Source: a virus
Taxonomy: Duplodnaviria; Heunggongvirae; Uroviricota; Caudoviricetes
IMG/VR virus record: IMGVR_UViG_3300001765_000263
Coordinates: 1-64,000 of that record
Reading direction: 5' to 3' (one strand)
DNA: 64,000 nucleotides
In this document: positions 1 through 64,000 of the stretch, piece after piece
Numbering within the stretch: the first letter of the stretch is position 1
Layout: each line of letters begins with the position of its first letter
Program-made: the position numbers and the translations under genes
Notes under the pieces: generated by a model
What the model was told of the DNA's origin: nothing
The model's input: only the letters and a program-made list of their open reading frames with translations
Database searches by the model: none

Positions 1-69
1 GTATCATACGGTGCAGCAACAGCAGCAATCACAGTAGTAATTCTTAGTCTTATTGTTATTATTTTTTGA
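1..69 (+). CDS. 3' end of an upstream gene (partial). The last 22 codons, ...GAATAAITVVILSLIVIIF*, are hydrophobic, so this may be the tail of a membrane protein such as an NfeD-like partner of the SPFH gene that follows.
   Basis: Frame 1 is open from the window edge to TGA at 67-69. The encoded stretch is strongly hydrophobic. No start is visible. Confidence 0.25.
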   Translation, partial: VSYGAATAAITVVILSLIVIIF

Positions 70-79
70 AAGGTATATC

Positions 80-871
80 ATGAAGAAGTCTATTATCGCT
101 ATTGCAACTATCGCAGCATTGACCACTGTCGGTTGCGCTCGTGTGGAAACTGGTGAGGTTGGTGTTCGTGTTGGATTTGATAAACAAATTAAACAGGGAG
201 AACTGTTGCCTGGGTCATTCAATCAAACTATCATTGGTGATGTTCTTACCTTCCCTGTTAAGGATGTCAATGTCGTATTGGAAAATATGACTCCCGTTGC
301 AAAAGACAACAGCACAATGAAAGACTTTGATGCAGTGATTGTGTATAATATCAATGCACAACAAGTGTCGGAACTATACAGCACAAAGAATCGTTCGTTT
401 CATGCTGCACAAGGTGGTGACATTTATCTGATGTATAACTACGTCGTGCAAAATGCTCGTAATGCAATTTACAAAGCAGCACGAAAATATGAAGCACTGG
501 ATATGGCAGACAATCGTGAAACAATGGAACAATCAATCCGTGAAGATATGGTGCGAAATCTTGCAGAGGAAAAACTTGATGGTTCAATCGTGATTACTCA
601 AGTAATGATTCGTAATGTTATTCCAGCAGATTCAGTTGTTGCAAGTGCGAATGAACTGGTTCGTTCTAAAAACGAATTGAAACAAAAAGAAGTCGAAGTC
701 AAGACTGCCAAGATGGAAGCAGAACGTATGGCAGCACTTGCTAATCAATCGTCACAAAGTATTGCCTACATGCAAGCACAAGCAATGATGAATATTTCTG
801 AAGGTATCAAGAGTGGCAAAGTACAAACAATCATTGTTCCCTCTAACTTCACTGGATTGATGATGAAATGA
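80..871 (+). CDS. SPFH/band-7 (prohibitin/HflC-like) lipoprotein
   Basis: Probable ATG start at 80 with GAAAGG 8 nt upstream (the track's 53 start is a TTG). Signal peptide with a lipobox-like ...LTTVGC. Core GVRVGFDK...GELLPG...FPVKDVNV resembles the SPFH domain. Coiled-coil-like C-terminus. Confidence 0.55.
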   Translation: MKKSIIAIATIAALTTVGCARVETGEVGVRVGFDKQIKQGELLPGSFNQTIIGDVLTFPVKDVNVVLENMTPVAKDNSTMKDFDAVIVYNINAQQVSELYSTKNRSFHAAQGGDIYLMYNYVVQNARNAIYKAARKYEALDMADNRETMEQSIREDMVRNLAEEKLDGSIVITQVMIRNVIPADSVVASANELVRSKNELKQKEVEVKTAKMEAERMAALANQSSQSIAYMQAQAMMNISEGIKSGKVQTIIVPSNFTGLMMK

Positions 872-1089
872 AAAATGGATTTACACTTATTGAAATGATG
901 ATCGTACTTGCAATTCTTGGAATTCTTGCTGCTGTTATCATTCCAGCAATTAGTGGATCACCACAAAGAGATCATCAATGTAAAGCAGGGTACAAATTCA
1001 CCCTTGGTGGGCAACAGATTATTGGTCAAAATGGTGGTGGTGTTCCCTGCGATGTTGTATCAGTTCCAAACGGTATTGGATTTCATTAA
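868..1089 (+). CDS. type IV prepilin-like protein (class III signal peptide)
   Basis: MKNG|FTLIEMMIVLAILGILAAVIIPAISG is the canonical prepilin leader: a short basic leader, Gly at -1, Phe at +1, Glu at +5 and a hydrophobic helix. The ATG overlaps the preceding stop (ATGA). Confidence 0.55.
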   Translation: MKNGFTLIEMMIVLAILGILAAVIIPAISGSPQRDHQCKAGYKFTLGGQQIIGQNGGGVPCDVVSVPNGIGFH

Positions 1090-1233
1090 ATGAACAGTCC
1101 TTATTATTATCCACAAAATACAAATAATTGGGAATCTCGTGAATACTGTGCTCATTGTGGAATTTTATGTAGAACGTATGGATATAATGGGCGATTTATT
1201 TGTGATACTTGCATTGCGAAAGGATTGAGATAA
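1090..1233 (+). CDS. 47-aa zinc-ribbon miniprotein (CxHC...CxxC); not in the ORF track
   Basis: ATG at 1090 directly follows the stop of the previous gene. Encodes ...EYCAHCGILCRTYGYNGRFICDTCIAKGLR*. The stop TAA at 1231-1233 overlaps the next ATG. Confidence 0.3.
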   Translation: MNSPYYYPQNTNNWESREYCAHCGILCRTYGYNGRFICDTCIAKGLR

Positions 1234-1550
1234 TGAGCAATTACGTACCTGATGCTTGGGTGATTGTGAAATTAACTTCCAAAGGAGAAATACATCACAG
1301 AGTATTCGCAGGGTGGTATGGTGGATATCTTGGCAGTGATAGTTGGAAGATGAATTCTGGAATTACCAGAGTGGAAGATTGTGGCACATATTATCGGTTT
1401 CATGGTGAGTCTGGTAGTACATACGAATGTCATAAGGAAGCAGAACGCATGACTGGATATATGGCACAAATTTATACAAACTTTAAGTCACAAGAGACCG
1501 ATGACTTGAAAATTGAAATGATTGATTATAAGGATATGATACTGTGTTAA
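1233..1550 (+). CDS. hypothetical protein (105 aa)
   Basis: ATG at 1233 (MSNYVPDAW...). The track's 1209 start is a TTG, and the ATG is more likely. Coding-like, no recognisable motif. Confidence 0.45.
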   Translation: MSNYVPDAWVIVKLTSKGEIHHRVFAGWYGGYLGSDSWKMNSGITRVEDCGTYYRFHGESGSTYECHKEAERMTGYMAQIYTNFKSQETDDLKIEMIDYKDMILC

Positions 1551-1879
1551 ATGAACCGTGGAAAAGTGGATCATTGTTTAATTATCTTGTTGCTGGTCCA
1601 GGTCTGTTTGATGGTGATGACAGAATCATAATGAGTTTTAGTATGGATGGATCAATGAATACATTTGCGGTTGATGTAAATATTGCCCGTAGATTTGCTG
1701 ATGATATTCTTCGTGCTGCGAATCATATTGATCCTTTGTGTGATGAACCAGAGGAAGAAGATATTAATGTGTGTCCCAATTGCGGTGGTCCTGCTGATAA
1801 TGGGTTTAGTCGGGAGATTCCCCCATCACCGTATCTTTGTACTAAATGCGAGGTGAAATATGAAAATCGAAATGTGTGA
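1544..1879 (+). CDS. hypothetical protein with C-terminal zinc ribbon (CPNCGG...CTKCE)
   Basis: GTG start overlapping the previous stop. CxxC...CxxC pair near the C-terminus. The first in-frame ATG is 30 codons in. Confidence 0.4.
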   Translation: MLNEPWKSGSLFNYLVAGPGLFDGDDRIIMSFSMDGSMNTFAVDVNIARRFADDILRAANHIDPLCDEPEEEDINVCPNCGGPADNGFSREIPPSPYLCTKCEVKYENRNV

Positions 1880-2054
1880 TCGTGATGGAACTAAAGTAAT
1901 TGTAGGATATGAATATATACCAAACGATGAACTTGGATATGATGAACCCTTGTTTTTCATTGAAACAAATTATGAAACAGTTACATTGGTAATGGGTAAA
2001 TCTGATTTGACTCGTTTATCAAATGTTATTAACTTTTTGAGGGATGGAATATAA
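1860..2054 (+). CDS. hypothetical protein (64 aa)
   Basis: ATG with GAGGTGAAAT upstream. Start/stop-coupled with its neighbours. Confidence 0.4.
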   Translation: MKIEMCDRDGTKVIVGYEYIPNDELGYDEPLFFIETNYETVTLVMGKSDLTRLSNVINFLRDGI

Positions 2055-2335
2055 TGACCCCCACTATCGTATTACAGACAAAATACGGATATCATTTTTA
2101 TAATGCAACTCTTATGGAATTTAACGAACATAAAGACAGTGATCATCTAGCAGAATTCAAAAACATTGTCTTTAACGAAAGGCAACAAACAGAAAGAAAA
2201 TTGTTGCAATTATTAGATGATTCTGATACGATTAGACTCCATAAAATGGACGACGAAGACCTAGATGGTTGGCAATTGTTCAAAGAACTTTCAGACAAAT
2301 ATTCGACACTAAATTACTTTTACTCTAGGAAATAA
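2054..2335 (+). CDS. hypothetical protein (93 aa)
   Basis: ATG overlaps the previous TAA (TAATG). Coding-like. Confidence 0.45.
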   Translation: MTPTIVLQTKYGYHFYNATLMEFNEHKDSDHLAEFKNIVFNERQQTERKLLQLLDDSDTIRLHKMDDEDLDGWQLFKELSDKYSTLNYFYSRK

Positions 2336-2336
2336 A

Positions 2337-2546
2337 ATGCGTAAGCGACTTGTAACACTTGAAAAATACGAAAACATTGCTACTGGTGATATCTATTATG
2401 GATATCCGGTTAAGGAAGCAAGTACTAAATTGATTGATGGAATAACTTATATCGAGGTCACGAGCAGCATTACCAAACCAAAGATCAGTTTCATCAAACT
2501 AGATAACCTTCGTCGTATTGGTCAAACAACTTTTGAAAGGGACTAA
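2337..2546 (+). CDS. hypothetical protein (69 aa)
   Basis: ATG at 2337, 1 nt after the previous stop. Confidence 0.45.
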   Translation: MRKRLVTLEKYENIATGDIYYGYPVKEASTKLIDGITYIEVTSSITKPKISFIKLDNLRRIGQTTFERD

Positions 2547-2547
2547 A

Positions 2548-2763
2548 ATGTTTTTAACAGAAGTCCTCTTCCATAAGAAGATTGAAGATATAGTATGGGA
2601 AAAATCAATCTCATATCTTGATGCCGTTGTATGGTATTGCAAAGAAAATGAAATCGATCCAGAGGATATTGCAAAACTCATAACCACCAATCTCAAAGGT
2701 AAGATTCAGAATGATGCTATGAATGAAGGACTATTAAAACGTGAAGCACAACTGCCAATATGA
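2548..2763 (+). CDS. hypothetical protein (71 aa)
   Basis: ATG at 2548 with AAGGGA upstream. The track's 2518 start is a TTG inside the previous gene. Confidence 0.4.
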   Translation: MFLTEVLFHKKIEDIVWEKSISYLDAVVWYCKENEIDPEDIAKLITTNLKGKIQNDAMNEGLLKREAQLPI

Positions 2764-2840
2764 ACAGACTTGATTTTCTTATCTGGTGTGCTCTTGTTCC
2801 AGTTATTATTTTTCTAACCATTTACCGCATATGGACTTAA
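2760..2840 (+). CDS. possible 26-aa hydrophobic micropeptide (MNRLDFLIWCALVPVIIFLTIYRIWT)
   Basis: ATG overlaps the upstream TGA (ATGA), and the stop abuts the next ATG at 2841. It fills the gap exactly. A single predicted TM helix. Confidence 0.2.
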   Translation: MNRLDFLIWCALVPVIIFLTIYRIWT

Positions 2841-3476
2841 ATGAATGGATATGGGTTTTACAAAATATACAAACCACTCCATCTACACTTTACAACATCA
2901 GACTATGATGTGTTTAAGTATAATGGAAAAGTCAAATCACTAAATAATGAATCATACAACAAACGAAAAGATGCAAACTTATTTGAATCATGGTCTGCTC
3001 ACTTTCACTCAGCAAAAAATATAGGACAATACTGCCTTGCAAACTTTATTTACAATGAACCAAATTGGGTGTATCAATCAAAGCAACAAGCAGACGAGAC
3101 ATTTTTAAAATGGAAATCTATCCGTGACTCTCAACTACACTTTTTAAAAAATGACCTCAATGTATTATCGAAAATTGTGGAAGCAAAGAAAGTCCAATCA
3201 TTTTGGAACCTCTTTGAAAAAACTCCATCAGGAAATAAACCACCTCTTTTACAACTATTCATTGCAGGATCTTTTGGTAAAGAGTCTATTATTATCATTG
3301 ATCATTGGTGTTATCCTTTTCTCACTAAATGGGAGCACCAATATGAAATAGACCCACTTATCTCAGATCAAATTTTCACACTAAAGAAATACGCACCATT
3401 CATAGTTAATACTATCGATAGTGCAAAAGTAAAAGAACTGTTTAGGGAGACCACTAAAGAAAATGAAACAACTTGA
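2841..3476 (+). CDS. hypothetical protein (211 aa)
   Basis: ATG start, coding-like, no recognisable motif. Confidence 0.5.
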   Translation: MNGYGFYKIYKPLHLHFTTSDYDVFKYNGKVKSLNNESYNKRKDANLFESWSAHFHSAKNIGQYCLANFIYNEPNWVYQSKQQADETFLKWKSIRDSQLHFLKNDLNVLSKIVEAKKVQSFWNLFEKTPSGNKPPLLQLFIAGSFGKESIIIIDHWCYPFLTKWEHQYEIDPLISDQIFTLKKYAPFIVNTIDSAKVKELFRETTKENETT

Positions 3477-3684
3477 TGAACTGACTGAATTTGTCAAACC
3501 AAAGAAAATCCGTAAGGATAAGAGGCATGGAGAGAAAGTATTTTTTGATGATGAACAAGACATGCACAAACGCGCAAAGCGTAAGGGACATAGTAAATTG
3601 AAACCTGTTGAAGTTAATCTTGATGATATTGATATCGATCATGAGTATGGAAATTTTGACGACTGGAAGAGGTATCTAAAATGA
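3463..3684 (+). CDS. small highly basic/acidic protein (73 aa)
   Basis: ATG at 3463 overlaps the previous gene. Lys/Arg-rich N-terminal half and Asp-rich C-terminal half. Confidence 0.4.
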   Translation: MKQLDELTEFVKPKKIRKDKRHGEKVFFDDEQDMHKRAKRKGHSKLKPVEVNLDDIDIDHEYGNFDDWKRYLK

Positions 3685-3860
3685 TTAAATACAAAATTGA
3701 ATTTTCGACGGGAGAAGTTAGACTAATATCATTCATTGACCAACAAGCGTTCAGCAAGTTTCTCGAAGATGAGGGCAAAAATATTATGTTCGCTGGACGT
3801 ATCATTGACGAACAGTTTGACCCATCCATTCGTGGAACTGGATCATTTTTACAAGAGTAA
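3681..3860 (+). CDS. small hypothetical protein (59 aa); not in the ORF track
   Basis: ATG at 3681 overlaps the TGA of the previous gene (ATGA). It ends 10 nt before the ATG at 3871 and explains the region better than the TTG-initiated 5' extension of the 3736 ORF. Confidence 0.3.
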   Translation: MIKYKIEFSTGEVRLISFIDQQAFSKFLEDEGKNIMFAGRIIDEQFDPSIRGTGSFLQE

Positions 3861-3870
3861 GGAAACCCGA

Positions 3871-4407
3871 ATGAGTGAGATATTTAAAATTCTGGAATCA
3901 AATGTTGATGTGAGCAAGATTCTCAAACAACTAAATGACAACCCCAATGATTGGACTGAAGTACGTAATATCAAAAACATCTACGGAAACTTTATGTCAC
4001 AGTTTTTTCTACCATTAACTATTGGTGTTGTCAATGATAGGAATGTCAGTATATATGATGCTGAAGATCAAGAAAACACTCACCTATATCAAAAATATAA
4101 TGAGATGACCTCTTGGTTGGTGAGCAGAGGATTTGCTAATCATTCAAGAGCAGCATTTTTTAAACTGCCAATTGGTGGGTCGATTGGACTGCATGATGAG
4201 CAGGGAAAGTATTATGCGTCTAGAGACAGATTCCATTTGTCTATACAAGGACGATACAGATACCTTGTTGGTGGTGAAGAATACATCATTGAACCTGGGA
4301 CGTTTTTTTGGTTTGACAATAAATTAATGCATGCTGCATATAACATCGATACCGTTGAACGTATCAGTTTTGTTTGGGACGCACCATATGGAACTATAAA
4401 AATTTGA
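3871..4407 (+). CDS. aspartyl/asparaginyl beta-hydroxylase-like 2OG-Fe(II) oxygenase (cupin)
   Basis: ATG at 3871 with AAGGA 8 nt upstream. GLHDEQ...RFHLSIQG...GTFFWFDNKLMHAAYN matches the HxD...H iron-binding motif, the R-x-HL element and the FDD..HE..N element of the AspH family. Confidence 0.55.
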   Translation: MSEIFKILESNVDVSKILKQLNDNPNDWTEVRNIKNIYGNFMSQFFLPLTIGVVNDRNVSIYDAEDQENTHLYQKYNEMTSWLVSRGFANHSRAAFFKLPIGGSIGLHDEQGKYYASRDRFHLSIQGRYRYLVGGEEYIIEPGTFFWFDNKLMHAAYNIDTVERISFVWDAPYGTIKI

Positions 4408-4436
4408 TGATAAATTGCAGGTGCAGTAAAATGTTG

Positions 4437-4444
4437 TATAAATA
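4437..4444 (+). promoter_or_regulatory. T4-type late-promoter-like box, TATAAATA
   Basis: Exact TATAAATA about 95 nt upstream of the gp32 ATG, in an intergenic region. Confidence 0.35.
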
Positions 4445-4480
4445 ACTGATGAGAGGTAAATTAATGATGAAATGTTAAAC

Positions 4481-4520
4481 ACGTATAAAATCGTATCTAA
4501 TCGTATCTAATCGTATCTTA
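4481..4520 (+). repeat. tandem decamer repeat (acgtataaaa / tcgtatctaa x2 / tcgtatctta) directly upstream of the gp32 ribosome-binding site; candidate translational operator
   Basis: Three or four head-to-tail copies of a 10-nt AU-rich unit end 3 nt before AAGGAG, which is followed by the ATG at 4538. Confidence 0.4.
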
Positions 4521-4537
4521 AATAAGGAGTAACACAT

Positions 4538-5404
4538 ATGGCAAGTAAAGCATTTGAAAATTTGTTAGCTGCGGCTAATAAGGCAAGATCTGGTGGTTCC
4601 ACATATTCTGACGACAAAGAAAATCAGTGGATGGCAGAACAGGACAAAGCAGGAAATGGATTTGCAATTATTCGTTTCTTACCTGGGAAAACTGAAGACG
4701 ATATTCCATTTGTAAAAATCTACAATCATGGATTTCAAAATGAGAGTGGTAAGTGGTTTGTTGAAAATTGTCCAACAACTCTAGAAAAGAATTGTCCTGT
4801 TTGTGAAGCAAACGGTGTCCTTTGGAATAGTGGTATTGAAGCAAACAAGGATATCGTGCGTAAGCGTAAGCGCAAATTGAAGTATGCATCTAACGTACTT
4901 GTTGTTCAAGATAGCAAGAATCCAGAAAATGAAGGCAAGGTATTTATCTTCAAGTATGGACAAAAAATCTTTGACAAGATCGTGTATGCAATGCAACCAG
5001 CAGTTGATGACAAAGGCAATCCTATCGATCCTGATGAAGTGCCAATCAATCCTTTTGATCCTGTTGAAGGGGCGAATTTTAAACTCAAGATTCGCAAGGT
5101 TGATGGATTTGCAAACTTTGATAAGTCAGAATTTGAAGACACATCTGAAATTAAGAATTTTGATGAAATCATTACACAGATTCATTCATTGGAAGATATT
5201 GTTGCACCTAGCAAGTTCAAGGACTTCGATGCATTGAAGGAAAAACTTGACAAAGTTTTAGGTGGAACACCAACCGTTAAGGAAAAGAATGACGATGAGA
5301 AGTTTGTCGAAAAAGCAAAGAATGTGACTAAAACCACCGTCGTTGATGACGATGAAGATGACGAATCAACTATGGAAATGTTTAGGTCGTTAGCAGAAGA
5401 CTAA
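4538..5404 (+). CDS. 32: single-stranded DNA-binding protein, T4 gp32 family
   Basis: Strong AAGGAG RBS. AGNGFAIIRFLPGK...FVKIYNHGF...GKWFVENCPTT...CPVCE...NVLVVQDSKNPENEGKVFIFKYGQKIFDKI...EGANFKLKIRKVDGFANFDKSEF is collinear with T4 gp32, including the Zn-binding Cys/His cluster and an acidic C-terminal tail. Confidence 0.93.
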   Translation: MASKAFENLLAAANKARSGGSTYSDDKENQWMAEQDKAGNGFAIIRFLPGKTEDDIPFVKIYNHGFQNESGKWFVENCPTTLEKNCPVCEANGVLWNSGIEANKDIVRKRKRKLKYASNVLVVQDSKNPENEGKVFIFKYGQKIFDKIVYAMQPAVDDKGNPIDPDEVPINPFDPVEGANFKLKIRKVDGFANFDKSEFEDTSEIKNFDEIITQIHSLEDIVAPSKFKDFDALKEKLDKVLGGTPTVKEKNDDEKFVEKAKNVTKTTVVDDDEDDESTMEMFRSLAED

Positions 5405-5406
5405 AC

Positions 5407-5432
5407 AAAACGGGGCGCAAGCCCCGTTTTTT
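5407..5432. terminator. rho-independent hairpin terminator at a convergent gene junction; could act in both directions
   Basis: aaaacggggc-GCAA-gccccgtttt is a perfect 10-bp stem with a 4-nt loop. An A-run lies 5' and a T-run 3'. It sits 3 nt after the gp32 stop. Confidence 0.7.
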
Positions 5433-5544
5433 ATTGCTTGACTGGTTGTGGCGATAGTGGTAATGGTGTCAATGGCATTGGCACTTTTCCAGTTGGTGTG
5501 TGCATATATCCGAATGGTGGAATTTTATCTGGTGGGTTTGTCAT
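5431..5544 (-). CDS. possible 37-aa Pro-rich miniprotein (MTNPPDKIPPFGYMHTPTGKVPMPLTPLPLSPQPVKQ)
   Basis: Strong AGGAG 5 nt upstream of the ATG (at 5544 on the minus strand). The RBS overlaps the stop of the upstream 729-aa gene. The stop runs into the terminator T-run. Confidence 0.25.
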   Translation of the reverse strand: MTNPPDKIPPFGYMHTPTGKVPMPLTPLPLSPQPVKQ

Positions 5545-5553
5545 AATGTCTCC

Positions 5554-7743
5554 TTAATATGCGGGTCTAGTATTTCTCATCCATGAACTATCTTGATTCA
5601 CAGGTTGAGTTCTCATAGACAATGCCGTGGTATTATTATTAATGGTGTTTGTGCTCTTGTTAATTGTCATGCCTTTTTCTTCTTTACTAGGTTCTTTTGC
5701 TTTATCTACTAACGCTTGTTTGATTGCCTCATTATTTTCCAATACTTCTGGAACCTCATTTAGTTTTGTTGCTGCTGGCGATATTTTCCCCTTTGCAGTT
5801 CTTTGCAATTCTTCTGGATCAGTATTTGCCTCAACAGTGGCAAGATCTGCTTGAGTTTGATCTGCAACAATTGCCTTAGATTTGATCAATTCCGGTGGAA
5901 CCTTAACCTCAAACTTTTTCCATATATCATCTGCTTGCTCTTGAGTGAAGAATTTTCTTGCTTCAATCTTGTCATCAACAATACCCCTTTGAACTCTTTT
6001 TTCGTTTGCTTTCTTCCAATTAAATATATCTTTCGTCTCTGCTAATCCAGCATCACTAGATTCTTTAATGGCAGTAGTATTGAGTTCTGCTGCTATATCT
6101 TTTTGCTTTCTTGCTTCCTGTTTAACTTCGTTTGCTTTCTTCCAGTCGTCTAGTGCCTTTGCTGCAAAATATGTTGCAACTGCAACTGCAATATGTGGTC
6201 CGAATGCAAGCAACCCTTTAAGAAGTAATGGCCCAACAGTCTCCGCTAACATTGGTCCTAATTTTGTGAGCAATCCACCAAATAAAGAATTGAATGTGTT
6301 CTTTAACTTATCGAACAGTGATCCTTTATCTTCCTTTTTTTTCTTCTTTTCATCTGTATTGTCAGCAATTTTTTCTAACAACTCAGTGTTTTTATCTTTA
6401 GCATTTTCTGCTTCATACTTGTCTTCTGAGGATTGTCTCTTGAACGGATTTAATGACATTATACTTCTTGCAACAGATGATAAAGCAGAACCAAACCCTT
6501 TTGATTTACCAACCTGTGTTGTTGCTGCTGGTGTTGGTGTTACTGATTCTGGTGCGCCAAATGGTGTATGCAATCCAGTTGGTGTTGTCACTGGTGTAGG
6601 ATGCCATGACGGTATTGGAGTTGCTGGTGTTGGTGCTGCTTTTGATCCAAGCAAACCCCTACCTAGTCTGCCAACACCCTTTGCAAGACTACCAATTCCT
6701 CTACTTGCCCATCCCATTAGTCTGCCAGTTCCTCTTACAGCAGAACCACCAATTTCTAATCCAGCACCACCGACAGTCTTTATGACATCGTATGAATTGA
6801 GCATAAACCTTCCTGCATCAGTTGCACCAACAGTACCTCTAACACCCGCTTTAAGTGCTCTACCTACTATCGCAGTATTAGAACCAATTTTCATTCCTGC
6901 TGATTTGCCACTGCCACTTCCACCACCTACTCTGGTGTTCTCTTCAATCTTTTTTAGTAAATTGATGACCTCTTTGTTTATTATTTTCCCACCACTAGAT
7001 TTCGGATCAATACCCTTTTCCAACATCTTCTGATGTATTTCTTCTTCACGCTCATTGCGTTTTTCACTTGATCTTTCTGCTTCAATGGCATCAATAAATG
7101 TGCCAAGGACTGGACTCATGCGTAATGCTGCCTTACCCCATCTTTTCATCTTTTGAACATACGAGGTTTTCTTTTTTGCTTTGCCAGCAGTTGGCGACAA
7201 TGGCAGACCACTAGGGGTTGTGGGTGGTGTTGGAGAAGGTGCGCCACCAAATGGTGTGTGTAATCCTGTTGGTGTCGGTGTGCCAGTTGGTGCAGTTGGT
7301 GCAGTTGGTGCAGTTGGTGACGGAGTAGGTGTAGGTGGTGGAACTGGTTCTGTTTCTGGTTTTGGTGTAGGGAATGCAGATGTTTCTGGTATTAATATTT
7401 TATCTTCTAAATCTTTGGCGATTTTGGCAACGTCTATATCTGGTTGTTTTTTAAAATTTTTATTGACATACTTAGTCAATGCACTAACCAAAATTCTTTT
7501 TTGTGCTCCTTTGTTAGTGTATTGGTCATTAATCTTATCCATAAGGGCAACACCAGCATCATAGTTAGCATTAGCAACCTCTTTAACATTAAGACGTTTC
7601 TTCATGCCCTCATACCATGCGTGTTCTTTTATATTAATATATTTCTGAATCTCATTGTACCCACGTTTATGTTTTTTCTTGATCTCATTTAAAGTGTCGT
7701 TAAGATCTGCCACATCTTGGGTTATTTTGCTTACATTTTTCAT
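5554..7743 (-). CDS. low-complexity baseplate hub / tail-length (tape-measure-like) protein, gp29-like by position
   Basis: 729 aa with an ATG start and AAAAGG RBS. Pro/Thr-rich (PTAPTAPTAP) and Gly-rich (GRLGRGLLGS) tracts, one hydrophobic helix, and Lys/Glu-rich coiled-coil-like segments. It lies at the end of the hub operon next to tube-fold and hub genes. There is no direct sequence match; this is a positional and compositional inference. Confidence 0.4.
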   Translation of the reverse strand: MKNVSKITQDVADLNDTLNEIKKKHKRGYNEIQKYINIKEHAWYEGMKKRLNVKEVANANYDAGVALMDKINDQYTNKGAQKRILVSALTKYVNKNFKKQPDIDVAKIAKDLEDKILIPETSAFPTPKPETEPVPPPTPTPSPTAPTAPTAPTGTPTPTGLHTPFGGAPSPTPPTTPSGLPLSPTAGKAKKKTSYVQKMKRWGKAALRMSPVLGTFIDAIEAERSSEKRNEREEEIHQKMLEKGIDPKSSGGKIINKEVINLLKKIEENTRVGGGSGSGKSAGMKIGSNTAIVGRALKAGVRGTVGATDAGRFMLNSYDVIKTVGGAGLEIGGSAVRGTGRLMGWASRGIGSLAKGVGRLGRGLLGSKAAPTPATPIPSWHPTPVTTPTGLHTPFGAPESVTPTPAATTQVGKSKGFGSALSSVARSIMSLNPFKRQSSEDKYEAENAKDKNTELLEKIADNTDEKKKKKEDKGSLFDKLKNTFNSLFGGLLTKLGPMLAETVGPLLLKGLLAFGPHIAVAVATYFAAKALDDWKKANEVKQEARKQKDIAAELNTTAIKESSDAGLAETKDIFNWKKANEKRVQRGIVDDKIEARKFFTQEQADDIWKKFEVKVPPELIKSKAIVADQTQADLATVEANTDPEELQRTAKGKISPAATKLNEVPEVLENNEAIKQALVDKAKEPSKEEKGMTINKSTNTINNNTTALSMRTQPVNQDSSWMRNTRPAY
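7284..7319. repeat. 9-bp tandem repeat x4 (cagttggtg) inside the gp29-like gene
   Basis: Perfect head-to-tail 9-mers, in frame, encoding (PTA)n on the minus strand. Confidence 0.6.
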
Positions 7744-7923
7744 CTTACATTACCTTTTTAGATTTCTTTTCATTTTCCTCTTGGACATGTTTTATCAATA
7801 ACGTCAAGTAAATCTCCCTCTCCCATGGCAACATTTCTTCTAATTCAGTCAAACTGTACTTATGAAACTGCATTAGACTGAAGTTGATTCTGAAGTAATC
7901 ATATAGACTTTCATGCGAGAGGA

Positions 7924-8616
7924 TTAATCGAAAAAATCCGATATGCCCTCAATATGAATGTTGTTTACATGCCCACATGCCTTACATTTCACAGTGTCAT
8001 CAAATGTCACTTGTGGTGTCGTTTCTAAGAACTTATCCAATTTGTCAAGTTGTTTTTGTGTCAAGTTTTCAATGAACTCGACAACCTCTTCAAATGGCAA
8101 TTCGTCTGTATCGAACAACTTACCATCATACTCAATGAATTCCACACATTTTGCCATGACCTCAATAGTCTTCTGAAGGTCGTCTAGTTCTGTCAAGTTT
8201 AATGACATTTCCAGTGTTGGATATCGCATAGTGACAACCAGATTATCTGCTAATCTGATCACTTTCTCTGCATCCACTTTCTTGACTTGTACATTATCAA
8301 GATTGCACATCACATTGATTTTTTTCTCACATTTTGAACAGGTGACTTCTAGTTCCAATCCTTCACCAAGACTCTTGTTGCGAATCATGATAAACAAATA
8401 TTCAATATCCACAGATGGTAATTTATCGACCTGTAGTGATTCAAATGTACAAGAGTGAATCAGATCTTTTAGTGTATTGATAACATGATTCTCATTGGTG
8501 TCTTGCAATGCTAACAACAACACCTTTTCCTCTTTAACCACAAACGGACGATACTTGATCTTTTTACCTGACGAGGGTAAGGTTAATTCATACGTCGGTA
8601 TTGACGAAAATCTCAT
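7924..8616 (-). CDS. baseplate hub-associated protein with two CxxC pairs (gp26/gp28/gp51-like by position)
   Basis: ATG with AGGAG RBS. CSKCEKK...CKACGH suggests a Zn-binding site. It lies between the tube-fold gene and the gp29-like gene. Confidence 0.3.
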   Translation of the reverse strand: MRFSSIPTYELTLPSSGKKIKYRPFVVKEEKVLLLALQDTNENHVINTLKDLIHSCTFESLQVDKLPSVDIEYLFIMIRNKSLGEGLELEVTCSKCEKKINVMCNLDNVQVKKVDAEKVIRLADNLVVTMRYPTLEMSLNLTELDDLQKTIEVMAKCVEFIEYDGKLFDTDELPFEEVVEFIENLTQKQLDKLDKFLETTPQVTFDDTVKCKACGHVNNIHIEGISDFFD

Positions 8617-8630
8617 TCATAATCTCCTAA

Positions 8631-9677
8631 TTAATAACCACCATTAGCAATTCCCACAAAGGATCTTGCCTGATTCATTACACTTGAATATCCACCCATT
8701 ACAGGAGATATCGTATCCATAATCTGATTTCTTATTCCGGTTGTTGCTCTATTTATTTGATCAAAAGAACTGCCATAAAAATCTGGTGAAAGGAAGTCTT
8801 TATTAGGCATACCAAATGGATTGTTCTCTGTAGGTGCAGCAATGGGTGATATATCATTTTTACCATTTTGTACAACGGCAGGATTCACTTGAGTAGTTGT
8901 ATAAATGATCTTGGTATATACCATAGTCACTGTCATTGTTTGAAACACATCCTGAGACCTATGACTCAACTGGATTGGATCAATCATCTTTGGATATGCA
9001 TTCTGCAACTTAATAGTATGTACAACCTCTGCATTCGCAGAATCCAATTGGTATATCTCTATATCAGAACAATACTCATTAGAAAAACCAACATCATTTG
9101 TACCAGCATCATCAATAACCATATTCATCCATGAGTCAAAGAAGTCCTTAACCTTCATTGCGGTATCTACTAAAAATGTAAATGACACAGGATCATAGGT
9201 CTTCATGTATGGATATTCAATAGGTGGTCCATAGGTTCTTAATGTCGCAGTTGATATGTTGTTAGATGGGAACGAAGTTGATTCGCAAAACAATGACACA
9301 TCACGAGAAAATTCTTGACGTGTAGGTTGTGTGATATACACCTTGAACCAGTTTGGTTTTGCCAATCCACTTTTACCAATAGCAGATACCAATTCGCCTA
9401 TACCCATGACATCTTTTGAACTAGAGTATCCAGATGATGACACAGCACTGCCACCAAACATCGATTCCAATGGGTTTCCACCACCACTTAGCGAGGATAA
9501 CGGACTATTCTGTTGCATATATTGAATAGCAGACAAGTCTTGTTGTGACGAAAATAATCGTTCTGCTTGTTGAGTAACATTAGTCACTGCATTAAACGCA
9601 TTCGTCGCATAATTCACATTGGCAGCAATGTTGCCCAATTTGTTTTGGAATGCACCTGCTACATCTATATTTAACAT
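8631..9677 (-). CDS. baseplate tail-tube initiator/cap protein with gp19-like tube fold (gp48/gp54 family)
   Basis: KPNWFKVYITQ...LFCESTSFP...TLRTYGPPIEYPYMKTYDPVSFTFLVD...KVKDFFDSW parallels the T4 tail-tube gp19 pattern RPNLFQVEIS...FQCKATALP...DDWTVTVMND...REVFVKW. Confidence 0.6.
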   Translation of the reverse strand: MLNIDVAGAFQNKLGNIAANVNYATNAFNAVTNVTQQAERLFSSQQDLSAIQYMQQNSPLSSLSGGGNPLESMFGGSAVSSSGYSSSKDVMGIGELVSAIGKSGLAKPNWFKVYITQPTRQEFSRDVSLFCESTSFPSNNISTATLRTYGPPIEYPYMKTYDPVSFTFLVDTAMKVKDFFDSWMNMVIDDAGTNDVGFSNEYCSDIEIYQLDSANAEVVHTIKLQNAYPKMIDPIQLSHRSQDVFQTMTVTMVYTKIIYTTTQVNPAVVQNGKNDISPIAAPTENNPFGMPNKDFLSPDFYGSSFDQINRATTGIRNQIMDTISPVMGGYSSVMNQARSFVGIANGGY

Positions 9678-9678
9678 T

Positions 9679-10260
9679 TTAGTATCCTATACTTACTTTA
9701 GAGTCTTGCCAAACCTTGGTGTTCTTAGCACCAATAAACTTGTCTGTTGGTAATTGTGACATCACAATCCAATCATCATCAGGAATCTTCAAAAACTTTG
9801 ATCTACAATGGTCAAACAAATAACGCTTGACACATGGAGCAACTTGTGGAAATCGTGCTGCATTCTTTAGAAATCTCCAACTGAGCAATAGTCTCTGTTC
9901 ATTATTGGTAGTCTTATATGCAAACATGTTCAATTTATGTAATAGTATTAATCTTGCCTGTGGGTGAAGATAGTGTAAATTTAATCCAATAAACCCTTTG
10001 TCATCTTTATTAAATGGTATAACCAATGGAAATTTATCCCAATATGGTAATTCGTCTTTATATTTAGGATCATACATGTACAAATATGTGAATCCTGGCA
10101 GTATTTTTGTAAATGTTGCTCTATTAGTATATGTTCTGGTATTGATTGTTCCCAATTGTTGTATTTTGGAACGAAACCATTGATATGACTTGGCAGGGGA
10201 ATACTTTGGATCAGATTTGATCAGTGCGGTTAATTCACGAATGCTTTGAAGACTTTTCAT
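9679..10260 (-). CDS. hypothetical virion/baseplate-module protein (about 194 aa)
   Basis: An ATG at 10260 overlaps the upstream TGA (ATGA coupling) and has AGGAA upstream. An alternative ATG at 10287 would add 9 aa. No confident family assignment. Confidence 0.4.
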   Translation of the reverse strand: MKSLQSIRELTALIKSDPKYSPAKSYQWFRSKIQQLGTINTRTYTNRATFTKILPGFTYLYMYDPKYKDELPYWDKFPLVIPFNKDDKGFIGLNLHYLHPQARLILLHKLNMFAYKTTNNEQRLLLSWRFLKNAARFPQVAPCVKRYLFDHCRSKFLKIPDDDWIVMSQLPTDKFIGAKNTKVWQDSKVSIGY

Positions 10261-10703
10261 TTTATTCCTAGTTCCGTTTCCGTCCATATTAAAAAGTCGA
10301 AATCATGTGTTGCTGCCCATGCTCGTGCGGCATTCCATTTCGCCTCATTGACCAGATAGGTCACTGACTCTGTTATATATCGTTTGCTTTTTCTCGATTT
10401 CATCTCTGGTGGTCTAGTTTGTGCCTTGGGTTTAATTTCAACAATTGCTTTCTTTATCGTGCCAGTCTTGGTTCTATACATTATGGTCAAATCCACAAAA
10501 TATCTATGGGTCTTATTATCTATGGGACTTACATATGGAATAATATTTTCTTCAGAATTCCATTTCAATATTGCTGGTGTCTTGTCTAAAAGCAAGAATG
10601 CCTTTTTCTCCCATGACGACCTCACTATTATGTTATTTGCGTCACCAATATATTTTTCTGGATTGGTAGGTTTCCAACGGTACGGAGTGGGAAATTTTTT
10701 CAT
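10257..10703 (-). CDS. hypothetical protein (148 aa) with a weak PD-(D/E)xK-like pattern (FVDL...VEIKPK)
   Basis: ATG overlaps the upstream stop (ATGA). The motif is only suggestive. Confidence 0.4.
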   Translation of the reverse strand: MKKFPTPYRWKPTNPEKYIGDANNIIVRSSWEKKAFLLLDKTPAILKWNSEENIIPYVSPIDNKTHRYFVDLTIMYRTKTGTIKKAIVEIKPKAQTRPPEMKSRKSKRYITESVTYLVNEAKWNAARAWAATHDFDFLIWTETELGIK

Positions 10704-10951
10704 ATGTGCAACATATTAGTAAGTATTTGTGGCATTATGAACGAATTAACACTCTCTATTGAGTATAATGAATAATTTAATAAATTATAAGTCATTACCG
10801 ATTCTCCTTCAATTATAGTTAACAATTTTCTTTCCCTTCTAATAGTTTTCATACGACAAGACGCGGAACAAAATCTACGCACCTGCTTGCCTGCCCTTAC
10901 AAAACTGGCATTACATTCTTCACACACAAAATTAAAAGTTTTCCTTGACAT
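10700..10951 (-). CDS. zinc-ribbon protein (CEECN...CSASC)
   Basis: First gene of the minus-strand operon. Two CxxC pairs. Confidence 0.4.
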   Translation of the reverse strand: MSRKTFNFVCEECNASFVRAGKQVRRFCSASCRMKTIRRERKLLTIIEGESVMTYNLLNYSLYSIESVNSFIMPQILTNMLHI

Positions 10952-10996
10952 GATGTACCATAAATATTTGATATCATATATTTATCGGATAGAATA

Positions 10997-12145
10997 ATGG
11001 CAAACATAAAAGACCCAGTAGAATTACGCAGGGCAGGCAGTTCAGAAACAGGTGATTTTAATATCAGTGAATTAATGTATCCTGAAGACCTCTATACAGA
11101 TCAGAAAAAACACATGGTGGTATTCTTCATCAATGTGCCTGGACATTCAAAAATTGGTAGCAAACTATCTAGTGCAAATGAATCTACGTTGAAACCATAT
11201 GTTGGAAAGAGTGGGTCATCTCAAACAAAAGATTTTTTGGGTGTTGGAACAGTCGATATTGGTGGATTAGAAATATCCGTAGCACCTGGATATAAACAGT
11301 TGAAATCTGCCATTGCTATGTACATGCCCCCAAGTTGGCAAGAGCAATATAACGCAAACTATGAAAAGGCAAACAGTCGATATATTCTAAACTTGATGTT
11401 GGAGGCAAATGCCGCAGCAAATGGTCAAGGAACAAGTCGTTTAGCAGAGGCAGGGAAATCCTTGGGCAAGAGTTTATTACAAGGCACAGTGGGCAAAATA
11501 TTCAGTGCTGTAGCAGGTGGTGAGGCACTAGGAAATAAAATTATGGGTAAGATGACCAACCCCAATGCAGAACAAATATTTAATGGTATGGAGTATCGAG
11601 CATTTGAATTCTCTTGGTTAATGGCCCCTAGATCAAGAAAAGAAGCAGACAACATTCTACAGATCATCAACACATTTAAATACCACATGCATCCTGAACT
11701 ATCTCCAGGTGACAATAATCTCATATTCCCTGCAGAGTTCGAAATCGAATTCTATTCTGGTGGAAATGTCAACCAATTTGTGGGTAGTTTATCCACATGT
11801 GCATTATCTAGCATGATTGTCAATTACACACCAGACAATGCATGGTCGGCATTTAAAGGCACAGATGGTTATCCAACGGCAATCACTTTAACCTTGCAAT
11901 TCGTTGAACTAGAACCATTGACAAAAGATCGATTTGATGAATGGGGTGAAGGTGCAAATGCTGCAGGACGTGGTGTCGGTGGTTCTGGTGGGTCTTCTGG
12001 TGGAACATCTAGTAGTCCAATTGGAAATACCACAGATAGATCATATGATCAAGCAGAGTCGAATAGACTAGGCAATTATCCTGCACCTTCTACAGGACTA
12101 ATGGGAAGTGCTGCTGGCTTAATAAACCCAAGAGATAGAAACTAA
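10997..12145 (+). CDS. baseplate protein, possibly the second gp48/gp54-type tube-fold protein
   Basis: HMVVFFINV...YRAFEFSWLMAPRSRKEADNILQIINTF loosely follows the gp19 tube-fold pattern (F.F.W...a...i..F). The Gly/Ser-rich tail is GGSGGSSGGTSSS. It is first in the plus-strand baseplate operon. Confidence 0.35.
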   Translation: MANIKDPVELRRAGSSETGDFNISELMYPEDLYTDQKKHMVVFFINVPGHSKIGSKLSSANESTLKPYVGKSGSSQTKDFLGVGTVDIGGLEISVAPGYKQLKSAIAMYMPPSWQEQYNANYEKANSRYILNLMLEANAAANGQGTSRLAEAGKSLGKSLLQGTVGKIFSAVAGGEALGNKIMGKMTNPNAEQIFNGMEYRAFEFSWLMAPRSRKEADNILQIINTFKYHMHPELSPGDNNLIFPAEFEIEFYSGGNVNQFVGSLSTCALSSMIVNYTPDNAWSAFKGTDGYPTAITLTLQFVELEPLTKDRFDEWGEGANAAGRGVGGSGGSSGGTSSSPIGNTTDRSYDQAESNRLGNYPAPSTGLMGSAAGLINPRDRN

Positions 12146-12738
12146 TGATAAAAAATCTACCAAAAATTTACTACGATTTCGCCATTGAAGACGAATCGAA
12201 AAAACCGATAATCATACCAGATACATTAGTGCGTATCAAGCATCTAATAACAGAATTAGAAAATAATAACCTATTCTTTTACTACACTATTCTGGATGGT
12301 GAAACCCCTGAAATAGTGTCTCACAAGTTTTACGAGACAATGGACTATCATTGGACAATTTTATATGTTAATGATCGATTCGACTATATCACTGACTTTC
12401 CTATGAGTGACAACGATTTGCTCAATTTTGTCAAGAGAAAATATGGTGAGGATCAAGTGGATGCCATTCATCACTATGAAAATGCTCATGGCAATATAAC
12501 AGATGAATATTATTATGATTACAAGAACCGTTATGGAAATCAACCGTCAGTACCAGCACCTAGTTCAACCATGACGTGGAATAGTGATTTATATAAAGTT
12601 GCTGCAAGTCCAATTACTAATTTCGAATATGAAATTATAAAAAATGAAAAGAATAGAATAATAAAAGTAATTAAACCATCATATATAAGTGAATTTGTCA
12701 AGAAATATACTAAATTAATGAAAGACTCGACTAAATGA
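12145..12738 (+). CDS. 53: baseplate wedge protein gp53-like
   Basis: 197 aa, close to T4 gp53's approximately 196 aa. YHWTILYVNDRFDYITDF...GEDQVDAIHHYENAHGN aligns with the T4 gp53 core LYWVLLMCNDNYDPYYGW...GGDQIVYHVNENGE. It sits immediately upstream of the gp27/gp5 pair. Confidence 0.55.
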   Translation: MIKNLPKIYYDFAIEDESKKPIIIPDTLVRIKHLITELENNNLFFYYTILDGETPEIVSHKFYETMDYHWTILYVNDRFDYITDFPMSDNDLLNFVKRKYGEDQVDAIHHYENAHGNITDEYYYDYKNRYGNQPSVPAPSSTMTWNSDLYKVAASPITNFEYEIIKNEKNRIIKVIKPSYISEFVKKYTKLMKDSTK

Positions 12739-14009
12739 ATGAAAATGAATTGGCAATGGGTGGTGATGTAGAGATATCAAAAATAAAACTCTACAATTAC
12801 AAAGGTCTCTACACTGATATTCAATACATGTTCACGGAAATAGAGTTATATGAAAACATATACGAACACTCTCTTTCTGGAACAATCACCATGGTGGATA
12901 CACACAATCTGATAAAAGCATTCCCTATCATTGGTGAAGAAAACCTTGAATTGGTATTTAAAACTCCAGGTTTTAGTGATGAACACGAAATTTCACACAC
13001 ATTCAAAATATGGAAACTCGACAATATATTTACACCAACACCACACAAGCAGATATATACATTACATTTCACCACGCCAGAAGCATATACAGATAAAAAT
13101 ATAAAACTGTTCAAAGCATATAACGGAACACCATCTAGCATTATATCACAGATACTTAACTCTGATATAGGCACAAAGAAGAAAAGTACTATCGGATCAT
13201 GCAACAACAATATCAAATTTGTTGCCCCTAGTATGAGTCCATTTAGATCAATAAGTTATCTGACATCCAGAGCACAGACCGTTGATGGGTTCAAGGCATC
13301 AGACTTTTTGTTTTATGAGAATAATAAAGAATATAGACTAGATTCTGTCAATGATATATTCGATAAAGCAGGTGATCCATCTGTTGAATTTATTTACAAT
13401 AATGATCCTGCACGAGATGGAATCATTAATACCTCAGTCAGAAGTGTTGAATCTGAATTGTCTAAAGTATATGAATATAATATTGATTTTAAATTCGATA
13501 TTATTGATAGATATAATAACGGATTCTATTCCCATTTTGTATGGGAACACAATTTATTGATCAAGAAATTAACAAAACGTGGGTATCATTATAACCAAGA
13601 TTTTAGCAAAACAAAGCATCTAGAAGACTCTCCTATTTCATCTGATAATCATTCAATTGGAAAGAATACCGTTCTTTCCACTGTAACCACTTATCCACAA
13701 ATTCATGATGGCATCATGGAGGATAACTTTGGCAAGATTATCACCAATAAGATTCCTTTATTGGAACAACTCAGGGCAGTGCAAATTGATATCAAAGTTC
13801 ATGGTCGAACTGATCTGGCAGTAGGTAAGGTTATCAAACTGAAATTCACTGGTATGGAAGTACAGATGAAGGATGATACCGATAAGGTTGATGATAAGTA
13901 TGATGGTAAGTATTTAATTGTGGCAATGGCACACAGAATAACTGCCCATAATAAACACGCAATAACCATGCGTCTTGCTCGTGAAAGTGTTAAGGATGGA
14001 TATAAATGA
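12735..14009 (+). CDS. baseplate hub protein, gp27-like by position
   Basis: 424 aa, directly upstream of and start/stop-coupled to the gp5-like spike. The size and position fit the gp27 hub. Only a weak C-terminal pattern similarity. Confidence 0.4.
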   Translation: MNENELAMGGDVEISKIKLYNYKGLYTDIQYMFTEIELYENIYEHSLSGTITMVDTHNLIKAFPIIGEENLELVFKTPGFSDEHEISHTFKIWKLDNIFTPTPHKQIYTLHFTTPEAYTDKNIKLFKAYNGTPSSIISQILNSDIGTKKKSTIGSCNNNIKFVAPSMSPFRSISYLTSRAQTVDGFKASDFLFYENNKEYRLDSVNDIFDKAGDPSVEFIYNNDPARDGIINTSVRSVESELSKVYEYNIDFKFDIIDRYNNGFYSHFVWEHNLLIKKLTKRGYHYNQDFSKTKHLEDSPISSDNHSIGKNTVLSTVTTYPQIHDGIMEDNFGKIITNKIPLLEQLRAVQIDIKVHGRTDLAVGKVIKLKFTGMEVQMKDDTDKVDDKYDGKYLIVAMAHRITAHNKHAITMRLARESVKDGYK

Positions 14010-16609
14010 CAAATAAGATTGGGAACAAAATTGTATGGTTTGGTGTCGTGGAAGATCGTATGGACCCACTATTTTTGGGCCGTTGTCGAGTACGTATTGT
14101 AGGTATTCACACTGATAACTTAATTGAATTGCCTACATCAGATTTACCTTGGGCATGGCCATTACAAACAATTGGAAGTGCTGCTATATCTGGTGTCGGT
14201 AATGCTCCTGTTGGACCAGTTGAAGGAACATGGATTGCTTGTACATTCTTGGACGATTGGCAACAGCAACCATTTATGTTAGGTGCTATAGGTGGCATTC
14301 CAGTACCACTAGATGACAAGGCAGAAGACATTGAGGGATTTTTAATTAATGATGTGCAAGGGAATGCCACATCAAAATCTAATCCTCCACCAGCACCTTC
14401 TAATGCAGTTAAAGACAGTTCTGGCGAACCAATCAAAACTGGATCTGGTGGATATGTAACCACTGATCCTGCTATATCCACACCTAACACAATTGGTAAT
14501 TTAACACCAGAACAATATTCAAATCTGAAGGACAAAATTGGTAAAGTAGAATCTGGTGGAAAATACGACATTGTAGAAGCAAAGAATGGTAACTATCTAG
14601 GCAAGTATCAGATGGGTGCAGAGGCATTGGAGAGTGCTGGATATATAAAACCTGGTGCATCAAAACGCTATGGCACAAAGGCAGTGCAAGACCCTAGCAA
14701 TTGGACTGGTAAAGATGGTGTCACATCGAAGGATTCATATTTAAAAAATCCAACGGCACAAGAAAGTGCCATGGATTCGAATCTTAAAACAAACTTTAAG
14801 GCAACAGGACTAAGCAATTCTATACCTGCAGATAAACAAGCAGGTGTTCTCATGGCATCACATTTGGTGGGTGCAGGTGGTGCGAAGAAATTATTAAATG
14901 GTGATAACCCTAAAGATGCCAATGGCACAACAGCAGCAAGCTATTTCCAGAAGGGTGCATCTGTTGTCACAGGCAAATCATCTAATGAAGTGCCAAAGGC
15001 AGCAAATTTAGCCAAACCTGCAATTGACACTAACGTGGAAAACACTTCACTTAGTGATAAGGGTAAATTTGATCCAGACAATATGCCAGAGGTCATAAAG
15101 AAATTAAAGACTAAGGCATCTGAGAAAATTGGTTTCACTGATCCAAACGAAAAATATCCTAAAGAGGAATGGTTGAAAGAACCAGACACACATCGTTTGG
15201 CACGTCATCAATCTATTGATAAGACCATTGTTCCTACCAAGGAAGAAGAACGTGATAAAGAAATACCAATTGCCAATGCTGAAGATACATGGGATCAATC
15301 GTTAATTCCATACAATGCAAAATACCCATTCAATCATATCTTCGAATCGGAATCAGGTCATACCATTGAGATTGATGATACTGAAGGAATGGAAAGAATA
15401 CACATCTATCACAAGACAGGAACATTCATTGAGATTGACTCAGAGGGAACATTGACCAGACGAGTTAAAGGCAATGAAGTCACTATCTCAGAAAACGACA
15501 ACAAGACGCATATTATGGGTACTGGTATTCTCACAGTCGATGGAGATTTTGCTGTAGAGATTCACAAGTCATTACAAATATTTGTTTCAGGTGATGCACA
15601 AATAAAGGTTGAAGGCAATGTCATTCAAGAGATTGACGGCAACTATGATAGTCACGTAAAAGGCAATATGACAGTACAGTGTGACGGTGACTATAATCTG
15701 AAAGTTAGTGGTAATTCAATTGAGGAAACTGAAGGTGACTTTGATCAGAAAGTTGGAGGTGACACATCAGAAGAAGCAGGTGGAAACTACACTATTCAGG
15801 CAGGACCATTGTATGCAGTTGATGCAGGACAAGTACATAATAACTCTGGCAAGGCAACTGGTGCGTCTGGTGCTGAAGATGCAGCACCTATTGAAGTGTT
15901 CGAACCAGACCTTAAAGTTCTCGATCCTACAACAAGACAATCTGCAAGTGATTTTGAAATGGAAGATGCTGCTGAAGAGGATAAAGTCAAATATATTGAG
16001 GAAAAGAAATTGAGTGGCAATTCGCCTAAAGAAGCACCTATGCCAGAAAATGAGAAGAAAAAAGACACAGCACCAGCACCAAATATTGATCAGTACAAGA
16101 GCAATCCAAACAGTGAAACATTGAAACCACCATTCACCAAAGATACTCAACTGTCAACCAATTTTAAATTAGGTGATCTATGTCCAAAAGGATTACCACC
16201 AGAAGGTGGGCAAGCGGGACTAACACAAGCACAAATTGTTCAGAATTTGAAAGATACAAGTATCAACGTGTTAGAACCAATGAAGGAAAAATATCCAGAC
16301 CTTAAGGTTAATAGTGGTTTCCGTGAAGGTGCTGGCACATCACAACATCATAAAGGGCAAGCAGTTGATCTATCCTATGGTGCAGCAAATGCATCTACTA
16401 ATAAGAAATCAATGATGCAAGATTTTGCTTCTGATATTAAGAATAGCACTGCACATGATCAGATCATTCTTGAGACTGCAGGTGGTAATTCAGCATGGGT
16501 TCATGTATCGAATAACCCACAAGGAAATAGACCCAATTCTGATCCTACTAAACACATGACTATGGATACATCTACTGGCAAGAAAACTAGTGGATTAGGA
16601 TTTGCATGA
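14006..16609 (+). CDS. 5: baseplate central spike, gp5-like: N-terminal OB-fold, beta-helix, then a C-terminal peptidase M15 (VanY / L-Ala-D-Glu peptidase-like) domain
   Basis: N-terminus KIVWFGVVEDRMDPLFLGRCRVRIVGIHTDNLIELPTSDLPWAWP is the gp5 OB domain. Repetitive V-x-G-x beta-helix (GNVIQEIDGNYDSHVKGNMTVQCDGDYNLKVSGNS...). C-terminus SGFREG...SQHHKGQAVDL...WVHVS matches the M15 Zn ligands (SxHxxGxAxD plus a distal His). YLGKYQMGAEALESAGY in the middle resembles a T4-lysozyme FQMGETG-like segment, but that resemblance is weak. Confidence 0.8.
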   Translation: MTNKIGNKIVWFGVVEDRMDPLFLGRCRVRIVGIHTDNLIELPTSDLPWAWPLQTIGSAAISGVGNAPVGPVEGTWIACTFLDDWQQQPFMLGAIGGIPVPLDDKAEDIEGFLINDVQGNATSKSNPPPAPSNAVKDSSGEPIKTGSGGYVTTDPAISTPNTIGNLTPEQYSNLKDKIGKVESGGKYDIVEAKNGNYLGKYQMGAEALESAGYIKPGASKRYGTKAVQDPSNWTGKDGVTSKDSYLKNPTAQESAMDSNLKTNFKATGLSNSIPADKQAGVLMASHLVGAGGAKKLLNGDNPKDANGTTAASYFQKGASVVTGKSSNEVPKAANLAKPAIDTNVENTSLSDKGKFDPDNMPEVIKKLKTKASEKIGFTDPNEKYPKEEWLKEPDTHRLARHQSIDKTIVPTKEEERDKEIPIANAEDTWDQSLIPYNAKYPFNHIFESESGHTIEIDDTEGMERIHIYHKTGTFIEIDSEGTLTRRVKGNEVTISENDNKTHIMGTGILTVDGDFAVEIHKSLQIFVSGDAQIKVEGNVIQEIDGNYDSHVKGNMTVQCDGDYNLKVSGNSIEETEGDFDQKVGGDTSEEAGGNYTIQAGPLYAVDAGQVHNNSGKATGASGAEDAAPIEVFEPDLKVLDPTTRQSASDFEMEDAAEEDKVKYIEEKKLSGNSPKEAPMPENEKKKDTAPAPNIDQYKSNPNSETLKPPFTKDTQLSTNFKLGDLCPKGLPPEGGQAGLTQAQIVQNLKDTSINVLEPMKEKYPDLKVNSGFREGAGTSQHHKGQAVDLSYGAANASTNKKSMMQDFASDIKNSTAHDQIILETAGGNSAWVHVSNNPQGNRPNSDPTKHMTMDTSTGKKTSGLGFA

Positions 16610-17298
16610 CATATACAGTAACACCAATTGCGGTTCAAATAGTAGAAGGAACTCCCACATTTAACGAAACATTAACAGTTACGTGTGATGGGGAAAATAC
16701 TGGCACTGCAACGGTAATTGAAGTTACAACAGATGCAACCAGCATAGACTTGAAATACACAAAGAAAGATAACACTGCAACGGTTACTGGATCGGTAATT
16801 AAGAAATCTCTCGCAGAATTTTCAAGAACCTATTCATACGTCACAGACGATAATCAACGTGGTGTAGTTACATCGATATCACAAGTTCCATCGAATGCAT
16901 CCATTTACAGATATACCGCACCAAACCCAATGGGGAATGTAGTTCCAGCAAATATAAAAATTGAATGCACGTCTGGAACTGGTGGTACAAGTACATCAGC
17001 ATGGGCATGTGGAGTAGACACATATGGGGCATTGGGATTTAATGGGGAATCTAAAACAACACTAACCTCCCTTGGGGCATATTCAAAAATAAATCAAGGG
17101 TACGGGCTAACTGCACTAATAAAACCAAATGGCACATTATGGACATGTGGATATAATTATTTCGGTGGATTAGGACTAGGTGACAATATTAATAGATCAT
17201 CACCAACACAAGTTGGAAACTACATGGAAAGAGGTAAGTTGTGCATACAACAGATTATTTGCAATCAAGACAGATGGATCATTGTGGGGTTGTGGTGA
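16606..17298 (+). CDS. RCC1-like repeat protein, 5' segment of a frame-disrupted gene
   Basis: Has an ATG start. RCC1-type blades (WACGVDTYGALGFNGESKT..., GTLWTCGYNYFGGLGLGDNINRSSPTQVG). The frame breaks at 17215-17225, inside a 113-bp repeat. Confidence 0.5.
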   Translation: MTYTVTPIAVQIVEGTPTFNETLTVTCDGENTGTATVIEVTTDATSIDLKYTKKDNTATVTGSVIKKSLAEFSRTYSYVTDDNQRGVVTSISQVPSNASIYRYTAPNPMGNVVPANIKIECTSGTGGTSTSAWACGVDTYGALGFNGESKTTLTSLGAYSKINQGYGLTALIKPNGTLWTCGYNYFGGLGLGDNINRSSPTQVGNYMERGKLCIQQIICNQDRWIIVGLW

Positions 17299-18934
17299 CA
17301 ATTTAAATCAAATATTAGGTTTCGGTGACGATATTCATAGATCAATACCTACACAAGTTGGAACATTGCGTACTTGGAAAACAGTAAATTGTCAAACATC
17401 AAAGACATTAGCAACAGATACATTAAATCGTGCTTGGTTGTGGGGATATGATGGATATGGAGAATTTGGATTAGGCGAATCTGGCAAGGTATTTTCAACA
17501 CCAACCTTATTAGATGAATATTCAATTGCCTTTACACCACTACTTACTGTGTATGGATGGAATAGTTCTGGCAAATTTGGAGACCCACAAACCTTTTTTT
17601 TATTACCAAAAACACTGGATTATGCCGATTCTGATTGGATTAACTCTTATATAAAAAACACCATGTATCATATGGCAATAGTTAAAGGAAATGGTACATT
17701 ATGGGCAACTGGAAATATACTATATGATCAATATTTGTATACTACAGCATCATCACCTGTACAAATTGGATCACTTTCTGATTGGAGTAAAGTTTCAGTT
17801 GGTGAAGCGTACACAATGGCATTAAAAATGGACGGTACGCTATGGACGTGGGGAAATGCTGCCGAAGGAAGATTGGGGGTTGGTGATGACTCACCTAGAT
17901 ACTCTCCGACACAAGTTGGAGTGTCTAGTGATTGGGATAGTGTTAGTTGCGGGTTGTGGCACACCGCAGCAATTACTATTAACGGTGTAATGTGGGCATG
18001 GGGAACACAGGCATCTTATGCACTAGGAAATGGTAATAGTTATGGATATCAACCATCTCCAATAGAAATTACACAGGAATATGATAGTTCATTAGCAGTA
18101 GTACCGACAACAAACAATTGGAATCAGGTTAGTTGTGGCTCAAATTATACTTTAGCGATAAAAACTACTGGCACGTTATGGGGTTGTGGATATAATAATA
18201 GTGGGCAATTGGGGCTTAGTAGTTATAATAATTCTCCATACTTTAGACAAGTTGGAACTTTATCTAATTGGTCTAAAGTTGATACTGCCAATAATTCAAG
18301 ATTTAGCACTTTAGCAGTCAAAACAAATGGTACATTGTGGGCATGGGGAAGAAATGATTATGGACAACTAGGATTGGGAGATACATTACCAAGAATTTCT
18401 CCAGTGCAGGTTGGAACTAATACCAATTGGAGTGATGTGTCTTTTGTAGAGTATTATACTTTAGCATTAAACAATCAGGGTGGATTGTTTCAATGTGGAT
18501 ATTGGAATAATAACTATGTTGTTACATTAACAGAAGTCGAACCAAACTCAACATGGTCAAATTTTTATGTTAAAAACACCCCAATAAAAACTCATATAAC
18601 AGATATCTATTGGAAAGACACTGATATATCATTGGAGAATTTCATTGGTATTAAAGAAGATGGCACACTATGGGCATGCGGGTATTATGCTGTAGAATTG
18701 ATGGGATTTCCTGGTGAATACGGTGCGCCAACATCAACATCGTCATTAGTTCAAATTGGAATGGATACAGATTGGAAAACATGTTCTGTAAATTTTGGTA
18801 CTGCAGCAGTAATTAAAACTGATGGCACATTATGGACATGTGGATATAATTATTTCGGTGGATTAGGACTAGGTGACAATATTAATAGATCATCACCAAC
18901 ACAAGTTGGAAACTATCTACATGGAAAGAGGTAA
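17180..18934 (+). CDS. RCC1-like repeat protein, middle segment. There is no ATG and the listed GTG start lies inside the upstream repeat, so this is probably a continuation rather than an independent gene.
   Basis: The blade pattern continues in the +1 frame immediately after the break (…TTWKEVSCAYNRLFAIKTDGSLWGCG…). It ends at a second frame break in the second repeat copy. Confidence 0.45.
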   Translation: MTILIDHHQHKLETTWKEVSCAYNRLFAIKTDGSLWGCGDNLNQILGFGDDIHRSIPTQVGTLRTWKTVNCQTSKTLATDTLNRAWLWGYDGYGEFGLGESGKVFSTPTLLDEYSIAFTPLLTVYGWNSSGKFGDPQTFFLLPKTLDYADSDWINSYIKNTMYHMAIVKGNGTLWATGNILYDQYLYTTASSPVQIGSLSDWSKVSVGEAYTMALKMDGTLWTWGNAAEGRLGVGDDSPRYSPTQVGVSSDWDSVSCGLWHTAAITINGVMWAWGTQASYALGNGNSYGYQPSPIEITQEYDSSLAVVPTTNNWNQVSCGSNYTLAIKTTGTLWGCGYNNSGQLGLSSYNNSPYFRQVGTLSNWSKVDTANNSRFSTLAVKTNGTLWAWGRNDYGQLGLGDTLPRISPVQVGTNTNWSDVSFVEYYTLALNNQGGLFQCGYWNNNYVVTLTEVEPNSTWSNFYVKNTPIKTHITDIYWKDTDISLENFIGIKEDGTLWACGYYAVELMGFPGEYGAPTSTSSLVQIGMDTDWKTCSVNFGTAAVIKTDGTLWTCGYNYFGGLGLGDNINRSSPTQVGNYLHGKR

Positions 18935-19233
18935 GTTGTGGGTATAAAAGTTTTATTGCACTAAAGACAGATGGCACAATATGGACATGTGGGTATAACA
19001 ATTATAATTTAGGATTTGACGACGCACTTCATAGATCGTCACCATGTCAAGTCGGAACATTATCCACATGGTCTGATATAACTATAACTGAAAATGCAAT
19101 TGGTGCAATTCAAGGTATAGCAGGAACTGGTACAACTAACATAGTAAATATACCGTTCAACTTTAATATTCAATCAGATTGGAATAAGGCTAATTCTGAA
19201 TTGATTACTGCCGTTAAAGGGAGAACTGTGTAA
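18889..19233 (+). pseudogene. RCC1-like repeat, 3' segment back in frame 1 (no start codon). With the two ORFs above it looks like a single frame-disrupted or recoded gene.
   Basis: Frame 1 is open from 18889 to TAA at 19231-19233. It encodes …TWKEVSCGYKSFIALKTDGTIWTCGYNNYNLGFDDALHRSSPCQVGTLSTWSD…, i.e. further blades. Confidence 0.35.
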
Positions 19234-19523
19234 TGCCAGCAATTACTAGATTAGGTGTTGATCCTAGTGCAGGACATTGTTTTCCTCCGAGACCAACTGA
19301 TACTGCAGGACAAGGAAGTGTTTATTGTAATAACATATTGGCAACAGTTATTGGCGCACATTACCCAACACATTGTTGTCCACCACCATGTCATGATGGA
19401 GTAGCATCACAAGGTTCGCCTAATGTATTCTATGAAAATATACCAGTTCATAGAATTGGTGATGCCATTAGTTGTGGTGATATATCAGCATCTGGATCAC
19501 CTGATGTATTCGCTAATGGGTAA
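19233..19523 (+). CDS. 5.4: PAAR-repeat spike-tip protein (T4 gp5.4-like)
   Basis: 96 aa. GSPNVFYENIPVHRIGDAISCGDISASGSPDVFANG shows PAAR motifs. A His/Cys cluster (GHCFPP...HCCPPPCH) fits the Zn site. Confidence 0.75.
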   Translation: MPAITRLGVDPSAGHCFPPRPTDTAGQGSVYCNNILATVIGAHYPTHCCPPPCHDGVASQGSPNVFYENIPVHRIGDAISCGDISASGSPDVFANG

Positions 19524-19631
19524 CATAAATATATCATTAAGTAACAATTGATTAATTAATGTATCACATGCAAGAGGGGACATGGAATTCTCTCACATTT
19601 CTACAATTATGTCAAGTTTATTTGGAAAAAT

Positions 19632-20024
19632 ATGCAACAAAATTACCTTTACTCAGACTTTGGTCTTCTCTTTAAGAAACATCCTACAACACAGGATATG
19701 ATTCTTAAGTATGACGTGGATTCGGTCAAACAAGCATTGCAAATATTGTTCTTAACCAACAATTATGAGAAACGGTTTGACCCAAAATTTGGGGTTGGTA
19801 TTTACCATATGTTGTTTGACAACATTACTCCATTGACAAAGATTACCCTACTCAAAAAGATACAAAATCAGTTAGCCTACTACGAACCTCGTGTTGTTAT
19901 TGATGATCTGCAGATCAACGTAGATAAAGGTGACAATAATGAAATTACCGTGGATTTCTATTTCCATGTGGTAGGTCAGCTAAAAACAGAACTTTTAACC
20001 CTTAATTTTGCGAGAATTAGATGA
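19632..20024 (+). CDS. 25: baseplate wedge protein gp25 (GPW/gp25 family)
   Basis: 130 aa. YLYSDFG...VKQALQILFLTNNYEKRFDPKFGVGIYHMLFDNITPLTK...YEPRV matches T4 gp25 KLYSDID...RPFDPEFG...LFENMTPLTA...YEPRI. Confidence 0.85.
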   Translation: MQQNYLYSDFGLLFKKHPTTQDMILKYDVDSVKQALQILFLTNNYEKRFDPKFGVGIYHMLFDNITPLTKITLLKKIQNQLAYYEPRVVIDDLQINVDKGDNNEITVDFYFHVVGQLKTELLTLNFARIR

Positions 20025-21781
20025 GCACATTAAACAGTAAAATCCGTGTATCAGAACTTGATTTTGAGTCTATCAAGACCAATTTTAAATCGTTCATGTC
20101 TGCACAGTCAGAATTTGCCGACTATGATTTCGAGGCATCTGGAATGTCTATTCTTATGGACTTGCTTGCATATAACACATACTACAATTCTGTTCTGGCA
20201 AACTACACTGCAAATGAAACCTTTATTGACAGTGCGGTGAAGAGAGATTCTGTCGTGTCACATGCCAAAGCATTAGGATATACCCCAAAGGCAGTTAAAT
20301 CGTCTCGTGCTAAATTAAAAATGACTCTAAGGAATGTGATGGGAGAACCGTCACAATTAGTCATGCCAGCAGGTACGCCATTTGAAGCAACCATCAAAGA
20401 AGATGTGTATCAATTCGTTACTATCGATACCACTGTAGCACCTGTCAGTGACAACGAATTTACCTTTGACAGTTTCTATGTTTATCAAGGAATATTTCAG
20501 CAAAATACCTTTTATGCCAATGGAGACGTAGTAGAAAAGTTTACTCTACCAAATCCAAATGTGGATGTAACCAGCATACGTGTGTATGTGAGAAAGTCAG
20601 AGAGTGACTTGGATATGGTAGCGTATGGTCATGTTGATACTATTATTGATCTAAACCCAGAATCCATTGTGTTCTTTACACAAGAAGGCATTTCAAACTT
20701 GACAGAAATATACTTTGGTGATGGTATTCTAGGAAAGCAACTTGCTGCCGGTAACGTCGTTCATGTTACCTATATCACCTCTGCAGGACAGGTTACAAAC
20801 GGGTGTAAGGTATTTAAATTGACTGGTGCAGTTGAGGGGAATACCAACGCGACAGTGACTACATTAGAGATTGCATCTGGTGGTTCTGATGCCGAAGAAA
20901 TCGAATCGATTCGATTCAACGCAATGACATATTTTGGTGTTCAGAATCGTGCGGTTACAGCAGAAGATTCTCGTGCATTAGTTATGCAGAAATTCTCAAA
21001 CATCAAAGATATTATTGTGTGGGGTGGAGAGAAACAAACCCCTCCTGAATATGGCAAGATCTTCATATGTGTCCAACCAAAGAACACAGATTTCTTGACA
21101 ACATCTGAAAAAGAAGAGATTACCACTATTGTTAAACAACGTGCAGTAGCTAACATTTCACCTAAGTTTGTTGATCCAGAATTCATCGACATAGAATTAT
21201 ATGCAGATGTATATTATGATAGATTCAGAAATGATAAATCGACTGTAGATCTAAAGAATATAGTGGTGTCAGATATAAACGACTATGCAAACAAATTCTT
21301 AAATAGATTTGACAGCATTTTAAGGTATTCTTTAGTTAGTAAGATTATAGATTCGTCTGATTATTCTATTTTAAGCAACTTACTAAAAATAAAGGTTTAT
21401 AAATCATTTTTACCTGTATTATTTTATCAGAATATAATCAGTTTTAAATTCTACAATAATATTACTAGTATCGGTTCAACTGGTTTTTATGTTGAGGGTT
21501 TAGCAGAAAAAGTGTATGTAAGAAATAATGGATCTATTGCTCAATTATATTACTACACTGCAACAAAAGAATTAAAGATATATAAGGATGTTGGTACTGT
21601 AGATTTAACAAACGGAACTATTAATCTAGATCCATTGTTAATAACAAAATTTGATGGTTCTGAGATAAGGTTATATGCAACTCCATATATTAATGATGTG
21701 TTTTCAAAGAATAATAATATTACCAGACTTCAATCGAAGAATGTGTTTGTAAATATCTATGATGATAAAATAAGGTCATAA
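20021..21781 (+). CDS. 6: baseplate wedge protein gp6 (baseplate J-like)
   Basis: ADYDFEASGMSILMDLLAYNTYYNSVLANYTANETFIDSAVKRDSVV matches the T4 gp6 N-terminal block LDYDFEGSRLNVLCDLLAYNTLYIQQF...SFMRTANLRSSVV. Gene order is 25-6-7-8. Confidence 0.8.
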   Translation: MSTLNSKIRVSELDFESIKTNFKSFMSAQSEFADYDFEASGMSILMDLLAYNTYYNSVLANYTANETFIDSAVKRDSVVSHAKALGYTPKAVKSSRAKLKMTLRNVMGEPSQLVMPAGTPFEATIKEDVYQFVTIDTTVAPVSDNEFTFDSFYVYQGIFQQNTFYANGDVVEKFTLPNPNVDVTSIRVYVRKSESDLDMVAYGHVDTIIDLNPESIVFFTQEGISNLTEIYFGDGILGKQLAAGNVVHVTYITSAGQVTNGCKVFKLTGAVEGNTNATVTTLEIASGGSDAEEIESIRFNAMTYFGVQNRAVTAEDSRALVMQKFSNIKDIIVWGGEKQTPPEYGKIFICVQPKNTDFLTTSEKEEITTIVKQRAVANISPKFVDPEFIDIELYADVYYDRFRNDKSTVDLKNIVVSDINDYANKFLNRFDSILRYSLVSKIIDSSDYSILSNLLKIKVYKSFLPVLFYQNIISFKFYNNITSIGSTGFYVEGLAEKVYVRNNGSIAQLYYYTATKELKIYKDVGTVDLTNGTINLDPLLITKFDGSEIRLYATPYINDVFSKNNNITRLQSKNVFVNIYDDKIRS

Positions 21782-21786
21782 AGAGT

Positions 21787-24700
21787 ATGTCAAATTTAAA
21801 ACCAAATGTTCGTGATGTTATTGGTGGGCAATTTCCGGTTTTTATTAATAACGGAACATCTAATTTTGTACGATTTATAGAGTTGTATTATGAATGGATG
21901 GAAACTAATGGAAATCCATTGGAATTTATTCGTTATGTATTAGAAGAACACGACTATGATACCGCACAAGATAAGTTCAAAAGATTGATTGAAAGCGGAG
22001 TTCTTAATAATCTGGCAGTTCAAACTGATATTGATAAATCTATTCTTGTCAAGAACATAAAGCAATTTTTTAGATCGAAAGGGTCTGAGGACTCATTTAA
22101 GTTCTTATTTAATGTGATTTATTCTGAAGAGGTTGATCTTGAGTGGGGTAGAGATTTATATTTAAAATCGTCTGATTCTGCATACCGTATGGACACAATA
22201 TTAGTGGTCAGACAACCTACAGTTGATGTGACTGCAATACTTGAGTTTGGAAGTATTAAAGATGTTGTCATTAATTCGTCTGATTATGGGTTTTTCGAAC
22301 CTCCATCAATTAATGTAATTAGAAATATTGATGATGATATAAATCATATTATTCCTATTGTTGATTATGATTTAACTGGACATGTTATCCCAGAAGATGT
22401 TTCAGAAGATCCGGTTGAGGTTAAATTGATCAGTGGTGGAACTGGCTATATGGATGCTACTGTTGTTGTTCATGGAGATTGTGTAACACCTGCAGTTATC
22501 AACGCTACTGTTGAAGATGGAAAAGTGAAAAAATTATCTTTAGTATCTGGTGGTGTTGGATATAAAGAATTACCAACAATGACAATTGAGAGTCTCACAG
22601 GAAGTGGTGCTGAAGGAAGTTTAAAATGGACAGCAGTATTGGGGAACTTTGATATTATTGATGGAAAGAGTGGTTGGGCAGCACCTCCAACAATAACTTT
22701 CCTTGGTGGGTTGGGGTATGTTTATACATACGACATAGAAGGCAATATCACATCGTCAAGACAGTCAGAACCAGCACAAGTATTTTTTAATATTGATGAG
22801 AATGGCACAGTCAAGGACGCATATTTCACTGGAACTGAAGGCGAAAACTACACTTCAAAACCAACTATTCGTTGGAATATCCCAATTAATATTGATGCAG
22901 TATTAACCTCGTCTATATCTAGCACAAAAGTAACCAACTGTAATGTTGTTATTGGTGGTACAAACTATATCACACCACCAAGTATTGAATTTTCATATCC
23001 AATATATGACTATAGCAAGTTGGTTGGTGGAAGAATATCAACATATGGTGGCAGTTATGCAACTGCCATTGTGGATAGTGTTGTTGGAACCACTGTGAAT
23101 GGTATTGAATACACAATACTATATCTTCAGAAAGAAGGAATCACTGGAACTTTTGACAAAAATTCTGTACTTGTGGCAGATGTAGCAGGAGAACAACTTG
23201 TTGCAGTGAATACACCATTATTCTCAAAGGTGGATATCATCAGTGGTGGGTCTGGTTATAGAAAAGGTCAGATTGTAAATTTTGACGACGAGGGAGTTGG
23301 TGGAACGGTATTAATTGACGATGTATCTACTGGTGCAGTCGATGAAATCATTATTGCAAATCCTGGCCATGGATATAAAGTTGGGGACAAAATAACTTCA
23401 GAGGATGCCCTTGGTAGTGGTCTTGTGGCAAATGTAAACACCATTGACGGTATTGGGTTCAAAGGTGAAGTTATTGTAGAGATTGACGAAGTTAGAATTT
23501 TGGACAATGGATATGACTATGCAGTAAACGATATTATTTACATTTATGGTGGCGAAAAGGACGTAAGCAATATTTCTGATACCACAAAGTTCGCAAAAAT
23601 GAAAATCTTGGCAGTTGGTGACTCTGACGATCTTAGAGAACTGACCATTGCTAATGCTGGATATGGATATAGATACTCATCTCTTGCAATCATTGAAACC
23701 GGAAACCCAATACCACTAAGACAGATAAGACCGGACGGGTCAAACTATGATGAAAATCAAAATCAACCAATTGCGTCCGATCCACAAAATACTTTGACGG
23801 TGACATATTCACCTGTTGGTGAAATAAAACAAATATACTGTGAGTTGGTTGAACCAGATTTAGGAACAAAGAATATTACTGTTGTGTTGAATGGCACTGG
23901 CGCATCGTTAACAGAAACCGTAACCGCAGGGGAAATTACCAATGTGGTGATTAACACGTCAGGTGTTAACTATGTTTCACCAGTGGTAAAGGTGGTAAGT
24001 CCTACTGGATCAGGTGCTACATTTGATGTAGAAATAGATGGGTTTGGGAGTATAACCAATGTAAGCATTCTTCATGGTGGTTCTGGATACGCCGCAAGTG
24101 GATTGACAACATTAGAAGTTGTTGAAGAATATGGTGTTGGTGCGTTAATCACTCCTATCTTTAGACAAGGTGGAATAGATTCACTTAGTTTTGAAATGGA
24201 ACATCGTGGAGAGTTTAATGAGTTTAACAAATATGGAAAAGAAAGACAATATACTATTCTTGGTGGTTCTGGCACTGGTCTTGTGCTCGATCTATATTAC
24301 AGACCAAAATATATTAACGTAATTGATCCTGGAAAATATTATTCAAATTACACATTATCTGTAACTGAAGGGCATGGTTCTGGTTGTGTTGCAGTTGCTG
24401 AAATTAGAAGTGATGTAATAAAAACAATTGGTATGGTTGCAGTTGGTTCTGGATATAGCAGTGATGACGTAAGAGTAGTGATACAGTCAGAAAATGGTAC
24501 TGGTTTTATTGGAACTCCTGAAGTTGTGGCAGGAGAAATAACCGGAATAACAATTATTGATGGTGGATATGGGTATTCTGAAACTGATCAGATTGACATA
24601 ATTGGAGAAAACGTAACACCAGCATCTGCAGAAATAACTGACATTATTCACGGAACTTTAAGAAACATCAACCTTATCAGTGGTGGCTCACATTATCACC

Positions 24701-27700
24701 ACGAATGTCAAGCACGTGTAACAAGTATTCAAGGAGTACCAACTCAAGAAATAGTGATATCTCCGATTATTGATAATGGTGTCGTTAAAGATTTTGATAT
24801 TACAAATCGTGGCGAGGGGTATTATAACTTTGCAGATGTTATTAATGCAAATTGGGTTGACAGTGGTCACATAACATTTGGGTTTGATGTTAAAGTAAAT
24901 TTAATTGTTGGTGATAGAGTCGTTGTTAATGGATGCATACCATCTGGATACAATGCCGAATATACAGTTTTAAATGTAATGTATTTTGATCTTCTTGATG
25001 GTGATTTAAATATTATAGGTACGGGAACAAACATTCTAGTTAAACAAAATTTAAATCCTAGTGCATATGTGAGTGGTGGAAAAATAATCAAGCAGAATAT
25101 AGAAGTTGAAATCTACTATCAAGAAGAATATGAAGACACTGATGCGTCACACACTTTTTTTGGTGTAGGATCGTATAATGACAATACTTTTATACCTGAT
25201 GGAACTGGCACTGATTTTAGTACATACAGCATGTTACGCGGGTATTGTGACAGAACAGGAACAACTTGCGTTGTAACATATACAGGATCAGATTTGTACG
25301 CAGATGGGGAATCTGTGCATTTTGTATTTGATGATCCTACATTTGATACAAATTTGACACAAGTATATGTTATATCTAATTTGGATACTATTACGAAAAC
25401 GTTTGAAATCACAACAGACGTTTCTGGCACTGACACAACTTGGGCTAAGATAGTAACCCTAACAGACGTTTTAGATGATACCACAATATGGCCAACACGA
25501 GGATCTGGAATAATTAATACAATGTTTCAGGTTGTCGATTTTATTGACATGTGGCCACAGACTATTAATACTCCAAAAGATGCACGATATGATCTTATGC
25601 ATTCTGTATCTGGAAAAATAAAGACAGTTGATATTGTTAATGGTGGATATGGTTATTTTGATTCGTCTGAAAAAGTTCCTTTGACTATGCTTGTAAATGG
25701 AAATAGTGTTGGTACATCTGCCTCTGCCACTGCGGTAATGAGTGGTAATGTTGTTGATCATATTGATGTCACTGATGGTGGAGAGTTTTATACATCTGTA
25801 CCTACAGTAACAATTTCTGGTGTTGGTACGGGTGCTACGGCATCAGCAAATTTAACAGGATATATTAGAACAATCTCTGTTGATGATGCTGGAAGTAACT
25901 TCTATAGAAAACCAGATATCATAATTAGTGAGCCAGATGACATTGGTGGTATTCAAGCATCTGCTGAAGCAGTAGTAGATTTTATTGAACCAAACCCACT
26001 ACTCAGATATGTGATAAGAATTGAAGTGTTGAATGGTGGGACTGGATATGATGAAATGAATCCACCAAATGTCACAATTTCTGGAAATGCAACTGCAGTT
26101 GCTGTTGTCAATAACGGGGTTGTTGTTGGTATAAACATGACCGACAGAGGTAATAATTACACTGCGTATCCAACAGTTACTATTGATCCACCAATATCTG
26201 GTACGCAAGCTACTGCAGTTGCATGGATACCATGTGAATTAAAAACTATCACAGTCATTAATAGTGGAACTGGGTATCACAAAGAAACTCCACCAGTGGT
26301 TTCAACAAACGGTGGTGGTGGCACTAATGCAGTATTAACCCCACATATTGACTATACAGTTGGATCGGTTGATGTTATCAATGGTGGATCAGGATATACA
26401 TTAACACCATCTATAGTGTTCAGTGACAACAATAAAGGAAGTGGCGCAATTTTGTTGCCAGTTCTTAAGGATGGTTCGTTTATAGATGTAGAAGTTGTTG
26501 ATGGTGGTGGAAATTATACATCTGCGGATATCACTGTTGATGGTGGTCATATAGAAGGGACTACTGCAACATTCCAAGCATTTATAGAAAATGGTGCTAT
26601 TAAACGAGTCGGTGTGTTAAATGGTGGAACTGGTTATTACTATGGAACATCTGCTATTGTAATAGGTGATGGAAATGATGCTAAGATAGATATAAAAGTT
26701 GATTCTGGAATAAACCGATATGACGTTCGTGTTGGTGGAACTGGATATATCGAAGCAACCACGTCAATTTCAATTATTGATCATCCACCAGATGGTATAA
26801 CTGGTGGGTTTGGTGCAGAAATTATTCCCGTTATTGTTGATGGGGAAATCGTTGATGTTAAAGTTATTGAAAAAGGACAACAGTATCATAATCCTGAAGC
26901 GATAATTTCTCATGGTAGTGGGTCTGGGGCAGTTTTGTATGTATATGCAGATAGGAAAATCTCTGATGTTACTATTGTCAATAGAGGGTTAAACTATAGA
27001 GTTGCTAGTATTAAAATAACCGGAGACGGGGTTGGGGCAAACCTCAAACCAAACATTACTAAAACTTCTTTAGATAGTGCAAAGGTTACATACAAAGGAA
27101 ATCGGTATTCAAAATATCCAGTAATTAGTGTTAAAGATAACAGCAATTATGGGGCGATTTCTAGTACAACAGTGTCATCTGGTGGATATGGATATAGAGA
27201 GTTCCCTTCACTTGCAATAACCACTACTAGTGGTACTGGTGCTGAACTGCTTTCTTTCAGTAAGTCAATAGGAAAAATTAAAGACTTAAGATTTATGGAT
27301 TTTGCATTAGGAAATACTAACGAACCAATTGTTAGATTCCCTGCCACAATAATAGTATCTGAAGAAGCAGATTTTCTCCCTAATGAATATGTGTATGTTA
27401 AAACAGATGGGTCAATACCAGATAACATATTTGATGTACCACATGCTAGAGTTAGATTTCTAGATAAGTCAAAAAATATGTTATATGTTGATGACATGAG
27501 TGAACACTATTCATTCGCAACAGAAAATGGCAATAACATAATCATGGAGAATTATGAGACTAGTTCAACACTTATTCACGAAATGTCACAACAGATAAAT
27601 GAGGGTGATGTTTTTGTTGGTTATACTTCACAATCAGAAGGATCAGTTTTAAGATTCAATCGCGCTTATGGATATGGAATGTTAGAAGGGATAGGTAGAT

Positions 27701-28905
27701 ATGATCTATCATTAATCAAGTCCCAAAGTAAGATTAATTGTCCACAACTAAGAATTCACGATAATATGAGGTATCAAGAATATTCATACATAATCAAGAG
27801 TGGATTGGACTCATCGACATATCGTAAAGAAATAGACGAGATGGTTCACCCCGCAGGGTATTCTATGTATGGAGATATTGAAGTTGTGTCTAGTGTGAAA
27901 GTCGGCAAACTAACAATTCATACAACAAAGAAATCTGGCGAACAAGACTTGACAAAACAGATATTATCGGTATCAACAGATAGTGTAACTTCTCGTACAA
28001 ACTACAACAATGAGTTCTGGAGACTTGATAATGATGAAATTCGTCGTTATACAGTCGATAATAATCTTGGATATGTTGACGTCACAGTTGCAGGGTTTGC
28101 ATCTCAATATAAAGGAATGCCATATACCATATTTGAACATGGTCGTGCAACAGTTCCAGCGTTTATTGGTGTTCTGGAACCACTTGAACAATCAACATAC
28201 ACAATTGTCAGTGATGTAATTACAGTAACATCACCACGTCATGGTTTATTATTTGGTGCAAGAGTTAAGTTTGAGCCAGAAACAGGAACTGCGTTACATG
28301 GCGACTATTATGTTGACAGCATCATTGATGGTCACACTTTCACAATTGTATCTGAAATATACCCAGAAAACGATGATACATCTGGAACTGCAACAATATA
28401 TGAATATAAATACACAGACTATAGCACTGACCGTATTCCGACATGGGAGGAAGACACATACTACAAAGTCAACGAATATGTTTCTTATTTTGATCCAGTT
28501 GATGGTATTGGAAAAATTTATGTTGCAACGGTAACAGAACATTTATCAAGTGTCACAAATTCGCCTATTGGTGTTAGTTCGGTATGGTATGAAGTTGATG
28601 GAATGGATGAACTATCACAAACTGTACGCAACGGAATTTTCAATTTTGAACAAGTTGATCTATGGGAGAATATTTATTTTAAAGCAGATGATATTAAATA
28701 TACAGTGACTGGATACAATATCACAGTTAACCATATTGATGCAGAATCTGTTGGATACTCACAAGTTGGAAAAGATGCATTACTAACATATCCTCGTCAC
28801 GTACTTGAAAACGATGAATATATATTAACTGGATACGATATCACAGTTAACCATATTAATGCAGAATCTGTTGTGTATAGTATTTCTGGAAATTCAATAG
28901 AGTAA
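21787..28905 (+). CDS. 7: giant baseplate wedge protein gp7 homologue (2372 aa), with a long array of roughly 20 repeated domains marked by a (I/L)xGGxGY signature
   Basis: KQFFRSKGSEDSFKFLFNVIYSEEVDLEWG matches the conserved gp7 motif FYSTKGIEASYKFLFKVLYNEEVEIE. Position is between gp6 and gp8. Recurrent LISGGTGY / LVSGGVGY / IISGGSGY / INGGSGY / LNGGTGY... motifs recur at about 60-90-aa spacing. Confidence 0.7.
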   Translation: MSNLKPNVRDVIGGQFPVFINNGTSNFVRFIELYYEWMETNGNPLEFIRYVLEEHDYDTAQDKFKRLIESGVLNNLAVQTDIDKSILVKNIKQFFRSKGSEDSFKFLFNVIYSEEVDLEWGRDLYLKSSDSAYRMDTILVVRQPTVDVTAILEFGSIKDVVINSSDYGFFEPPSINVIRNIDDDINHIIPIVDYDLTGHVIPEDVSEDPVEVKLISGGTGYMDATVVVHGDCVTPAVINATVEDGKVKKLSLVSGGVGYKELPTMTIESLTGSGAEGSLKWTAVLGNFDIIDGKSGWAAPPTITFLGGLGYVYTYDIEGNITSSRQSEPAQVFFNIDENGTVKDAYFTGTEGENYTSKPTIRWNIPINIDAVLTSSISSTKVTNCNVVIGGTNYITPPSIEFSYPIYDYSKLVGGRISTYGGSYATAIVDSVVGTTVNGIEYTILYLQKEGITGTFDKNSVLVADVAGEQLVAVNTPLFSKVDIISGGSGYRKGQIVNFDDEGVGGTVLIDDVSTGAVDEIIIANPGHGYKVGDKITSEDALGSGLVANVNTIDGIGFKGEVIVEIDEVRILDNGYDYAVNDIIYIYGGEKDVSNISDTTKFAKMKILAVGDSDDLRELTIANAGYGYRYSSLAIIETGNPIPLRQIRPDGSNYDENQNQPIASDPQNTLTVTYSPVGEIKQIYCELVEPDLGTKNITVVLNGTGASLTETVTAGEITNVVINTSGVNYVSPVVKVVSPTGSGATFDVEIDGFGSITNVSILHGGSGYAASGLTTLEVVEEYGVGALITPIFRQGGIDSLSFEMEHRGEFNEFNKYGKERQYTILGGSGTGLVLDLYYRPKYINVIDPGKYYSNYTLSVTEGHGSGCVAVAEIRSDVIKTIGMVAVGSGYSSDDVRVVIQSENGTGFIGTPEVVAGEITGITIIDGGYGYSETDQIDIIGENVTPASAEITDIIHGTLRNINLISGGSHYHHECQARVTSIQGVPTQEIVISPIIDNGVVKDFDITNRGEGYYNFADVINANWVDSGHITFGFDVKVNLIVGDRVVVNGCIPSGYNAEYTVLNVMYFDLLDGDLNIIGTGTNILVKQNLNPSAYVSGGKIIKQNIEVEIYYQEEYEDTDASHTFFGVGSYNDNTFIPDGTGTDFSTYSMLRGYCDRTGTTCVVTYTGSDLYADGESVHFVFDDPTFDTNLTQVYVISNLDTITKTFEITTDVSGTDTTWAKIVTLTDVLDDTTIWPTRGSGIINTMFQVVDFIDMWPQTINTPKDARYDLMHSVSGKIKTVDIVNGGYGYFDSSEKVPLTMLVNGNSVGTSASATAVMSGNVVDHIDVTDGGEFYTSVPTVTISGVGTGATASANLTGYIRTISVDDAGSNFYRKPDIIISEPDDIGGIQASAEAVVDFIEPNPLLRYVIRIEVLNGGTGYDEMNPPNVTISGNATAVAVVNNGVVVGINMTDRGNNYTAYPTVTIDPPISGTQATAVAWIPCELKTITVINSGTGYHKETPPVVSTNGGGGTNAVLTPHIDYTVGSVDVINGGSGYTLTPSIVFSDNNKGSGAILLPVLKDGSFIDVEVVDGGGNYTSADITVDGGHIEGTTATFQAFIENGAIKRVGVLNGGTGYYYGTSAIVIGDGNDAKIDIKVDSGINRYDVRVGGTGYIEATTSISIIDHPPDGITGGFGAEIIPVIVDGEIVDVKVIEKGQQYHNPEAIISHGSGSGAVLYVYADRKISDVTIVNRGLNYRVASIKITGDGVGANLKPNITKTSLDSAKVTYKGNRYSKYPVISVKDNSNYGAISSTTVSSGGYGYREFPSLAITTTSGTGAELLSFSKSIGKIKDLRFMDFALGNTNEPIVRFPATIIVSEEADFLPNEYVYVKTDGSIPDNIFDVPHARVRFLDKSKNMLYVDDMSEHYSFATENGNNIIMENYETSSTLIHEMSQQINEGDVFVGYTSQSEGSVLRFNRAYGYGMLEGIGRYDLSLIKSQSKINCPQLRIHDNMRYQEYSYIIKSGLDSSTYRKEIDEMVHPAGYSMYGDIEVVSSVKVGKLTIHTTKKSGEQDLTKQILSVSTDSVTSRTNYNNEFWRLDNDEIRRYTVDNNLGYVDVTVAGFASQYKGMPYTIFEHGRATVPAFIGVLEPLEQSTYTIVSDVITVTSPRHGLLFGARVKFEPETGTALHGDYYVDSIIDGHTFTIVSEIYPENDDTSGTATIYEYKYTDYSTDRIPTWEEDTYYKVNEYVSYFDPVDGIGKIYVATVTEHLSSVTNSPIGVSSVWYEVDGMDELSQTVRNGIFNFEQVDLWENIYFKADDIKYTVTGYNITVNHIDAESVGYSQVGKDALLTYPRHVLENDEYILTGYDITVNHINAESVVYSISGNSIE

Positions 28906-28951
28906 CAAAATTTTGACTAAATATATCATATTCTAATAAGGAAGAAAATGT

Positions 28952-30442
28952 ATGACTGCTATTATTACAAACAAATACAGAGTATTTAATGTTGAATCGT
29001 TTATCAGGGACTTAGAAATTCCTTCTGGAAGAACGTCACCCGATTCTTATCTATATCTGTTTATTGGAAATTCAAATTCATCGTGGAGTAACACACATAC
29101 AGGATCATCTGATATTGCTCCACCGGAACCAACAGATTCTGTAGATTCTGATAATTTCCTATGGGAGAATATGATTGCACTAAAAAGAATTTTGGTGTCA
29201 GAAGTTTCCCATGGAATCATTAATAGAAAGTGGTCAGCAGGGAAGTTTTATGATATTTACCGTGGCGATTATGGTGTCGGTTCGGTAAGTGGTGTTGATC
29301 TTATTACTGGTGCTCCAACATATCCAAAATCCCTTGAGTTAGCAAATTATTATGTTGTCACGTTAGACGGTAGGGTGTATATATGTTTAGACAATAATGG
29401 TGGGATACCATCTACGGAAAACCCTCAAGATGGTGGGTATGGTGTAGGGTACTCACCGTTTGTAACTGGCGACGGGTATAAATGGAAATATGTTACTTCA
29501 GTATCATCAGCAGACTATTCAAGATTTTCTACAATCGGGTTTCATCCAGTCAAAAAAATAACAACGCAACCAATGTCTGGTGACTCATACGAACACCAAT
29601 ATTATGCTCAAGAAAATGCAATTGCAGATGCAGGTGCAATTCATACCATCCTTATAACGAATGCTGGAAATAACACTCAAGGGCATACCGGCACTATTGG
29701 CAGTACTGGTGATCAGACGATGTTTAATATATATGGAGATGGAGAAGGATTGCAGATATCTGCTCAATTCAGTGGGGTCTCTCCTTATACACTTCAAAAA
29801 ATTAATGTGCTTACTTCTGGAAGAGGATACACATATTGTTATATAACAATTGATGGTGTAGACAACACGGTATTTGAACCAATTTTTACTCCAATGACTG
29901 GTCTTGGTGCTGACCCACGATATGACTTGAATGCGAACTATTTATTAGTCAACACCAAACTCGAAGGAAACGAATATGCAAGTTTCATGGTTGGCAATAG
30001 TTATAGACAAATTGGGTTAGTTGTTAATCCAAGAAATTATAACAATAGTGTCGCAAATAAAGACACATTGAATGCATGTTATACATTAGGTTTAACTGGT
30101 ACTGGATTGAACTTTACCCAAAATAGTCAGATAACAAATATCAATCCTCTCAAGGGAACGACTGCTAGAGTGGTTAAATGGGATGGAAACACGAATGCAC
30201 TTACTATAAATTTGGCAAGACCATACGACGAGATTAACTATGCACAATTTGATGGGTTCGCTATTGGGGATCATATTAGTGAGCTTGATGGAGCACCATC
30301 TGCCACAGACGTACCAATTGCATCAGTAACCAATCCAGAAATTAAAAAACACTCTGGTAGAATTATCTATTATGAAAATAGAATACCTATTATACGAACA
30401 GATTTGCAGGTTGAAGATATCCACTTAGTTCTTGAATATTGA
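28952..30442 (+). CDS. 8: baseplate wedge protein gp8
   Basis: YLFIGNSNSSWSN...IAPPEPTDSV matches T4 gp8 FITFGRSEPWSSNENEVGFAPPYPTDSV. The C-terminus KHSGRIIYYENRIPIIRTDLQVEDIHLVLEY matches RHSGEMIYMENRPPIIMAMDQTEEINILFTF. AAGGAAG RBS. Confidence 0.85.
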   Translation: MTAIITNKYRVFNVESFIRDLEIPSGRTSPDSYLYLFIGNSNSSWSNTHTGSSDIAPPEPTDSVDSDNFLWENMIALKRILVSEVSHGIINRKWSAGKFYDIYRGDYGVGSVSGVDLITGAPTYPKSLELANYYVVTLDGRVYICLDNNGGIPSTENPQDGGYGVGYSPFVTGDGYKWKYVTSVSSADYSRFSTIGFHPVKKITTQPMSGDSYEHQYYAQENAIADAGAIHTILITNAGNNTQGHTGTIGSTGDQTMFNIYGDGEGLQISAQFSGVSPYTLQKINVLTSGRGYTYCYITIDGVDNTVFEPIFTPMTGLGADPRYDLNANYLLVNTKLEGNEYASFMVGNSYRQIGLVVNPRNYNNSVANKDTLNACYTLGLTGTGLNFTQNSQITNINPLKGTTARVVKWDGNTNALTINLARPYDEINYAQFDGFAIGDHISELDGAPSATDVPIASVTNPEIKKHSGRIIYYENRIPIIRTDLQVEDIHLVLEY

Positions 30443-30455
30443 AAAGGAAAAATAC

Positions 30456-33400
30456 ATGACAGTCAATTTAAACGTTGCACCATATTATGATGATTTCGAT
30501 CCATCTAAAAACTACCACAAAATTCTATTTGTTCCTGGAAGACCTATTCAAGCAAGAGAATTAACACAGATTCAATCGATTCTTCAACATCAAATAAAAC
30601 TCAATGGCGATTACATTTTCAAAAATGGGGCAATGGTTATCCCAGGTGGTGTGTCATATTTGAACAAAGTTCAATATATCAAATTGGAATCGCTATTCAA
30701 CGGTGTTGTCACAGATGACATCATCGCAAATATCTCTGGAAAGAAAATAGTTGGAGAATCGACAAACGTTAAAGCGACAGTTGTACATGTTGAACCATCA
30801 ACAAATACAGACACTCCAACAATTTATATTGCATACACATCTGGTGGCATTGTTGGTAGCACTTCATATAAAGAATTCACAATCAACGAAGTCCTTCACC
30901 TAGAAACAGATACAGATATTAAATTTCAAATTAAAAATCATTCAACATATACAGGGTTTGGGACACTAGCATCTATTCGAGAAGGCGTATATTATATCAA
31001 CGGGTTTTTCGTTCAGAACTTAGCGCAAACAATATCATTAGACAAATATGGCACAACTCCATCATATAAGGTCGGACTTGACGTTGTTGAAAATATTGTT
31101 ACTGCCACTGATGATGCTTCTATACGAGACAATGCGGTAGATTCTCCTAGTTATGGTGCTGCTGGTGCGGATAGATTACAAATTATTCTAACCATGAACA
31201 AGACACCATTGTTTGCAACTGAAGAGAATGTGAACAATACAACTGACAGTTTTATTGACTTGCTTCATGTTAAAGATGGGTATGAGCAATTCAAAATAGA
31301 TAAGACAGAGTTAGGAGAATTTGAAAAAACTCTTGCTCGTAGAACTTTTGATGAATCTGGTGACTATGTGGTTGAACCATTCGACATAAAAATCCATGAA
31401 TATAGAAATAATTTCAGGGGAGAATGGACTGTGAATACAGTATATTTGGAAGGCGACATTGTTACTACCAACACAAGTGATAATGATTATGCACCAACAG
31501 ACACATCATATTTTGTTGCAGAAAATTCTGGTGTCTCTGGGACAGCAGGAATAATTTTTAATTCTACAAGTGTTGAACAATATAATGATGGTGGATATAT
31601 TGTTTGGAATTATGAGAGAAAGCCAAAATTTAATGACGGACTATTTCAACCACAATTAACAGAATCTCTTGATACACAAATTGAAAACTCATTAAAAGCA
31701 GCATACAAAATTGCTGGCGGGAAAGCATATATCAAAGGGTATGAAATATCCAACCCAGGATATAAGATAGTTGATTTTAATAAAGCTAGAGCATATAAGA
31801 ACGTTCCCAATAGCAATGTGAATACTACCATGGGGCAGTATTTCTTAATACACAATCTACAGGGGTTATCATACTCACAATATCAACAGTTAGACTTGTT
31901 TGATAGTCTTGGCGTTCAAATTGGAACATGTATTTATAAAAATTTAGACTTTCACAGATTGGGAGTTGGTGGTCCAGAAACAAATCAATACAAATTGTTT
32001 GTTTTCGATATTCAGATGATTGAAGGTAACTACATTGAACAAATTAAGACTATTGCCGGTTCTGGATTTACTTGTTATGTGTATGGCGAAAGGAAAAAAG
32101 GGACTGGATCAGTTTCATTTGACGGGACGGATATATTTACTGGTACAGGAACGTTATTCACTACAGAGTTAAATGCCGGTGATATTATATACGTCGATGA
32201 TTCAAGATTTGTTGTTGCTAGTGTTTCATCTTCGATAGAATTGATTGTTGATGACACACAACTTCCAGATACATTGCCAACAGGGTACTATCCATTCTAT
32301 ACAGATAAAACCGCAGTTTATGGAACCCCTGGGTATATTAAAAAGCTCAACCACAATTCAGTTCGTTCTGTAAGAGGCAGTGATGATATTACTGTTGAGA
32401 CCACCTATTACGTAAATAGACTGTTTATAGAAAATTCAAACACAAACGTAATAACAATTACATTAACTAATCCAAATGAATCATTTGCGTCAGATCAGTT
32501 AGAAGGAAACTTCCTTGCAACACAAGGTTCTAATTTCCCTGTGTTGGGAGTGTCTGATGGCATTTTCACGGTTTCTGGTCCAACACTTAATATTCTTACT
32601 GTCACTGGATTTGATAATTTCTCAGGTATATACATCCAAACAACAATCAAAAAAGTCAATAGTGCAGCAAAAGAAAAACAATATTTGAAAGATTCGGATA
32701 TTAAATATGTCAACACACTAAGTCAGGCAAACGCTGACGAAATTCCATTAAATGGTGTAGCACTAAAATTAAGTGGAGTGTATCAAGCAGCAGATTTCAT
32801 ATTCGACTTTTCCCTTCCTGATGCAATTGTTGATCCTGGGCATATTGGATATTATACAATTGATGTGACAAAAAATTATGTGATAGGATCAAACGATACA
32901 CAAAACTATACCACTGCATCATATTTAAAACCAGTCAATGGATTTATACCATCCGGTCCAATCCTTATTGTATATGAAATTCTTCAACCACAAACAAATG
33001 GTGACTACTTCTCTATAAATTCATATAACGATGTGCCATACGCAGATATGCCAACATATAACGGCACAAGTATTGGTGACTATATTGATTTTAGACCAGT
33101 AAAAGAATATGACCCAAATCCTCTTTTTGTATCACAATCAGAAGCAATTTCATCGAGATATCCGTTTACATTAGACTATTCTGCATATCTTCCTCGATAC
33201 GACATTGTTCAATTGGATCCCTCTGGAAATTTCAGAATCGAAGAAGGTATTCCAAGTGACAAACCAGTAGCACCAATTCAAAATGACAATAACGTAATCA
33301 TTTCATATGCCAAATTGTCTCCATACACAATAAAGGCAGATACGAATAACATCATATTAAAAATGAATGACCTTCGTAGATACACCATGCGTGATATTGG

Positions 33401-36400
33401 TAAGATAGACAATCGTCTTAAAAACGCGGAGTATTATGTTGCTCTTACATCATTAGAAAGAGAGACAAGCGAACTTCAAATCAAAGATGAAAACGGTTTG
33501 GATAGATATAAAAATGGTTTCATCATTGATCAGTTTAAGGATCATGGTATCGGCAATATTTCAAACGTTGACTATAAATGTGCAGTTAGCCCAAAAGAAT
33601 TAGAGTGTCGTCCAACATATTACGCAGATAGCATAAAATTATTTGAAAACCTAGCAACTTCTAGAGCATCTAAACGTTATCAAATTACTGGTGATTTAGT
33701 TACTCTTCCATACACAGAAGTTCCAGTGATTGAACAAAAAATTGCTACAAGTGCAGAATATATTACTGCATATGCAAAGATAAGATCAATGACAGGAGAT
33801 TTAAAGTTATATCCTGCAGGTGACACATGGGTCGATACTGAAACCTTGCCAGAAGTTACACAACAAAGTGAAGGAAATTTCAACGCACTTCAAATACTTG
33901 CTCAATCGACCGGCATTTTGGGGGTAGTGTATGGAGGGTGGAAAGTAGACTCTCGCACCAACATAAGTTCTAACGTTAGTGTTGGTCAATCATCATCAAC
34001 AGTAAATAATGCCTTTGGTGGGTCTGCAACAACAGTTGTAACCACTACAACACTAAATGGTACAGATTCTGTTGATTTATCAAGAGAGGGGGTTGATACT
34101 CAAATTGCAGAGAGATATGACGAGGTTGGTCGTGTTACCGGTATTGTTGACCAATCATGGTCTCCTGCAATGCGCGAGAAAGCAATTGTGCTCTATTGCA
34201 AGAAGATGATGCCACTTACACCATTTGATGCATATATTGATAATATGCTTTTGACAAAATATATTGTTCCTGCATCAACAATATATTATACCTCAAAAGT
34301 AGGAAATTTCCTAGATTATTCAACATCAGATATTGATCATACTGACTTAGTGTCTCGTCAATATGGTGTGAATGAATATGACATTCTAGAACGTGGTGAG
34401 GTCATTGTTGGGCAAACATCAAACGCAACTGCAATTACAATATGTGAAGAAAGACAAAACACTAATGGTGTTGTTGAAGATGTTCTTAGGGTAGTCAATA
34501 TTAAAGGAACCTTTGTATTAGGCGAAACCATTACAGGTCAATCGTCTGGTGCGACTCTTAAATATGATGGAGTGAATACAGACTTAGTTATAAGAACGAC
34601 AAGTTCTGGTTCATTTTATGGTATTTTCATGTTGCCAAACAACGACGAACATTTGATTTACTCTGGTATTGTTACAGTGTCATTACGTAATAATCCAGAA
34701 ATGAAAGAGTCGAGCACGAGTGCTGAAGCAGCATACGATGGACATGGACTAGTACAACAAAAGCAAACTACTGTCATGTCAGTTCGTAATGCAGTATTAA
34801 TTCAAACTGATATACATGAAGAAAAAACGGAAATACAAAATTGGAGCAGACCAATATCATCAACATCGTCAACCTCTTTGTCTGGACCGCAATCTGCACC
34901 ACCCCCACCACAAAACTGTCGAGCACAAAACTGTGGTGGAGGTGGAGGTGGAGGTTTTGGAGGTGGGGGGAGAAGTTTAAATTGTAACTGTTCTGGACTG
35001 ACTGACCCATTGGCACAGACATTTATGCACAATGATCGTGGTGGTATCTTTATCACGTCAATGGATATATTCGTTCATACTTTAGATACAGAATCTTCTG
35101 CTGGAATTATTTTGCAGATACAAGAAGTGGTTAATGGATATCCAGGTCAAACAGTTGTTCCATTCAGCACTGTTACAAAACTAAATCATGAAATAAACGC
35201 ATCTTCGACAACGTTAGTGCCAACAAATTTCAAATTTGAGTCACCAGTATTCTTGAAAGAAAACACAGACTATTGCTACATTTTATCTACTGATCAATCA
35301 AATACAAAAGTATGGGTTGCTAAGATGGGTGAAGTTGGTTTGGATGGTCAAGTAGTTGTCAAACAACCAAATATGGGGTCGTTCTTCAGATCACAAAACG
35401 CATTAACATGGACATCTGATCAAATGGTTGATGTTTCGTTTGTGTTATACAAGGCAAAATTTGATATTAATGGTACTGGAACGTTCTCAATGAAGAGTTC
35501 AATTACAGATAAACTCTTAGTTGCATCAAACCCATTCAAGTTTACTGACGGAGAAAAATTAGTTAGGGTGTACCATAGGAACCATGGAATGGTGAATGGA
35601 AGTTCTGTAACATATAGTGGAGTTGATATTACTGGTTCGTCATATCCAACAAAAGCAGTTATGAATTCATCATTTATTATTTCTAATGCTGAACTTGATA
35701 CATACACAATTACGTTGCCATCTGCTGCAGAAAAATCTGGTTTGTTTGGTGGTGGTTCTGTCAAATCTACAGTGTGTAAGAGGTTTGACACTGCGTATTT
35801 AAACGGATCCGATTTTGTTTTGCCAAGTACGCACATTGATTATTCTATTAGAACAAGTATTGAAGGAACTAATAGAGTGTATAGATCACCAACATCTAGT
35901 ATTATTCAAATCAAACAAGATTTACATTATGATGTCCCTCAATTTGCATTGTCTCCAGAGAATGAAAGACTGTTCTTAAATGGTGATGCATCATTGAATG
36001 TTGAGGCATTCTTGTATAGTAACAACGAAAATGTATCACCAGTTATAGATTTCCCAACATTTGCTTTATTTGCTATAAGTAATAAGATCAACAATCCTAC
36101 TGAAGATTTGAATTTGGAAATTGACAGTCAGGGAATCATTAACTTAGCACAACCAGATGTTGGTGGTGTGGTTGAAGTTACACTTCACAGCATAATAATA
36201 TCTGGAGCATTTGTTCCTTCTCTAGTAAATCGTTTGGATATGTTTAGAGTTGGGAAGTATATTTCTATTCAATCAGAAGAGGCAGCACCAGTACCACCAA
36301 GAAAGATTGTGAAACTAGACAAACAGTATTCATCAAATTATTTTGAAGTGTTTGTTGATCCATTAGATACATTACAATTTAATGCGAACACTGGTCTTGT

Positions 36401-36839
36401 AGATCCAGTAACGATTTTCCAATACAATCATTATACTGATGTCATTTCACCAAATGCGACAAGCAACCTTGCAAATTATGTAACTCGCATTGTTACTTTG
36501 AGCAAACCATCGACTGGCATTAGAATATTGTTTGACTATAACAAACCATCAGAGTCTTTCATTGACATCTACTACAAGGTATGTATGTCTGCTGATTACA
36601 CCGATTTAGAAAAAGTGAACTGGATAAATCTGGAAGAAAACTCATCACCAAAGGTTGAGTATAAAGATAGTCAAAACTACAACACCTTCATTGAACATGA
36701 GATAAATATATCTGACATATCTGAAATAACAGACGCATATTCTGAATATGATCAAATAATGGTGAAGGTTGTAATGAGATCTAACAATACTGCTAGATGT
36801 CCAAGAATCAAGAATTTCAGATTGATTGCACTTGCATGA
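30456..36839 (+). CDS. giant modular fibre/baseplate-appendage protein (about 2127 aa). Modules: N-terminal anchor (APYYDDFD...), shared module B, a Cys/Gly-rich linker, then the DPLAQTF C-terminal module.
   Basis: Probable ATG at 30456 with AAAGGA upstream (the track's 30432 start is a TTG). The first approximately 450 aa are paralogous to the 36847 gene. aa about 870-1130 and about 1500-2127 are paralogous to the 40599 gene. Confidence 0.6.
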   Translation: MTVNLNVAPYYDDFDPSKNYHKILFVPGRPIQARELTQIQSILQHQIKLNGDYIFKNGAMVIPGGVSYLNKVQYIKLESLFNGVVTDDIIANISGKKIVGESTNVKATVVHVEPSTNTDTPTIYIAYTSGGIVGSTSYKEFTINEVLHLETDTDIKFQIKNHSTYTGFGTLASIREGVYYINGFFVQNLAQTISLDKYGTTPSYKVGLDVVENIVTATDDASIRDNAVDSPSYGAAGADRLQIILTMNKTPLFATEENVNNTTDSFIDLLHVKDGYEQFKIDKTELGEFEKTLARRTFDESGDYVVEPFDIKIHEYRNNFRGEWTVNTVYLEGDIVTTNTSDNDYAPTDTSYFVAENSGVSGTAGIIFNSTSVEQYNDGGYIVWNYERKPKFNDGLFQPQLTESLDTQIENSLKAAYKIAGGKAYIKGYEISNPGYKIVDFNKARAYKNVPNSNVNTTMGQYFLIHNLQGLSYSQYQQLDLFDSLGVQIGTCIYKNLDFHRLGVGGPETNQYKLFVFDIQMIEGNYIEQIKTIAGSGFTCYVYGERKKGTGSVSFDGTDIFTGTGTLFTTELNAGDIIYVDDSRFVVASVSSSIELIVDDTQLPDTLPTGYYPFYTDKTAVYGTPGYIKKLNHNSVRSVRGSDDITVETTYYVNRLFIENSNTNVITITLTNPNESFASDQLEGNFLATQGSNFPVLGVSDGIFTVSGPTLNILTVTGFDNFSGIYIQTTIKKVNSAAKEKQYLKDSDIKYVNTLSQANADEIPLNGVALKLSGVYQAADFIFDFSLPDAIVDPGHIGYYTIDVTKNYVIGSNDTQNYTTASYLKPVNGFIPSGPILIVYEILQPQTNGDYFSINSYNDVPYADMPTYNGTSIGDYIDFRPVKEYDPNPLFVSQSEAISSRYPFTLDYSAYLPRYDIVQLDPSGNFRIEEGIPSDKPVAPIQNDNNVIISYAKLSPYTIKADTNNIILKMNDLRRYTMRDIGKIDNRLKNAEYYVALTSLERETSELQIKDENGLDRYKNGFIIDQFKDHGIGNISNVDYKCAVSPKELECRPTYYADSIKLFENLATSRASKRYQITGDLVTLPYTEVPVIEQKIATSAEYITAYAKIRSMTGDLKLYPAGDTWVDTETLPEVTQQSEGNFNALQILAQSTGILGVVYGGWKVDSRTNISSNVSVGQSSSTVNNAFGGSATTVVTTTTLNGTDSVDLSREGVDTQIAERYDEVGRVTGIVDQSWSPAMREKAIVLYCKKMMPLTPFDAYIDNMLLTKYIVPASTIYYTSKVGNFLDYSTSDIDHTDLVSRQYGVNEYDILERGEVIVGQTSNATAITICEERQNTNGVVEDVLRVVNIKGTFVLGETITGQSSGATLKYDGVNTDLVIRTTSSGSFYGIFMLPNNDEHLIYSGIVTVSLRNNPEMKESSTSAEAAYDGHGLVQQKQTTVMSVRNAVLIQTDIHEEKTEIQNWSRPISSTSSTSLSGPQSAPPPPQNCRAQNCGGGGGGGFGGGGRSLNCNCSGLTDPLAQTFMHNDRGGIFITSMDIFVHTLDTESSAGIILQIQEVVNGYPGQTVVPFSTVTKLNHEINASSTTLVPTNFKFESPVFLKENTDYCYILSTDQSNTKVWVAKMGEVGLDGQVVVKQPNMGSFFRSQNALTWTSDQMVDVSFVLYKAKFDINGTGTFSMKSSITDKLLVASNPFKFTDGEKLVRVYHRNHGMVNGSSVTYSGVDITGSSYPTKAVMNSSFIISNAELDTYTITLPSAAEKSGLFGGGSVKSTVCKRFDTAYLNGSDFVLPSTHIDYSIRTSIEGTNRVYRSPTSSIIQIKQDLHYDVPQFALSPENERLFLNGDASLNVEAFLYSNNENVSPVIDFPTFALFAISNKINNPTEDLNLEIDSQGIINLAQPDVGGVVEVTLHSIIISGAFVPSLVNRLDMFRVGKYISIQSEEAAPVPPRKIVKLDKQYSSNYFEVFVDPLDTLQFNANTGLVDPVTIFQYNHYTDVISPNATSNLANYVTRIVTLSKPSTGIRILFDYNKPSESFIDIYYKVCMSADYTDLEKVNWINLEENSSPKVEYKDSQNYNTFIEHEINISDISEITDAYSEYDQIMVKVVMRSNNTARCPRIKNFRLIALA

Positions 36840-36846
36840 GGTAACT

Positions 36847-38607
36847 ATGCCAAAAGAGTTTAATGCTGCACCATATTATGATGATTATGATGAAAGCAAA
36901 AATTATCACAAAATAATCTTCAACCCTAATGCGACATTGCAGTCGAGAGAATTAACACAACTGCAGTCTGTTATTCAAAATCAGGTGGAGCGTCTCTCGA
37001 ACTTTACCTTTGAAAATGGTGCAATGGTAATACCAGGAAATATATCCTACATCGGCAATTCGATATGTGTCAAGATTGATAAATTGTACAATGGATTATC
37101 CGTGGCAAACTATATTGGGACTATGACAGATAAAATTGTCGTAGGTAGTGACACCAATGTACGAGCAAAAATATATCATTCTGGTGTAGACTTGGATTCT
37201 GCTTATGTATTCATTTCATATATTTCTGGTGGTATTGACTCTTTTGGAACTCATCATGCAGAATTTGTTCAGGGAGAAACTTTAACATTACTAGACAAAA
37301 GCAATTCAATCAATGTGTCTAATGAAGAAGAGTTTTATTCTTATGGTTCTCTAGCTACAGTAAATGCGGGAGTTTATTATTTTAACGGATATTTTGTAGA
37401 GAACCAAAAACAAACTATTACAATAGACAGATACAGCACAGAACCATCTTGCCAAATTGGGTTTAATGTTGAAATTCAATCCGTATCATCAATTGATGAT
37501 GAATCACTGACAGATAACTCTTCCGGTTTCAACAATCCTGTTGCTATCGGTGCAGATAGAATGAAAATTGATCTTGTTTTAAGTAAGCACGATTACTTTT
37601 CTACATTAACAAACATCAAATTTATATCACTTCTTAGAGTCAAAGATGGAACAATTCAGTCTATTGTTAATAAGACACAATTGAGTAGAATGGGAGACTT
37701 GTTAGCAAAGAGAACATATGAAGAATCTGGAGATTACTTAGTAAAACCATTTAAATATGAACTGTTTGATTATAGAGATAATAGACGTGGTGAATGGGTA
37801 GGGAAAACTGCATATCTTGCTGGAGACATTTGTCAAATTGAAGCTAACGGAAATGTGCTAACCTTAATGGCATTGTCTGACGGCATATCTTCCTCAGTAA
37901 AACCAAAAGAATCAATCGGAATAATAAAAGACGGAAGTTTAAGATGGGTGGTAACATCAAAACCATATTATAACAAAGGATATGCATCACCATCGAATAC
38001 AGACACCCTAGAACAACATATGGAAAATGCAGACCTCGGTGTTTTAAAAATATCTGGTGGTCAAGCATATCTTCGTGGCAAGGATGTTGATTTAAGAAGT
38101 GGATTTAAAACTGTGGTTTTTACAAAAGCGCGGGATTCTAAAAAAATGGATCCATTTTATGTTGAATCTCCTGTTGGTCAATATTTGTTGGTAACAAAAG
38201 TAATAGGATTGCCTGTCATAACTACTGTAGATGAAACCAACTATGCGCTTAAGACACATAATATATTAGATCAAGGTGGTGGAGTTATTGGGTCATGCAA
38301 AGTAAGAAATTTTGAGTTCCATGCATCAAGCAAATACATTTTTGACAACAACACTTTTAGTGTATATAAAATCCATGTGTTTGATATACTATTTCTTAAT
38401 GGAAAAAGTCTAGGGAATGATGCTGCCTATATAGGTTCTAAAGATGGAACTTTTTTGGCAATGATAACAGGTGATTTATTACAACTGCCTGGGTTTATAA
38501 ATAGGTCGACAAATATTGGTAACGATAATATCTTTGCTGGCACAGGGAATGTTCTGAACAATCATCTTAAGGTAAGAGATAAAATTTATGTTAAAGAGAA
38601 TGTGTAA
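36847..38607 (+). CDS. paralogue of the giant fibre protein's N-terminal about 590 aa, carrying the same N-terminal anchor module (APYYDDYDESKNYHKIIF...RELTQLQS)
   Basis: ATG at 36847 with GAGGT upstream (the track's 36826 start is a TTG). Similarity to the 30456 product is collinear over hundreds of residues (GVYYFNGYFVENQKQTI..., ESGDYLVKPF..., RRGEWVGKTAYLAGDI). Confidence 0.55.
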   Translation: MPKEFNAAPYYDDYDESKNYHKIIFNPNATLQSRELTQLQSVIQNQVERLSNFTFENGAMVIPGNISYIGNSICVKIDKLYNGLSVANYIGTMTDKIVVGSDTNVRAKIYHSGVDLDSAYVFISYISGGIDSFGTHHAEFVQGETLTLLDKSNSINVSNEEEFYSYGSLATVNAGVYYFNGYFVENQKQTITIDRYSTEPSCQIGFNVEIQSVSSIDDESLTDNSSGFNNPVAIGADRMKIDLVLSKHDYFSTLTNIKFISLLRVKDGTIQSIVNKTQLSRMGDLLAKRTYEESGDYLVKPFKYELFDYRDNRRGEWVGKTAYLAGDICQIEANGNVLTLMALSDGISSSVKPKESIGIIKDGSLRWVVTSKPYYNKGYASPSNTDTLEQHMENADLGVLKISGGQAYLRGKDVDLRSGFKTVVFTKARDSKKMDPFYVESPVGQYLLVTKVIGLPVITTVDETNYALKTHNILDQGGGVIGSCKVRNFEFHASSKYIFDNNTFSVYKIHVFDILFLNGKSLGNDAAYIGSKDGTFLAMITGDLLQLPGFINRSTNIGNDNIFAGTGNVLNNHLKVRDKIYVKENV

Positions 38608-40583
38608 TGGCTAATGTATTTAGAAAATATAAAGTAAGTGGGTTTGAAACATTTACAGAAAATTCAATGACTGTTGATCCTCTTATAGAAAACGGATACT
38701 TAGTACAGTGTGAGGTGTTTAAAGAAAAGCAGATTGCTACATTAGGAGATGGAGATTCTTTAGTTGCAAAATTGCAGCATGAGTATATTAAAAACACTCA
38801 TGATGAAGATGGAAAATCACAACTAGTGTATTATGTCAATAGAACATTTCAAGCTAGGGCAGATGGATATGGAACATTATCTATATCATTAAACACAGAA
38901 GGTGAAACTTTTCCAGCAGAAAATCCTGAATTATTTTTGGTTTCTCGTGTCGTAAATGATGGGGAATACGGGGTATATACTGCACCGGAACATATTGAAA
39001 ATGACGGGGTTGGGGTAAATTCAAATTCAAACGTGTATTTAAACAGTGACTTCACTAGGGCATATTTTGAAGGATTAAGTGGTGGGGACGAATATAGAGT
39101 TATCGCCACTGTTAAAAAAGAAGGTAGTGCAGTAAGAGAGAAAACAAAAACACTTAACACAAAAACCATCTTTATAAATAAACTTTCAAAGTGTAGTAAG
39201 ACTGAAATACAATTAGGTAAGGCAGACGTTGTTGCGTTACTGTCTGTAAAACAATCAAGTGGTGAAAAGTTTAATCCATCAAATCCAGACACATTTTTGC
39301 CGTATGTTGCTACAAGTGAGGTGGATGTCAGTGATGCATATAAACTAGACCCAAAGACAACCGAAAATTTTTATGGTAATAGTACCATAGTCTCTGTAAA
39401 AGATTTCACTCCTGCTGCACCACTAAAAATAACCTTTTTATATTATGAACACTCTGACGGTGATGTATATACAGTAAATTCGTATGATCATCTACTCAAT
39501 TTTATTCCAACATACTCAAACCTTTCTCTCGGATCATGTTTAGACTTTAGACCAAAAGCATCTAGTTTAAATATATATTATGAAGATGAGACAGGTGGGC
39601 AGACTGATAATGACGACGACCCAACTACACCAACAGAATCATCACAGAATAAAACTATATGGGCAATTGGCGGCGAACAAGGATGTCAATTAGGAGTTGG
39701 CAACCATTTGGTTGAACAAATTGAACAAATTGGACCAGATCTTGGCAATACGTGGTCACAAATATCTGTTGGATATCCACATGGTATGGCAATTAAACAA
39801 GATGGGTCGTTATGGGGATGGGAAACTAGAACTAGTGGTGGTGATGGTGCAATAGATTATTTTCCGTTAGGATTGCCATCAGTTACTATGCCAGAATGCA
39901 CAATATTTCAAATATTACAAGAAAATATTGATTGTAATTTGAAGACTGCTGACTACGATCCAACAATACAAGACTGGAATTGGAAGATGGTTGCTTGTGG
40001 ATATAACACTACAATTGCGGTCAAAACAGATGGTACATTATGGTCAGTTGGTCTTAATGATGTTGGGCAATTGGGGCAAGGTGATACAACAAATAGAATA
40101 GAATTCACCAGAATAGGAACAGAAACAAATTGGGATAAATGTTACATGGGGAATAAATCTGCTGCAGCAATCACTAAAGATGGAGATGTGTTTACTTGGG
40201 GAGAAAATACAAACTGTCAATTAGGGTTAGGGCATACAAATACTGTGTATGCTCCAGAACAAGTAGAGTTTGATGCTGATCCAGACCACAATGTCAAGAT
40301 TAAAGAAGTATCTATTTCTGTAAATGGACTATTTATGACTGCAGTTAGTCAAGCAGGTGGTATATATGGATGGGGGTATGACGAATTTGGGACTCTATTT
40401 CCACAGTGTGGTGGTGGAAGTGGGGAAAGTGGGGAAAGTGGTATAACTGCTATATGCACCCCATGTAGATTTGGTAAAAAATGCGATTGGGATAATATAT
40501 CGTCAGGAGACAATTTCATTGCAGCAATCAAGACAAATGGAACAATATGGACTTGGGGTGGAACTGGCGAAAATCCACCATGA
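38607..40583 (+). CDS. structural protein with a unique N-terminal half (about 330 aa) and a C-terminal RCC1-like beta-propeller region
   Basis: ATG overlaps the previous TAA. C-terminal blades include VACGYNTTIAVKTDGTLWSVGLNDVGQLGQGDTTNR... and VFTWGENTNCQLGLGHTNTVYAPEQV. Confidence 0.55.
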   Translation: MANVFRKYKVSGFETFTENSMTVDPLIENGYLVQCEVFKEKQIATLGDGDSLVAKLQHEYIKNTHDEDGKSQLVYYVNRTFQARADGYGTLSISLNTEGETFPAENPELFLVSRVVNDGEYGVYTAPEHIENDGVGVNSNSNVYLNSDFTRAYFEGLSGGDEYRVIATVKKEGSAVREKTKTLNTKTIFINKLSKCSKTEIQLGKADVVALLSVKQSSGEKFNPSNPDTFLPYVATSEVDVSDAYKLDPKTTENFYGNSTIVSVKDFTPAAPLKITFLYYEHSDGDVYTVNSYDHLLNFIPTYSNLSLGSCLDFRPKASSLNIYYEDETGGQTDNDDDPTTPTESSQNKTIWAIGGEQGCQLGVGNHLVEQIEQIGPDLGNTWSQISVGYPHGMAIKQDGSLWGWETRTSGGDGAIDYFPLGLPSVTMPECTIFQILQENIDCNLKTADYDPTIQDWNWKMVACGYNTTIAVKTDGTLWSVGLNDVGQLGQGDTTNRIEFTRIGTETNWDKCYMGNKSAAAITKDGDVFTWGENTNCQLGLGHTNTVYAPEQVEFDADPDHNVKIKEVSISVNGLFMTAVSQAGGIYGWGYDEFGTLFPQCGGGSGESGESGITAICTPCRFGKKCDWDNISSGDNFIAAIKTNGTIWTWGGTGENPP

Positions 40584-40598
40584 AACAAAGGAATATAA

Positions 40599-43500
40599 AT
40601 GGCTAACGAATGTTTAGGATGGGAACAGGACAATCTTCTTTTCGATACAGATGATGATGATTGGGGGCAAAGAGGTTGGCCACTCGATGAGTGGAAAGGT
40701 ATATCAGCAGGATATAGAAATATTCTCGCTATTAAAAAAGATGGAACATTATGGACATGCGGGGATATTGATGCATGGCAAATAACTGGAGACGGATATC
40801 CAGTAATGATAGATGAATCTACTGATTGGTCTTTTGTCGGTAGTTCTTATGATAACGAATGGGGGGAAATAGTTTTATATGGAATGAAAACCTTATCTAG
40901 TTCATCAGAACAAGAAGTATTGACAGACACAGATATAGAATTTAAAACAGACAATAACACCGACATTGTTAGGTTAGATACCTCTGACCCATCAACAACA
41001 AATATCGGTAGTTTTGTGTATGCAAAACATTTAGGGGACGCATCAGTTCCAGAACCATTGTCGTCTAAATTTCCAATTCAGATAGCATATGATTATTATT
41101 TACCAAGAAGAGATATTTTAGAAATAAATGACAAGGGTGGGTTTAGATTGGAGCAAGGAATATCTGGTGATACTCCTGCAACACCAATGACCAATGAAGA
41201 TTATACTCTTTTGGCAAAATTAGAACTTCGTCCTTACAATGCAAATGTTAAAAATAGCATTAGCATAAAAGAAGACCCAATTCGCAGATATACCATGCGT
41301 GATATTGGACATCTTGAAAAAAGACTTGAGAACACAGAATTGACAATATCATCAATTGCAGTTAATGATGTCACAGCATCAATCAAAACTCTCGATGAAA
41401 ATGGATTGAATAGATTTAAATGTGGGTTCTTAACTGATACTTTTACTGATCATGCGAAATCCAATGTTGCAGATCCATCATTTAAGGTCGCAATTGATTA
41501 TATGAAACAAGAATGCCGTCCTACATACTATGCAGACAATATTAAATTGATTGAAGCAGATAAGAACCTAAGAAAGAACAACTTCTACACAGTGTCTGGT
41601 GATCTAGTGACATTGCCATACATAGAGGTAGAATTCCTTGGGAATATGTACGGGTCAACACCTCAAAATATCACACCTCTAACAAATATTAGAAGAAAGA
41701 ACGGGACGCTCAATATTTGGCCAACCTCAGATTCATGGATGTCAACAGAGCAGACGGCAGACATTAATCAGATAAGTGATGGCAACTACACGTCAATGAA
41801 ACAGATTGTTGACAAATTGGATGTCACTGGAACTGTTTATGGTGCATGGACAGAAGTTGACAAAAACATCGAAGTAACTGGCAATACAACAAGAACCGAA
41901 ACTGTCGGATGGACAACCAACACAATAAACACACAAACTGGCGTAATAACGACTGATTTTATACGAGAAGGTGAAGAAACATATGCTGAAGAGATAGAGA
42001 CTGAAATTGGTAGAGTCAATCTTATGCAAACCTCTGCATGGGATGAACACATCAGATCAAGATCAATCGTGTTATATGCACAAGGGTTCTTACCACAACA
42101 TAATATGTTTGTGATTGTTGATAACTACGACCTATCTGAATTTGTTGAACCTGCTAGAAGTATTGCATACACATCGAAAACTGGAACATTTTTAAACTAT
42201 TTGAATTCATCGATAGATCATTCGAATCTCGAATATAGACAGTATGGAGATAATTCATACAATATTCTAGAACGTGGTGAAATAGTTATTGGACAAACAT
42301 CTAATGCTTCTGCGATATTATTGAATGATGAATATGGCAATTTAAAAGTTGTTAATGTCAAGGGTGATTTTTCCGTTGGGGAAATTGTTTTGGGAATGAC
42401 CTCTGGTGCATCAGTTGTTATTAGCGGGTTAAGTGATGATTCATTACAAACGAGTCAATCAGGAACATTTTATGGAATATTGAATCTTCCGTCAGATTCT
42501 AAACATAAAATTTATAGTGGCATTATGCCAATTGTGATAAGAGATAGTTTAATTGCAGAACAAGCAACCACATCAGGGTCAGCAACTTATGATGCACATG
42601 GTATATCAAATACTGCAAATACCACAATTATGTCAGTGAAAAATTTGGATGTTGGCAAGAGAAAGATTATTGAGACAAACACTACTGTCGAAAACTTTTC
42701 CACATCAACTGTCGTGTCCTCAGTGATTGATTGGGCGGCATTTATTGCTGCTAATATTCAAGCTGGAGATGGAGGTGGAGGTGGAGGTGGAGATCCACTA
42801 GCGCAATCATTCCAAATTCAATCAGACGCGGGTGGAGTGTTTATAACTCATATTGATTTATTTGTGTATAGTGTTAATCAAACAGAACCAGTGTTTTTGG
42901 AAATTAGAGAAATGTTCAACGGATTTCCATCAACAACAGTAGTTCCCATGAGTACTGTGTATAAAAATGTGGAAGATCTAACCCCATCTACGACTGAACT
43001 TATACCAACATCATTTGTATTTGAATCCCCAATATTCCTTAAGAGTGGCACTGAGTATTGTTTTGTCATTGGTTCCCCATATATGGGTGATCAAGGTGTT
43101 GAAGTGTGGGCATCTGTATTAGGTGATGTTGATATCTATGGCAACACTACAATAGACCAACCATCTTTTGGATCAATGTTTATATCTCAAAATGGTTCAA
43201 CATGGGATGCTGAACAATATAAAGATGTGTGTTTTATGATACATAAAGCACAATTTGATACTACCAACGTAGGTCAAGTGATGTTTGTCAATAATAAATT
43301 TGATTATGACAAGATGGATATTGATCCTATAAGGGTAAAAACCGGCATAAGTGAAGCAAGAGTATTACATAAAAATCATGGGTTTGTTGTAGGGGATGCA
43401 GTCACTATTAACGATCCAAACGATGAATTGGTTGGTAGTACGAGTTTTTCTGCTATTACAAAGACATTTAATATTACAAATACGACGTTAGATTCTTTTA

Positions 43501-44570
43501 TGATACCGATCAATGCTGCAAGCATGGATGTTTGGACTGGAAAGAGTTCTATATCTCTCTCCACCAACAAGAAGTTTGATGAATTGTATCTTGATGGTAG
43601 AGATTTTGTTTTACCAAATACTCAAGTCGAATACAGATTCAAGAAGACTACGTTAGCAAGAAAACTTGATACAATGTATTATCCAATTAATCTAAAACAA
43701 ACATATGCCCTTGACGATTCTGGATGGATTCTCTCTGAAGAGAATGAAGATCTTTTCTTAGATGGAGAAAAATCCTTCTATACAAAAGCACTGTTATATT
43801 CGTCACATCCTGATGTGTCGCCCGTAATTGATTTGTCAACATACTCCGTAAATTGCATAACAAACAGAATTGACAATATGTTGCCCGAATATAGTAATAG
43901 ACAAGTTGATGATGTTTTAATTCATGATGGCACAAATACATATGATTTTGAGGTTGTTGATGATGGACTTTATATCATAACCTGTGATGGTATTAATGAT
44001 AAATTTAAAGTTGGTGGTGTTATATATTTTACCGGTGGAGATGCCCCATGCTTAAACACTAACATTGACATGATAATTATTAATAAAACAGCAACAACCA
44101 TATTGGTTAAACCTGTCAATGATGTAGAGATTTTACAAGAAGAAGTAATACTAGATGCTGATATGGACATTCATCAGTATGATTTTTATGTGGATTCTGT
44201 TTCCCCAACATCACAGTCAAACGCAGCAAGTTATGTTCCATTAACATTTACAACAACAATACCTGCAAAAGGGTTTATCATGTTGTTTGATTATAACGTG
44301 CCAACATCTACATCTATTAGACTTTTCTATAAGACATCCCACACGTCGAAAATAGAAGATATAAATAAGAAGTCGTGGGTGGAATTTCCAGAAGAAAATG
44401 TTACTCCTTATATAAATTCATCTAATCCAACGCATTATATTGAAAAGCGCATTGATATTGATACAATCGATGACACTTTTGACACGTTATCAGTAAAGGT
44501 TGAATTTAGATCAGACATCACTACGAAAATTCCAAAAATCAAAAACTTTAGAATATTGACGGTGGTCTAA
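40599..44570 (+). CDS. mosaic fibre protein (1323 aa): a short N-terminal RCC1 segment, shared module B, a poly-Gly linker, then the DPLAQSF C-terminal module
   Basis: YLPRRDILEINDKGGFRLEQGISGDTPATP / RRYTMRDIG / ECRPTYYADNIKL / GDLVTLPYIEV match the 30456 product. GGGGGGGDPLAQSFQ...VFITHIDLFVY...FNGFPSTTVVPMSTV... and the C-terminal PKIKNFRILTVV match its C-terminal module. Confidence 0.6.
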   Translation: MANECLGWEQDNLLFDTDDDDWGQRGWPLDEWKGISAGYRNILAIKKDGTLWTCGDIDAWQITGDGYPVMIDESTDWSFVGSSYDNEWGEIVLYGMKTLSSSSEQEVLTDTDIEFKTDNNTDIVRLDTSDPSTTNIGSFVYAKHLGDASVPEPLSSKFPIQIAYDYYLPRRDILEINDKGGFRLEQGISGDTPATPMTNEDYTLLAKLELRPYNANVKNSISIKEDPIRRYTMRDIGHLEKRLENTELTISSIAVNDVTASIKTLDENGLNRFKCGFLTDTFTDHAKSNVADPSFKVAIDYMKQECRPTYYADNIKLIEADKNLRKNNFYTVSGDLVTLPYIEVEFLGNMYGSTPQNITPLTNIRRKNGTLNIWPTSDSWMSTEQTADINQISDGNYTSMKQIVDKLDVTGTVYGAWTEVDKNIEVTGNTTRTETVGWTTNTINTQTGVITTDFIREGEETYAEEIETEIGRVNLMQTSAWDEHIRSRSIVLYAQGFLPQHNMFVIVDNYDLSEFVEPARSIAYTSKTGTFLNYLNSSIDHSNLEYRQYGDNSYNILERGEIVIGQTSNASAILLNDEYGNLKVVNVKGDFSVGEIVLGMTSGASVVISGLSDDSLQTSQSGTFYGILNLPSDSKHKIYSGIMPIVIRDSLIAEQATTSGSATYDAHGISNTANTTIMSVKNLDVGKRKIIETNTTVENFSTSTVVSSVIDWAAFIAANIQAGDGGGGGGGDPLAQSFQIQSDAGGVFITHIDLFVYSVNQTEPVFLEIREMFNGFPSTTVVPMSTVYKNVEDLTPSTTELIPTSFVFESPIFLKSGTEYCFVIGSPYMGDQGVEVWASVLGDVDIYGNTTIDQPSFGSMFISQNGSTWDAEQYKDVCFMIHKAQFDTTNVGQVMFVNNKFDYDKMDIDPIRVKTGISEARVLHKNHGFVVGDAVTINDPNDELVGSTSFSAITKTFNITNTTLDSFMIPINAASMDVWTGKSSISLSTNKKFDELYLDGRDFVLPNTQVEYRFKKTTLARKLDTMYYPINLKQTYALDDSGWILSEENEDLFLDGEKSFYTKALLYSSHPDVSPVIDLSTYSVNCITNRIDNMLPEYSNRQVDDVLIHDGTNTYDFEVVDDGLYIITCDGINDKFKVGGVIYFTGGDAPCLNTNIDMIIINKTATTILVKPVNDVEILQEEVILDADMDIHQYDFYVDSVSPTSQSNAASYVPLTFTTTIPAKGFIMLFDYNVPTSTSIRLFYKTSHTSKIEDINKKSWVEFPEENVTPYINSSNPTHYIEKRIDIDTIDDTFDTLSVKVEFRSDITTKIPKIKNFRILTVV

Positions 44571-44761
44571 TGGATAAATTATCAAAGCGAAATGGGGTTG
44601 TTATAAACAATGATACTGCAGCATATGACAGGTATATGACAGAGAGGAACAAACTGAAAGCAGCAAATAATGAGATGAATATCTTAAAAACCAGAATAAC
44701 CAAACTGGAATCTGAAATGGAGGATGTTAAGGTTATCCTTAAACGATTGATAGAAAGATAA
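44570..44761 (+). CDS. small coiled-coil protein (63 aa) directly upstream of the radical-SAM gene
   Basis: ATG overlaps the upstream stop. Heptad-like sequence ...NNEMNILKTRITKLESEMEDVKVILKRLIER. No Cys. Confidence 0.4.
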   Translation: MDKLSKRNGVVINNDTAAYDRYMTERNKLKAANNEMNILKTRITKLESEMEDVKVILKRLIER

Positions 44762-44765
44762 TATA

Positions 44766-46145
44766 ATGACTAAATTTTTTGTGCATGGTGAAAGTTGGGA
44801 TAACGGTGATAAAAAGGTGTTTGTGTATGATAACGAATATTCTACTATCACATATAACGGCGAAAAGATAGATGTTTCAGAGTTTGAAGAACTATATAAA
44901 ACTGACAGGCAATATAACAAAGCGAGACAATTTTCGGCAGATATGCCAATTGGAAAAACCAAAGATGTAAGTGTATTAAAAATCCAACTTGGTCTCAAAT
45001 GCAACTATACATGTGATTATTGTAATCAGGCAGCACATATAGAGGGTTCCATAGACTTTACTCCAAAGGACATTGAGAAGTTTATGGAGACAGTGAAATC
45101 TTTGAATATGCAAGGGGTAACGAGGATTGAGTTCTGGGGTGGCGAACCATTCGTGTATTGGAAGACGATGAAAGAACTCACTAAGAAAATACGCAAGATA
45201 AACAAAACTGCTCAATTTTCTGTCATCACCAATGGGTCGATATTGTCAGACGAAATCATAGATTTTCTTGACAAATATGATTTTAGTGTGTCCATATCCC
45301 ACGATGGAAAGAATCAGGCAGTCAGAGGTCTAGATCCTCTTACTGATCCAGTCAAGAAAAATCTCATTTTGAAACTGTTCGCTCGTCTGCATCAAAAACG
45401 CAGGATCAGTTTTAACTCTGTATTGAATTCAAAAAATAGAAGCAGAACAGAGTTGGTCGATTTTTTTAAAAATGTTACAGGGGCAAAGGATGTTGTTGTA
45501 GGAGAAGGAACCTTTATCGATGCCTATACCGATAGCAGTCTGGAATTGATGTTATACGACTATCAGGACTTGATGAATTACAGGAAGGCAACATTTTCAG
45601 AAATGAAGAAACTCAGTCGAGAAAGTGTGCCAATGTTCGACATGAAAATTGGTGGGTTTATAAGTTCAATCGTAAACGGCATACCATGGAACACTATTAC
45701 ACAAAAATGTGGTATGGATTCACCAGAGACATTGGCAATCGACATGGAAGGTAACGTTTTAAGTTGTCAAAATGTAAGTGCTAACATGAAATCCTTCAAT
45801 GGCAAATCACATAATTTAGGAAATGTCAAGGATATTGATAGTGTCAAATTGAACACTGGAACACATTGGTCATTTCGTGATAGTTGCAGCAAATGTCCCG
45901 TATTGCACTTGTGCAGAGGATCATGTTTTATGTTAGAGGGGAAGTATTGGGATGCGTCTTGTGATAATGCATATAATGACAATGTTGTGTTTTTCATGTA
46001 TGCATTTGAGATTTTAACTGGTTATATACCCTACTGGATAGACGGTCCTATGGATATGCCAGAGTGGAGAAAAGACGTTTTGGGTATGGAATACCCAGAT
46101 TTAACTCGAACTAGACATAAAATAATACCAATTAAGGAAATCTAA
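44766..46145 (+). CDS. radical SAM enzyme with a C-terminal SPASM domain (anSME / peptide-maturase-like)
   Basis: CNYTCDYCN gives the CxxxCxxC triad. GGEPF is the glycine-rich SAM motif. Also TNG and ISHDG. Auxiliary-cluster cysteines are QKCG...GNVLSC and then CSKCPVLHLCRGSC (Cx2Cx5Cx3C), plus a trailing ...ASCDN. An N-terminal extension of about 85 aa precedes the core. Confidence 0.8.
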   Translation: MTKFFVHGESWDNGDKKVFVYDNEYSTITYNGEKIDVSEFEELYKTDRQYNKARQFSADMPIGKTKDVSVLKIQLGLKCNYTCDYCNQAAHIEGSIDFTPKDIEKFMETVKSLNMQGVTRIEFWGGEPFVYWKTMKELTKKIRKINKTAQFSVITNGSILSDEIIDFLDKYDFSVSISHDGKNQAVRGLDPLTDPVKKNLILKLFARLHQKRRISFNSVLNSKNRSRTELVDFFKNVTGAKDVVVGEGTFIDAYTDSSLELMLYDYQDLMNYRKATFSEMKKLSRESVPMFDMKIGGFISSIVNGIPWNTITQKCGMDSPETLAIDMEGNVLSCQNVSANMKSFNGKSHNLGNVKDIDSVKLNTGTHWSFRDSCSKCPVLHLCRGSCFMLEGKYWDASCDNAYNDNVVFFMYAFEILTGYIPYWIDGPMDMPEWRKDVLGMEYPDLTRTRHKIIPIKEI

Positions 46146-46148
46146 TAC

Positions 46149-46156
46149 TATAAATA
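46149..46156 (+). promoter_or_regulatory. T4-type late-promoter-like box, TATAAATA
   Basis: Exact TATAAATA 29 nt upstream of the ATG at 46185, in a 39-bp intergenic gap. Confidence 0.35.
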
Positions 46157-46184
46157 TTAGATAATCACTAGTCAGAGGCGAACC

Positions 46185-47888
46185 ATGACAACACCAATAG
46201 TAAATAAAAGCAGTACATTAGAAGAGTGGAGACAGATCACTAATCAAATATCAAATGGGATTGGTGATCTATCATCCATATACACCACAGATATTCCAAA
46301 CAATACAGGTGTTGAATATACAAATACCTCAGACACATATTCATATGTAAAACCACCCTTTCATGTAAATTTAATTCAGAATACGTTAAACAATCTGAAT
46401 GCTCGTAAGGTAAAAAGATCTGGCGACACAATCACAGGGCATCTAAACATCCTGCAAAATTTTAATGTTGTTGGTACTACTAAATTAGAAGGACCGTTAC
46501 AGGTAGTTCCTAGTGGAAGTGGCGCAATAGAATTAACTACTACAACTGGCAATATTGATATATCATCAACTGGTACAGGTGATATATCCATCAGTACAAC
46601 TGCTGCTGGTGGGGTTCTCTCATTATCATCTTTTGCTGCTGGCACAATCAACAATCTATCAATTGGTGTTACCACTCCATTAGCGGGTAGATTCACCACA
46701 TTAACCGTAGATACTAGTGCTGACATTACCCCTTCTGGAACAATAGTAATTAATCCAGGTACTGCTTTAGGGTCAGCAATCGATAACATGGAGATTGGGA
46801 CTACTACACCAGCAGCAGGGGCATTTACTGCATTAACAGTAACTCCTGTGACAGGATTTGCTGTAGAGATTGCACCATTCGATGCTGGTACAATTGACAA
46901 CATGGAGATTGGGACTACCATTGCTGCAGCAGGAACATTCACTGATTTGACAGTTACCACTAACTATACAATATCACCGTCTGCAACTGGCACTTTAGAC
47001 AATGTAACAATTGGTGCAACCACTGCTGCCGCAGGAACATTCACAAGCGTCACATCAGACAGCATCACTGCACGTACTACAGATAGTAATTTGACAATAT
47101 CTAGCAATGGAACTGGACTGATTGTTTTAGACGACCATGTACAAATTTCTGCATTATGCAATTTTGATCATTCTTTATCTACTGGCACGTTCAAGACTAG
47201 TTCTGGTGCAGTATCAATTAATGGATCAGTTACAGTTGCTTCACCAAAATCATTTATATGGGGTGCAAGTTCTTCAGTATCAACATCATCTGGAACATCA
47301 TCTGGAACAACTGCAACAGTTAACACATCAGGAAATCATAATCTAATTACTGGAGATTATGCAACAATTACGGGTGTAACTCCTGCTGGTTATAACGGTA
47401 CTTATCAAGTAACAAGAGTTGATAATGATACAATCACATATACTACTATAGGTTCTAGCATTGGGGCAATTTCAGTTCAGGGTACAGTTACAACTTCTGG
47501 AATTTTTGATATGAGCACTAGTTCTGGAACGTTCAAGACTAGCACTGGCACAGCAACCCTTAACGGATTCACATCATGTGCAGCATCATTTGGTCGTGGC
47601 ACACCTGTCACAAAAACTGCAGATTTCTCCGTAGGTACTGGTGAAAATTGGTTAATCAATAACAAATCTGGTTCAACATGTATAGTAACATTGCCAACAG
47701 CAAGTTCATTTACTGGTAGAGAAATAACCATTAAAACAATTCAAGCACAGACTGTTGTGTCAAATGCCAATAACGTAATTCCTATAATTGGTGGTTCTGC
47801 TGTTTCTGCTATTGTGGCAGCAACTTCAGGAAAGTGGGCAACTCTTGTATCTAATGGAACCAATTGGGAAATTATGGCACAAGGATAA
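46185..47888 (+). CDS. tail-fibre-like protein with four tandem repeats of about 37 aa
   Basis: RSGDTITGHLNI is a fibre-type motif. Repeats I(N/D)N(L/M)(S/E)IG(V/T)TTP(L/A)AG(R/A)FT(T/A)LTV occur four times. Thr/Ser/Gly-rich beta-rich composition. Confidence 0.55.
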   Translation: MTTPIVNKSSTLEEWRQITNQISNGIGDLSSIYTTDIPNNTGVEYTNTSDTYSYVKPPFHVNLIQNTLNNLNARKVKRSGDTITGHLNILQNFNVVGTTKLEGPLQVVPSGSGAIELTTTTGNIDISSTGTGDISISTTAAGGVLSLSSFAAGTINNLSIGVTTPLAGRFTTLTVDTSADITPSGTIVINPGTALGSAIDNMEIGTTTPAAGAFTALTVTPVTGFAVEIAPFDAGTIDNMEIGTTIAAAGTFTDLTVTTNYTISPSATGTLDNVTIGATTAAAGTFTSVTSDSITARTTDSNLTISSNGTGLIVLDDHVQISALCNFDHSLSTGTFKTSSGAVSINGSVTVASPKSFIWGASSSVSTSSGTSSGTTATVNTSGNHNLITGDYATITGVTPAGYNGTYQVTRVDNDTITYTTIGSSIGAISVQGTVTTSGIFDMSTSSGTFKTSTGTATLNGFTSCAASFGRGTPVTKTADFSVGTGENWLINNKSGSTCIVTLPTASSFTGREITIKTIQAQTVVSNANNVIPIIGGSAVSAIVAATSGKWATLVSNGTNWEIMAQG

Positions 47889-47894
47889 TTTGTC

Positions 47895-50800
47895 GTGACT
47901 TGGAAAGTTAATGGTGTTGATATTGATGATGTCTTCTTAACTGAAGATGAAATCTCTACGATGAAATTTAATTATGTTAATGGGACATTTGTAACTAATG
48001 TAGATTATAGCCAGCCAGTAGTAATAGGCACATCGAATACTTTTAAATCTGCTAAATCTGACAAAACCTCTACATCATGTATAGCAGATGGAAATACATT
48101 AAATATAGTTTCATCAAATTATAACGACACTATATTTTCCAACGTCAATATAACACCAAATAATATATTTTTTTATAGTAGAGCAAAAAAAAGTTCTTTT
48201 TATTCATATTATAGACGTTCCCATGTATATTCTTTAGGTTTAAATCAGTATGGACAATTGGGGCATGGCGACACTATATCTAGATCATCTCCAACACAGG
48301 TTGGGGCATCAAGTGATTGGAATCAAATTGTTGGTGATATAACAACATATGGTATTAAAGAAAACGGCACGTTGTGGTCATGGGGAAAAAATACCTATGG
48401 ACAATTAGGTCATGGTGATAATATTCATAGATCATCACCAACACAAGTCGGCACGTTGAGTGATTGGAATTATGTTAATTTACAGTTAGAATCTTCATTT
48501 TTTATTAAAAATGGCACACTATGGGCATGCGGGTATAACACCTATGGACAATTAGGTCATAGTGACAATATTCATAAGTCAATTCCAACACAGGTTGGTG
48601 GTCATATTTATTGGGAAAAAGTTTTCTGTGGAGAAAATAGTTCAATCGGAAAATTAAAAGATGGCAGTATATGGTCTTGGGGCAATAATAAATATGGGAA
48701 ATTGGGGTTAGGTAATAAGATTCATAGATCATCACCTGTTCAAGTTGGGAATGAAAAAAATTGGAATGTTATTAGTTGCAATTATAATAATACAATGGCA
48801 ACTAAAAACAATGGAACATTGTGGGCATGGGGAGATAATACCCAAGGACAGTTTGGGCAAGGTGACACAATTCATAGATCATCACCAACACAAGTTGGGA
48901 CATCAAGTGATTGGAGTACTGTATCGTGTGGAAATGCACATTTTGCAGCAATTAAAAATAATGGCACATTATGGGGTTGTGGCGACAATAGATCAAACCA
49001 ACTTGGTATTGCTAATACCGAAAGATATTCATCACCAATACAAATTGGTTCATTGAGTAATTGGAAAGCATTAAACTGTGGATATAATCTATCATTATAT
49101 ACAGATAACGATACTACTTATTTTAGTGGAAATAATCAAAACATAATCAGTGTTACTGGAACACTTAAAGATGTAAATTATAATTACTCTAGTGATAAGA
49201 TTAATGGAAAAATACACTCTAATGGTATTATAACACCTAGTGGCAAATTATATTGTTTTGGTTATGGTGGTGGTATTGGAAATATGTACGATACCACGTC
49301 TTCTAGTCCATATATAAAAGAGTATGGTCAGGGAAATTTTGATTCATTTCACGACAATAAAAGATATTTAACTGCAAAAGATAATAATGGTGGACTGTGG
49401 GTTTCCCAATTTTATCAAGTTCAGGATTATGTTGTTGGACCTAGAACATTTCAAGACGTTAATATAAATGACTCTATAATTACCAGTGTTAATAGTGAAG
49501 CTGACCAGGTTTTTTCTTATGTGAAATCTGATGGCACATTGTGGACTGCAGGGACAAATGGATATGGTGAATTAGGAATAGGTCAATATATACTACATAG
49601 ATCTTCCCCAACACAAGTTGGATCATTAAGTGATTGGAGTTATACCAGTACAGGAAGAAATACATTATTTGCTATTAAAACTAATGGCACATTATGGTCA
49701 TGTGGATATAATTATAATGGGCAATTGGGGGTATTTGAAACAAGCAACAGATCGTCCCCATGTCAGGTAGGATCATTAAGCAATTGGAAAACGTGTAAAT
49801 CTTCTCAGAATTCTGTGTGGCTAACGACAAATAATAATGAACTATTTGTTTTTGGTAGCAATCAAGATGGATTACTTGGAATAGGAAAAACAAATGATTA
49901 TAGTGTAGTTTCTTCACCAGTACAAGTTGGATCTTCAATATCCACGTATAATAGTGGAGGAATTTTGGCATCTTATATTAAATCAACAGACTCGACAGTA
50001 TGGGCATGGGGAGATACATCGAAATTAATTCCAGGCACATCTACTGGTCAATTATCACCGATATTGATTGGATCTTATTCTAAGATAATGCATAGTAGTT
50101 CAACAACAGATACATGGTTAATTAAATCTGATGGCACATTGTGGGCATGTGGTGGTAATACATCTGGTGTGTCTGGGTTAGGTGATACTATAACTAGGTC
50201 GTCACCTACACAAGTAGGAACATTGAGTGATTGGGGTAGCAGCACTTTTCCTAGATCCATGAATTATTGTATTTTATGTATAAAATCAAACGGTACATTA
50301 TGGGCATGGGGAGATAATTATAATGGGGCATTGGGACTTGGTGACACTATATCTAGATCATCGCCAACACAAGTTGGATCATTAAGTGATTGGAGTAAAG
50401 TTGCCTCACAAGAGAATGCTACATTATTGGTAAAAACAAATGGCACATTATGGGCATGCGGGTATAACCAATATGGGGTATTGGGATTAGGAAACACTAT
50501 TAATAGGTCGTCCCCAGTTCAAGTTGGGGCATTAAGTGATTGGAGTAAGGTGTTTGTTGATTATCATACCTTATCTTTTGCTATTAAGACCAACGGTACA
50601 TTATGGGCATGTGGATATAATTATAATGGGCAATTGGGGTTAGGTAACAAGATTCATAGATCATCACCTGTTCAAGTAGGTTCATTAAGTGATTGGAAAG
50701 ACGCAATAGGTAATTATTCAGCATCAGCATTTATAAAGACGGATGGTACATTATGGGGTTGTGGTTATGGTGGACAAGGATTAATAGGTAACGGCAGTAC

Positions 50801-53369
50801 AATACACAGATCATCACCAGTACAAGTTGGATCATTAAGTAATTGGAATAACATTTATGGTCAAACTGCAGGAAGTATATACTTTATGGCAACAAAATCA
50901 GATAACACTTTATGGTTAACAGGTGGTGTTGGGTCTTCAGCAACGTGTACATTGGCACGTTTTGCAGGAAGTATATTTTTGTATTCTCCTGTTCAAGTTG
51001 GGGCATTAAGTGATTGGGATAAAGTCTCTGGTGGCTTTCACACAATGCTTGCTATTAAAACTAATGGCACATTATGGTCATGTGGATATAATAATTATGG
51101 ACAGTTAGGCTTAGACGACGAGATTCATAGATCATCACCAGTACAGGTTGGGACGTCAAGTGATTGGAATTTAGCAAACGCGGGAACATACAGTTCAGCA
51201 GCAATCAAAACCGATGGAACATTGTGGACATGTGGAAGAAACATAGAAGGAGAACTTGGGATTGGATTAGTTCCAAACGTTACGGTTATGTCGTCACCAG
51301 TTCAAGTAGGTACGTCAAGCGATTGGGGAAGTTTTGGTATTAATGGACTGTCAGATAATGGGGGGTTGAGTGCAATAAAATCGAATGGCACTTTATGGGT
51401 AATGGGGTGGAATGTATATGGACAATTGGGTTTAGGCGACATTATTGATAGATCATCACCAGTTCAAGTCGGTACATTGAGTGATTGGAGTAAAATAGCT
51501 ACTACTACTTATAACTTTGCAGCAATTAAAACAACAGGCACATTATGGGCATGCGGGTACAATCCTAAAGGGCAACTAGGGACTAGTAACAAAATACACA
51601 GATCATCACCAGTGCAGGTTGGATCATTAAGTGATTGGAGTACGCTATCTATACATGGTGAATCGTCGTTTTTTATTAAGACTACTGGCACATTGTGGGC
51701 ATGCGGGTATAACCCATATGGGGTATTGGGACATGGAAATACTACTCATAGATCATCACCAGTCCAAGTCGGTACATTGAGTACTTGGACAAGTGTTATA
51801 AACACTACTGGAAGTTCAGTATATGCTATTGGTGGAAATAAACTATATTGTTGGGGGTCAAACAGTGGCGAACTTTGTCTTCCAGATAATATTGATAGAT
51901 CATCACCTGTTCAAGTGGGGTCATTAAGTGATTGGAGTAAATTAGTTGGGCATGGGGCAATCAAAACGGATGGTACATTATGGGGTTGGAGAGATAATAC
52001 TTATGGACAATTGATGACAGGCGACTATGAGAATAAATCATCTCCTGTTCAAATAGGATCATTAAGCGATTGGAGTAAAGCAGTAATTAGGAATGACAAT
52101 ATTATTGGGGTTAAGACTAATGGCACATTGTGGACATGTGGACATAACTTATATGGGCAATTAGGACTTGGTGACACCATTCATAGATCATCTCCTGTAC
52201 AAATTGGATCATTGAGTACTTGGGAAAATATAGAGTCTGGTTGGGGTGCTTATAAAACTGTGGTGGCAAGTAAGACAGATAATACAATATGGACATTTGG
52301 AACTATGCCTGTATTTATGATAATATATGGAAATAAAAGAGACACATTTACCAAAGTTGGGACATTAAGTAATTGGACTGACGCAAAAGTAACTAATGGT
52401 CATTTTTATGGGATAAATGCTGGTAGGTTATTTGTATGTGGGTCAAATTACTATAGTCAATTAGGAACATATTATATCGGTAATATTTCGTCACCAGTAC
52501 AAATTGGATCATTAAGTAATTGGAGTGCATTAGATATTTCTCAAAATGCTGACATTGCAATTGCTAAAAACACAGCAAATAGTTTATATATTAAAACACC
52601 ATTAAATTCAGTAACATTAAATGGTATGCAAAGACCATTTATTAAACATTATGATATAGGAACTACAATCGATAGTATAGTTGGAACTGTTGACATGGTT
52701 GGTTATATTAGTGGAGGCAAACTTTTTACGTATGGCGAAAACTTGCAGGGGTCATTAGGAAATGGCAATACAAATCGTAGGTCATCACCTGTTCAAGTTG
52801 GATCATTAAGTGATTGGAGCAAACTCGACGGGAATAATACTTGCTTACTTGCTATTAAAACAGATGGCACATTATGGGGATGGGGAGGAAATGTCCATGG
52901 AATGCTTGGTATTGGTGTTACAAGTTGGAGGTCGTCACCAACTCAAGTTGGATCATTGAGCGATTGGAGTAAAATTTCTTGTGGTTATTATGGAACTCAT
53001 GCTATTAAAACAGATGGCACATTATGGGGATGGGGAAATAATGGATTTGGTAAATTGGGTTTAGGCGACACCACTTATAGATCATCGCCAGTGCAGGTTG
53101 GGGCATTAAGTGATTGGAGTAAAATTTCTTTTGGTTACAATTGTACATCTGCAATCAAAACAAATGGAACACTATGGATCTCTGGTATTCTACCTATGTC
53201 GGACGAACTAATTTATGTATCATCTCCAACACAAATTGGAACAATGTCAAATTGGGAAGATGTTTCTTGTAATATTAATTTAGTGGCAAGCAACACAGAC
53301 GGTGAGATTTTTGTTGCTGGTCAAAATTCTGGAGTTTTTAGTTTGAGTGGACCATATGGATATTACTAA
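47895..53369 (+). CDS. giant RCC1-like beta-propeller repeat protein (1824 aa; about 30 blades by eye)
   Basis: GTG start with AAGGA 9 nt upstream and no in-frame ATG nearby. Continuous blades with the consensus GTLWxWGxNxYGQLGLGDTIHRSSPxQVGxLSDWSKV. Confidence 0.65.
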   Translation: MTWKVNGVDIDDVFLTEDEISTMKFNYVNGTFVTNVDYSQPVVIGTSNTFKSAKSDKTSTSCIADGNTLNIVSSNYNDTIFSNVNITPNNIFFYSRAKKSSFYSYYRRSHVYSLGLNQYGQLGHGDTISRSSPTQVGASSDWNQIVGDITTYGIKENGTLWSWGKNTYGQLGHGDNIHRSSPTQVGTLSDWNYVNLQLESSFFIKNGTLWACGYNTYGQLGHSDNIHKSIPTQVGGHIYWEKVFCGENSSIGKLKDGSIWSWGNNKYGKLGLGNKIHRSSPVQVGNEKNWNVISCNYNNTMATKNNGTLWAWGDNTQGQFGQGDTIHRSSPTQVGTSSDWSTVSCGNAHFAAIKNNGTLWGCGDNRSNQLGIANTERYSSPIQIGSLSNWKALNCGYNLSLYTDNDTTYFSGNNQNIISVTGTLKDVNYNYSSDKINGKIHSNGIITPSGKLYCFGYGGGIGNMYDTTSSSPYIKEYGQGNFDSFHDNKRYLTAKDNNGGLWVSQFYQVQDYVVGPRTFQDVNINDSIITSVNSEADQVFSYVKSDGTLWTAGTNGYGELGIGQYILHRSSPTQVGSLSDWSYTSTGRNTLFAIKTNGTLWSCGYNYNGQLGVFETSNRSSPCQVGSLSNWKTCKSSQNSVWLTTNNNELFVFGSNQDGLLGIGKTNDYSVVSSPVQVGSSISTYNSGGILASYIKSTDSTVWAWGDTSKLIPGTSTGQLSPILIGSYSKIMHSSSTTDTWLIKSDGTLWACGGNTSGVSGLGDTITRSSPTQVGTLSDWGSSTFPRSMNYCILCIKSNGTLWAWGDNYNGALGLGDTISRSSPTQVGSLSDWSKVASQENATLLVKTNGTLWACGYNQYGVLGLGNTINRSSPVQVGALSDWSKVFVDYHTLSFAIKTNGTLWACGYNYNGQLGLGNKIHRSSPVQVGSLSDWKDAIGNYSASAFIKTDGTLWGCGYGGQGLIGNGSTIHRSSPVQVGSLSNWNNIYGQTAGSIYFMATKSDNTLWLTGGVGSSATCTLARFAGSIFLYSPVQVGALSDWDKVSGGFHTMLAIKTNGTLWSCGYNNYGQLGLDDEIHRSSPVQVGTSSDWNLANAGTYSSAAIKTDGTLWTCGRNIEGELGIGLVPNVTVMSSPVQVGTSSDWGSFGINGLSDNGGLSAIKSNGTLWVMGWNVYGQLGLGDIIDRSSPVQVGTLSDWSKIATTTYNFAAIKTTGTLWACGYNPKGQLGTSNKIHRSSPVQVGSLSDWSTLSIHGESSFFIKTTGTLWACGYNPYGVLGHGNTTHRSSPVQVGTLSTWTSVINTTGSSVYAIGGNKLYCWGSNSGELCLPDNIDRSSPVQVGSLSDWSKLVGHGAIKTDGTLWGWRDNTYGQLMTGDYENKSSPVQIGSLSDWSKAVIRNDNIIGVKTNGTLWTCGHNLYGQLGLGDTIHRSSPVQIGSLSTWENIESGWGAYKTVVASKTDNTIWTFGTMPVFMIIYGNKRDTFTKVGTLSNWTDAKVTNGHFYGINAGRLFVCGSNYYSQLGTYYIGNISSPVQIGSLSNWSALDISQNADIAIAKNTANSLYIKTPLNSVTLNGMQRPFIKHYDIGTTIDSIVGTVDMVGYISGGKLFTYGENLQGSLGNGNTNRRSSPVQVGSLSDWSKLDGNNTCLLAIKTDGTLWGWGGNVHGMLGIGVTSWRSSPTQVGSLSDWSKISCGYYGTHAIKTDGTLWGWGNNGFGKLGLGDTTYRSSPVQVGALSDWSKISFGYNCTSAIKTNGTLWISGILPMSDELIYVSSPTQIGTMSNWEDVSCNINLVASNTDGEIFVAGQNSGVFSLSGPYGYY

Positions 53370-55167
53370 AATTATTATACATAACAGTCAAATTTATGCA
53401 ATTGATTCGATAGGAAAAAACTTATGGGTTTTTAATGCCAATAACATACGATATCAATGGGTATTATTAGACGATGATAATTGGCAAGACATAACAAATG
53501 GAGATTCTCATTTTATTGGACTTAAACAAAATGGCACACTATGGGGATTTGGCGAAAATAATTATGGTCAATTAGGATTAGGACACACTAATAAGATTGA
53601 AAACTTAACAATGCTGTCATCTGCACCAATAACAACAAAATGGAGTAGGGTATCATGTGGAGGAAATTCAACATGTTTAATAGATACTCAAGGGAATGGA
53701 TATGTATGTGGTGAAAACAAGTATGGACAATTTGGAACTGATAATTTTGTAAATCTTTCTACACCAACACAAATTGGTTCTTATAAAATGCAATATGCTT
53801 CTATAAGTAATAGAAATTTAATTTTTATTGATGACAACAACACATTATATGGGTCTGGAAATTATTGGGGGTTAGGTGCTTCTCCAGCAAGTGCTATTAC
53901 ATCAATAAGTTCTCCAGTTCAAATGCAGTCATGTATGGGAATTTCTCAAATTTCCAATGGTGTAAATGGCAATATGTACTATAACATGAATGCAATTGTT
54001 GATCATAGAATTTTATCATGGGGTACTTATCCGCAATTTTTTAATACTGAATATAGTTATAATGAAACAATTGATTATCAAAATGGTTCAGATTGGGATT
54101 ATGTTTCTTCTGTGGGGAATGGAGCATTAGCAGTAAAAACGAATGGTACATTATGGGGGTGTGGGTTTAATGATTGGGGGCAATTGGGAACAGGAGATGC
54201 AACTACAAGAAACTTAATGACTCAAATTGGATTATTAAGCGATTGGACACAAATTTCTGGTGAGTATAAAAATGCTGGTGCTGTAAAATCTAATGGTACA
54301 TTATGGGTATGGGGAAATAATGCTAACGGACAATTAGGACTTGGTGATATTAGAAATAGATCATCTCCAACTCAAGTCGGTACATCGAGTGATTGGTCTT
54401 CATTAACATTTGGTGTTAGAACAACAGCATATATAAAAAATGATAACACATTATGGATGTGTGGATATAATACCACTGGAGAATTGGGGTTAAGTGATAT
54501 TATCTATAGATCATCTCCTGTACAAGTAGGTGGGTTAAGTGATTGGAGTAAGATTAGGTGTGGATATTTTCATTCTGTTTCTATAAAAACTGACAACACA
54601 TTATGGTCATGGGGGTATTGTTATTATGGACAATTGGGAGTTAGTAACAATGCTAATAGATCGTCACCTGTTCAAGTTGGAGCATTGAGTGATTGGAGTA
54701 AGGTTGCTTGTGGTTCTTATCACACTATTGCAATTAAAACAAATAATACATTATGGTCATGGGGTCAAAATACCTATGGCCAATCAGGTCTTGGTAATGT
54801 TGTTCATAGATCATCTCCAACTCAAGTTGGCACATTGAGTGATTGGAGTGATATTGCTGGCGGCGACAGATGTTCTTTTTTTCTTAAAAATACTGGTGAT
54901 TTATGGGCATCAGGAACAAATACAGCAGGAGTTCTTTCAAATACAGTTTCTACTAACACATTTATAGAACTCAAAAAGAATGTTAAGCATGCTGAAACTG
55001 CCAATGGAAATACAATGCACTATACATATGACGATGAGTTGTTTTTTTGTGGGAATAATGTATATACTGTTGTTGGTTCAAAATCTTTAGTTCCAGTATC
55101 AAGAGGAATTTTAAGGAATTTGGAATTTGAATTAACTCCAACCCTAGCTGTACAGAAACGATTATGA
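53356..55167 (+). CDS. RCC1-like repeat protein
   Basis: ATG at 53356 (the track's GTG at 53347 is also possible). Overlaps the end of the preceding gene. Blades throughout. Confidence 0.6.
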   Translation: MDITKIIIHNSQIYAIDSIGKNLWVFNANNIRYQWVLLDDDNWQDITNGDSHFIGLKQNGTLWGFGENNYGQLGLGHTNKIENLTMLSSAPITTKWSRVSCGGNSTCLIDTQGNGYVCGENKYGQFGTDNFVNLSTPTQIGSYKMQYASISNRNLIFIDDNNTLYGSGNYWGLGASPASAITSISSPVQMQSCMGISQISNGVNGNMYYNMNAIVDHRILSWGTYPQFFNTEYSYNETIDYQNGSDWDYVSSVGNGALAVKTNGTLWGCGFNDWGQLGTGDATTRNLMTQIGLLSDWTQISGEYKNAGAVKSNGTLWVWGNNANGQLGLGDIRNRSSPTQVGTSSDWSSLTFGVRTTAYIKNDNTLWMCGYNTTGELGLSDIIYRSSPVQVGGLSDWSKIRCGYFHSVSIKTDNTLWSWGYCYYGQLGVSNNANRSSPVQVGALSDWSKVACGSYHTIAIKTNNTLWSWGQNTYGQSGLGNVVHRSSPTQVGTLSDWSDIAGGDRCSFFLKNTGDLWASGTNTAGVLSNTVSTNTFIELKKNVKHAETANGNTMHYTYDDELFFCGNNVYTVVGSKSLVPVSRGILRNLEFELTPTLAVQKRL

Positions 55168-56546
55168 CATATAAAGACAAATATAAAAAAATAACAAAAA
55201 ATTTAGCTCCATATAATTATCAAGCAAATGATTATGCATTTTTGAATAGTGTCGGAAGAAAAAATGTTTTGTTTGGTAGAAATCTTAATACCATGAACGT
55301 TTTTCATCCTAACAGGTCTGGTTCTAACAGTAAAACTTTTGTTAGTTCTATTTTAGAAATAACAGACATTGATGACATGGATATAATAGAAGTTACTAAT
55401 TCTGCAGTATATTTTTCTTATAATGGGGATACTTACATATCCTCATTAACTAGCGATTTAGTATATACATCTTTTTTTACAACTAAAGAAGAAAATTTAA
55501 TAAAACATCACTTTCCTGTAAAGTTGGTTGCAATTGGTGTTTACGATGGGATATTGTTAGATGTAAATGATAGATTATTTTATAATACATCTCCCTCAAC
55601 ATTTAATAGATTGATACAACATAAAAGCAGTCTCAACACGTTTTCTATACATGAAGAGATTACCTATGTCACAGCAAATACAGTTGTAAATAACCTTGGA
55701 TTTATAAAATCTGGAACATTATGGACATGCGGATATAATCTCTACGGACAACTAGGGTTGGGGGATATTGTTGGAAGATCATCTTTTGTACAAGTTGGTA
55801 CTTTAAGTGATTGGAAAACTGTCAACATTGAATCCCATCATTCAATGGGGACAAAGACTAATGGTACATTGTGGACATGGGGATATAACACCAATGGAGA
55901 ATTGGGATTAGGCGACAAAATTCATAGATCATCACCAGTTCAAGTTGGAGCATTGAGTGATTGGAGTAATGTGTCTAGCGGTGGTAATTTTAAAGCAGGA
56001 ATAAAAACTACTGGTACATTGTGGGCATGGGGAAGAAATGATTATGGACAACTAGGATTAGGTAATCTTATTAGTAGATCATCTCCAACTCAAGTTGGAA
56101 CATTGAGTGATTGGAGTACATGTGCGATTTCTGACGCAAGGCTTTTATCTGTTAAAACCAACGGTACATTATGGGCATGCGGGTATAATGTATATGGGTG
56201 TTTAGGATTAGGCGACACTATATCTAGATCGTCACCAGTTCAAGTTGGATCATTAAGTGATTGGAGTAAGGTTGATTGTGCAGACGGAAGTTTTACTGCA
56301 CAAAGAACGAATGGCACATTATGGTCTTGTGGAAAGAACGATGTTGCTCAATTAGGTCATGGTGATACTATTCATAGATCATCTCCAACTCAAGTAGGCA
56401 CATTGAGTGATTGGAGTATATTTACTATGGGGAAGACCTGTTTAGCTGCGGTAAAAACAGATGGTACTTTATATGTATCACGGAATTTTAAATGTTTAGA
56501 AGTAGACGAATATCTTTTACCTTTTAAAAGAAAAATGGATTATTAA
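55164..56546 (+). CDS. RCC1-like repeat protein (460 aa)
   Basis: ATG overlaps the upstream TGA (ATGA). The first about 180 aa are unique, followed by blades. Confidence 0.6.
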   Translation: MTYKDKYKKITKNLAPYNYQANDYAFLNSVGRKNVLFGRNLNTMNVFHPNRSGSNSKTFVSSILEITDIDDMDIIEVTNSAVYFSYNGDTYISSLTSDLVYTSFFTTKEENLIKHHFPVKLVAIGVYDGILLDVNDRLFYNTSPSTFNRLIQHKSSLNTFSIHEEITYVTANTVVNNLGFIKSGTLWTCGYNLYGQLGLGDIVGRSSFVQVGTLSDWKTVNIESHHSMGTKTNGTLWTWGYNTNGELGLGDKIHRSSPVQVGALSDWSNVSSGGNFKAGIKTTGTLWAWGRNDYGQLGLGNLISRSSPTQVGTLSDWSTCAISDARLLSVKTNGTLWACGYNVYGCLGLGDTISRSSPVQVGSLSDWSKVDCADGSFTAQRTNGTLWSCGKNDVAQLGHGDTIHRSSPTQVGTLSDWSIFTMGKTCLAAVKTDGTLYVSRNFKCLEVDEYLLPFKRKMDY

Positions 56547-56547
56547 A

Positions 56548-59500
56548 ATGATAATAGAAGACATTGCAACTAATATTGGTTCAGTAACCCAAACAATATT
56601 AAATGGTAAACTATTTACATTAGGTAATACAACATATGCAGCATATGGGGGCAAAAAATACACATACCTTAACTTACTAGATTCGAGTGCAAACTTTACT
56701 TCTTTACATGCTCATAGTGATATAATCTTTGCATTGACCAGTAATAATTGGTTATGGGGATTTGGGAATAATGCATATGGACAATTGGGACTAGGCGACA
56801 CCACTTATAGATCATCGCCAGTGCAGGTTGGGGCATTAAGTGATTGGAGTAAGGTTTCCCCTGCTAAATTTAGTACAATAGCGATTAAAACAAATGGTAC
56901 ATTGTGGAGTTGGGGCAATAACACCAATGGACAATTGGGACAAAGCAATAATATTTCTAGATCATCACCAACTCAAGTTGGGGCATTAAGTGATTGGAGT
57001 AAGGTTGCTTGTGGATATTATACAACTCAGGCTATTAAAACAGATGGCACATTATGGGGATGGGGAGGAAATAATTATGGACATCTAGGACTAGGCGACA
57101 CTATTATTAGATCATCGCCAGTGCAGGTTGGGGCATTAAGTGATTGGAGTAAGGTTGCTTGTGGTTCTTATCATACTATTGCAATTAAAACAGATGGTAC
57201 TTTGTGGTCTTGTGGATATAATAATACTGGTCAATTGGGACATGGAAATAGAATTCATAGATCATCACCTATTCAAGTAGGATCGTTAAGCGATTGGAAT
57301 ATTATTGGATGCAGTACATCCAGTTCATATTTTTATAATAATAGTGATGTGTTATATGCGTGTGGGACAACTAATAATCCTGGTCAAACAAATGTACAAA
57401 GATCATTACCTACACAATTGGGGTCATTTAAATCAGCATTGAGACCAATGTTAGATATTAAAAGCAATACCACACAGATTGTTCCAATGTTCATTTTAAA
57501 CAATATTGGAGAAAATAAAAAAACATTAACCTCTTGGAATGGATACCTCGGTGACGGAAATTCAAGCACTAACACACAAATTTATATAGAAGAGAATATG
57601 AGTTGGAGAGATGCAACTCGATTCAGTTCATCAGATATTGTTACAATAGATTCATCTGGAAGATTATGGAAAACTAATCTTTGGACACAAACAGACGTTT
57701 CTTCTCCTGTACAACTTGGTTCATTATCAAATTGGGAAAAATTGGGAAAAACCAATCAAGAATTAATTTCAACCAAAGATGTGTCTTACGTTAGTAACAA
57801 TTTAGGAGAATTATATTATTTTGGAAAAAACATTGATTATGCAGATAAATCAACTGCTTCTTATTTTACTGAACCATTTCATATAGATCCAGATGGTAAT
57901 GAAAGAACATCATATAGATTCATTATAAAAAACGATAATACATTATGGGGGTGTGGATATAACGACTCCAACTATACTCTTTCTATTATAGATGCTGCAC
58001 ATAGATCTTCCCCAACACAAGTTGGCTCATTAAGTGATTGGATGAAAATAGATGAATCATTCTCTTCAGTTTTCTCTGTTAAAACTGATGGAACATTATG
58101 GACGTGGGGTGATAATTTTTATGGTCAATTAGGATTGGGTGATACAATCCATAGATCATCACCAGTACAAGTCGGCAATTCACTGAATTGGATTAAAATA
58201 AGTGGTGGATTTGCAATCAACACTGATAGAACTTTATGGAGTCTAGGAGGGGAAAATAGTCAAGGGCAATTGGGACTTGGTGACACTATATCTAGATCAT
58301 CGCCAACACAAGTTGGATCATTGAATGACTGGCATCATATTAGTAGTAATAGTCTTCAGACGTTTGCAGTGTCCATAAAAGGAACATTATGGACGTGGGG
58401 GTACAATTTCATTGGTGTTCTTGGTGTTGGTGATACAATCCATAGATCATCTCCAACTCAAGTTGGATCATTGAGCGATTGGTTACACTGTAAAATATAT
58501 TCTGATGATAGTTCAATAAGCACACTTATATTAAAATATAATGGCACATTATGGTTATGGGGTGGTAATGGATATGGGAACTTAGGATTGGGTGATACAA
58601 TCCATAGATCATCTCCAACTCAAGTTGGATCATTGAGCGATTGGTGTACAATTTCTTCTTCGTCTGCCGTTAAAACCAATGGCACATTATGGACATGGGG
58701 TTTTAATACATATGGTGGATTGGGTTTAGGTGATACAATCCACAGATCATCTCCAACTCAAGTTGGATCATTGAGCGATTGGAAAGAAATTTTAAGTTTT
58801 GATAAAATATGCAAACAAAATGGCACATTGTGGGTATGCGGATATAATGGTACTGGTCAATTAGGATTGGGTGATACAATCCATAGATCATCACCAACAC
58901 AAGTTGGAACATTAAATAATTGGAATTTCCCTAAAGTAAAAGAAATACAAATTTTTGGTGATGACAATATAACGATCAGGGAGGATAACTCCGTGTTTTT
59001 TACAGGGTCAGATTTCCATACAACATTTTCTGAGGAAGTTCCACTTACAACACAAAAAAGATTTTATGAAATTGACGACAATGTAATTACGTGCCAAGGG
59101 ATTACGTACACAAAAAGTGATAATTCGATGTATATATGCCCGTCTTACGGTTTTAATTTTGTTGGATATTTTTTTCCATACTACGACAGAAATTATAAAA
59201 TTTCTAATACATTAAAATGGAAAAAAATGATTCATAGGAGTGGTAACTGTTCTGTGGCAATTGATAGTGACGATAAAATATATCAAAGTGGAGTACAAAG
59301 TTCTGGACTAGCAACTCCAACTGGATCATACACAAAAATAGGAAATGATACATGGAGTGATGTTGGTATTACAAATGATTATAGTGTCATATCTGCTGTT
59401 AAAACGAACGGAACGTTGTGGTCATGGGGACTTGGGATTTATGGGTGTTTAGGATTAGGCGACACTATATCTAGATCGTCACCAGTTCAAGTTGGAACAT

Positions 59501-60363
59501 TAAGTGATTGGAGTAAGGTTGTTGGTTCTAGAAGAAGTTTTGCATTTTTAAAAACGAATGGCACATTATGGACATGTGGGTATAACTTAACCGGTTGTTT
59601 GGGATTGGGGTTAGGTGACACTGCATCTAGATCATCTCCAACTCAAGTTGGAACATTGAGTGATTGGAGTAAAATTAGTACAAAAGGGGAGTATGATTTT
59701 GCTTTTTACAATGCATCAAATACTTATGTTACTGGTGAGTTAAAAACATATTTTGGTGTGTCTGGTATCGGTACGCTTTCACCTGTCGGGTTATATTCTG
59801 ATATAGATGGAAATTTAGCGTTAAAACCAAATGGAGAATTATATTATCTTAATGATGTTTCTCCAATAAGAATAGGATCAAGTTCTAATTGGGTTAAAAT
59901 ATCAGATGGTCTTGCAGTAAACAGTGATAAAAAAGTTTTTAGTTATACTACTTATTCAAAGAAAGCAAAGAATAAAAAATGGAATAAACAAGCAAAATCG
60001 ATTAGTGTTGGTGGATTAGACACACCGTTTTTATGTACAGTAACAACAGACAGCACATTGTGGAGTTGGGGGTATAATCAATATGGAACGTTAGGAGTTG
60101 GGGATCAAGTCCATAGATCATCTCCAACTCAAGTCGGCACATTGAGTGATTGGAGTAAAGTTGCTTGTGGCACTCAACATGCTGCTGCTCTCAAAACAGA
60201 TGGCACTTTATGGGCATGGGGATATAATAGTTATGGACAACTATCTAGTACTGGTCTTTCTTCTAACTCGACTGCTGCATCTCCTGCACAAATGGGAAGT
60301 TTGTCTATATGGCAAAATGTATGGTGTATGGATGCAGCAATTATAGGCGAGGTAATCAAATGA
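56548..60363 (+). CDS. giant RCC1-like repeat protein (1271 aa)
   Basis: ATG 2 nt after the previous stop. About 20 blades. Confidence 0.65.
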   Translation: MIIEDIATNIGSVTQTILNGKLFTLGNTTYAAYGGKKYTYLNLLDSSANFTSLHAHSDIIFALTSNNWLWGFGNNAYGQLGLGDTTYRSSPVQVGALSDWSKVSPAKFSTIAIKTNGTLWSWGNNTNGQLGQSNNISRSSPTQVGALSDWSKVACGYYTTQAIKTDGTLWGWGGNNYGHLGLGDTIIRSSPVQVGALSDWSKVACGSYHTIAIKTDGTLWSCGYNNTGQLGHGNRIHRSSPIQVGSLSDWNIIGCSTSSSYFYNNSDVLYACGTTNNPGQTNVQRSLPTQLGSFKSALRPMLDIKSNTTQIVPMFILNNIGENKKTLTSWNGYLGDGNSSTNTQIYIEENMSWRDATRFSSSDIVTIDSSGRLWKTNLWTQTDVSSPVQLGSLSNWEKLGKTNQELISTKDVSYVSNNLGELYYFGKNIDYADKSTASYFTEPFHIDPDGNERTSYRFIIKNDNTLWGCGYNDSNYTLSIIDAAHRSSPTQVGSLSDWMKIDESFSSVFSVKTDGTLWTWGDNFYGQLGLGDTIHRSSPVQVGNSLNWIKISGGFAINTDRTLWSLGGENSQGQLGLGDTISRSSPTQVGSLNDWHHISSNSLQTFAVSIKGTLWTWGYNFIGVLGVGDTIHRSSPTQVGSLSDWLHCKIYSDDSSISTLILKYNGTLWLWGGNGYGNLGLGDTIHRSSPTQVGSLSDWCTISSSSAVKTNGTLWTWGFNTYGGLGLGDTIHRSSPTQVGSLSDWKEILSFDKICKQNGTLWVCGYNGTGQLGLGDTIHRSSPTQVGTLNNWNFPKVKEIQIFGDDNITIREDNSVFFTGSDFHTTFSEEVPLTTQKRFYEIDDNVITCQGITYTKSDNSMYICPSYGFNFVGYFFPYYDRNYKISNTLKWKKMIHRSGNCSVAIDSDDKIYQSGVQSSGLATPTGSYTKIGNDTWSDVGITNDYSVISAVKTNGTLWSWGLGIYGCLGLGDTISRSSPVQVGTLSDWSKVVGSRRSFAFLKTNGTLWTCGYNLTGCLGLGLGDTASRSSPTQVGTLSDWSKISTKGEYDFAFYNASNTYVTGELKTYFGVSGIGTLSPVGLYSDIDGNLALKPNGELYYLNDVSPIRIGSSSNWVKISDGLAVNSDKKVFSYTTYSKKAKNKKWNKQAKSISVGGLDTPFLCTVTTDSTLWSWGYNQYGTLGVGDQVHRSSPTQVGTLSDWSKVACGTQHAAALKTDGTLWAWGYNSYGQLSSTGLSSNSTAASPAQMGSLSIWQNVWCMDAAIIGEVIK

Positions 60364-62438
60364 CATACAAAGGAATTAACTTCGTCAATAAGAGTATATT
60401 TGAGAAAGAAGGGTATTTAGTAGCATCGAGTAGATATGATTCTATTGAGTTACCAAGATTAGTTCCAGATATAATTGATCATTCTTATGGTCCTCTCAGT
60501 GAGATTTACATAAAAACGAATGGTACAATGTGGGCATGTGGATATAATGGACCGTGGGGAAAGTTAGGAATTGGTACAGCAGGGGATTATACAGAACGAT
60601 ATTCTTCTCCTATTCAAGTTGGGACATTAAGTACATGGGAAAAGATAACCGTTAGTTGGGGTGCTTCTTTTGCAATCAAAACCAACGGCACATTATGGTC
60701 ATGGGGGGATAATGAATATGGAAGTTTATGTCATGGTGACACAGTTCATAGATCATCACCAACACAGGTTGGATCGTTAAGTACGTGGTCTAGAGTGTGG
60801 AATGAATTTGGAAATTTTATTGCAACAAAAACGAATGGTACATTATGGGTGTGTGGAGATAATTCTGATGGGAAATTAGGTTTAGGAAACACTATTAATA
60901 GGTCGTCCCCAGTTCAAGTTGGGGCATTAAGTGACTGGAGTCAGATATCAGGTTCCGGTGGTAAAGTAGTTGCTATTAAAACAACTGGCACGTTATGGAC
61001 ATGGGGCAAGAATGATGGTTATAATAATTTAGGTCTTGGTGATACTATTAATAGATCATCCCCTACACAGGTTGGAACATTGAGCAACTGGAGTGCAATA
61101 GGGTTGAATGGAGATTTTACAATAATGTTAAAATCGACTGGCACATTATGGTTTTGTGGATATGCTTTTAATAATGTTTTTTATAGTGAAAATAAATCAT
61201 CCCCTGTTCAGGTTGGTACATCAAGTGATTGGAGTCAAATATATGTGACTAATATTAATTCTATTCTTGGTATTAAAACGAATGGGACATTATGGAGAAT
61301 TGGAGAAGACCCCATTTTTTATGGGGAAGTTACAGATAATAATGGTGTTCAGACTGGAACATTAAGTGATTGGGGAAGTTTTAAAGGAAGTCATAGTAAT
61401 ACGTTGATTAAAAAGACAAACAATACTTTTTGGAATTATGATTTTGATGGAGTATTTCACCCAATAAATGATAAAGAGGGTAATATCACTGCTTTATTGT
61501 CAAGAAAATATAACACAAGCAATATTAATATTTCTGATATGTATCGTCTTCAAGAAAGTTCTTTTTTAATATTTGAGGATACAAGAATATTGGTTGGAGG
61601 AGTAAATTCTTACGGACAATTAGGATTAGGTCATACCAGTTTTGTTACCACTCCAGTACAGTTAGGGGAAATAAACGAATGGAAATTTGGGTATTTTTCT
61701 TCACAGTTTTTGATGTCTGTCTTTTTAAAAATGAACGGCACTTTATGGACTTGTGGTTATAACAATTTTGGACAATTGGGACTTGGTGACAACCTTGCTA
61801 GATCATCACCAGTACAGGTTGGGACATTAAGTGACTGGAGTAAAATTGGTGAAACATATGTAACTAGAACAGACAATTCTGTATGGGTATGGGGTTGGAA
61901 TATTGACGGAAAATTGGGACTTGGTGACACTATTGATAGATTATCACCAGTACAGTTAGGAATAAAAAACGAATGGGATAAAATAGTATCTAACGGACGT
62001 ATGTCAGTGTTACTCAAAACAAATGGCAATTTATGGACATGTGGTTATAACAATTTTGGACAATTGGGACTTGGTGACACCATTCATAGATCATCACCTG
62101 TACAAGTTGGAACATTAAGTGACTGGAGTAAAATTAGTGGAGCTGGAGTGAGCATATTTGCATTGAAAACTAACAATACATTATGGGCATGTGGATATAA
62201 TTATAATGGGCATTTAGGATTGGGAGACACTATCCATAGATCATCTCCTACACAAGTTGGAACATTAAGTGATTGGTATGATACATACGGCAACTATGCT
62301 GTAAAAACCGATGGTACGTTGTGGTGTATTAACAATTCTTTAGTGTCAAGTCCAATACAAGTTGGGAAGTCTTTTAATTGGGTCAAACCAATCAGTACTG
62401 GAACTATATGGGGGCAATATATCGGATTAGCGAAGTGA
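60360..62438 (+). CDS. RCC1-like repeat protein (about 692 aa)
   Basis: ATG at 60360 overlaps the upstream TGA (ATGA), with GAGGT 8 nt upstream. The track's 60309 start would overlap the previous gene by 54 nt. Confidence 0.6.
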   Translation: MTYKGINFVNKSIFEKEGYLVASSRYDSIELPRLVPDIIDHSYGPLSEIYIKTNGTMWACGYNGPWGKLGIGTAGDYTERYSSPIQVGTLSTWEKITVSWGASFAIKTNGTLWSWGDNEYGSLCHGDTVHRSSPTQVGSLSTWSRVWNEFGNFIATKTNGTLWVCGDNSDGKLGLGNTINRSSPVQVGALSDWSQISGSGGKVVAIKTTGTLWTWGKNDGYNNLGLGDTINRSSPTQVGTLSNWSAIGLNGDFTIMLKSTGTLWFCGYAFNNVFYSENKSSPVQVGTSSDWSQIYVTNINSILGIKTNGTLWRIGEDPIFYGEVTDNNGVQTGTLSDWGSFKGSHSNTLIKKTNNTFWNYDFDGVFHPINDKEGNITALLSRKYNTSNINISDMYRLQESSFLIFEDTRILVGGVNSYGQLGLGHTSFVTTPVQLGEINEWKFGYFSSQFLMSVFLKMNGTLWTCGYNNFGQLGLGDNLARSSPVQVGTLSDWSKIGETYVTRTDNSVWVWGWNIDGKLGLGDTIDRLSPVQLGIKNEWDKIVSNGRMSVLLKTNGNLWTCGYNNFGQLGLGDTIHRSSPVQVGTLSDWSKISGAGVSIFALKTNNTLWACGYNYNGHLGLGDTIHRSSPTQVGTLSDWYDTYGNYAVKTDGTLWCINNSLVSSPIQVGKSFNWVKPISTGTIWGQYIGLAK

Positions 62439-62446
62439 TATAAATA
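62439..62446 (+). promoter_or_regulatory. T4-type late-promoter-like box, TATAAATA
   Basis: Exact TATAAATA immediately after the stop of the last RCC1 gene, 39 nt upstream of the ATG at 62485. Confidence 0.3.
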
Positions 62447-62484
62447 ACCATGTGATTGACGTTTAACTTTACTTTGGAGACATT

Positions 62485-63264
62485 ATGCAAAAGATACATT
62501 TCATATCGGGTCTGCCCCGTTCAGGCACTACTTTGTTGTCATCTATTCTTGGACAAAACCCAAGATTCTCATCATCGATTTCTGGTCCAGTAGCACGATT
62601 CACACGTGCCATCATTGAAGAGTCACAATCCCAAGGTGGATACAGATTCCAATGTCCTGCAGAAAAACGCAAAGAACTTATTCACAATGTCATTGATACC
62701 TACTACAACAAATCGAATGAAGTAGTGTTTGATACTAATCGTGGTTGGACATATATGATGCCACTGTTGGCAGATCTTTACCCAAAGGCAAAAGTTGTTT
62801 GTTGCATTCGTTCTATTCCATGGATTCTGGATTCGTTTGAACAGTTATTCGCAAAGAATCCATATGATGTGCCACTCATGTTTCCTCAAGGTGCAGGTGT
62901 GTCAGTGTATTCAAGAACCTCATATTTACTTTCCCAAGATGCCTTTATTGGGTTTGCATATAACGGAGTCAAGCAAGCAATGTTTGGTCCTGCTAAACAA
63001 AATCTGCATATCATTCAATACGATCAGTTGGCAAAGAATCCAAAGGGTGTGGTGAAACGTCTGTATGAATTTATTGGCGAACCTTGGTATGAGCATGACT
63101 TCAATAATGTTGATGTGAATTATGACGAGTTTGATACTGATATGAATATCAAGGGTCTGCATCATGTGCGTAAAAAGGTTGAGTTCAAAGAACGTCCTAC
63201 CATTCTTCCACCTGATGTTTTCAATGAATATGAAAAACTTGACTTTTGGAAACATATGAGATGA
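62485..63264 (+). CDS. sulfotransferase-family protein
   Basis: GLPRSGTTLL is a PAPS 5'-phosphosulfate-binding P-loop (PKSGTT type). The size and layout fit the cytosolic/carbohydrate sulfotransferase fold. GGAGA RBS. Confidence 0.6.
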   Translation: MQKIHFISGLPRSGTTLLSSILGQNPRFSSSISGPVARFTRAIIEESQSQGGYRFQCPAEKRKELIHNVIDTYYNKSNEVVFDTNRGWTYMMPLLADLYPKAKVVCCIRSIPWILDSFEQLFAKNPYDVPLMFPQGAGVSVYSRTSYLLSQDAFIGFAYNGVKQAMFGPAKQNLHIIQYDQLAKNPKGVVKRLYEFIGEPWYEHDFNNVDVNYDEFDTDMNIKGLHHVRKKVEFKERPTILPPDVFNEYEKLDFWKHMR

Positions 63265-64000
63265 ATCGGTTGGAGCTAATAAAAAATGCTCTAGCCATAG
63301 GAAATCATCAGTATGCAAATAAAGTTTTAACAGTATTAGAGCAGGAAAATCATCCAGAGGTTCATCTATTGCGTGAAGCATATGATGAACTTGTGGGTGA
63401 TGTATATTGGGAATCTGGAGAACTCTTGAAAGCGTTTTCCATTTACCAAAACAAAAGTCAGCAACAATCCAAACAGTTCTTGGGTTATGACCATGGAGTA
63501 ATAGAAAATCATACTACACGGTCATTGAGTTATAACCCTGCGTTTTTGTTCGACTACAAAAAACATGGATTCGAGGATGACAAATATTGGAATGGTCAAG
63601 ATCTAACAGGGAAGACCTTATTGATTCTGACTGAAGCAGGGTACGGAGACGAGATAATTTTTCTGAGTTTTATCCGACCACTTTTGGAACAGAATTGCAA
63701 GATTGTTGTTTTGTGTTCTGAAGGATTGCAATCCATAGTCGAGCGTAGTTTTAGTATTGAAACTTCATCAGTCTCAAATGTTAAACCACATGATTATTGG
63801 ATTGACATTTTTAAACTGCCAGTCATTTTGGGTATCAGTAAACCAGATATCACACCCTATATTTGTTCTAGTCCAAATTTAGCCTATTACTATGACTTAT
63901 CACCTCTGAATAGTCTAAAAATAGGCTTGCGCTGGCATGGTGATACTCCTAAAGCAGTGATTAAACCACTAAGTTATCTTGTTGATGCATTCAAACCATT
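63261..64000 (+). CDS. TPR-like N-terminus followed by a glycosyltransferase family 9 (heptosyltransferase)-like domain. Partial; runs off the window. Not in the ORF track.
   Basis: ATG at 63261 overlaps the sulfotransferase TGA (ATGA). ...GKTLLILTEAGYGDEIIFLSFIRPLLEQNCKIVVLCSEGL resembles the GT9 N-terminal motif (IRxxALGDxL...P.L..LK). Confidence 0.4.
   Translation, partial: MNRLELIKNALAIGNHQYANKVLTVLEQENHPEVHLLREAYDELVGDVYWESGELLKAFSIYQNKSQQQSKQFLGYDHGVIENHTTRSLSYNPAFLFDYKKHGFEDDKYWNGQDLTGKTLLILTEAGYGDEIIFLSFIRPLLEQNCKIVVLCSEGLQSIVERSFSIETSSVSNVKPHDYWIDIFKLPVILGISKPDITPYICSSPNLAYYYDLSPLNSLKIGLRWHGDTPKAVIKPLSYLVDAFKP

What the first reader, a model, noticed from the sequence alone, without database searches (positions are those of the whole stretch)
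14006..16609. gp5-type central spike with a peptidase M15 domain placed after the beta-helix, and a separate PAAR tip gene
In T4 the lysozyme domain sits between the OB domain and the C-terminal beta-helix, and the PAAR protein caps the helix tip. Here the order is OB-fold (14.0-14.3 kb), a weak lysozyme-like segment (YQMGAEALESAGY, about 14.58 kb), the beta-helix (about 15.5-15.8 kb), a roughly 100-aa charged, disordered linker, and then a C-terminal Zn-peptidase M15 domain (SGFR...SQHHKGQAVD...WVHV, about 16.2-16.6 kb). A PAAR tip cannot bind a helix that is capped by the M15 domain, so this order suggests the peptidase module is cleaved off during maturation.
Basis: partly seen in the sequence, partly recalled or inferred. 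Interest (0 to 1): 0.6.

Follow-up and report, generated by a model that had tools for sequence, protein, structure and literature searches.

The report
Phage tail spike carrying tethered peptidase
This gene encodes the cell-puncturing tail spike of an uncultured T4-like marine phage; it carries a sugar-cutting domain in the usual place and a second, zinc-peptidase domain tethered behind the needle, a layout common in sequence databases and in four isolated phages, though I found no paper describing it.

Summary
ORF 14006-16609 (867 aa) has this domain order:
- gp5 OB fold
- a lysozyme-fold domain resembling a lytic transglycosylase
- the gp5 beta-helix, ending at N613
- an 86-residue acidic, proline-rich tether

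A plain 96-aa PAAR gene lies at 19233-19523.

The layout is not unique. Of the 120 best homologues, 112 carry the metal-site motif in the same position, as do the isolates Cr30, pf16, Melnitz and BUCT-ZZ01.

- Plain PAAR genes sit next to or near gp5-M15 genes in Cr30, Melnitz and BUCT-ZZ01.
- In other phages (Milchi, Vibrio 1.244.A, PA5oct-like) the same M15 module hangs from the PAAR protein's C-terminus instead, on a tether of similar length.
- The type VI secretion (T6SS) spike VgrG2b has a C-terminal metallopeptidase and needs PAAR3 for delivery.

My best reading is a phage counterpart of an "evolved VgrG": the peptidase stays tethered beside the PAAR tip. Cleavage, as in lactococcal Tal2009, remains possible but is untested.

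Verdict: a new member of a catalogued, uncharacterised kind, of moderate interest.

The parts
14006..16609 (+). gp5-type central spike gene, 867 aa (identical to P0001)
   Evidence: ORF list. PHROG 430 'baseplate hub subunit and tail lysozyme' E 1.8e-85. T4 gp5 chain 1pdl_A E 2.4e-46. The exact protein is on record from WGS project JFJP01.
14018..14341 (+). N-terminal OB-fold domain (residues 5-112)
   Evidence: Pfam Gp5_OB 82.7 bits. Aligns to T4 gp5 residues 4-114.
14501..15040 (+). Lysozyme-fold domain resembling a lytic transglycosylase (about residues 166-345). The candidate catalytic Glu E182 (nt 14549-14551) sits in a conserved 'ES' motif.
   Evidence: AlphaFold model pLDDT 91.1. Foldseek: MltE probability 1.00, i-type lysozymes and destabilase 0.97-0.99. 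E182 and S183 are at least 90% conserved in 61 homologues. No Pfam hit for this stretch.
15254..15844 (+). gp5C region: the segment before the helix plus the triple-stranded beta-helix (residues 417-613). It ends at the conserved 'LN' of the motif LNSG.
   Evidence: phmmer to T4 gp5 365-565, domain E 4.5e-22. Pfam Gp5_trimer_C 29.7 bits, just under the 30.9 cut-off. The short gp5 proteins of Milchi and Vibrio 1.244.A stop exactly at '...IDLN*' and '...ILLN*'.
15845..16102 (+). Tether (residues 614-699): acidic, Pro-rich and poor in hydrophobic residues, with conserved positions P634, L639, R644, E653, G671 and P678
   Evidence: Composition. Column conservation in 112 homologues. pLDDT is 51-72 for residues 690-709.
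16103..16606 (+). C-terminal M15A/LAS-type zinc-peptidase domain (residues 700-867). Key residues: R773 (16322-16324), H781 (16346-16348), D788 (16367-16369), E823 (16472-16474), H833 (16502-16504).
19233..19523 (+). Plain PAAR spike-tip protein, 96 aa, with no extension domain
   Evidence: Pfam PAAR_motif 31.3 bits (cut-off 27) and PHROG 281 E 1.1e-22. PDB 4JIV_D E 2.1e-6, T4 gp5.4 E 1e-3. It is the only PAAR in the 64-kb window.
12735..14009 (+). gp27-position hub protein (424 aa), the presumed partner of the spike
   Evidence: PHROG 350 'tail protein' E 2.7e-73. Same position upstream of gp5 as in related loci. No Pfam or PDB sequence hit, so the gp27 identity rests on position only.
10997..12738 (+). 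gp48-like tail-tube cap (10997-12145) and gp53-like wedge protein (12145-12738): baseplate context upstream
   Evidence: Pfam T4_tail_cap and Phage_gp53; PHROG 230 and 232.
19632..21781 (+). gp25-like (19632-20024) and gp6-like (20021-21781) wedge proteins: baseplate context downstream
   Evidence: Pfam GPW_gp25 and Gp6-like_1st; PHROG 261 and 219. The closest gp6 proteins are about 35% identical, in pelagimyophage Mosig, Melnitz and cyanomyoviruses.

Best explanation
The ORF is the central baseplate spike (gp5 homologue) of an uncultured marine T4-like myovirus. It works like a phage version of an 'evolved VgrG'. Three chains form the OB collar and the triple beta-helix needle, and each chain carries two cell-wall enzymes. 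A lytic-transglycosylase-like domain sits where T4 has its lysozyme. A zinc peptidase of the M15A/LAS type hangs from the far end of the needle on a flexible tether of about 86-100 residues.

The separate 96-aa PAAR protein caps the flat end of the helix. The three tethers leave sideways at the conserved LN|SG junction, so PAAR and the peptidases coexist at the tip. On sheath contraction the tip is driven through the outer membrane into the periplasm. There the glycan-cutting domain and the peptide-cutting M15 domain together open the peptidoglycan for the tail tube.

Shown: domain identities and order, conservation of the catalytic residues, co-occurrence with PAAR, and the alternative fusion of the same module to PAAR. 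Inferred: that the module stays tethered in the virion, that PAAR binds the uncleaved trimer, the enzymatic specificity, and where the module sits during penetration.
For: - Domain identities and order.
- Catalytic set: R773, H781, D788 and H833 are invariant in 112/112 homologues and E823 is kept in 110/112. H781, D788, E823 and H833 align with the Hedgehog/LAS metal site.
- The architecture is under selection and widespread: 112 of the best 120 homologues carry the motif in the same position. The M15 module occurs in 886 representative clusters; of the best 150, 79 are on gp5 and at least 21 on PAAR.
- The distribution is complementary. Where gp5 carries M15, PAAR is plain (window, BUCT-ZZ01, Melnitz, Cr30). 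Where PAAR carries M15, gp5 is a bare OB plus helix (Milchi, Vibrio 1.244.A).
- Median tether length is about 102 aa in gp5 fusions and about 104 aa in PAAR fusions.
- Precedents: VgrG2b with a C-terminal metallopeptidase needs PAAR3 for delivery (PMC7376260). The C-terminal extension of V. cholerae VgrG-3 degrades peptidoglycan (PMC7043769). The phage P2 spike is delivered to the periplasm, as shown by cell fractionation after infection (PMC12407873).
Against: - No structure of a trimer with PAAR could be computed here, so compatibility is argued from co-occurrence and from T6SS genetics, not shown.
- T4 gp5.4 binds a flat platform made by the very C-terminal strands (PMC12407873). Artificial C-terminal fusions to VgrG1a were suspected of weakening PAAR binding (PMC7043769).
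- The window protein has N612 where most homologues have a hydrophobic residue in the last strand.
- No virion proteomics was found for any gp5-M15 phage.
- The Pfam M15 models score below their cut-offs.
- No PAAR gene lies within about 5-8 kb of gp5-M15 in loci L003, L004 and pf16. Their whole genomes were not searched.
Confidence: 0.6

Rival explanations
1. The M15 module is cut off at or near the helix/tether junction during tail maturation, freeing the flat helix end for PAAR. The released peptidase is lost, or is kept non-covalently in the way T4 gp5* and gp5C stay together.
For: - The junction is a conserved LN|SG followed by a run of small residues, and stand-alone gp5 proteins end exactly at LN.
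- T4 gp5.4 binds the flat C-terminal platform.
- Tal2009 and the TP901-1 Tal shed a C-terminal M23 lysin domain in a fraction of virions (PMC6115969).
- Fusions to a VgrG C-terminus may disturb PAAR binding.
- From my own knowledge: T4 gp5 itself is cleaved during assembly, but between the lysozyme domain and the helix.
Against: - No protease or self-cleaving motif was identified, and M15 enzymes act on D-amino-acid or gamma-linked peptides, not ordinary protein backbone (my own knowledge).
- A module discarded before infection would not explain the strict conservation of its catalytic residues, unless it stays associated with the particle.
- PAAR-M15 fusions show the module works while tethered at the same spot.
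- VgrG2b is secreted with its C-terminal domain attached and depends on PAAR3.
Confidence: 0.25
2. The C-terminal domain is not an enzyme in the virion. It is a peptidoglycan-binding or purely structural tip decoration that uses the LAS fold.
For: A sub-clade of homologues (P0084, P0086, P0090, P0107, P0110, P0117, P0118) keeps the fold but has lost all three metal ligands. Hedgehog N-domains show that the fold can have non-catalytic roles.
Against: In the window protein and in 112/112 close homologues the ligands and R773 are invariant, and E823 is kept in 110/112. Free-standing relatives are annotated as 'peptidase M15' or endolysin in pelagiphage podoviruses.
Confidence: 0.05
3. The M15 part doubles as, or mainly is, the phage's lysis enzyme. 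It would be produced separately by an internal start or released from unassembled gp5 late in infection.
For: Homologous stand-alone M15 proteins are the annotated endolysins of small pelagiphages. The Milchi homologue is annotated 'endolysin'.
Against: - There is no T4-type late promoter inside the gene, and no convincing internal ribosome-binding site before M679 (read by eye).
- The Milchi 'endolysin' is in fact a PAAR fusion sitting in the baseplate operon.
- The module is nearly always at the C-terminus of a spike component.
Confidence: 0.05
4. The C-terminal module is an intramolecular chaperone that helps the beta-helix trimerise and is then removed, as in endosialidase tailspikes.
For: It sits C-terminal to a trimeric beta-helix. 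That is the only evidence.
Against: The fold is a LAS peptidase with intact catalytic residues. The same module occurs on monomeric PAAR and as a free protein. Short gp5 proteins have no such module yet keep the helix.
Confidence: 0.03

Closest known systems
Bacteriophage T4 gp5 (tail-associated lysozyme, central spike) with its tip protein gp5.4
   Same: Homologous OB domain and beta-helix. A glycan-cleaving domain sits between them. A separate PAAR-type tip gene is present. The gene lies among gp48, gp53, gp27-position, gp25 and gp6 homologues.
   Different: The middle domain is lytic-transglycosylase-like, not the GH24 T4 lysozyme. The chain does not end at the helix tip but continues for 254 residues into a tether and an M15 peptidase.
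gp5-M15 spikes of isolated phages: Caulobacter Cr30, Pseudomonas pf16, Methylophilales Melnitz, Synechococcus BUCT-ZZ01 (all annotated only as 'baseplate hub subunit / tail lysozyme')
   Same: The same post-helix tether plus M15 module, 35-42% identical over the module. Cr30, Melnitz and BUCT-ZZ01 also encode a plain PAAR.
   Different: The middle domain differs: GH19 in BUCT-ZZ01, Phage_lysozyme2 in Cr30, none in pf16. Overall identity is below 37%. The pf16 paper does not mention the C-terminal peptidase (PMC5587285).
T6SS 'evolved' VgrG spikes: P. aeruginosa VgrG2b (C-terminal Zn-metallopeptidase) and V. cholerae VgrG-3 (C-terminal peptidoglycan hydrolase)
   Same: A gp5-like helix followed by a C-terminal periplasm-acting enzyme domain, working together with a PAAR tip. 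VgrG2b delivery needs PAAR3.
   Different: This is a phage virion protein, not a secretion-system component. gp27 is a separate gene. There is no DUF2345 or TTR module above the Pfam cut-off, and the effector family differs (M15/LAS). Its role is to breach the wall for DNA entry, not to kill a competitor.
PAAR-M15 fusion proteins of Pseudomonas phages Milchi, Astolliot, the vB_PpuM series and PA5oct-like phages, and of Vibrio phage 1.244.A
   Same: A homologous M15 module (34-40% identical) on a tether of about 80-175 aa, median about 104 aa, attached to a spike-tip component in the baseplate operon.
   Different: The anchor is the monomeric PAAR, giving one copy per spike instead of three. 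The partner gp5 is a bare OB plus helix.
Tail-associated lysins Tal2009 (Tuc2009) and the TP901-1 Tal of lactococcal siphophages
   Same: A tail-tip protein with a C-terminal peptidoglycan peptidase. Partial proteolytic removal of that domain gives two virion types (PMC6115969). This is the precedent for the cleavage hypothesis.
   Different: Non-contractile tails, Gram-positive hosts, an M23 rather than an M15 domain, and no PAAR. Homology to the window protein was not tested.
Streptomyces albus G zinc D-Ala-D-Ala carboxypeptidase (PDB 1LBU; MEROPS subfamily M15A, from my own knowledge)
   Different: A free secreted bacterial enzyme with an extra N-terminal domain. In the window protein the first His of the LAS 'HxH' motif is Trp (W831), and a Glu (E823) occupies the position of the Hedgehog-type catalytic Glu.

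Membership tests
T4 gp5-type central spike | N-terminal gp5 OB-fold domain | tested here: met
   Pfam PF06714 82.7 bits against a cut-off of 25. Aligns to T4 gp5 residues 4-114.
T4 gp5-type central spike | C-terminal triple-stranded beta-helix homologous to gp5C | tested here: met
   phmmer domain E 4.5e-22 to T4 gp5 365-565. Pfam Gp5_trimer_C scores 29.7, just under its 30.9 cut-off. The trimeric fold itself could not be modelled.
T4 gp5-type central spike | GH24 (T4-type) lysozyme domain between OB and helix | tested here: not met
   No Phage_lysozyme hit. The domain matches MltE and i-type lysozymes instead. Some homologues do have PF00959 in this position.
T4 gp5-type central spike | Polypeptide ends at the helix tip, forming the flat platform for the tip protein | tested here: not met
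   254 residues follow the helix end at N613.
T4 gp5-type central spike | Located in the baseplate hub/wedge gene cluster | tested here: met
   Flanked by gp48-, gp53-, gp27-position, gp25- and gp6-like genes.
T4 gp5-type central spike | Maturation cleavage between the lysozyme domain and the helix | not testable with these tools
   Needs virion protein chemistry.
Peptidase M15 / LAS (Hedgehog/DD-peptidase fold) | The fold | tested here: met
Peptidase M15 / LAS (Hedgehog/DD-peptidase fold) | Metal ligands H-x6-D ... H, plus a catalytic acid and a substrate-binding Arg | tested here: met
   H781, D788, H833 and R773 are invariant in 112/112; E823 is kept in 110/112. H781, D788, E823 and H833 align with the Sonic hedgehog metal site.
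Peptidase M15 / LAS (Hedgehog/DD-peptidase fold) | Score above the curated Pfam cut-off (PF08291, PF02557 or PF13539) | tested here: not met
   PF08291 18.2 bits against 23.2; VanY 16.1 against 25. Several homologues carry a precomputed PF08291 hit.
Peptidase M15 / LAS (Hedgehog/DD-peptidase fold) | Zinc-dependent cleavage of peptidoglycan peptides | not testable with these tools
   Needs an enzyme assay.
PAAR spike-tip proteins (gene 19233-19523) | PAAR-repeat domain above the Pfam cut-off, with similarity to solved tip proteins | tested here: met
   PF05488 31.3 bits against 27. 4JIV_D E 2.1e-6, T4 gp5.4 E 1e-3.
PAAR spike-tip proteins (gene 19233-19523) | Binds the end of this spike's helix | not testable with these tools
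   No multimer modelling was available. Supported only by gene co-occurrence.
T6SS evolved VgrG | Fused gp27-like and gp5-like modules encoded in a T6SS locus | tested here: not met
   The gp27-position protein is a separate gene, and all neighbours are phage baseplate genes.
T6SS evolved VgrG | An effector domain C-terminal to the helix, used together with a PAAR tip | tested here: met
   Tether and M15 follow the helix, and a PAAR gene lies 2.6 kb downstream. It works like an evolved VgrG but is not a member of that family.
Lytic transglycosylase / lysozyme-like superfamily (middle domain) | Lysozyme-like fold with a catalytic Glu at the end of the first helix | tested here: met
   Foldseek MltE probability 1.00 with TM-score only 0.39-0.46. 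E182 and S183 are at least 90% conserved.
Lytic transglycosylase / lysozyme-like superfamily (middle domain) | Match to a curated sequence model (SLT or similar) | tested here: inconclusive
   No Pfam hit. Only weak NCBIfam hits to the aggregation-promoting-factor C-terminal domain, E 4e-5 and far below the cut-off.

The most novel reading that the evidence does not exclude
Phages have their own 'evolved spikes'. A mobile M15 peptidase module on a tether of about 100 residues has moved between the C-terminus of gp5 (three copies per spike) and the C-terminus of PAAR (one copy). It therefore always sits at the helix/PAAR junction and is carried through the outer membrane with the tip. In gp5-fused forms such as this one, the conserved LN|SG junction and the P634/L639/R644/E653 tether motif might mediate either docking around PAAR or a regulated partial cleavage that yields two kinds of virion, as in Tuc2009. 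This would make the phage spike a natural model for how C-terminal cargo and a PAAR cap share one helix end, which is still an open point for T6SS.
Probability: 0.4. Interest if true: 0.55.

Novelty: new member of a known kind. Interest (0 to 1): 0.4.

Why it matters
- It shows that the T6SS idea of an enzyme fused behind the needle and used together with a PAAR cap also exists in phage tails, and is common among marine and freshwater T4-like phages.
- It gives a concrete, testable system (Cr30, pf16, Melnitz, BUCT-ZZ01) for asking how a PAAR tip and C-terminal cargo share one helix end.
- It corrects annotations. These genes are labelled only 'tail lysozyme', and the Milchi PAAR-M15 protein is labelled 'endolysin'.
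- It points to a large family of virion-borne peptidases presumably active on Gram-negative cell walls: 886 representative clusters.

Tried and rejected
- The word-indexed homologue search with the isolated C-terminal domain found nothing. Full HMMER later found 886 clusters.
- Megablast of 20 kb of the window against phage genomes gave no match, so the source phage has no close sequenced relative. The best gp6 identity is about 35%.
- Literature searches for gp5 with M15, PAAR with peptidase M15, PA5oct with PAAR, and pf16 found no paper describing a post-helix peptidase on a phage gp5. Only open-access text was searched.
- I tested whether the conserved tether motif (residues 626-662) also occurs in the tethers of PAAR-M15 proteins. 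There were no significant hits (best E 0.16; BUCT-ZZ01 gp5 0.02). The motif therefore belongs to the close gp5-fused clade, not to the module.
- There is no internal T4-type late promoter inside the gene: TATAAATA is absent there, and its eight copies in the window match chance expectation. Read by eye, there is no convincing internal ribosome-binding site.
- The Shneider 2013 PAAR structure paper could not be retrieved, so where the PAAR termini lie rests on my memory.
- The gp27-position protein has no Pfam or PDB sequence hit. Its identity rests on PHROG 350 and position.

Full report
**What is there**

The reported coordinates match a single ORF, 14006-16609 on the + strand, 867 aa. Its start overlaps the stop of the upstream gene by 4 nt, and its stop overlaps the next start by 4 nt.

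The neighbours form a T4-type baseplate cluster:
- gp48-like tail-tube cap (10997-12145)
- gp53-like wedge protein (12145-12738)
- a 424-aa protein in the gp27 position (12735-14009; PHROG 350 only)
- the spike gene
- a block of RCC1-repeat ORFs (16606 to about 19230)
- a 96-aa PAAR protein (19233-19523)
- gp25-like (19632-20024) and gp6-like (20021-21781) wedge proteins

The window has no close DNA relative among 50,697 phage records. Its gp6 is about 35% identical to those of pelagimyophage Mosig, Methylophilales phage Melnitz and marine cyanomyoviruses. The exact spike protein is on record from the metagenome WGS project JFJP01.

**Domain by domain**

- Residues 5-112 are a gp5 OB fold: Pfam 82.7 bits, aligned to T4 gp5 residues 4-114.
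- Residues 417-610 align to T4 gp5 365-565, which covers the segment before the helix and the triple beta-helix (domain E 4.5e-22).
- Between them, the 'weak lysozyme-like segment' belongs to a well-defined domain, about residues 166-345.
  - With an alignment of 61 homologues the model has pLDDT 91.1.
  - Its best solved matches are the lytic transglycosylase MltE (Foldseek probability 1.00, though TM-score only about 0.4) and i-type lysozymes.
  - The 'ES' pair E182-S183 is at least 90% conserved.
  - No curated sequence model recognises the domain.
- The helix ends at N613.
  - In homologues the motif there is LNSG.
  - The short, stand-alone gp5 proteins of Pseudomonas phage Milchi and Vibrio phage 1.244.A terminate exactly at '...IDLN' and '...ILLN'.
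- Residues 614-699 form an acidic, proline-rich stretch poor in hydrophobic residues: 23% Asp+Glu, 14% Lys+Arg, 9% Pro.
  - The stretch is not featureless. P634, L639, R644, E653, G671 and P678 are each kept in 70-97% of 112 homologues.

**The C-terminal domain**

Pfam's M15 models score below their cut-offs (Peptidase_M15_3 18.2 bits against 23.2; VanY 16.1 against 25). On its own this would be weak. Three other lines settle it.

2. In 112 homologues R773, H781, G784, A786, D788 and H833 are invariant, and E823 is kept in 110.
3. A profile of the domain aligns H781, D788, E823 and H833 with the metal-site residues of Sonic hedgehog. From my own knowledge these are H141, D148, E177 and H183.

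The domain is very probably an active LAS/M15A-type peptidase. Most homologues have a Cys pair at positions 701 and 746. The window protein has Pro and Gln there.

**How common is the layout?**

It is very common.
- The full-length search returned 763 proteins at E <= 1e-5. The best 120 are mostly 750-950 aa with 95-100% coverage, and 112 of them carry HxxGxAxD about 80 residues from the end.
- The middle glycosidase is interchangeable: lytic-transglycosylase-like, GH24, GH19, Phage_lysozyme2 or absent. The post-helix M15 stays.
- Isolated phages with the same layout are Synechococcus BUCT-ZZ01, Caulobacter Cr30, Pseudomonas pf16 and Methylophilales Melnitz. All are annotated only as 'baseplate hub / tail lysozyme'.
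- The pf16 paper does not mention the peptidase, and I found no paper that does.

**The key comparative result**

A full HMMER scan with the M15 domain found 886 representative clusters. Among the best 150, 79 are on gp5, at least 21 are on an N-terminal PAAR domain (proteins of 314-409 aa), and the rest are short or unassigned.

Milchi and Vibrio 1.244.A show the PAAR-fused form in context. They have a bare gp5 (OB plus helix), a small intervening gene, then PAAR-tether-M15. The distribution is complementary:
- Where PAAR carries the peptidase, gp5 is plain.
- Where gp5 carries it, PAAR is plain. This holds for the window, for BUCT-ZZ01 (PAAR about 34 kb away), for Melnitz (PAAR directly after gp5) and for Cr30 (PAAR overlapping the gp5 stop).

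The distance from the anchor to the start of the peptidase core has a median of about 102 aa in gp5 fusions and about 104 aa in PAAR fusions.

**What this says about mechanism**

The concern is legitimate. T4 gp5.4 binds the flat platform formed by the C-terminal strands (PMC12407873). T6SS workers suspected that artificial C-terminal fusions weaken PAAR binding (PMC7043769).

It is not compelling, however. The evolved spike VgrG2b has a C-terminal metallopeptidase and strictly needs PAAR3 for secretion and delivery (PMC7376260). VgrG-3 carries a C-terminal peptidoglycan hydrolase. The phage data above show the same module working while tethered to PAAR itself.

My best reading (about 0.6) is a phage counterpart of an evolved VgrG. 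PAAR caps the helix. The three tethers leave at the LN|SG junction. The tip, with three transglycosylase-like and three M15 domains, enters the periplasm, as shown for the phage P2 spike. There the two activities cut glycan strands and peptide stems or cross-links to let the tube through.

Cleavage (about 0.25) remains a real alternative. It has a phage precedent in Tal2009 and the TP901-1 Tal, which shed a C-terminal M23 lysin in part of the virions (PMC6115969). The conserved junction is where it would be expected to occur.

The minor rivals fit the data poorly: a non-catalytic binding domain, a dual-use endolysin, and a folding chaperone.

**Limits**

- There is no proteomic evidence for any of these phages.
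- Enzyme specificity is unknown.
- In two metagenomic loci and in pf16 no PAAR lies within the 5-8 kb I could see.
- The gp27 identity of the upstream gene rests on PHROG 350 and position only.

**Verdict**

The protein is a new member of a catalogued subfamily (PHROG 430 covers it) that has not, as far as I could find, been characterised. In function it parallels evolved VgrG spikes. Interest is moderate (0.4). The most useful outcome is the link between gp5-M15 and PAAR-M15 fusions, and a set of culturable phages in which the question of tethered versus cleaved can be answered directly.

Noticed in passing
window 16606-19230 (+): The RCC1-repeat gene block between gp5 and PAAR is read in three frames: 16606-17298, then 17180-18934, then back to the first frame from about 18900 to 19230. 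The frame switches lie in 110-nt direct repeats (17113-17222 and 18806-18915, 95% identical). This could be assembly collapse in repeats, recombination, or real frameshifts. The first ~130 aa are not RCC1-like. Related phages have gp25 directly after gp5, so this block is an insertion.
   Followed up: partly
homologues P0084, P0086, P0090, P0107, P0110, P0117, P0118 (metagenomic gp5 proteins of about 1000-1060 aa): A sub-clade keeps the C-terminal M15-fold domain (phmmer E 1e-12 to 1e-17) but has replaced all three metal ligands (H to F, D to N, H to T). It also has a tether of about 330 aa rich in Gly, Leu, Asn and Ala. This is a catalytically dead version with an unknown role.
   Followed up: partly
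L002 6943-7947 (Pseudomonas phage Milchi, XPP60747); L005 6088-7077 (Vibrio phage 1.244.A): The protein annotated 'endolysin' in Milchi is an N-terminal PAAR domain joined by a tether to an M15 domain, and it sits in the baseplate operon. The Vibrio protein annotated 'PAAR motif protein' has the same layout. A small unannotated gene (231 aa, helical, in Milchi; 165 aa in the Vibrio phage) lies between gp5 and the PAAR-M15 gene.
   Followed up: partly
homologues; L001, L007, L008: The enzymatic domain between OB and helix is swapped freely among otherwise similar spikes: lytic-transglycosylase-like (window), GH24 (PF00959), GH19 (PF00182, for example BUCT-ZZ01), Phage_lysozyme2 (Cr30), or none (pf16, 510 aa).
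   Followed up: partly
L006 10364-13407 (Methylophilales phage Melnitz): Melnitz gp5 is annotated as two abutting ORFs. The first has OB plus a VanY-like hit at residues 229-282 (E 1e-4). The second has the helix plus the C-terminal M15. This spike may therefore carry two M15-type domains, or the gene may be split by a frameshift.
   Followed up: no
window 16103-16606 (residues 701 and 746 of the spike): Most homologues have cysteines at the positions equivalent to 701 (78-92 of 112, depending on the alignment) and 746 (89 of 112). This could be a disulfide suited to the periplasm. The window protein has Pro and Gln there, so both are lost together.
   Followed up: no
L008 5473-5904 (Pseudomonas phage pf16 gp209): In pf16 the gene after gp5-M15 is not a PAAR. 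It is a DUF5675 protein (E 1e-30) with a weak Tlde1-like hit. Whether pf16 has a PAAR elsewhere was not checked.
   Followed up: no
window 12735-14009 (+): The 424-aa protein in the gp27 position has no Pfam hit and no PDB sequence hit, although its PHROG 350 match is strong. It is a very divergent hub protein whose gp27 identity is only positional.
   Followed up: partly

What the first reader, a model, noticed from the sequence alone, without database searches (positions are those of the whole stretch)
16606..19233. RCC1-repeat gene between spike gp5 and PAAR tip is split across three reading frames at two copies of a 113/117-bp direct repeat
A 113-bp segment (17131-17243) recurs at 18824-18940. 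The two copies are identical except for a 4-bp insertion (tcta) in the second. Each copy encodes the blade GTLWTCGYNYFGGLGLGDNINRSSPTQVGN. In both copies the reading frame breaks right after QVGN. Compared with intact blades elsewhere, copy 1 lacks 5 nt and copy 2 lacks 1 nt. The blade pattern then continues in another frame: frame 1, then frame 2, then back to frame 1, ending 2 nt before the PAAR gene ATG. So a roughly 2.6-kb RCC1 gene sits in the unusual gp5-to-gp5.4 gap and reads as three fragments. This could be programmed frameshifting, a decaying recent insertion, or repeat-induced assembly or indel errors.
Basis: seen in the sequence. Interest (0 to 1): 0.7.

Follow-up and report, generated by a model that had tools for sequence, protein, structure and literature searches.

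The report
Assembly-broken phage RCC1 propeller gene
The three-frame split of this phage gene is almost certainly a short-read assembly error at two copies of a 120-base perfect repeat, and the real gene is most likely one ordinary open reading frame of 877 codons.

Summary
An RCC1-repeat gene lies between gp5 and the PAAR gene. It changes frame twice, each time inside a near-identical repeat of about 115 nt.

The breaks are very unlikely to be biological. The window matches a Middle Island Sinkhole metagenome contig.
- A sister assembly of the same phage is otherwise identical. It differs only at these two points, where it lacks 65 and 68 nt.
- A third, independent assembly (Logan, SRR931349) reads ATCTATCTACATGG at site 2. 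With the agreed GGAAA upstream, this gives GGAAATCTATCTACATGG, encoding G-NLST-W.
- That reading is in frame and fits the 4-residue blade linker found in 135 of 135 other blades.
- A k=31 graph simulation reproduces the Logan contig start only if both copies carry this sequence.

Adding TCTAT after 17219 and T after 18912 gives one 877-aa ORF with 14 blades, which could form two seven-bladed propellers. The closest relative has a single unbroken 5017-aa RCC1 ORF in the same slot.

I found no slippery site and no RNA structure, and the two shifts run in opposite directions. Fragment 3 has no usable start codon.

Verdict: assembly artefact, low interest. The RCC1 gene in the gp5-PAAR slot is a modest side note.

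The parts
14006..16609 (+). gp5-like baseplate hub / spike gene (867 aa). Its TGA stop overlaps the RCC1 gene's ATG (ATGA).
   Evidence: Pfam Gp5_OB, Gp5_trimer_C and Gp5_C; PHROG 430 baseplate hub and tail lysozyme; start/stop overlap read.
16606..17220 (+). Fragment 1 of the RCC1 gene (frame 1): an N-terminal non-RCC1 region of about 125 aa plus blades 1-2, ending in ...PTQVGN.
   Evidence: Pfam RCC1; blade-HMM hits at residues 124-208. The N-terminal region aligns collinearly with the relative's 5017-aa ORF.
17129..17243 (+). Repeat copy 1 (115 nt as assembled, most likely 120 nt in reality).
   Evidence: Logan contig L007 ends at 17158, which is the last copy-1-specific 31-mer before the shared repeat.
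17219..17222 (+). Break site 1. The assembly reads GGAAA|CTAC; the inferred true sequence is GGAAA-TCTAT-CTAC, so 5 nt are missing after 17219. The sister assembly instead lacks 17220-17284.
   Evidence: sister assembly; k=31 simulation needs both copies identical through ATCTATCTAC...GTTGTG; 4-residue linker rule.
17222..18919 (+). Fragment 2 of the RCC1 gene (frame 2): blades 3-13.
   Evidence: Pfam WD40_RLD 1.4e-73 and RCC1 5e-47; blade HMM. There is no ATG and no SD-preceded start in its first 400 nt.
18328..18375 (+). 48-nt exact repeat shared with another RCC1 gene of the same phage at 56012-56059. Exact sequence is therefore shared between distant RCC1 paralogues.
18822..18940 (+). Repeat copy 2 (119 nt as assembled, most likely 120 nt in reality).
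18912..18919 (+). Break site 2. The assembly reads GGAAA|CTATCTAC; Logan contig L003 reads A-T-CTATCTAC, so one T is missing after 18912. The sister assembly instead lacks 18913-18980.
18919..19233 (+). Fragment 3 of the RCC1 gene (frame 1): blade 14 plus a C-terminal tail of about 55 aa. The TAA stop overlaps the PAAR ATG (TAATG).
   Evidence: The only in-frame start codons are at 19201 and 19228, so it cannot be translated on its own.
19233..19523 (+). PAAR (gp5.4-like) spike-tip gene, 96 aa.
   Evidence: Pfam PAAR_motif; PHROG 281.

Best explanation
Window 16606-19233 is one gene, and the frame breaks are assembly errors.

What the gene is. It most likely encodes one protein of 877 aa: an N-terminal region of about 125 aa, 14 RCC1-like blades (enough for two seven-bladed beta-propellers) and a short C-terminal tail. 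It sits in the baseplate-hub operon of a T4-like phage, in the order gp27-like, gp5, RCC1 gene, PAAR, gp25, gp6. Its start overlaps the gp5 stop and its stop overlaps the PAAR start.

Why it looks broken. Blades 2 and 13 share a perfect repeat of about 120 nt, probably from recent gene conversion or duplication. This appears to exceed what the short-read data could span (read length not checked), so de Bruijn assemblers would have to bridge it. This assembly dropped TCTAT after 17219 and T after 18912. The public sister assembly dropped 65 and 68 nt of window sequence at the same two points. The true junction at both sites is most likely GGA AAT CTA TCT ACA TGG (G-N-L-S-T-W).

Shown: the repeat, the disagreement among three assemblies, the extra T in the Logan contig, the graph simulation, the blade rule, and the intact orthologue in the relative.

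Inferred: the exact base upstream of the Logan contig's first two bases, how the assembler made the error, and the protein's role. I infer a virion-associated binding propeller near the central spike, from gene order and from the RCC1 genes that lie next to an annotated tail fibre gene in related phages.
For: 1. Source. The window's 230-aa fragment-1 ORF is an exact match to a protein on a JGI 81,707-bp contig. Contig JFJP02000120.1 / MIS_10000120 (81,630 bp) is identical to the window over 4006-17219, 17285-18912 and about 18981-29523. Over 54548-62363 it differs by one SNP. Otherwise it differs only by lacking 17220-17284 and 18913-18980, which start exactly at the two break points.

2. Logan assembly of SRR931349.
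- L007 is 100% identical to window 4006-17158 and ends where a k=31 unitig must end.
- L003 is 100% identical to 18913-23779 but begins AT-CTATCTAC, where the window has AA-CTATCTAC.

3. k=31 de Bruijn simulation.
- The window as assembled predicts a unitig start at 18886 and does not contain L003's first 60 nt.
- Correcting copy 2 only also fails.
- Correcting both copies to GGAAATCTATCTAC reproduces the L003 start to the base.

4. Blade rule. The linker between QxG and W is 4 residues in 135 of 135 blades of this phage's RCC1 genes and the relative's. LS occupies linker positions 2-3 in 74 of 135. The corrected reading gives NLST.

5. The corrected DNA is 2634 nt, giving 877 aa with no internal stop. 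A blade HMM finds 14 units, and both breaks fall exactly on blade boundaries, 208|209 and 774|775.

6. The closest relative (gp5 58% identical, PAAR 82% identical) has one unbroken 5017-aa RCC1 ORF filling the gp5-PAAR gap.

7. Fragment 3 has no usable start, and fragment 2 has no ATG or SD-preceded start. Apart from the two breaks, the frames stay open over 584 aa in a 36% GC genome.

8. The Middle Island Sinkhole data are Illumina short reads assembled with IDBA-UD or Velvet (PMC8651085).
Against: - No reads could be inspected.
- The Logan contig gives only two bases (AT) upstream of CTATCTAC. GGAA-AT (a substitution, with the frame still broken at both sites) or GGAAA-AT (+2) cannot be excluded from Logan alone. 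The choice of GGAAA-T rests on the GGAAA shared by both JGI assemblies and on the blade rule.
- Evidence for site 1 is indirect: it comes from graph-boundary logic, not from a sequence that spans the site.
- L003 also ends at 23779, where the window has no repeat. Logan contigs can therefore stop for other reasons.
- I cannot reconstruct how an assembler would delete exactly 1 and 5 nt.
- No assembly in the protein collection carries the intact full-length gene.
Confidence: 0.8

Rival explanations
1. The frameshift mutations are real. The gene is a very recent pseudogene, or the assembly captured a defective minority allele. A 1-nt deletion arose in one repeat copy, gene conversion copied it to the other, and copy 1 then lost a further 4 nt.
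For: The two copies are being homogenised: they share a perfect 94+21 nt tract. Both copies share the same missing T, as conversion would produce. The slot upstream of PAAR holds different cargo in other relatives, so the gene may be dispensable.
Against: The Logan contig from the same population (100% identical over 18 kb) carries the T, and the graph logic requires the same sequence in copy 1. A second JGI assembly shows different lesions at the same bases, which points to an assembly-graph boundary rather than a mutation. No other stop or indel has accumulated in 2.6 kb.
Confidence: 0.11
2. Programmed ribosomal recoding: a +1 (or -2) shift at site 1 and a -1 shift at site 2 yield the full-length protein. 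At site 2 the shift could occur on A-AAG in GGA AAG AGG TAA.
For: The 21-24 nt after each break are identical and contain an A-AAG motif and an SD-like AAGAGGT, followed at site 2 by a stop two codons on. Fragments 2 and 3 lack starts.
Against: - The same context would have to drive shifts in opposite directions.
- A slip at A-AAG would give ...NYLHGK-EVSC, which breaks the invariant 4-residue linker and loses the conserved W.
- There is no X XXY YYZ heptamer at the blade junction.
- Downstream folding is no better than shuffled sequence (z 0.47 and -0.46).
- The relative's orthologue is unbroken.
- Other assemblies do not share the sequence at these sites.
Confidence: 0.03
3. Phase variation: a (CTAT)n / (TCTA)n tetranucleotide tract really varies in copy number within the phage population, switching the propeller gene on and off or truncating it.
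For: The three versions can be written as 0, 1 or 2 CTAT units before CTAC. The gene is a plausible host-interaction protein.
Against: The tract has at most 2-3 units, far below the length at which slipped-strand mispairing is frequent (my knowledge of contingency loci). The difference between Logan and the window at site 2 is a single T, not a 4-nt unit. The sister assembly's lesions are 65 and 68 nt, not multiples of 4.
Confidence: 0.03
4. Three separate genes encode three independent RCC1 proteins.
For: Gene callers annotated separate products of 230 or 211 aa and 550 or 599 aa.
Against: Fragment 3 has no start before its last 10 codons. Fragment 2 has only GTG or TTG candidates without an SD. 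The fragments hold 2, 11 and 1 blades, and only the sum (14) fits seven-bladed propellers. The two callers chose different starts.
Confidence: 0.02

Closest known systems
Repeat-induced misassembly and indel errors in short-read de Bruijn metagenome assemblies
   Same: The lesions sit inside a perfect repeat of about 120 nt. Independent assemblies disagree only there. Logan k=31 contig ends fall exactly on the repeat boundaries.
   Different: The errors here are small deletions (1 and 5 nt; 65 and 68 nt in the sister assembly), not the more usual collapse or chimeric join. I could not reconstruct the exact assembler step.
Phage RCC1-like repeat proteins (Pfam PF00415/PF13540; PHROGs 7220, 4219, 16766). 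Examples: Synechococcus phages S-SRM01 and BUCT-ZZ01, Clostridioides phage phiCD211, and coliphage phAPEC6, which has eleven copies.
   Same: Tandem RCC1 blades of about 50 aa, often several paralogues per large myovirus genome, function unknown (PMC7247149). In BUCT-ZZ01 the RCC1-like gene lies next to an annotated tail fibre gene, downstream of gp5.
   Different: Here, and in one uncultured relative, the gene lies directly between gp5 and PAAR and overlaps both neighbours at its start and stop.
T4 central spike module gp27-gp5-gp5.4 (PAAR)
   Same: Gene order is gp27-like, gp5 (OB fold, lysozyme-like region, beta-helix), PAAR, gp25, gp6.
   Different: A 2.6-kb RCC1 gene (15 kb in the relative) sits between gp5 and PAAR. 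In addition, gp5 carries an extra endolysin-like C-terminal region after the beta-helix.
Programmed ribosomal frameshifting (dnaX A-AAA-AAG -1; prfB +1; phage tail chaperone G/GT -1)
   Same: The reading frame continues in another frame with no new start, and an A-AAG motif and an SD-like motif lie nearby.
   Different: The two shifts run in opposite directions in one context. There is no heptamer at the junction, no stimulatory structure and no conservation, and the sequence is not reproduced in other assemblies.

Membership tests
RCC1-like repeat beta-propeller proteins | Significant matches to the RCC1 repeat models, above Pfam's gathering scores | tested here: met
   Corrected protein: PF00415 213.5 bits (cut-off 21.7), PF13540 133.5 bits, PF25390 320 bits (cut-off 150). 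Each fragment also matches.
RCC1-like repeat beta-propeller proteins | Blade number compatible with closed seven-bladed propellers | tested here: inconclusive
   A blade HMM finds 14 units in the corrected protein. Three of them score weakly (4.1, -3.1 and 7.7 bits).
Programmed -1/+1 ribosomal frameshift site | Slippery sequence at the point where the protein register changes | tested here: not met
   The junctions read GGA AAC T|ACA TGG and TAT CTA|ACA TGG, with no X XXY YYZ heptamer. The nearby A-AAG would give a product that violates the 135/135 linker rule.
Programmed -1/+1 ribosomal frameshift site | Stimulatory downstream RNA structure | tested here: not met
   Minimum free energy is no better than shuffled sequence: z = 0.47 at site 1 and -0.46 at site 2.
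Programmed -1/+1 ribosomal frameshift site | Frame break conserved in related genomes | tested here: not met
   The closest relative has one unbroken 5017-aa ORF. Other assemblies of the same phage do not reproduce the sequence.
Pseudogene / decaying gene | Several independent disabling lesions and relaxed constraint along the gene | tested here: not met
   There are only the two lesions, both inside the repeat. Each fragment is otherwise open throughout, in a 36% GC genome.
Simple-sequence contingency locus (phase variation) | A long homopolymer or tetranucleotide tract whose length changes in whole repeat units | tested here: not met
   The tract has at most 2-3 CTAT/TCTA units. The differences between assemblies are 1, 5, 65 and 68 nt.
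Assembly artefact at a repeat | Independent assemblies of the same population disagree only at the repeat | tested here: met
   The window, JFJP02000120.1 and the Logan SRR931349 contigs are identical over the regions compared (one SNP aside). They give three different sequences at 17220 and 18913.
Assembly artefact at a repeat | Raw reads contradict the assembled sequence | not testable with these tools
   No read access. There is only indirect read-level evidence, from the Logan k=31 contig ends.
T4-type central spike module (gp5 + PAAR) | gp5 OB fold and beta-helix domains, and a PAAR-motif protein, in a baseplate gene cluster | tested here: met
   PF06714, PF22178, PF06715, PF05488 and PF04965; neighbouring genes.

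The most novel reading that the evidence does not exclude
The frame breaks, or at least a 1-nt deficit at both identical junctions, are real in the phage. The full-length propeller would then be made by recoding at two copies of a conserved 120-nt element, or switched on and off by length changes in the short CTAT/TCTA tract. That would be a phage host-interaction gene controlled by paired frameshift sites. The Logan contig shows only two bases upstream of the junction, so a GGAA-ATCT reading, out of frame at both sites, is not strictly excluded.
Probability: 0.05. Interest if true: 0.7.

Novelty: not a real feature. Interest (0 to 1): 0.12.

Why it matters
The result is mainly a caution. The public record JFJP02000120.1 (GCA_001188585.2) and the IMG gene calls list artefactual 211-, 230-, 550- and 599-aa 'proteins' for what is most likely one 877-aa gene.

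The biology that remains is modest but real. A lineage of uncultured T4-like phages carries an RCC1 beta-propeller gene directly between the spike protein gp5 and its PAAR tip. The gene is 877 aa here and 5017 aa in a relative, and several more RCC1 genes lie elsewhere in the genome. If these proteins are virion components, they would be a new kind of spike-proximal or fibre-like binding module. The in-frame perfect repeats between blades also suggest how such arrays could grow or shrink by recombination.

Tried and rejected
- Megablast of the region against cultured phages found no match.
- A gapped junction pattern in IMG/VR gave 0 hits.
- A 23-nt repeat pattern in JGI metagenome contigs hit only an unrelated freshwater RCC1 contig, L005. 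The Middle Island Sinkhole contigs are not in that collection.
- I tried to fetch the Logan contig that covers the middle fragment.
  - Exact look-ups of predicted products found nothing. The two known Logan partial products were also absent, so this negative result says nothing.
- The look-up of P0123, meant to identify the 81,707-bp contig's sample, found no record.
- A second homology search used a 314-aa query spanning both corrected junctions. It returned only distant RCC1 proteins at 50% identity or less, and no other assembled version.
- A scan of IMG/VR with the N-terminal domain gave no further relatives.
- A PDB sequence search with the gp5 C-terminal region gave no hit.
The N-terminal 130 aa folded alone gave pLDDT 33.5, which is unusable.
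- I considered and rejected the following:
  - An intron or spliced segment, prompted by the AG|GTAAGT motif and the 65- and 68-nt gaps in the sister assembly. The 'missing' segments encode canonical blade sequence, and removing the site-1 segment does not restore the frame.
  - T4 gene 60-type bypassing: no stop follows a take-off codon, and I found no take-off/landing codon pair that restores the blade frame.
  - Restoration of the frame by recombination between the repeats: the spacings, 1693 and 1697 nt, are not multiples of 3 as assembled.
Full report
**Observation**

The region was read directly.
- An ORF starts at 16606, with its ATG overlapping the gp5 stop, and stays in frame 1 until 17298.
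- Frame 2 is open from 17180 to 18934.
- Frame 1 is open again from 18889 to the TAA at 19231-19233, which overlaps the PAAR ATG.

All three pieces match the RCC1 repeat models. The neighbours are gp5 (Gp5_OB, Gp5_trimer_C), PAAR and gp25.

The direct repeat is real.
- 17129-17222 equals 18822-18915 (94 nt).
- A 4-nt indel follows.
- Then 17223-17243 equals 18920-18940.
- Other blades of the gene are only 61-65% identical to copy 1 at the DNA level.

In both copies the blade register changes frame right after ...PTQVGN.

**Where the sequence comes from**

- The window's fragment-1 ORF (230 aa) is an exact match to a protein on a JGI/IMG contig of 81,707 bp.
- A sister contig of 81,630 bp exists as NCBI JFJP02000120.1 (GCA_001188585.2) and as IMG 3300002026 MIS_10000120.
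- This sample set is the Middle Island Sinkhole cyanobacterial mat. It was sequenced with Illumina short reads and assembled with IDBA-UD or Velvet (PMC8651085).
- The arithmetic fits the window being the first 64 kb of the longer contig: 81,630 - 56 + 133 = 81,707.

**Three assemblies, three sequences, at the same two bases**

The 81,630-bp contig matches the window as follows.
- It is 100% identical over 4006-17219 and 17285-18912.
- It is identical from about 18981 to 29523.
- Over 54548-62363 it differs by one SNP.
- It lacks window 17220-17284 (65 nt) and 18913-18980 (68 nt). Both gaps begin exactly at the two frame breaks.

Its annotated 599-aa protein (P0001) is a fusion made by the second gap.

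A third, independent assembly of run SRR931349 (Logan, k=31) gives two contigs.
- L007 is 100% identical to window 4006-17158.
- L003 is 100% identical to 18913-23779.
- L003 begins ATCTATCTACATGG, where the window has AACTATCTACATGG.

So in 18 kb, the only difference between Logan and the window lies at break site 2.

**Graph test**

I simulated k=31 unitig boundaries.
- With the window as assembled, the unitig that leads into PAAR should start at 18886. L003's first 60 nt do not occur in the window at all.
- If only copy 2 gains a T, the predicted start is still wrong.
- If both copies read GGAAATCTATCTACATGG...GTTGTG, the predicted start matches L003 to the base. Its first 31-mer then ends on the first copy-2-specific nucleotide.
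- The L007 end at 17158 is predicted by every model, which confirms the two-in, two-out repeat.

This is indirect read-level evidence that both copies are identical across the junction and differ from the window.

**Protein-level test**

- In all 135 blades recognised in this phage's six RCC1 genes and in the relative's orthologue, the linker between QxG and the conserved W is exactly 4 residues.
- LS occupies linker positions 2-3 in 74 of those blades.
- GGA AAT CTA TCT ACA TGG encodes G-NLST-W, which is canonical.
- Inserting TCTAT after 17219 and T after 18912 gives a 2634-nt ORF of 877 codons with no internal stop.
- A blade HMM built from the relative's blades finds 14 units. The breaks lie on blade boundaries 208|209 and 774|775, so the fragments would hold 2, 11 and 1 blades.
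- Fourteen blades fit two seven-bladed propellers.

**Relatives**

The nearest relative found is IMGVR_UViG_3300001765_000038 (gp5 58% identical, PAAR 82% identical).
- It has one unbroken 5017-aa RCC1 ORF that fills the whole 15-kb gap between gp5 and PAAR and stops just before the PAAR ATG.
- Our protein aligns collinearly with the start of that ORF, including the N-terminal non-RCC1 region.

The gene is therefore a shared feature of the lineage, not a fresh insertion, and it is expected to be a single ORF.

More distant relatives carry other cargo in front of PAAR: a 685-aa unknown protein and two Laminin_G_3 proteins.

**Rivals**

*Programmed frameshifting.* It would need +1 at site 1 and -1 at site 2 in the same context.
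- There is no slippery heptamer at the junction.
- The nearby A-AAG would produce a blade without its conserved W.
- Downstream RNA folds no better than shuffled sequence.

*Separate genes.* Fragment 3 has in-frame starts only in its last 10 codons. Fragment 2 has no ATG or SD-preceded start.

*Real mutation or minority allele.* This remains possible, because no reads were seen and the Logan contig shows only two bases upstream of the junction. I give it about 0.1.

*Phase variation.* A tract of 2-3 units is unlikely to vary, and the size differences are not multiples of 4.

**How the gene probably works (inference)**

The gene overlaps gp5 at its start and PAAR at its stop, which suggests translational coupling. 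I infer that it is made together with the central spike proteins.

RCC1-like genes in related large phages sit next to an annotated tail fibre gene (BUCT-ZZ01). This phage has five more between 47.9 and 62.4 kb.

The most likely role is a virion-associated binding propeller. No experiment or structure supports this yet. PHROGs files such proteins under 'regulator of chromosome condensation' by name only.

**Verdict**

The three-frame split is an assembly artefact with probability about 0.8, so it is not a real feature. Interest is low.

The points worth keeping are these.
- The public record and its protein entries are wrong at these two sites.
- An RCC1 gene in the gp5-PAAR slot, which reaches 5017 aa in a relative, is an unstudied feature of this uncultured phage lineage.

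Noticed in passing
L008:8722-14715, continuing in L020 up to the PAAR gene at L020:10001 (merged coordinates 8722-23772): The closest relative (IMGVR_UViG_3300001765_000038, 75.8 kb) has a single uninterrupted 5017-aa RCC1-repeat ORF of 15 kb between gp5 and PAAR. This is an unusually large phage gene, about a fifth of the contig.
   Followed up: partly
window 47889-62435 (+ strand): There are five consecutive RCC1-repeat genes, with open stretches of 1826, 606, 471, 1285 and 723 aa. Where checked, each starts at or near the stop of the previous one. Many exact repeats of 31-65 nt are shared among them, and one (56012-56059) is shared with the gp5-PAAR RCC1 gene at 18328-18375. This suggests exchange of sequence between paralogues.
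   Followed up: partly
window ~16139-16580 (gp5 residues ~712-858): gp5 carries a second lysis-type region after its beta-helix (PHROG 894 'endolysin', 2e-12), in addition to the internal one at residues ~170-315. A domain after the helix raises the question of how PAAR caps the spike tip. No PDB sequence match was found.
   Followed up: partly
L001 (JFJP02000120.1) 9306-11800, equivalent to window 16606-19233: The public NCBI/IMG record of this phage has 65- and 68-nt deletions at the two repeat copies. Its 211-aa and 599-aa protein entries (P0124, P0001, P0121) are therefore artefactual.
   Followed up: yes
window ~10257-10703 (- strand; L001:2957-3403): A 148-aa gene with a TnsA-like endonuclease N-terminal domain (PF08722) sits between the gp2-like gene and the baseplate genes. 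It may be a homing-endonuclease-like insertion.
   Followed up: no
window 21787-28905 (+): A 2372-aa ORF right after the gp6-like gene has no Pfam match on record. It contains many repeated GG(S/T)GY-type motifs and is presumably a giant baseplate or wedge protein.
   Followed up: no
L021:2-3984 and L022:125-2179: In phages whose PAAR is 68% identical, the gene directly upstream of PAAR is a 685-aa protein with no Pfam match. It is preceded by two Laminin_G_3 (concanavalin-like lectin) proteins. The position in front of PAAR appears to be a variable cargo slot.
   Followed up: partly
window 56940: This is the only base substitution (A in the window, G in MIS_10000120) found between the two JGI assemblies in more than 30 kb compared.
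   Followed up: no
window 17229-17240 and 18926-18937: Both repeat copies contain GAG|GTAAGT, a perfect match to the eukaryotic 5' splice-site consensus. I take this as coincidence: it encodes K-E-V-S of the blade.
   Followed up: yes

What the first reader, a model, noticed from the sequence alone, without database searches (positions are those of the whole stretch)
30456..44570. Mosaic fibre gene set built from shuffled modules, with a shared N-terminal anchor on two proteins
Genes 30456 (2127 aa) and 36847 (587 aa) begin with the same module of about 75 aa: M(T/P)..N.(N/A)APYYDD(F/Y)D(P/E)SKNYHKI(L/I)F.P......(A/S)RELTQ(I/L)QS...NGAMVIPG. They then stay collinear for about 450 aa. Gene 40599 has no anchor. 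It starts with RCC1 blades and then carries two further modules of the 2127-aa protein. One is the YLPR(Y/R)D...RRYTMRDIG...ECRPTYYAD...GDLVTLPY module. The other is the whole poly-Gly/DPLAQSF C-terminal module of about 600 aa, down to the terminal P(R/K)IKNFR(L/I)(I/L) motif. Gene 38607 pairs a unique N-half with RCC1 blades. Sharing an N-terminal anchor among several fibre proteins is the usual way multiple receptor-binding proteins dock to one baseplate site. Here that mechanism is combined with extensive domain exchange.
Basis: seen in the sequence. Interest (0 to 1): 0.6.

Follow-up and report, generated by a model that had tools for sequence, protein, structure and literature searches.

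The report
Duplicated, split baseplate tripod gene
The four "mosaic fibre genes" are two side-by-side copies of one giant baseplate protein of a T4-like phage: the second copy is cut into three genes and carries an inserted seven-bladed propeller domain that is itself divided between two of them, which makes it an unusual variant of a known protein rather than a shuffled gene set.

Summary
Gene 30456 (2127 aa) is a full-length member of the DUF4815/VrlC family. This family includes the "tripod" protein of double-layered myovirus baseplates (phage 812 gp119, A511 gp106). Gene 30456 sits where that gene belongs, directly after the gp6, gp7-like and gp8 genes.

Genes 36847, 38607 and 40599, read in order, align end to end with the 2127-aa protein:
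- g2 1-585 matches g1 1-583.
- g3 53-316 matches g1 628-881.
- g4 149-1323 matches g1 893-2127.

They are therefore a tandem paralogue split into three ORFs. The only large difference is a ~480-aa RCC1 propeller inserted at g1 881-895. The g3/g4 gene boundary falls inside this propeller, in the turn after the sixth of its seven "WxWG" strands.

One related metagenomic phage has the same pair of copies, with the same first split, but its propeller lies in a single ORF. About 100 other loci with a complete N-terminal ORF carry one copy; 19 of those loci have it split into two or three ORFs.

The most likely function is a second, three-chain tripod complex on the baseplate arm that carries an extra propeller for binding. 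This is a new variant of a known kind and of moderate interest.

The parts
21787..28905 (+). Context: giant gp7-like baseplate wedge / arm-scaffold candidate (2372 aa), the presumed docking partner of the tripod proteins.
   Evidence: PHROG baseplate-wedge families. The N-terminal residues 5-119 match T4 gp7 642-759, E=5e-5. Its position between gp6 (20021) and gp8 mirrors phage 812 gp117 (PMC13433997).
28952..30442 (+). Context: gp8-like baseplate wedge / arm-segment protein (496 aa).
   Evidence: phrog_438, E=1.5e-82. T4 gp8 (PDB 1n7z), E=1e-8. Pfam Phage-Gp8 on the identical JGI gene.
30456..36839 (+). Copy A (g1): full-length DUF4815/VrlC 'tripod' homologue in one 2127-aa chain.
   Evidence: Pfam DUF4815, 188.8 bits against a cut-off of 30. 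phrog_358, 1251 bits. The only PDB match is the 1152-aa DUF4815 chain of the phage 812 baseplate, E=1e-39, in four collinear blocks. It is 30% identical over 100% of its length to the 'virulence associated protein' of Synechococcus phage BUCT-ZZ01.
30456..30647 (+). N-terminal family signature of copy A (aa 1-64: ..APYYDDFDPSKNYHKILF..ARELTQIQS..NGAMVIPG).
   Evidence: 37/64 identical to g2. It aligns with residues 1-59 of the phage 812 chain.
36847..38607 (+). Copy B, piece 1 (g2, 586 aa). Equivalent to g1 1-583 and carries the N-terminal signature (36847-37038).
   Evidence: blastp against g1: 35% identity, E=9e-108, end to end. Pfam DUF4815, 99.6 bits. Its orthologue b599 in L001 is 47% identical and is also a separate ORF. 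Its stop overlaps the g3 start (TAATG).
38607..39644 (+). Copy B, piece 2, tripod part (g3 aa 1-346). Equivalent to about g1 584-881.
   Evidence: blastp: g3 53-316 matches g1 628-881, E=2e-18. phrog_358 589-858, E=5e-29. HMMER: query 13-330 matches positions ~565-884 of 2000-aa proteins.
39645..40919 (+). Inserted seven-bladed RCC1-like propeller, encoded across two ORFs (g3 aa 347-658 plus g4 aa 1-107). It sits at the position of g1 881-895.
   Evidence: Pfam RCC1/RCC1_2/WD40_RLD. This is the only large insertion in the global alignment. Blade motifs were counted. Single-domain RCC1 proteins of 364-403 aa align to 93-98% of the concatenation, across the junction. The AF2 model has pTM 0.78 and matches whole RCC1-like domains (HERC2 RLD2 TM 0.80). 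The domain is continuous in the orthologue c2355 of L001.
40581..40601 (+). g3/g4 fission site: TGA AAC AAA GGA ATA TAA ATG, giving two in-frame stops, an AAGGA ribosome-binding site and a new ATG. It lies within a ~14-codon insertion in the 'WxWG-x-N..GQLG' turn after the sixth of the seven WxWG strands.
   Evidence: Sequence read directly. Alignment to the unsplit orthologue: WTWGGTGENPP*NKGI*MANECLGW against WAWG-RNEYGQLG. The sequence is identical in the JGI and Logan assemblies.
40599..44570 (+). Copy B, piece 3 (g4, 1323 aa). It holds the last blades of the propeller (aa 1-~107), a linker, and then the equivalent of g1 893-2127 (from nt 41043), including poly-Gly/DPLAQSF (42771-42812) and the terminal IKNFR.
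   Evidence: blastp against g1: 35% identity over 1252 columns, E=0. tblastn places the match at 41043-44564. Pfam DUF4815, 62.5 bits.

Best explanation
The region encodes two tandem paralogues of the DUF4815/VrlC 'tripod' protein. This is the large trimeric protein that hangs on the arms of double-layered myovirus baseplates, next to the gp7-like scaffold and gp8.

Shown:
- Copy A is a single 2127-aa chain.
- Copy B is the same protein, collinear from end to end, but encoded as three consecutive ORFs of 586, 658 and 1323 aa.
- Copy B has a seven-bladed RCC1 propeller inserted at the point equivalent to g1 881-895.
- The first split (g2|g3) is shared with the one related phage that also has the duplication. 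It lies at a boundary where single-copy genes of other phages are also split.
- The second split (g3|g4) was seen only in this phage. It lies inside the propeller and was created by a ~14-codon insert that carries a stop, a ribosome-binding site and a start codon.

Inferred:
- All four polypeptides are made and enter the virion.
- g2, g3 and g4 re-associate non-covalently into a tripod-like trimer of three-chain units. The g3-g4 contact is provided at least partly by completion of the propeller in trans: g3 supplies one closing strand plus five blades, and g4 supplies one blade plus the rest of the closing blade.
- Copies A and B both dock on the gp7-like arm scaffold, plausibly at the two non-equivalent sites that in phages 812 and A511 are both filled by one protein.
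- The diverged C-terminal parts and the added propeller give copy B a different surface-binding specificity.
For: Family identity:
- Pfam DUF4815 scores well above its cut-off for g1, g2 and g4. phrog_358 covers g1 3-1696, g2 4-526, g3 47-324 and g4 79-953, at profile positions that follow one another.
- The sole PDB sequence match is the 1152-aa DUF4815 chain of the phage 812 baseplate entries (9EUJ, 9EUK, 9TIC, 9TIF-H). These entries are described as containing tripods.
- Gene order gp6, gp7-like, gp8, DUF4815 equals 812 gp117-118-119.
- The literature equates VrlC with the A511 baseplate protein (PMC4621102; PMC9863714).

Collinearity:
- Shown by blastp, by global alignment with one insertion and by constant motif offsets.

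Duplication within the lineage:
- L001 (IMGVR_UViG_3300001765_000038) has gp8, a 2153-aa copy A (49% identical to g1), a 599-aa piece (47% to g2) and a 2355-aa piece equal to g3+g4.
- An NJ tree of 120 N-terminal modules puts the four sequences in one clade, with the A copies paired and the B copies paired.

Splits are real and tolerated:
- All pieces are long open ORFs in a 36% GC genome, and they are retained at 36-47% identity in L001.
- g4 has its own RBS and ATG after two stops.
- The JGI and Logan assemblies are identical.
- Of 99 single-copy loci with a complete N-terminal ORF, 19 are split. Their N-terminal pieces of 517, 573 and 577 aa match g2's 586 aa. In most of them (13 of 19 loci) a separate ORF starts at the DPLAQSF module.

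Propeller:
- Supported by the blade count, end-to-end alignment to single-domain RCC1 proteins and a model with pTM 0.78 that matches complete RCC1-like domains.
Against: - There is no expression, proteomic or structural data for this phage, so assembly of the three chains and completion of the propeller in trans are inferences.
- The propeller model was guided by an alignment of intact propellers, and the junction loop has low confidence (pLDDT<50 over residues 310-338).
- The g3|g4 split is unique to this sequence, so it could be a recent and possibly deleterious lesion.
- Elsewhere in the same contig an RCC1 gene is broken by a one-base frame change in an A-run. The assembly, or the phage, therefore does carry disrupted genes.
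- The JGI and Logan assemblies may derive from the same reads.
- Assigning the two copies to inner and outer docking sites is an analogy with phages about 30% identical over parts of the protein. Copy A is also nearly twice as long as the 812 protein.
- That PDB chain 9euf_0 is the tripod (gp119) is deduced from which entries contain it and from synteny. The PDB label itself does not say so.
Confidence: 0.75

Rival explanations
1. Copy B is a decaying pseudogene. After duplication it became redundant and is being broken up by nonsense and frameshift mutations, so g2-g4 are relics that make no functional protein.
For: The g3|g4 break lies inside a folded domain and is absent from the only relative. 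Another RCC1 gene in the window (16606/17180) is broken by a frame change. Against outgroups, copy B scores lower than copy A in its N- and C-terminal parts: 322 against 365 bits and 449 against 573 bits.
Against: - The three pieces total 2567 codons, and their only interruptions are exactly at the two junctions, in a 36% GC genome.
- The orthologous pieces in L001 are as conserved as copy A (47% against 49%) and are also open.
- The g2|g3 split is shared by both phages, so it has persisted through more than 50% sequence divergence.
- The family-conserved motifs are intact in g2 and g4.
- The g3/g4 junction carries a well-placed RBS and ATG within a 14-codon insert rather than a simple point lesion.
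- Single-copy genes of this family exist in split form in other phages.
Confidence: 0.1
2. One reading: a mosaic set of distinct fibre or receptor-binding proteins, built by exchange of modules, in which two proteins use a common N-terminal anchor to dock alternately or jointly at one baseplate site.
For: g1 and g2 do share the N-terminal module, which is the best-conserved 50 aa (56% against ~35% overall). RCC1 domains occur in many neighbouring fibre genes, so one domain has indeed been added to copy B.
Against: - Module order is identical in copy A and in g2+g3+g4, so no permutation is present.
- g3 and g4 have no anchor of their own and make sense only as continuations of g2.
- The homology between A and B does not stop after the anchor.
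- The RCC1 insert is only 28-35% identical to the other RCC1 genes in the window, and it is orthologous to the insert in L001. It is an old insertion, not ongoing exchange.
- The N-terminal module is universal in a family that is mostly single-copy.
Confidence: 0.07
3. The splits are artefacts or are bypassed. Sequencing or assembly errors, programmed frameshifting, or stop-codon readthrough or recoding would mean that copy B is really made as one ~2570-aa chain.
For: g3 and g4 are in the same reading frame. The window holds at least one probable homopolymer frame error. TGA is the commonest stop, 15 of 26.
Against: - Between g3 and g4 there are two different stops (TGA, then TAA four codons later), so recoding TGA alone would not fuse them.
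- Relative to the unsplit orthologue the junction is a 14-codon insertion, not a substitution or a one-base indel.
- g2|g3 is split in L001 too, from a different sample, with a different spacer (10 nt) and different frames. No conserved slippery site is therefore present.
- Two assemblies agree base for base.
Confidence: 0.05

Closest known systems
Tripod protein of Herelleviridae baseplates (phage 812 gp119, PDB 9EUJ/9EUK/9TIC and others; Listeria phage A511 gp106)
   Same: - Same Pfam family (DUF4815).
- Four collinear conserved blocks, including the N-terminal 59 aa and the DPLAQSF block.
- Same gene order after the gp7-like scaffold and the gp8-like arm segment.
- Two tripod trimers per arm in 812 and A511.
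   Different: - g1 is about twice as long, with large extra segments between the conserved blocks.
- No LysM-type hook was detected (Pfam).
- In 812 and A511 one gene supplies both inner and outer tripods. Here there are two diverged genes.
- The second gene is split into three ORFs and carries an RCC1 propeller.
VrlC / 'virion structural protein' of T4-like cyanomyophages and pelagimyophages (for example Synechococcus phage BUCT-ZZ01 2097 aa, Pelagibacter phage Mosig, Syn33)
   Same: - Full-length collinear homology at 30% identity over 100% of g1.
- Same position after gp8 and before the variable host-recognition cluster with radical-SAM cassettes (PMC7029224).
- Similar size, ~2000-2700 aa.
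   Different: - Sequenced isolates almost always have one copy: 1690 places in 1677 records.
- No RCC1 domain sits inside the gene in any of ~135 fetched loci except this lineage.
- Here the gene is duplicated and copy B is split.
Multi-RBP phages whose tailspikes or fibres share an N-terminal adaptor (Ackermannviridae TSP1-4 with gp10-like domains, G7C gp63.1/gp66, SP6/K1-5). This comparison is recalled from knowledge and was not tested beyond Pfam and PDB sequence searches.
   Same: Two adjacent baseplate-periphery proteins begin with the same conserved module.
   Different: - In those systems the shared anchor is followed by unrelated enzymatic or binding domains. Here homology continues to the C-terminus.
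- No gp9/gp10-type domain was detected.
- The module is the family's own N-terminus.
RCC1-like seven-bladed beta-propellers (RCC1, HERC2 RLD, RPGR, UVR8) and bacterial or phage 'alpha-tubulin suppressor-like RCC1 family' proteins
   Same: - Repeat signature, seven blades and N/C-terminal closing blade.
- The model superposes on whole RLDs with TM 0.72-0.80.
- 93-98% coverage by single-domain homologues.
   Different: - The domain is inserted in the middle of a tripod protein.
- It is encoded by two separate ORFs, with the break in the tight WG-x-N turn after the sixth of the seven WxWG strands. I know of no described RCC1-like domain split in this way (from memory, not searched exhaustively).

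Membership tests
DUF4815 / VrlC / tripod protein family | Significant match to Pfam PF16075 above its gathering score. | tested here: met
   g1 188.8, g2 99.6 and g4 62.5 bits against a cut-off of 30. g3 has no Pfam hit, but it matches phrog_358 at E=5e-29 and the middle of ~2000-aa family members by HMMER.
DUF4815 / VrlC / tripod protein family | Sequence homology to the experimentally solved tripod chain (phage 812). | tested here: met
   phmmer E=9.8e-40 with four collinear stretches. That this chain is gp119 is inferred from the entries that contain it and from synteny.
DUF4815 / VrlC / tripod protein family | Gene located directly downstream of the gp7-like scaffold and the gp8-like arm segment in the baseplate module. 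| tested here: met
   The order is gp6 20021, gp7-like 21787, gp8 28952, g1 30456. The same holds in L001 and L005.
DUF4815 / VrlC / tripod protein family | Forms trimers attached to docking loops of the arm scaffold, and is a component of a double-layered baseplate. | not testable with these tools
   This needs virion proteomics or cryo-EM. It is known only for phages 812 and A511 (PMC13433997, PMC9863714).
Shared N-terminal anchor, multi-RBP docking system | A common N-terminal anchor followed by unrelated receptor-binding or enzymatic domains in the different proteins. | tested here: not met
   g1 and g2+g3+g4 are homologous and collinear over their whole length.
Shared N-terminal anchor, multi-RBP docking system | The anchor is related to known baseplate-attachment domains (T4 gp9/gp10 N-terminal domains, tailspike adaptors). 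| tested here: not met
   Pfam, PHROGs and PDB sequence searches return only DUF4815/tripod. No fold-level comparison of the N-terminal module was done.
Mosaic / module-shuffled fibre genes | Homologous modules occur in different order or in different combinations among the genes. | tested here: not met
   There is a single collinear path with one insertion. Motif offsets between g1 and g4 are constant.
RCC1-like beta-propeller domain | RCC1 repeat signature, with seven blades forming a closed propeller. | tested here: met
   Pfam RCC1, RCC1_2 and WD40_RLD. Seven 'WxWG' strands are present in the concatenation. The AF2 model with pTM 0.78 matches whole RLDs. The model depends on its alignment.
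RCC1-like beta-propeller domain | The propeller is formed by one polypeptide. | tested here: not met
   Two in-frame stops and a new start separate g3 from g4 after the sixth of the seven WxWG strands.

The most novel reading that the evidence does not exclude
The phage has turned the two non-equivalent tripod positions of a double-layered baseplate arm (inner and outer, filled by one protein in phages 812 and A511) into two genetically separate components. One position would hold a single-chain tripod. The other would hold a three-chain tripod whose middle and distal chains are clasped together by a seven-bladed RCC1 propeller completed in trans. That would be a natural split-propeller assembly joint that also serves as an extra receptor-binding module.
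Probability: 0.2. Interest if true: 0.55.

Novelty: new variant of a known kind. Interest (0 to 1): 0.35.

Why it matters
- VrlC/tripod proteins are core components of abundant marine and freshwater T4-like phages, and of therapeutic Herelleviridae and Ackermannviridae. Outside Herelleviridae their role is known only by homology.
- A lineage with two diverged copies offers a natural experiment on how the two tripod positions of a double-layered baseplate can specialise.
- It also shows that this ~2000-aa protein tolerates being cut at defined boundaries: after about 520-600 aa, and before the DPLAQSF module.
- Those boundaries are useful for domain-wise expression, for structure determination and for engineering host range.
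- The propeller divided between two genes is a compact natural case of protein-fragment complementation.
- For annotation, such runs of ORFs should be read as one split tripod gene, not as independent fibre genes.

Tried and rejected
- **Megablast against phages.** The 14-kb region found no match, so identity came from protein searches only.
- **Single-sequence AlphaFold of the fused propeller.** It failed (pLDDT 34). It was repeated with a 40-row alignment.
- **The search for homologous proteins with g3 1-335.** It returned nothing, not even the protein itself. I treated this as a tool miss and replaced it with the exhaustive HMMER search.
- **Stop-codon recoding or readthrough.** Considered and rejected: TGA is followed by TAA, and TAG is never used as a stop among the 26 large ORFs.
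- **Programmed frameshift at g2/g3.** Rejected because the junction differs in L001.
- **T4 late-promoter motif TATAAATA.** It occurs at chance frequency, 8 hits against 8.2 expected, so no operon substructure could be inferred.
- **Recent intragenomic origin of the RCC1 insert.** Rejected: it is only 28-35% identical to the other RCC1 genes in the window.
- **Horizontal acquisition of copy B.** Not supported by the NJ tree or by nearest-neighbour distances. No bootstrap was done.
- **Literature searches.** Searches for RCC1 in phage fibres and for DUF4815 gave nothing relevant.

Full report
**Observation**

I call them g1 to g4.

- g1 and g2 begin with the same module. 37 of the first 64 residues are identical.
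- Every motif quoted for g1 and g4 is present in both, at a nearly constant offset of 744-804 residues. These are YLPR(Y/R)D, RRYTMRDIG, ECRPTYYAD, GDLVTLPY, poly-Gly + DPLAQ(T/S)F and terminal IKNFR.
- The similarities are far beyond chance: blastp E=9e-108 for g1/g2 and E=0 for g1/g4.

A global alignment of g1 against the concatenation g2+g3+g4 runs collinearly from the first residue to the last. It has one large insertion of about 480 residues at g1 881-895. PHROG profile coordinates tell the same story: on phrog_358, g2 covers 6-467, g3 covers 589-858 and g4 covers 817-1635. An exhaustive HMMER search of 1.84 billion representative proteins with g3 1-335 found 128 relatives. Most are 2000-2400 aa long and most are matched around their positions 560-950.

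**What the protein is**

- g1, g2 and g4 match Pfam DUF4815 well above its threshold.
- tblastn finds the family in 1677 phage records. These include T4-like cyanophages and pelagiphages ('VrlC', 'virion structural protein'), Vi01-like phages ('VrlC/VriC') and Herelleviridae ('adsorption-associated tail protein').
- The only solved relative is the 1152-aa DUF4815 chain of the Staphylococcus phage 812 baseplate (E=1e-39). It aligns in four collinear blocks: g1 1-59, 173-311, 905-1137 and 1514-1689 against chain residues 1-59, 75-199, 397-615 and 789-964.
- That chain is found in the entries described as containing inner tripods and arm segments A and B. Its gene order, arm scaffold gp117, arm segment gp118, tripod gp119, matches the window exactly. 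The window has gp6 (20021), a 2372-aa gp7-like protein (21787; T4 gp7 E=5e-5), gp8 (28952; T4 gp8 E=1e-8) and then g1.
- The literature identifies VrlC with the A511 baseplate protein gp106. Two gp106 trimers per arm make the double-layered baseplate (PMC4621102; PMC9863714).
- In phage 812, twelve tripod trimers dock through flap-domain loops onto two docking loops of each arm scaffold. They reorient on adsorption (PMC13433997).
- The window as a whole is the baseplate and host-recognition module of a T4-like myovirus. It includes gp48, gp53, gp5, gp25, gp6, gp7 and gp8, followed by a radical-SAM gene and a run of RCC1-rich giant proteins. This layout matches the 'host recognition cluster' described downstream of VrlC in pelagimyophages (PMC7029224).

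**Anatomy of copy B**

The g2|g3 boundary falls at g1 ~583 with no loss of sequence. The g2 stop overlaps the g3 start (TAATG).

The insertion in copy B is an RCC1-like propeller that runs from g3 residue ~347 to g4 residue ~107.

- The repeat signature 'h-A-h-K-x-D/N-G-x-h-W-x-W-G-x-N-x-x-G-Q-L-G' can be followed seven times.
- g3 contributes an N-terminal closing strand plus five blades. g4 contributes one blade plus the remaining strands of the closing blade.
- Single-domain RCC1 proteins of 364-403 aa align to 93-98% of the concatenated sequence, straight across the junction.
- An AlphaFold model built with a 40-sequence alignment has pTM 0.78. Its strands are of high confidence, and a low-confidence loop covers the junction.
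- The model superposes on complete RCC1-like domains: HERC2 RLD2 TM 0.80, RPGR 0.77, RCC1 0.72-0.74. The single-sequence model had failed. The good model depends on an alignment of intact propellers, so it shows consistency, not proof.

The junction DNA reads ...CCA CCA TGA AAC AAA GGA ATA TAA ATG GCT.... It therefore has two stops, an AAGGA ribosome-binding site and an ATG. Compared with the unsplit orthologue, it is a ~14-codon insertion in the tight WG-x-N turn (WTWGGTGENPP*NKGI*MANECLGW against WAWG-RNEYGQLG).

**Comparative evidence**

One IMG/VR contig (L001/L088, from a different sample) has the same arrangement. After gp8 it encodes a 2153-aa copy A (49% identical to g1), a 599-aa ORF (47% to g2) and a 2355-aa ORF. 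The last equals g3+g4 with the propeller uninterrupted, plus a second RCC1 propeller further upstream. Orthologues are more similar than paralogues (35-38%). In an NJ tree of 120 N-terminal modules the four sequences form one clade, with the A copies paired and the B copies paired. So the duplication, the RCC1 insertion and the first fission predate the divergence of the two phages. The second fission was seen only in the window's phage.

I fetched about 135 loci through the N-terminal motif and classified them:

| Class | Loci |
|---|---|
| One unsplit gene (1123-2751 aa) | 80 |
| Cut by a contig end | 36 |
| Single copy split into two or three ORFs | 19 |
| Two N-terminal modules | only the window's own contigs and L001/L088 |

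The split sites recur. N-terminal pieces of 517, 573 and 577 aa (L005, L006/7, L081) match g2's 586 aa and b599. In 13 of the 19 split loci a separate ORF begins at g1 ~1515-1518, just before DPLAQSF. Most have real spacers between the ORFs. [quoted passage not shown] Split single-copy forms must therefore be able to assemble. An RCC1 domain inside a DUF4815 homologue occurs only in the window and in L001. The N-terminal module occurs only twice in the window.

**Are the splits real?**

- The window is identical to a JGI contig (3300002026, MIS_10000120, 81.6 kb) and to an independent Logan assembly of SRR931349 over 26847-48607. The reads may be shared between the two.
- The g2|g3 split is corroborated by L001.
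- The g3|g4 split needs a 14-codon insertion with two stops. It cannot be a one-base error or a product of TGA recoding.
- One caution remains. The RCC1 ORFs 16606-17298 and 17180-18934 read as one gene broken by a one-base frame change in an A-run. The assembly, or the phage, is therefore not free of such lesions.

**Mechanism**

Shown: there are two paralogous tripod genes, and the second is fragmented and decorated with a propeller.

Inferred:
- Copy A forms a conventional single-chain trimer.
- g2, g3 and g4 associate into a second tripod-like complex. g2 carries the conserved N-terminal part that, in the 812 structure, belongs to the region that docks on the arm scaffold.
- g3 and g4 have no such module and can reach the baseplate only through g2.
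- The g3-g4 contact is plausibly made by completing the propeller in trans.
- 812 and A511 place two trimers of one protein at two non-equivalent sites on each arm. The two paralogues here may have divided those sites between them.
- The C-terminal thirds are the least conserved parts between A and B. Together with the propeller, they are the likely surface-binding parts.
- Against outgroups, copy B is slightly more diverged than A in its N- and C-terminal parts, but not in the middle.

**Rivals**

- A decaying pseudogene is unlikely. The pieces are long, and L001 conserves them.
- An artefact, readthrough or frameshift is unlikely, given the junction anatomy.

**Novelty and verdict**

The family, its baseplate role and its genomic position are known. 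Three things are new here: a tandem pair of diverged tripod genes, an RCC1 propeller inserted in one of them, and its fragmentation into three ORFs with the propeller itself divided. Tandem copies are rare. Only 13 of 1677 phage records show two matches, and only one other lineage among ~135 metagenomic loci has them. This is a new variant of a known kind. It is of moderate interest to phage structural biologists, and it corrects the 'mosaic' reading.

Noticed in passing
window 16606-18934 (frame change near 17215-17220): The overlapping RCC1 ORFs 16606-17298 and 17180-18934 read as one RCC1-repeat gene interrupted inside a blade. Frame 1 ends '...RSSPTQVGN' and frame 2 continues 'TTWKEVSCAYNRLFAIKTDGSLWGCG'. 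One extra A in the run 'ggaaac' would restore 'QVGKTTWKEVS'. This could be a homopolymer sequencing error, a real frameshift mutation or programmed slippage.
   Followed up: partly
window 47895-62438: There are five consecutive RCC1-rich ORFs of 1824, 606, 460, 1271 and 709 aa. Their ends overlap or abut (53347/53369, 55164/55167, 56546/56548, 60309/60363). They may be a multi-subunit fibre set, or another large gene or genes fragmented like copy B. RCC1 propellers appear to be this phage's dominant putative adhesion module.
   Followed up: partly
window 44570-44761: A small 63-aa ORF starts on the g4 stop (TAATG). Its sequence looks coiled-coil-like (..NEMNILKTRITKLESEMEDVKVILKRLIER). It is also called as a gene in the JGI and Logan records. 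It could be a fibre-assembly or chaperone-type protein.
   Followed up: no
window 44766-47888: A radical-SAM protein (459 aa) and an unassigned 567-aa protein sit between the tripod genes and the RCC1 fibre genes. Radical-SAM cassettes in the host-recognition cluster downstream of VrlC were noted for pelagimyophages (PMC7029224).
   Followed up: no
L001 9899-16966 (IMGVR_UViG_3300001765_000038): The orthologue of g3+g4 is one 2355-aa ORF that carries two RCC1 propellers. One is at residues ~130-500 and is absent from the window's g3. The other is at the conserved site, ~695-1100. Propeller insertion into copy B has therefore happened more than once, or one propeller was lost in the window's lineage.
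   Followed up: partly
L005, L006/L007, L081, L017/L030/L052, L053, L077, L078, L090, L110/L116, L111-L113, L134/L136/L137: Single-copy DUF4815/VrlC genes of other metagenomic T4-like phages are split into two or three ORFs at recurrent boundaries: after ~520-580 aa, at about g1 1100-1365, and just before the DPLAQSF module at g1 ~1515. In this sample 19 of 99 single-copy loci with a complete N-terminal ORF are split.
   Followed up: partly
whole window: None of the 26 large ORFs ends in TAG (TGA 15, TAA 11). The T4 late-promoter motif TATAAATA occurs at chance frequency (8 against 8.2 expected). Three of its copies are intergenic and lie just upstream of ORFs, at 4437, 46149 and 62439.
   Followed up: partly
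window 35420-35836 and 38849-39292, minus strand: Antisense ORFs of 138 and 147 aa lie inside g1 and g3. No evidence of coding was sought, and they are most likely spurious.
   Followed up: no
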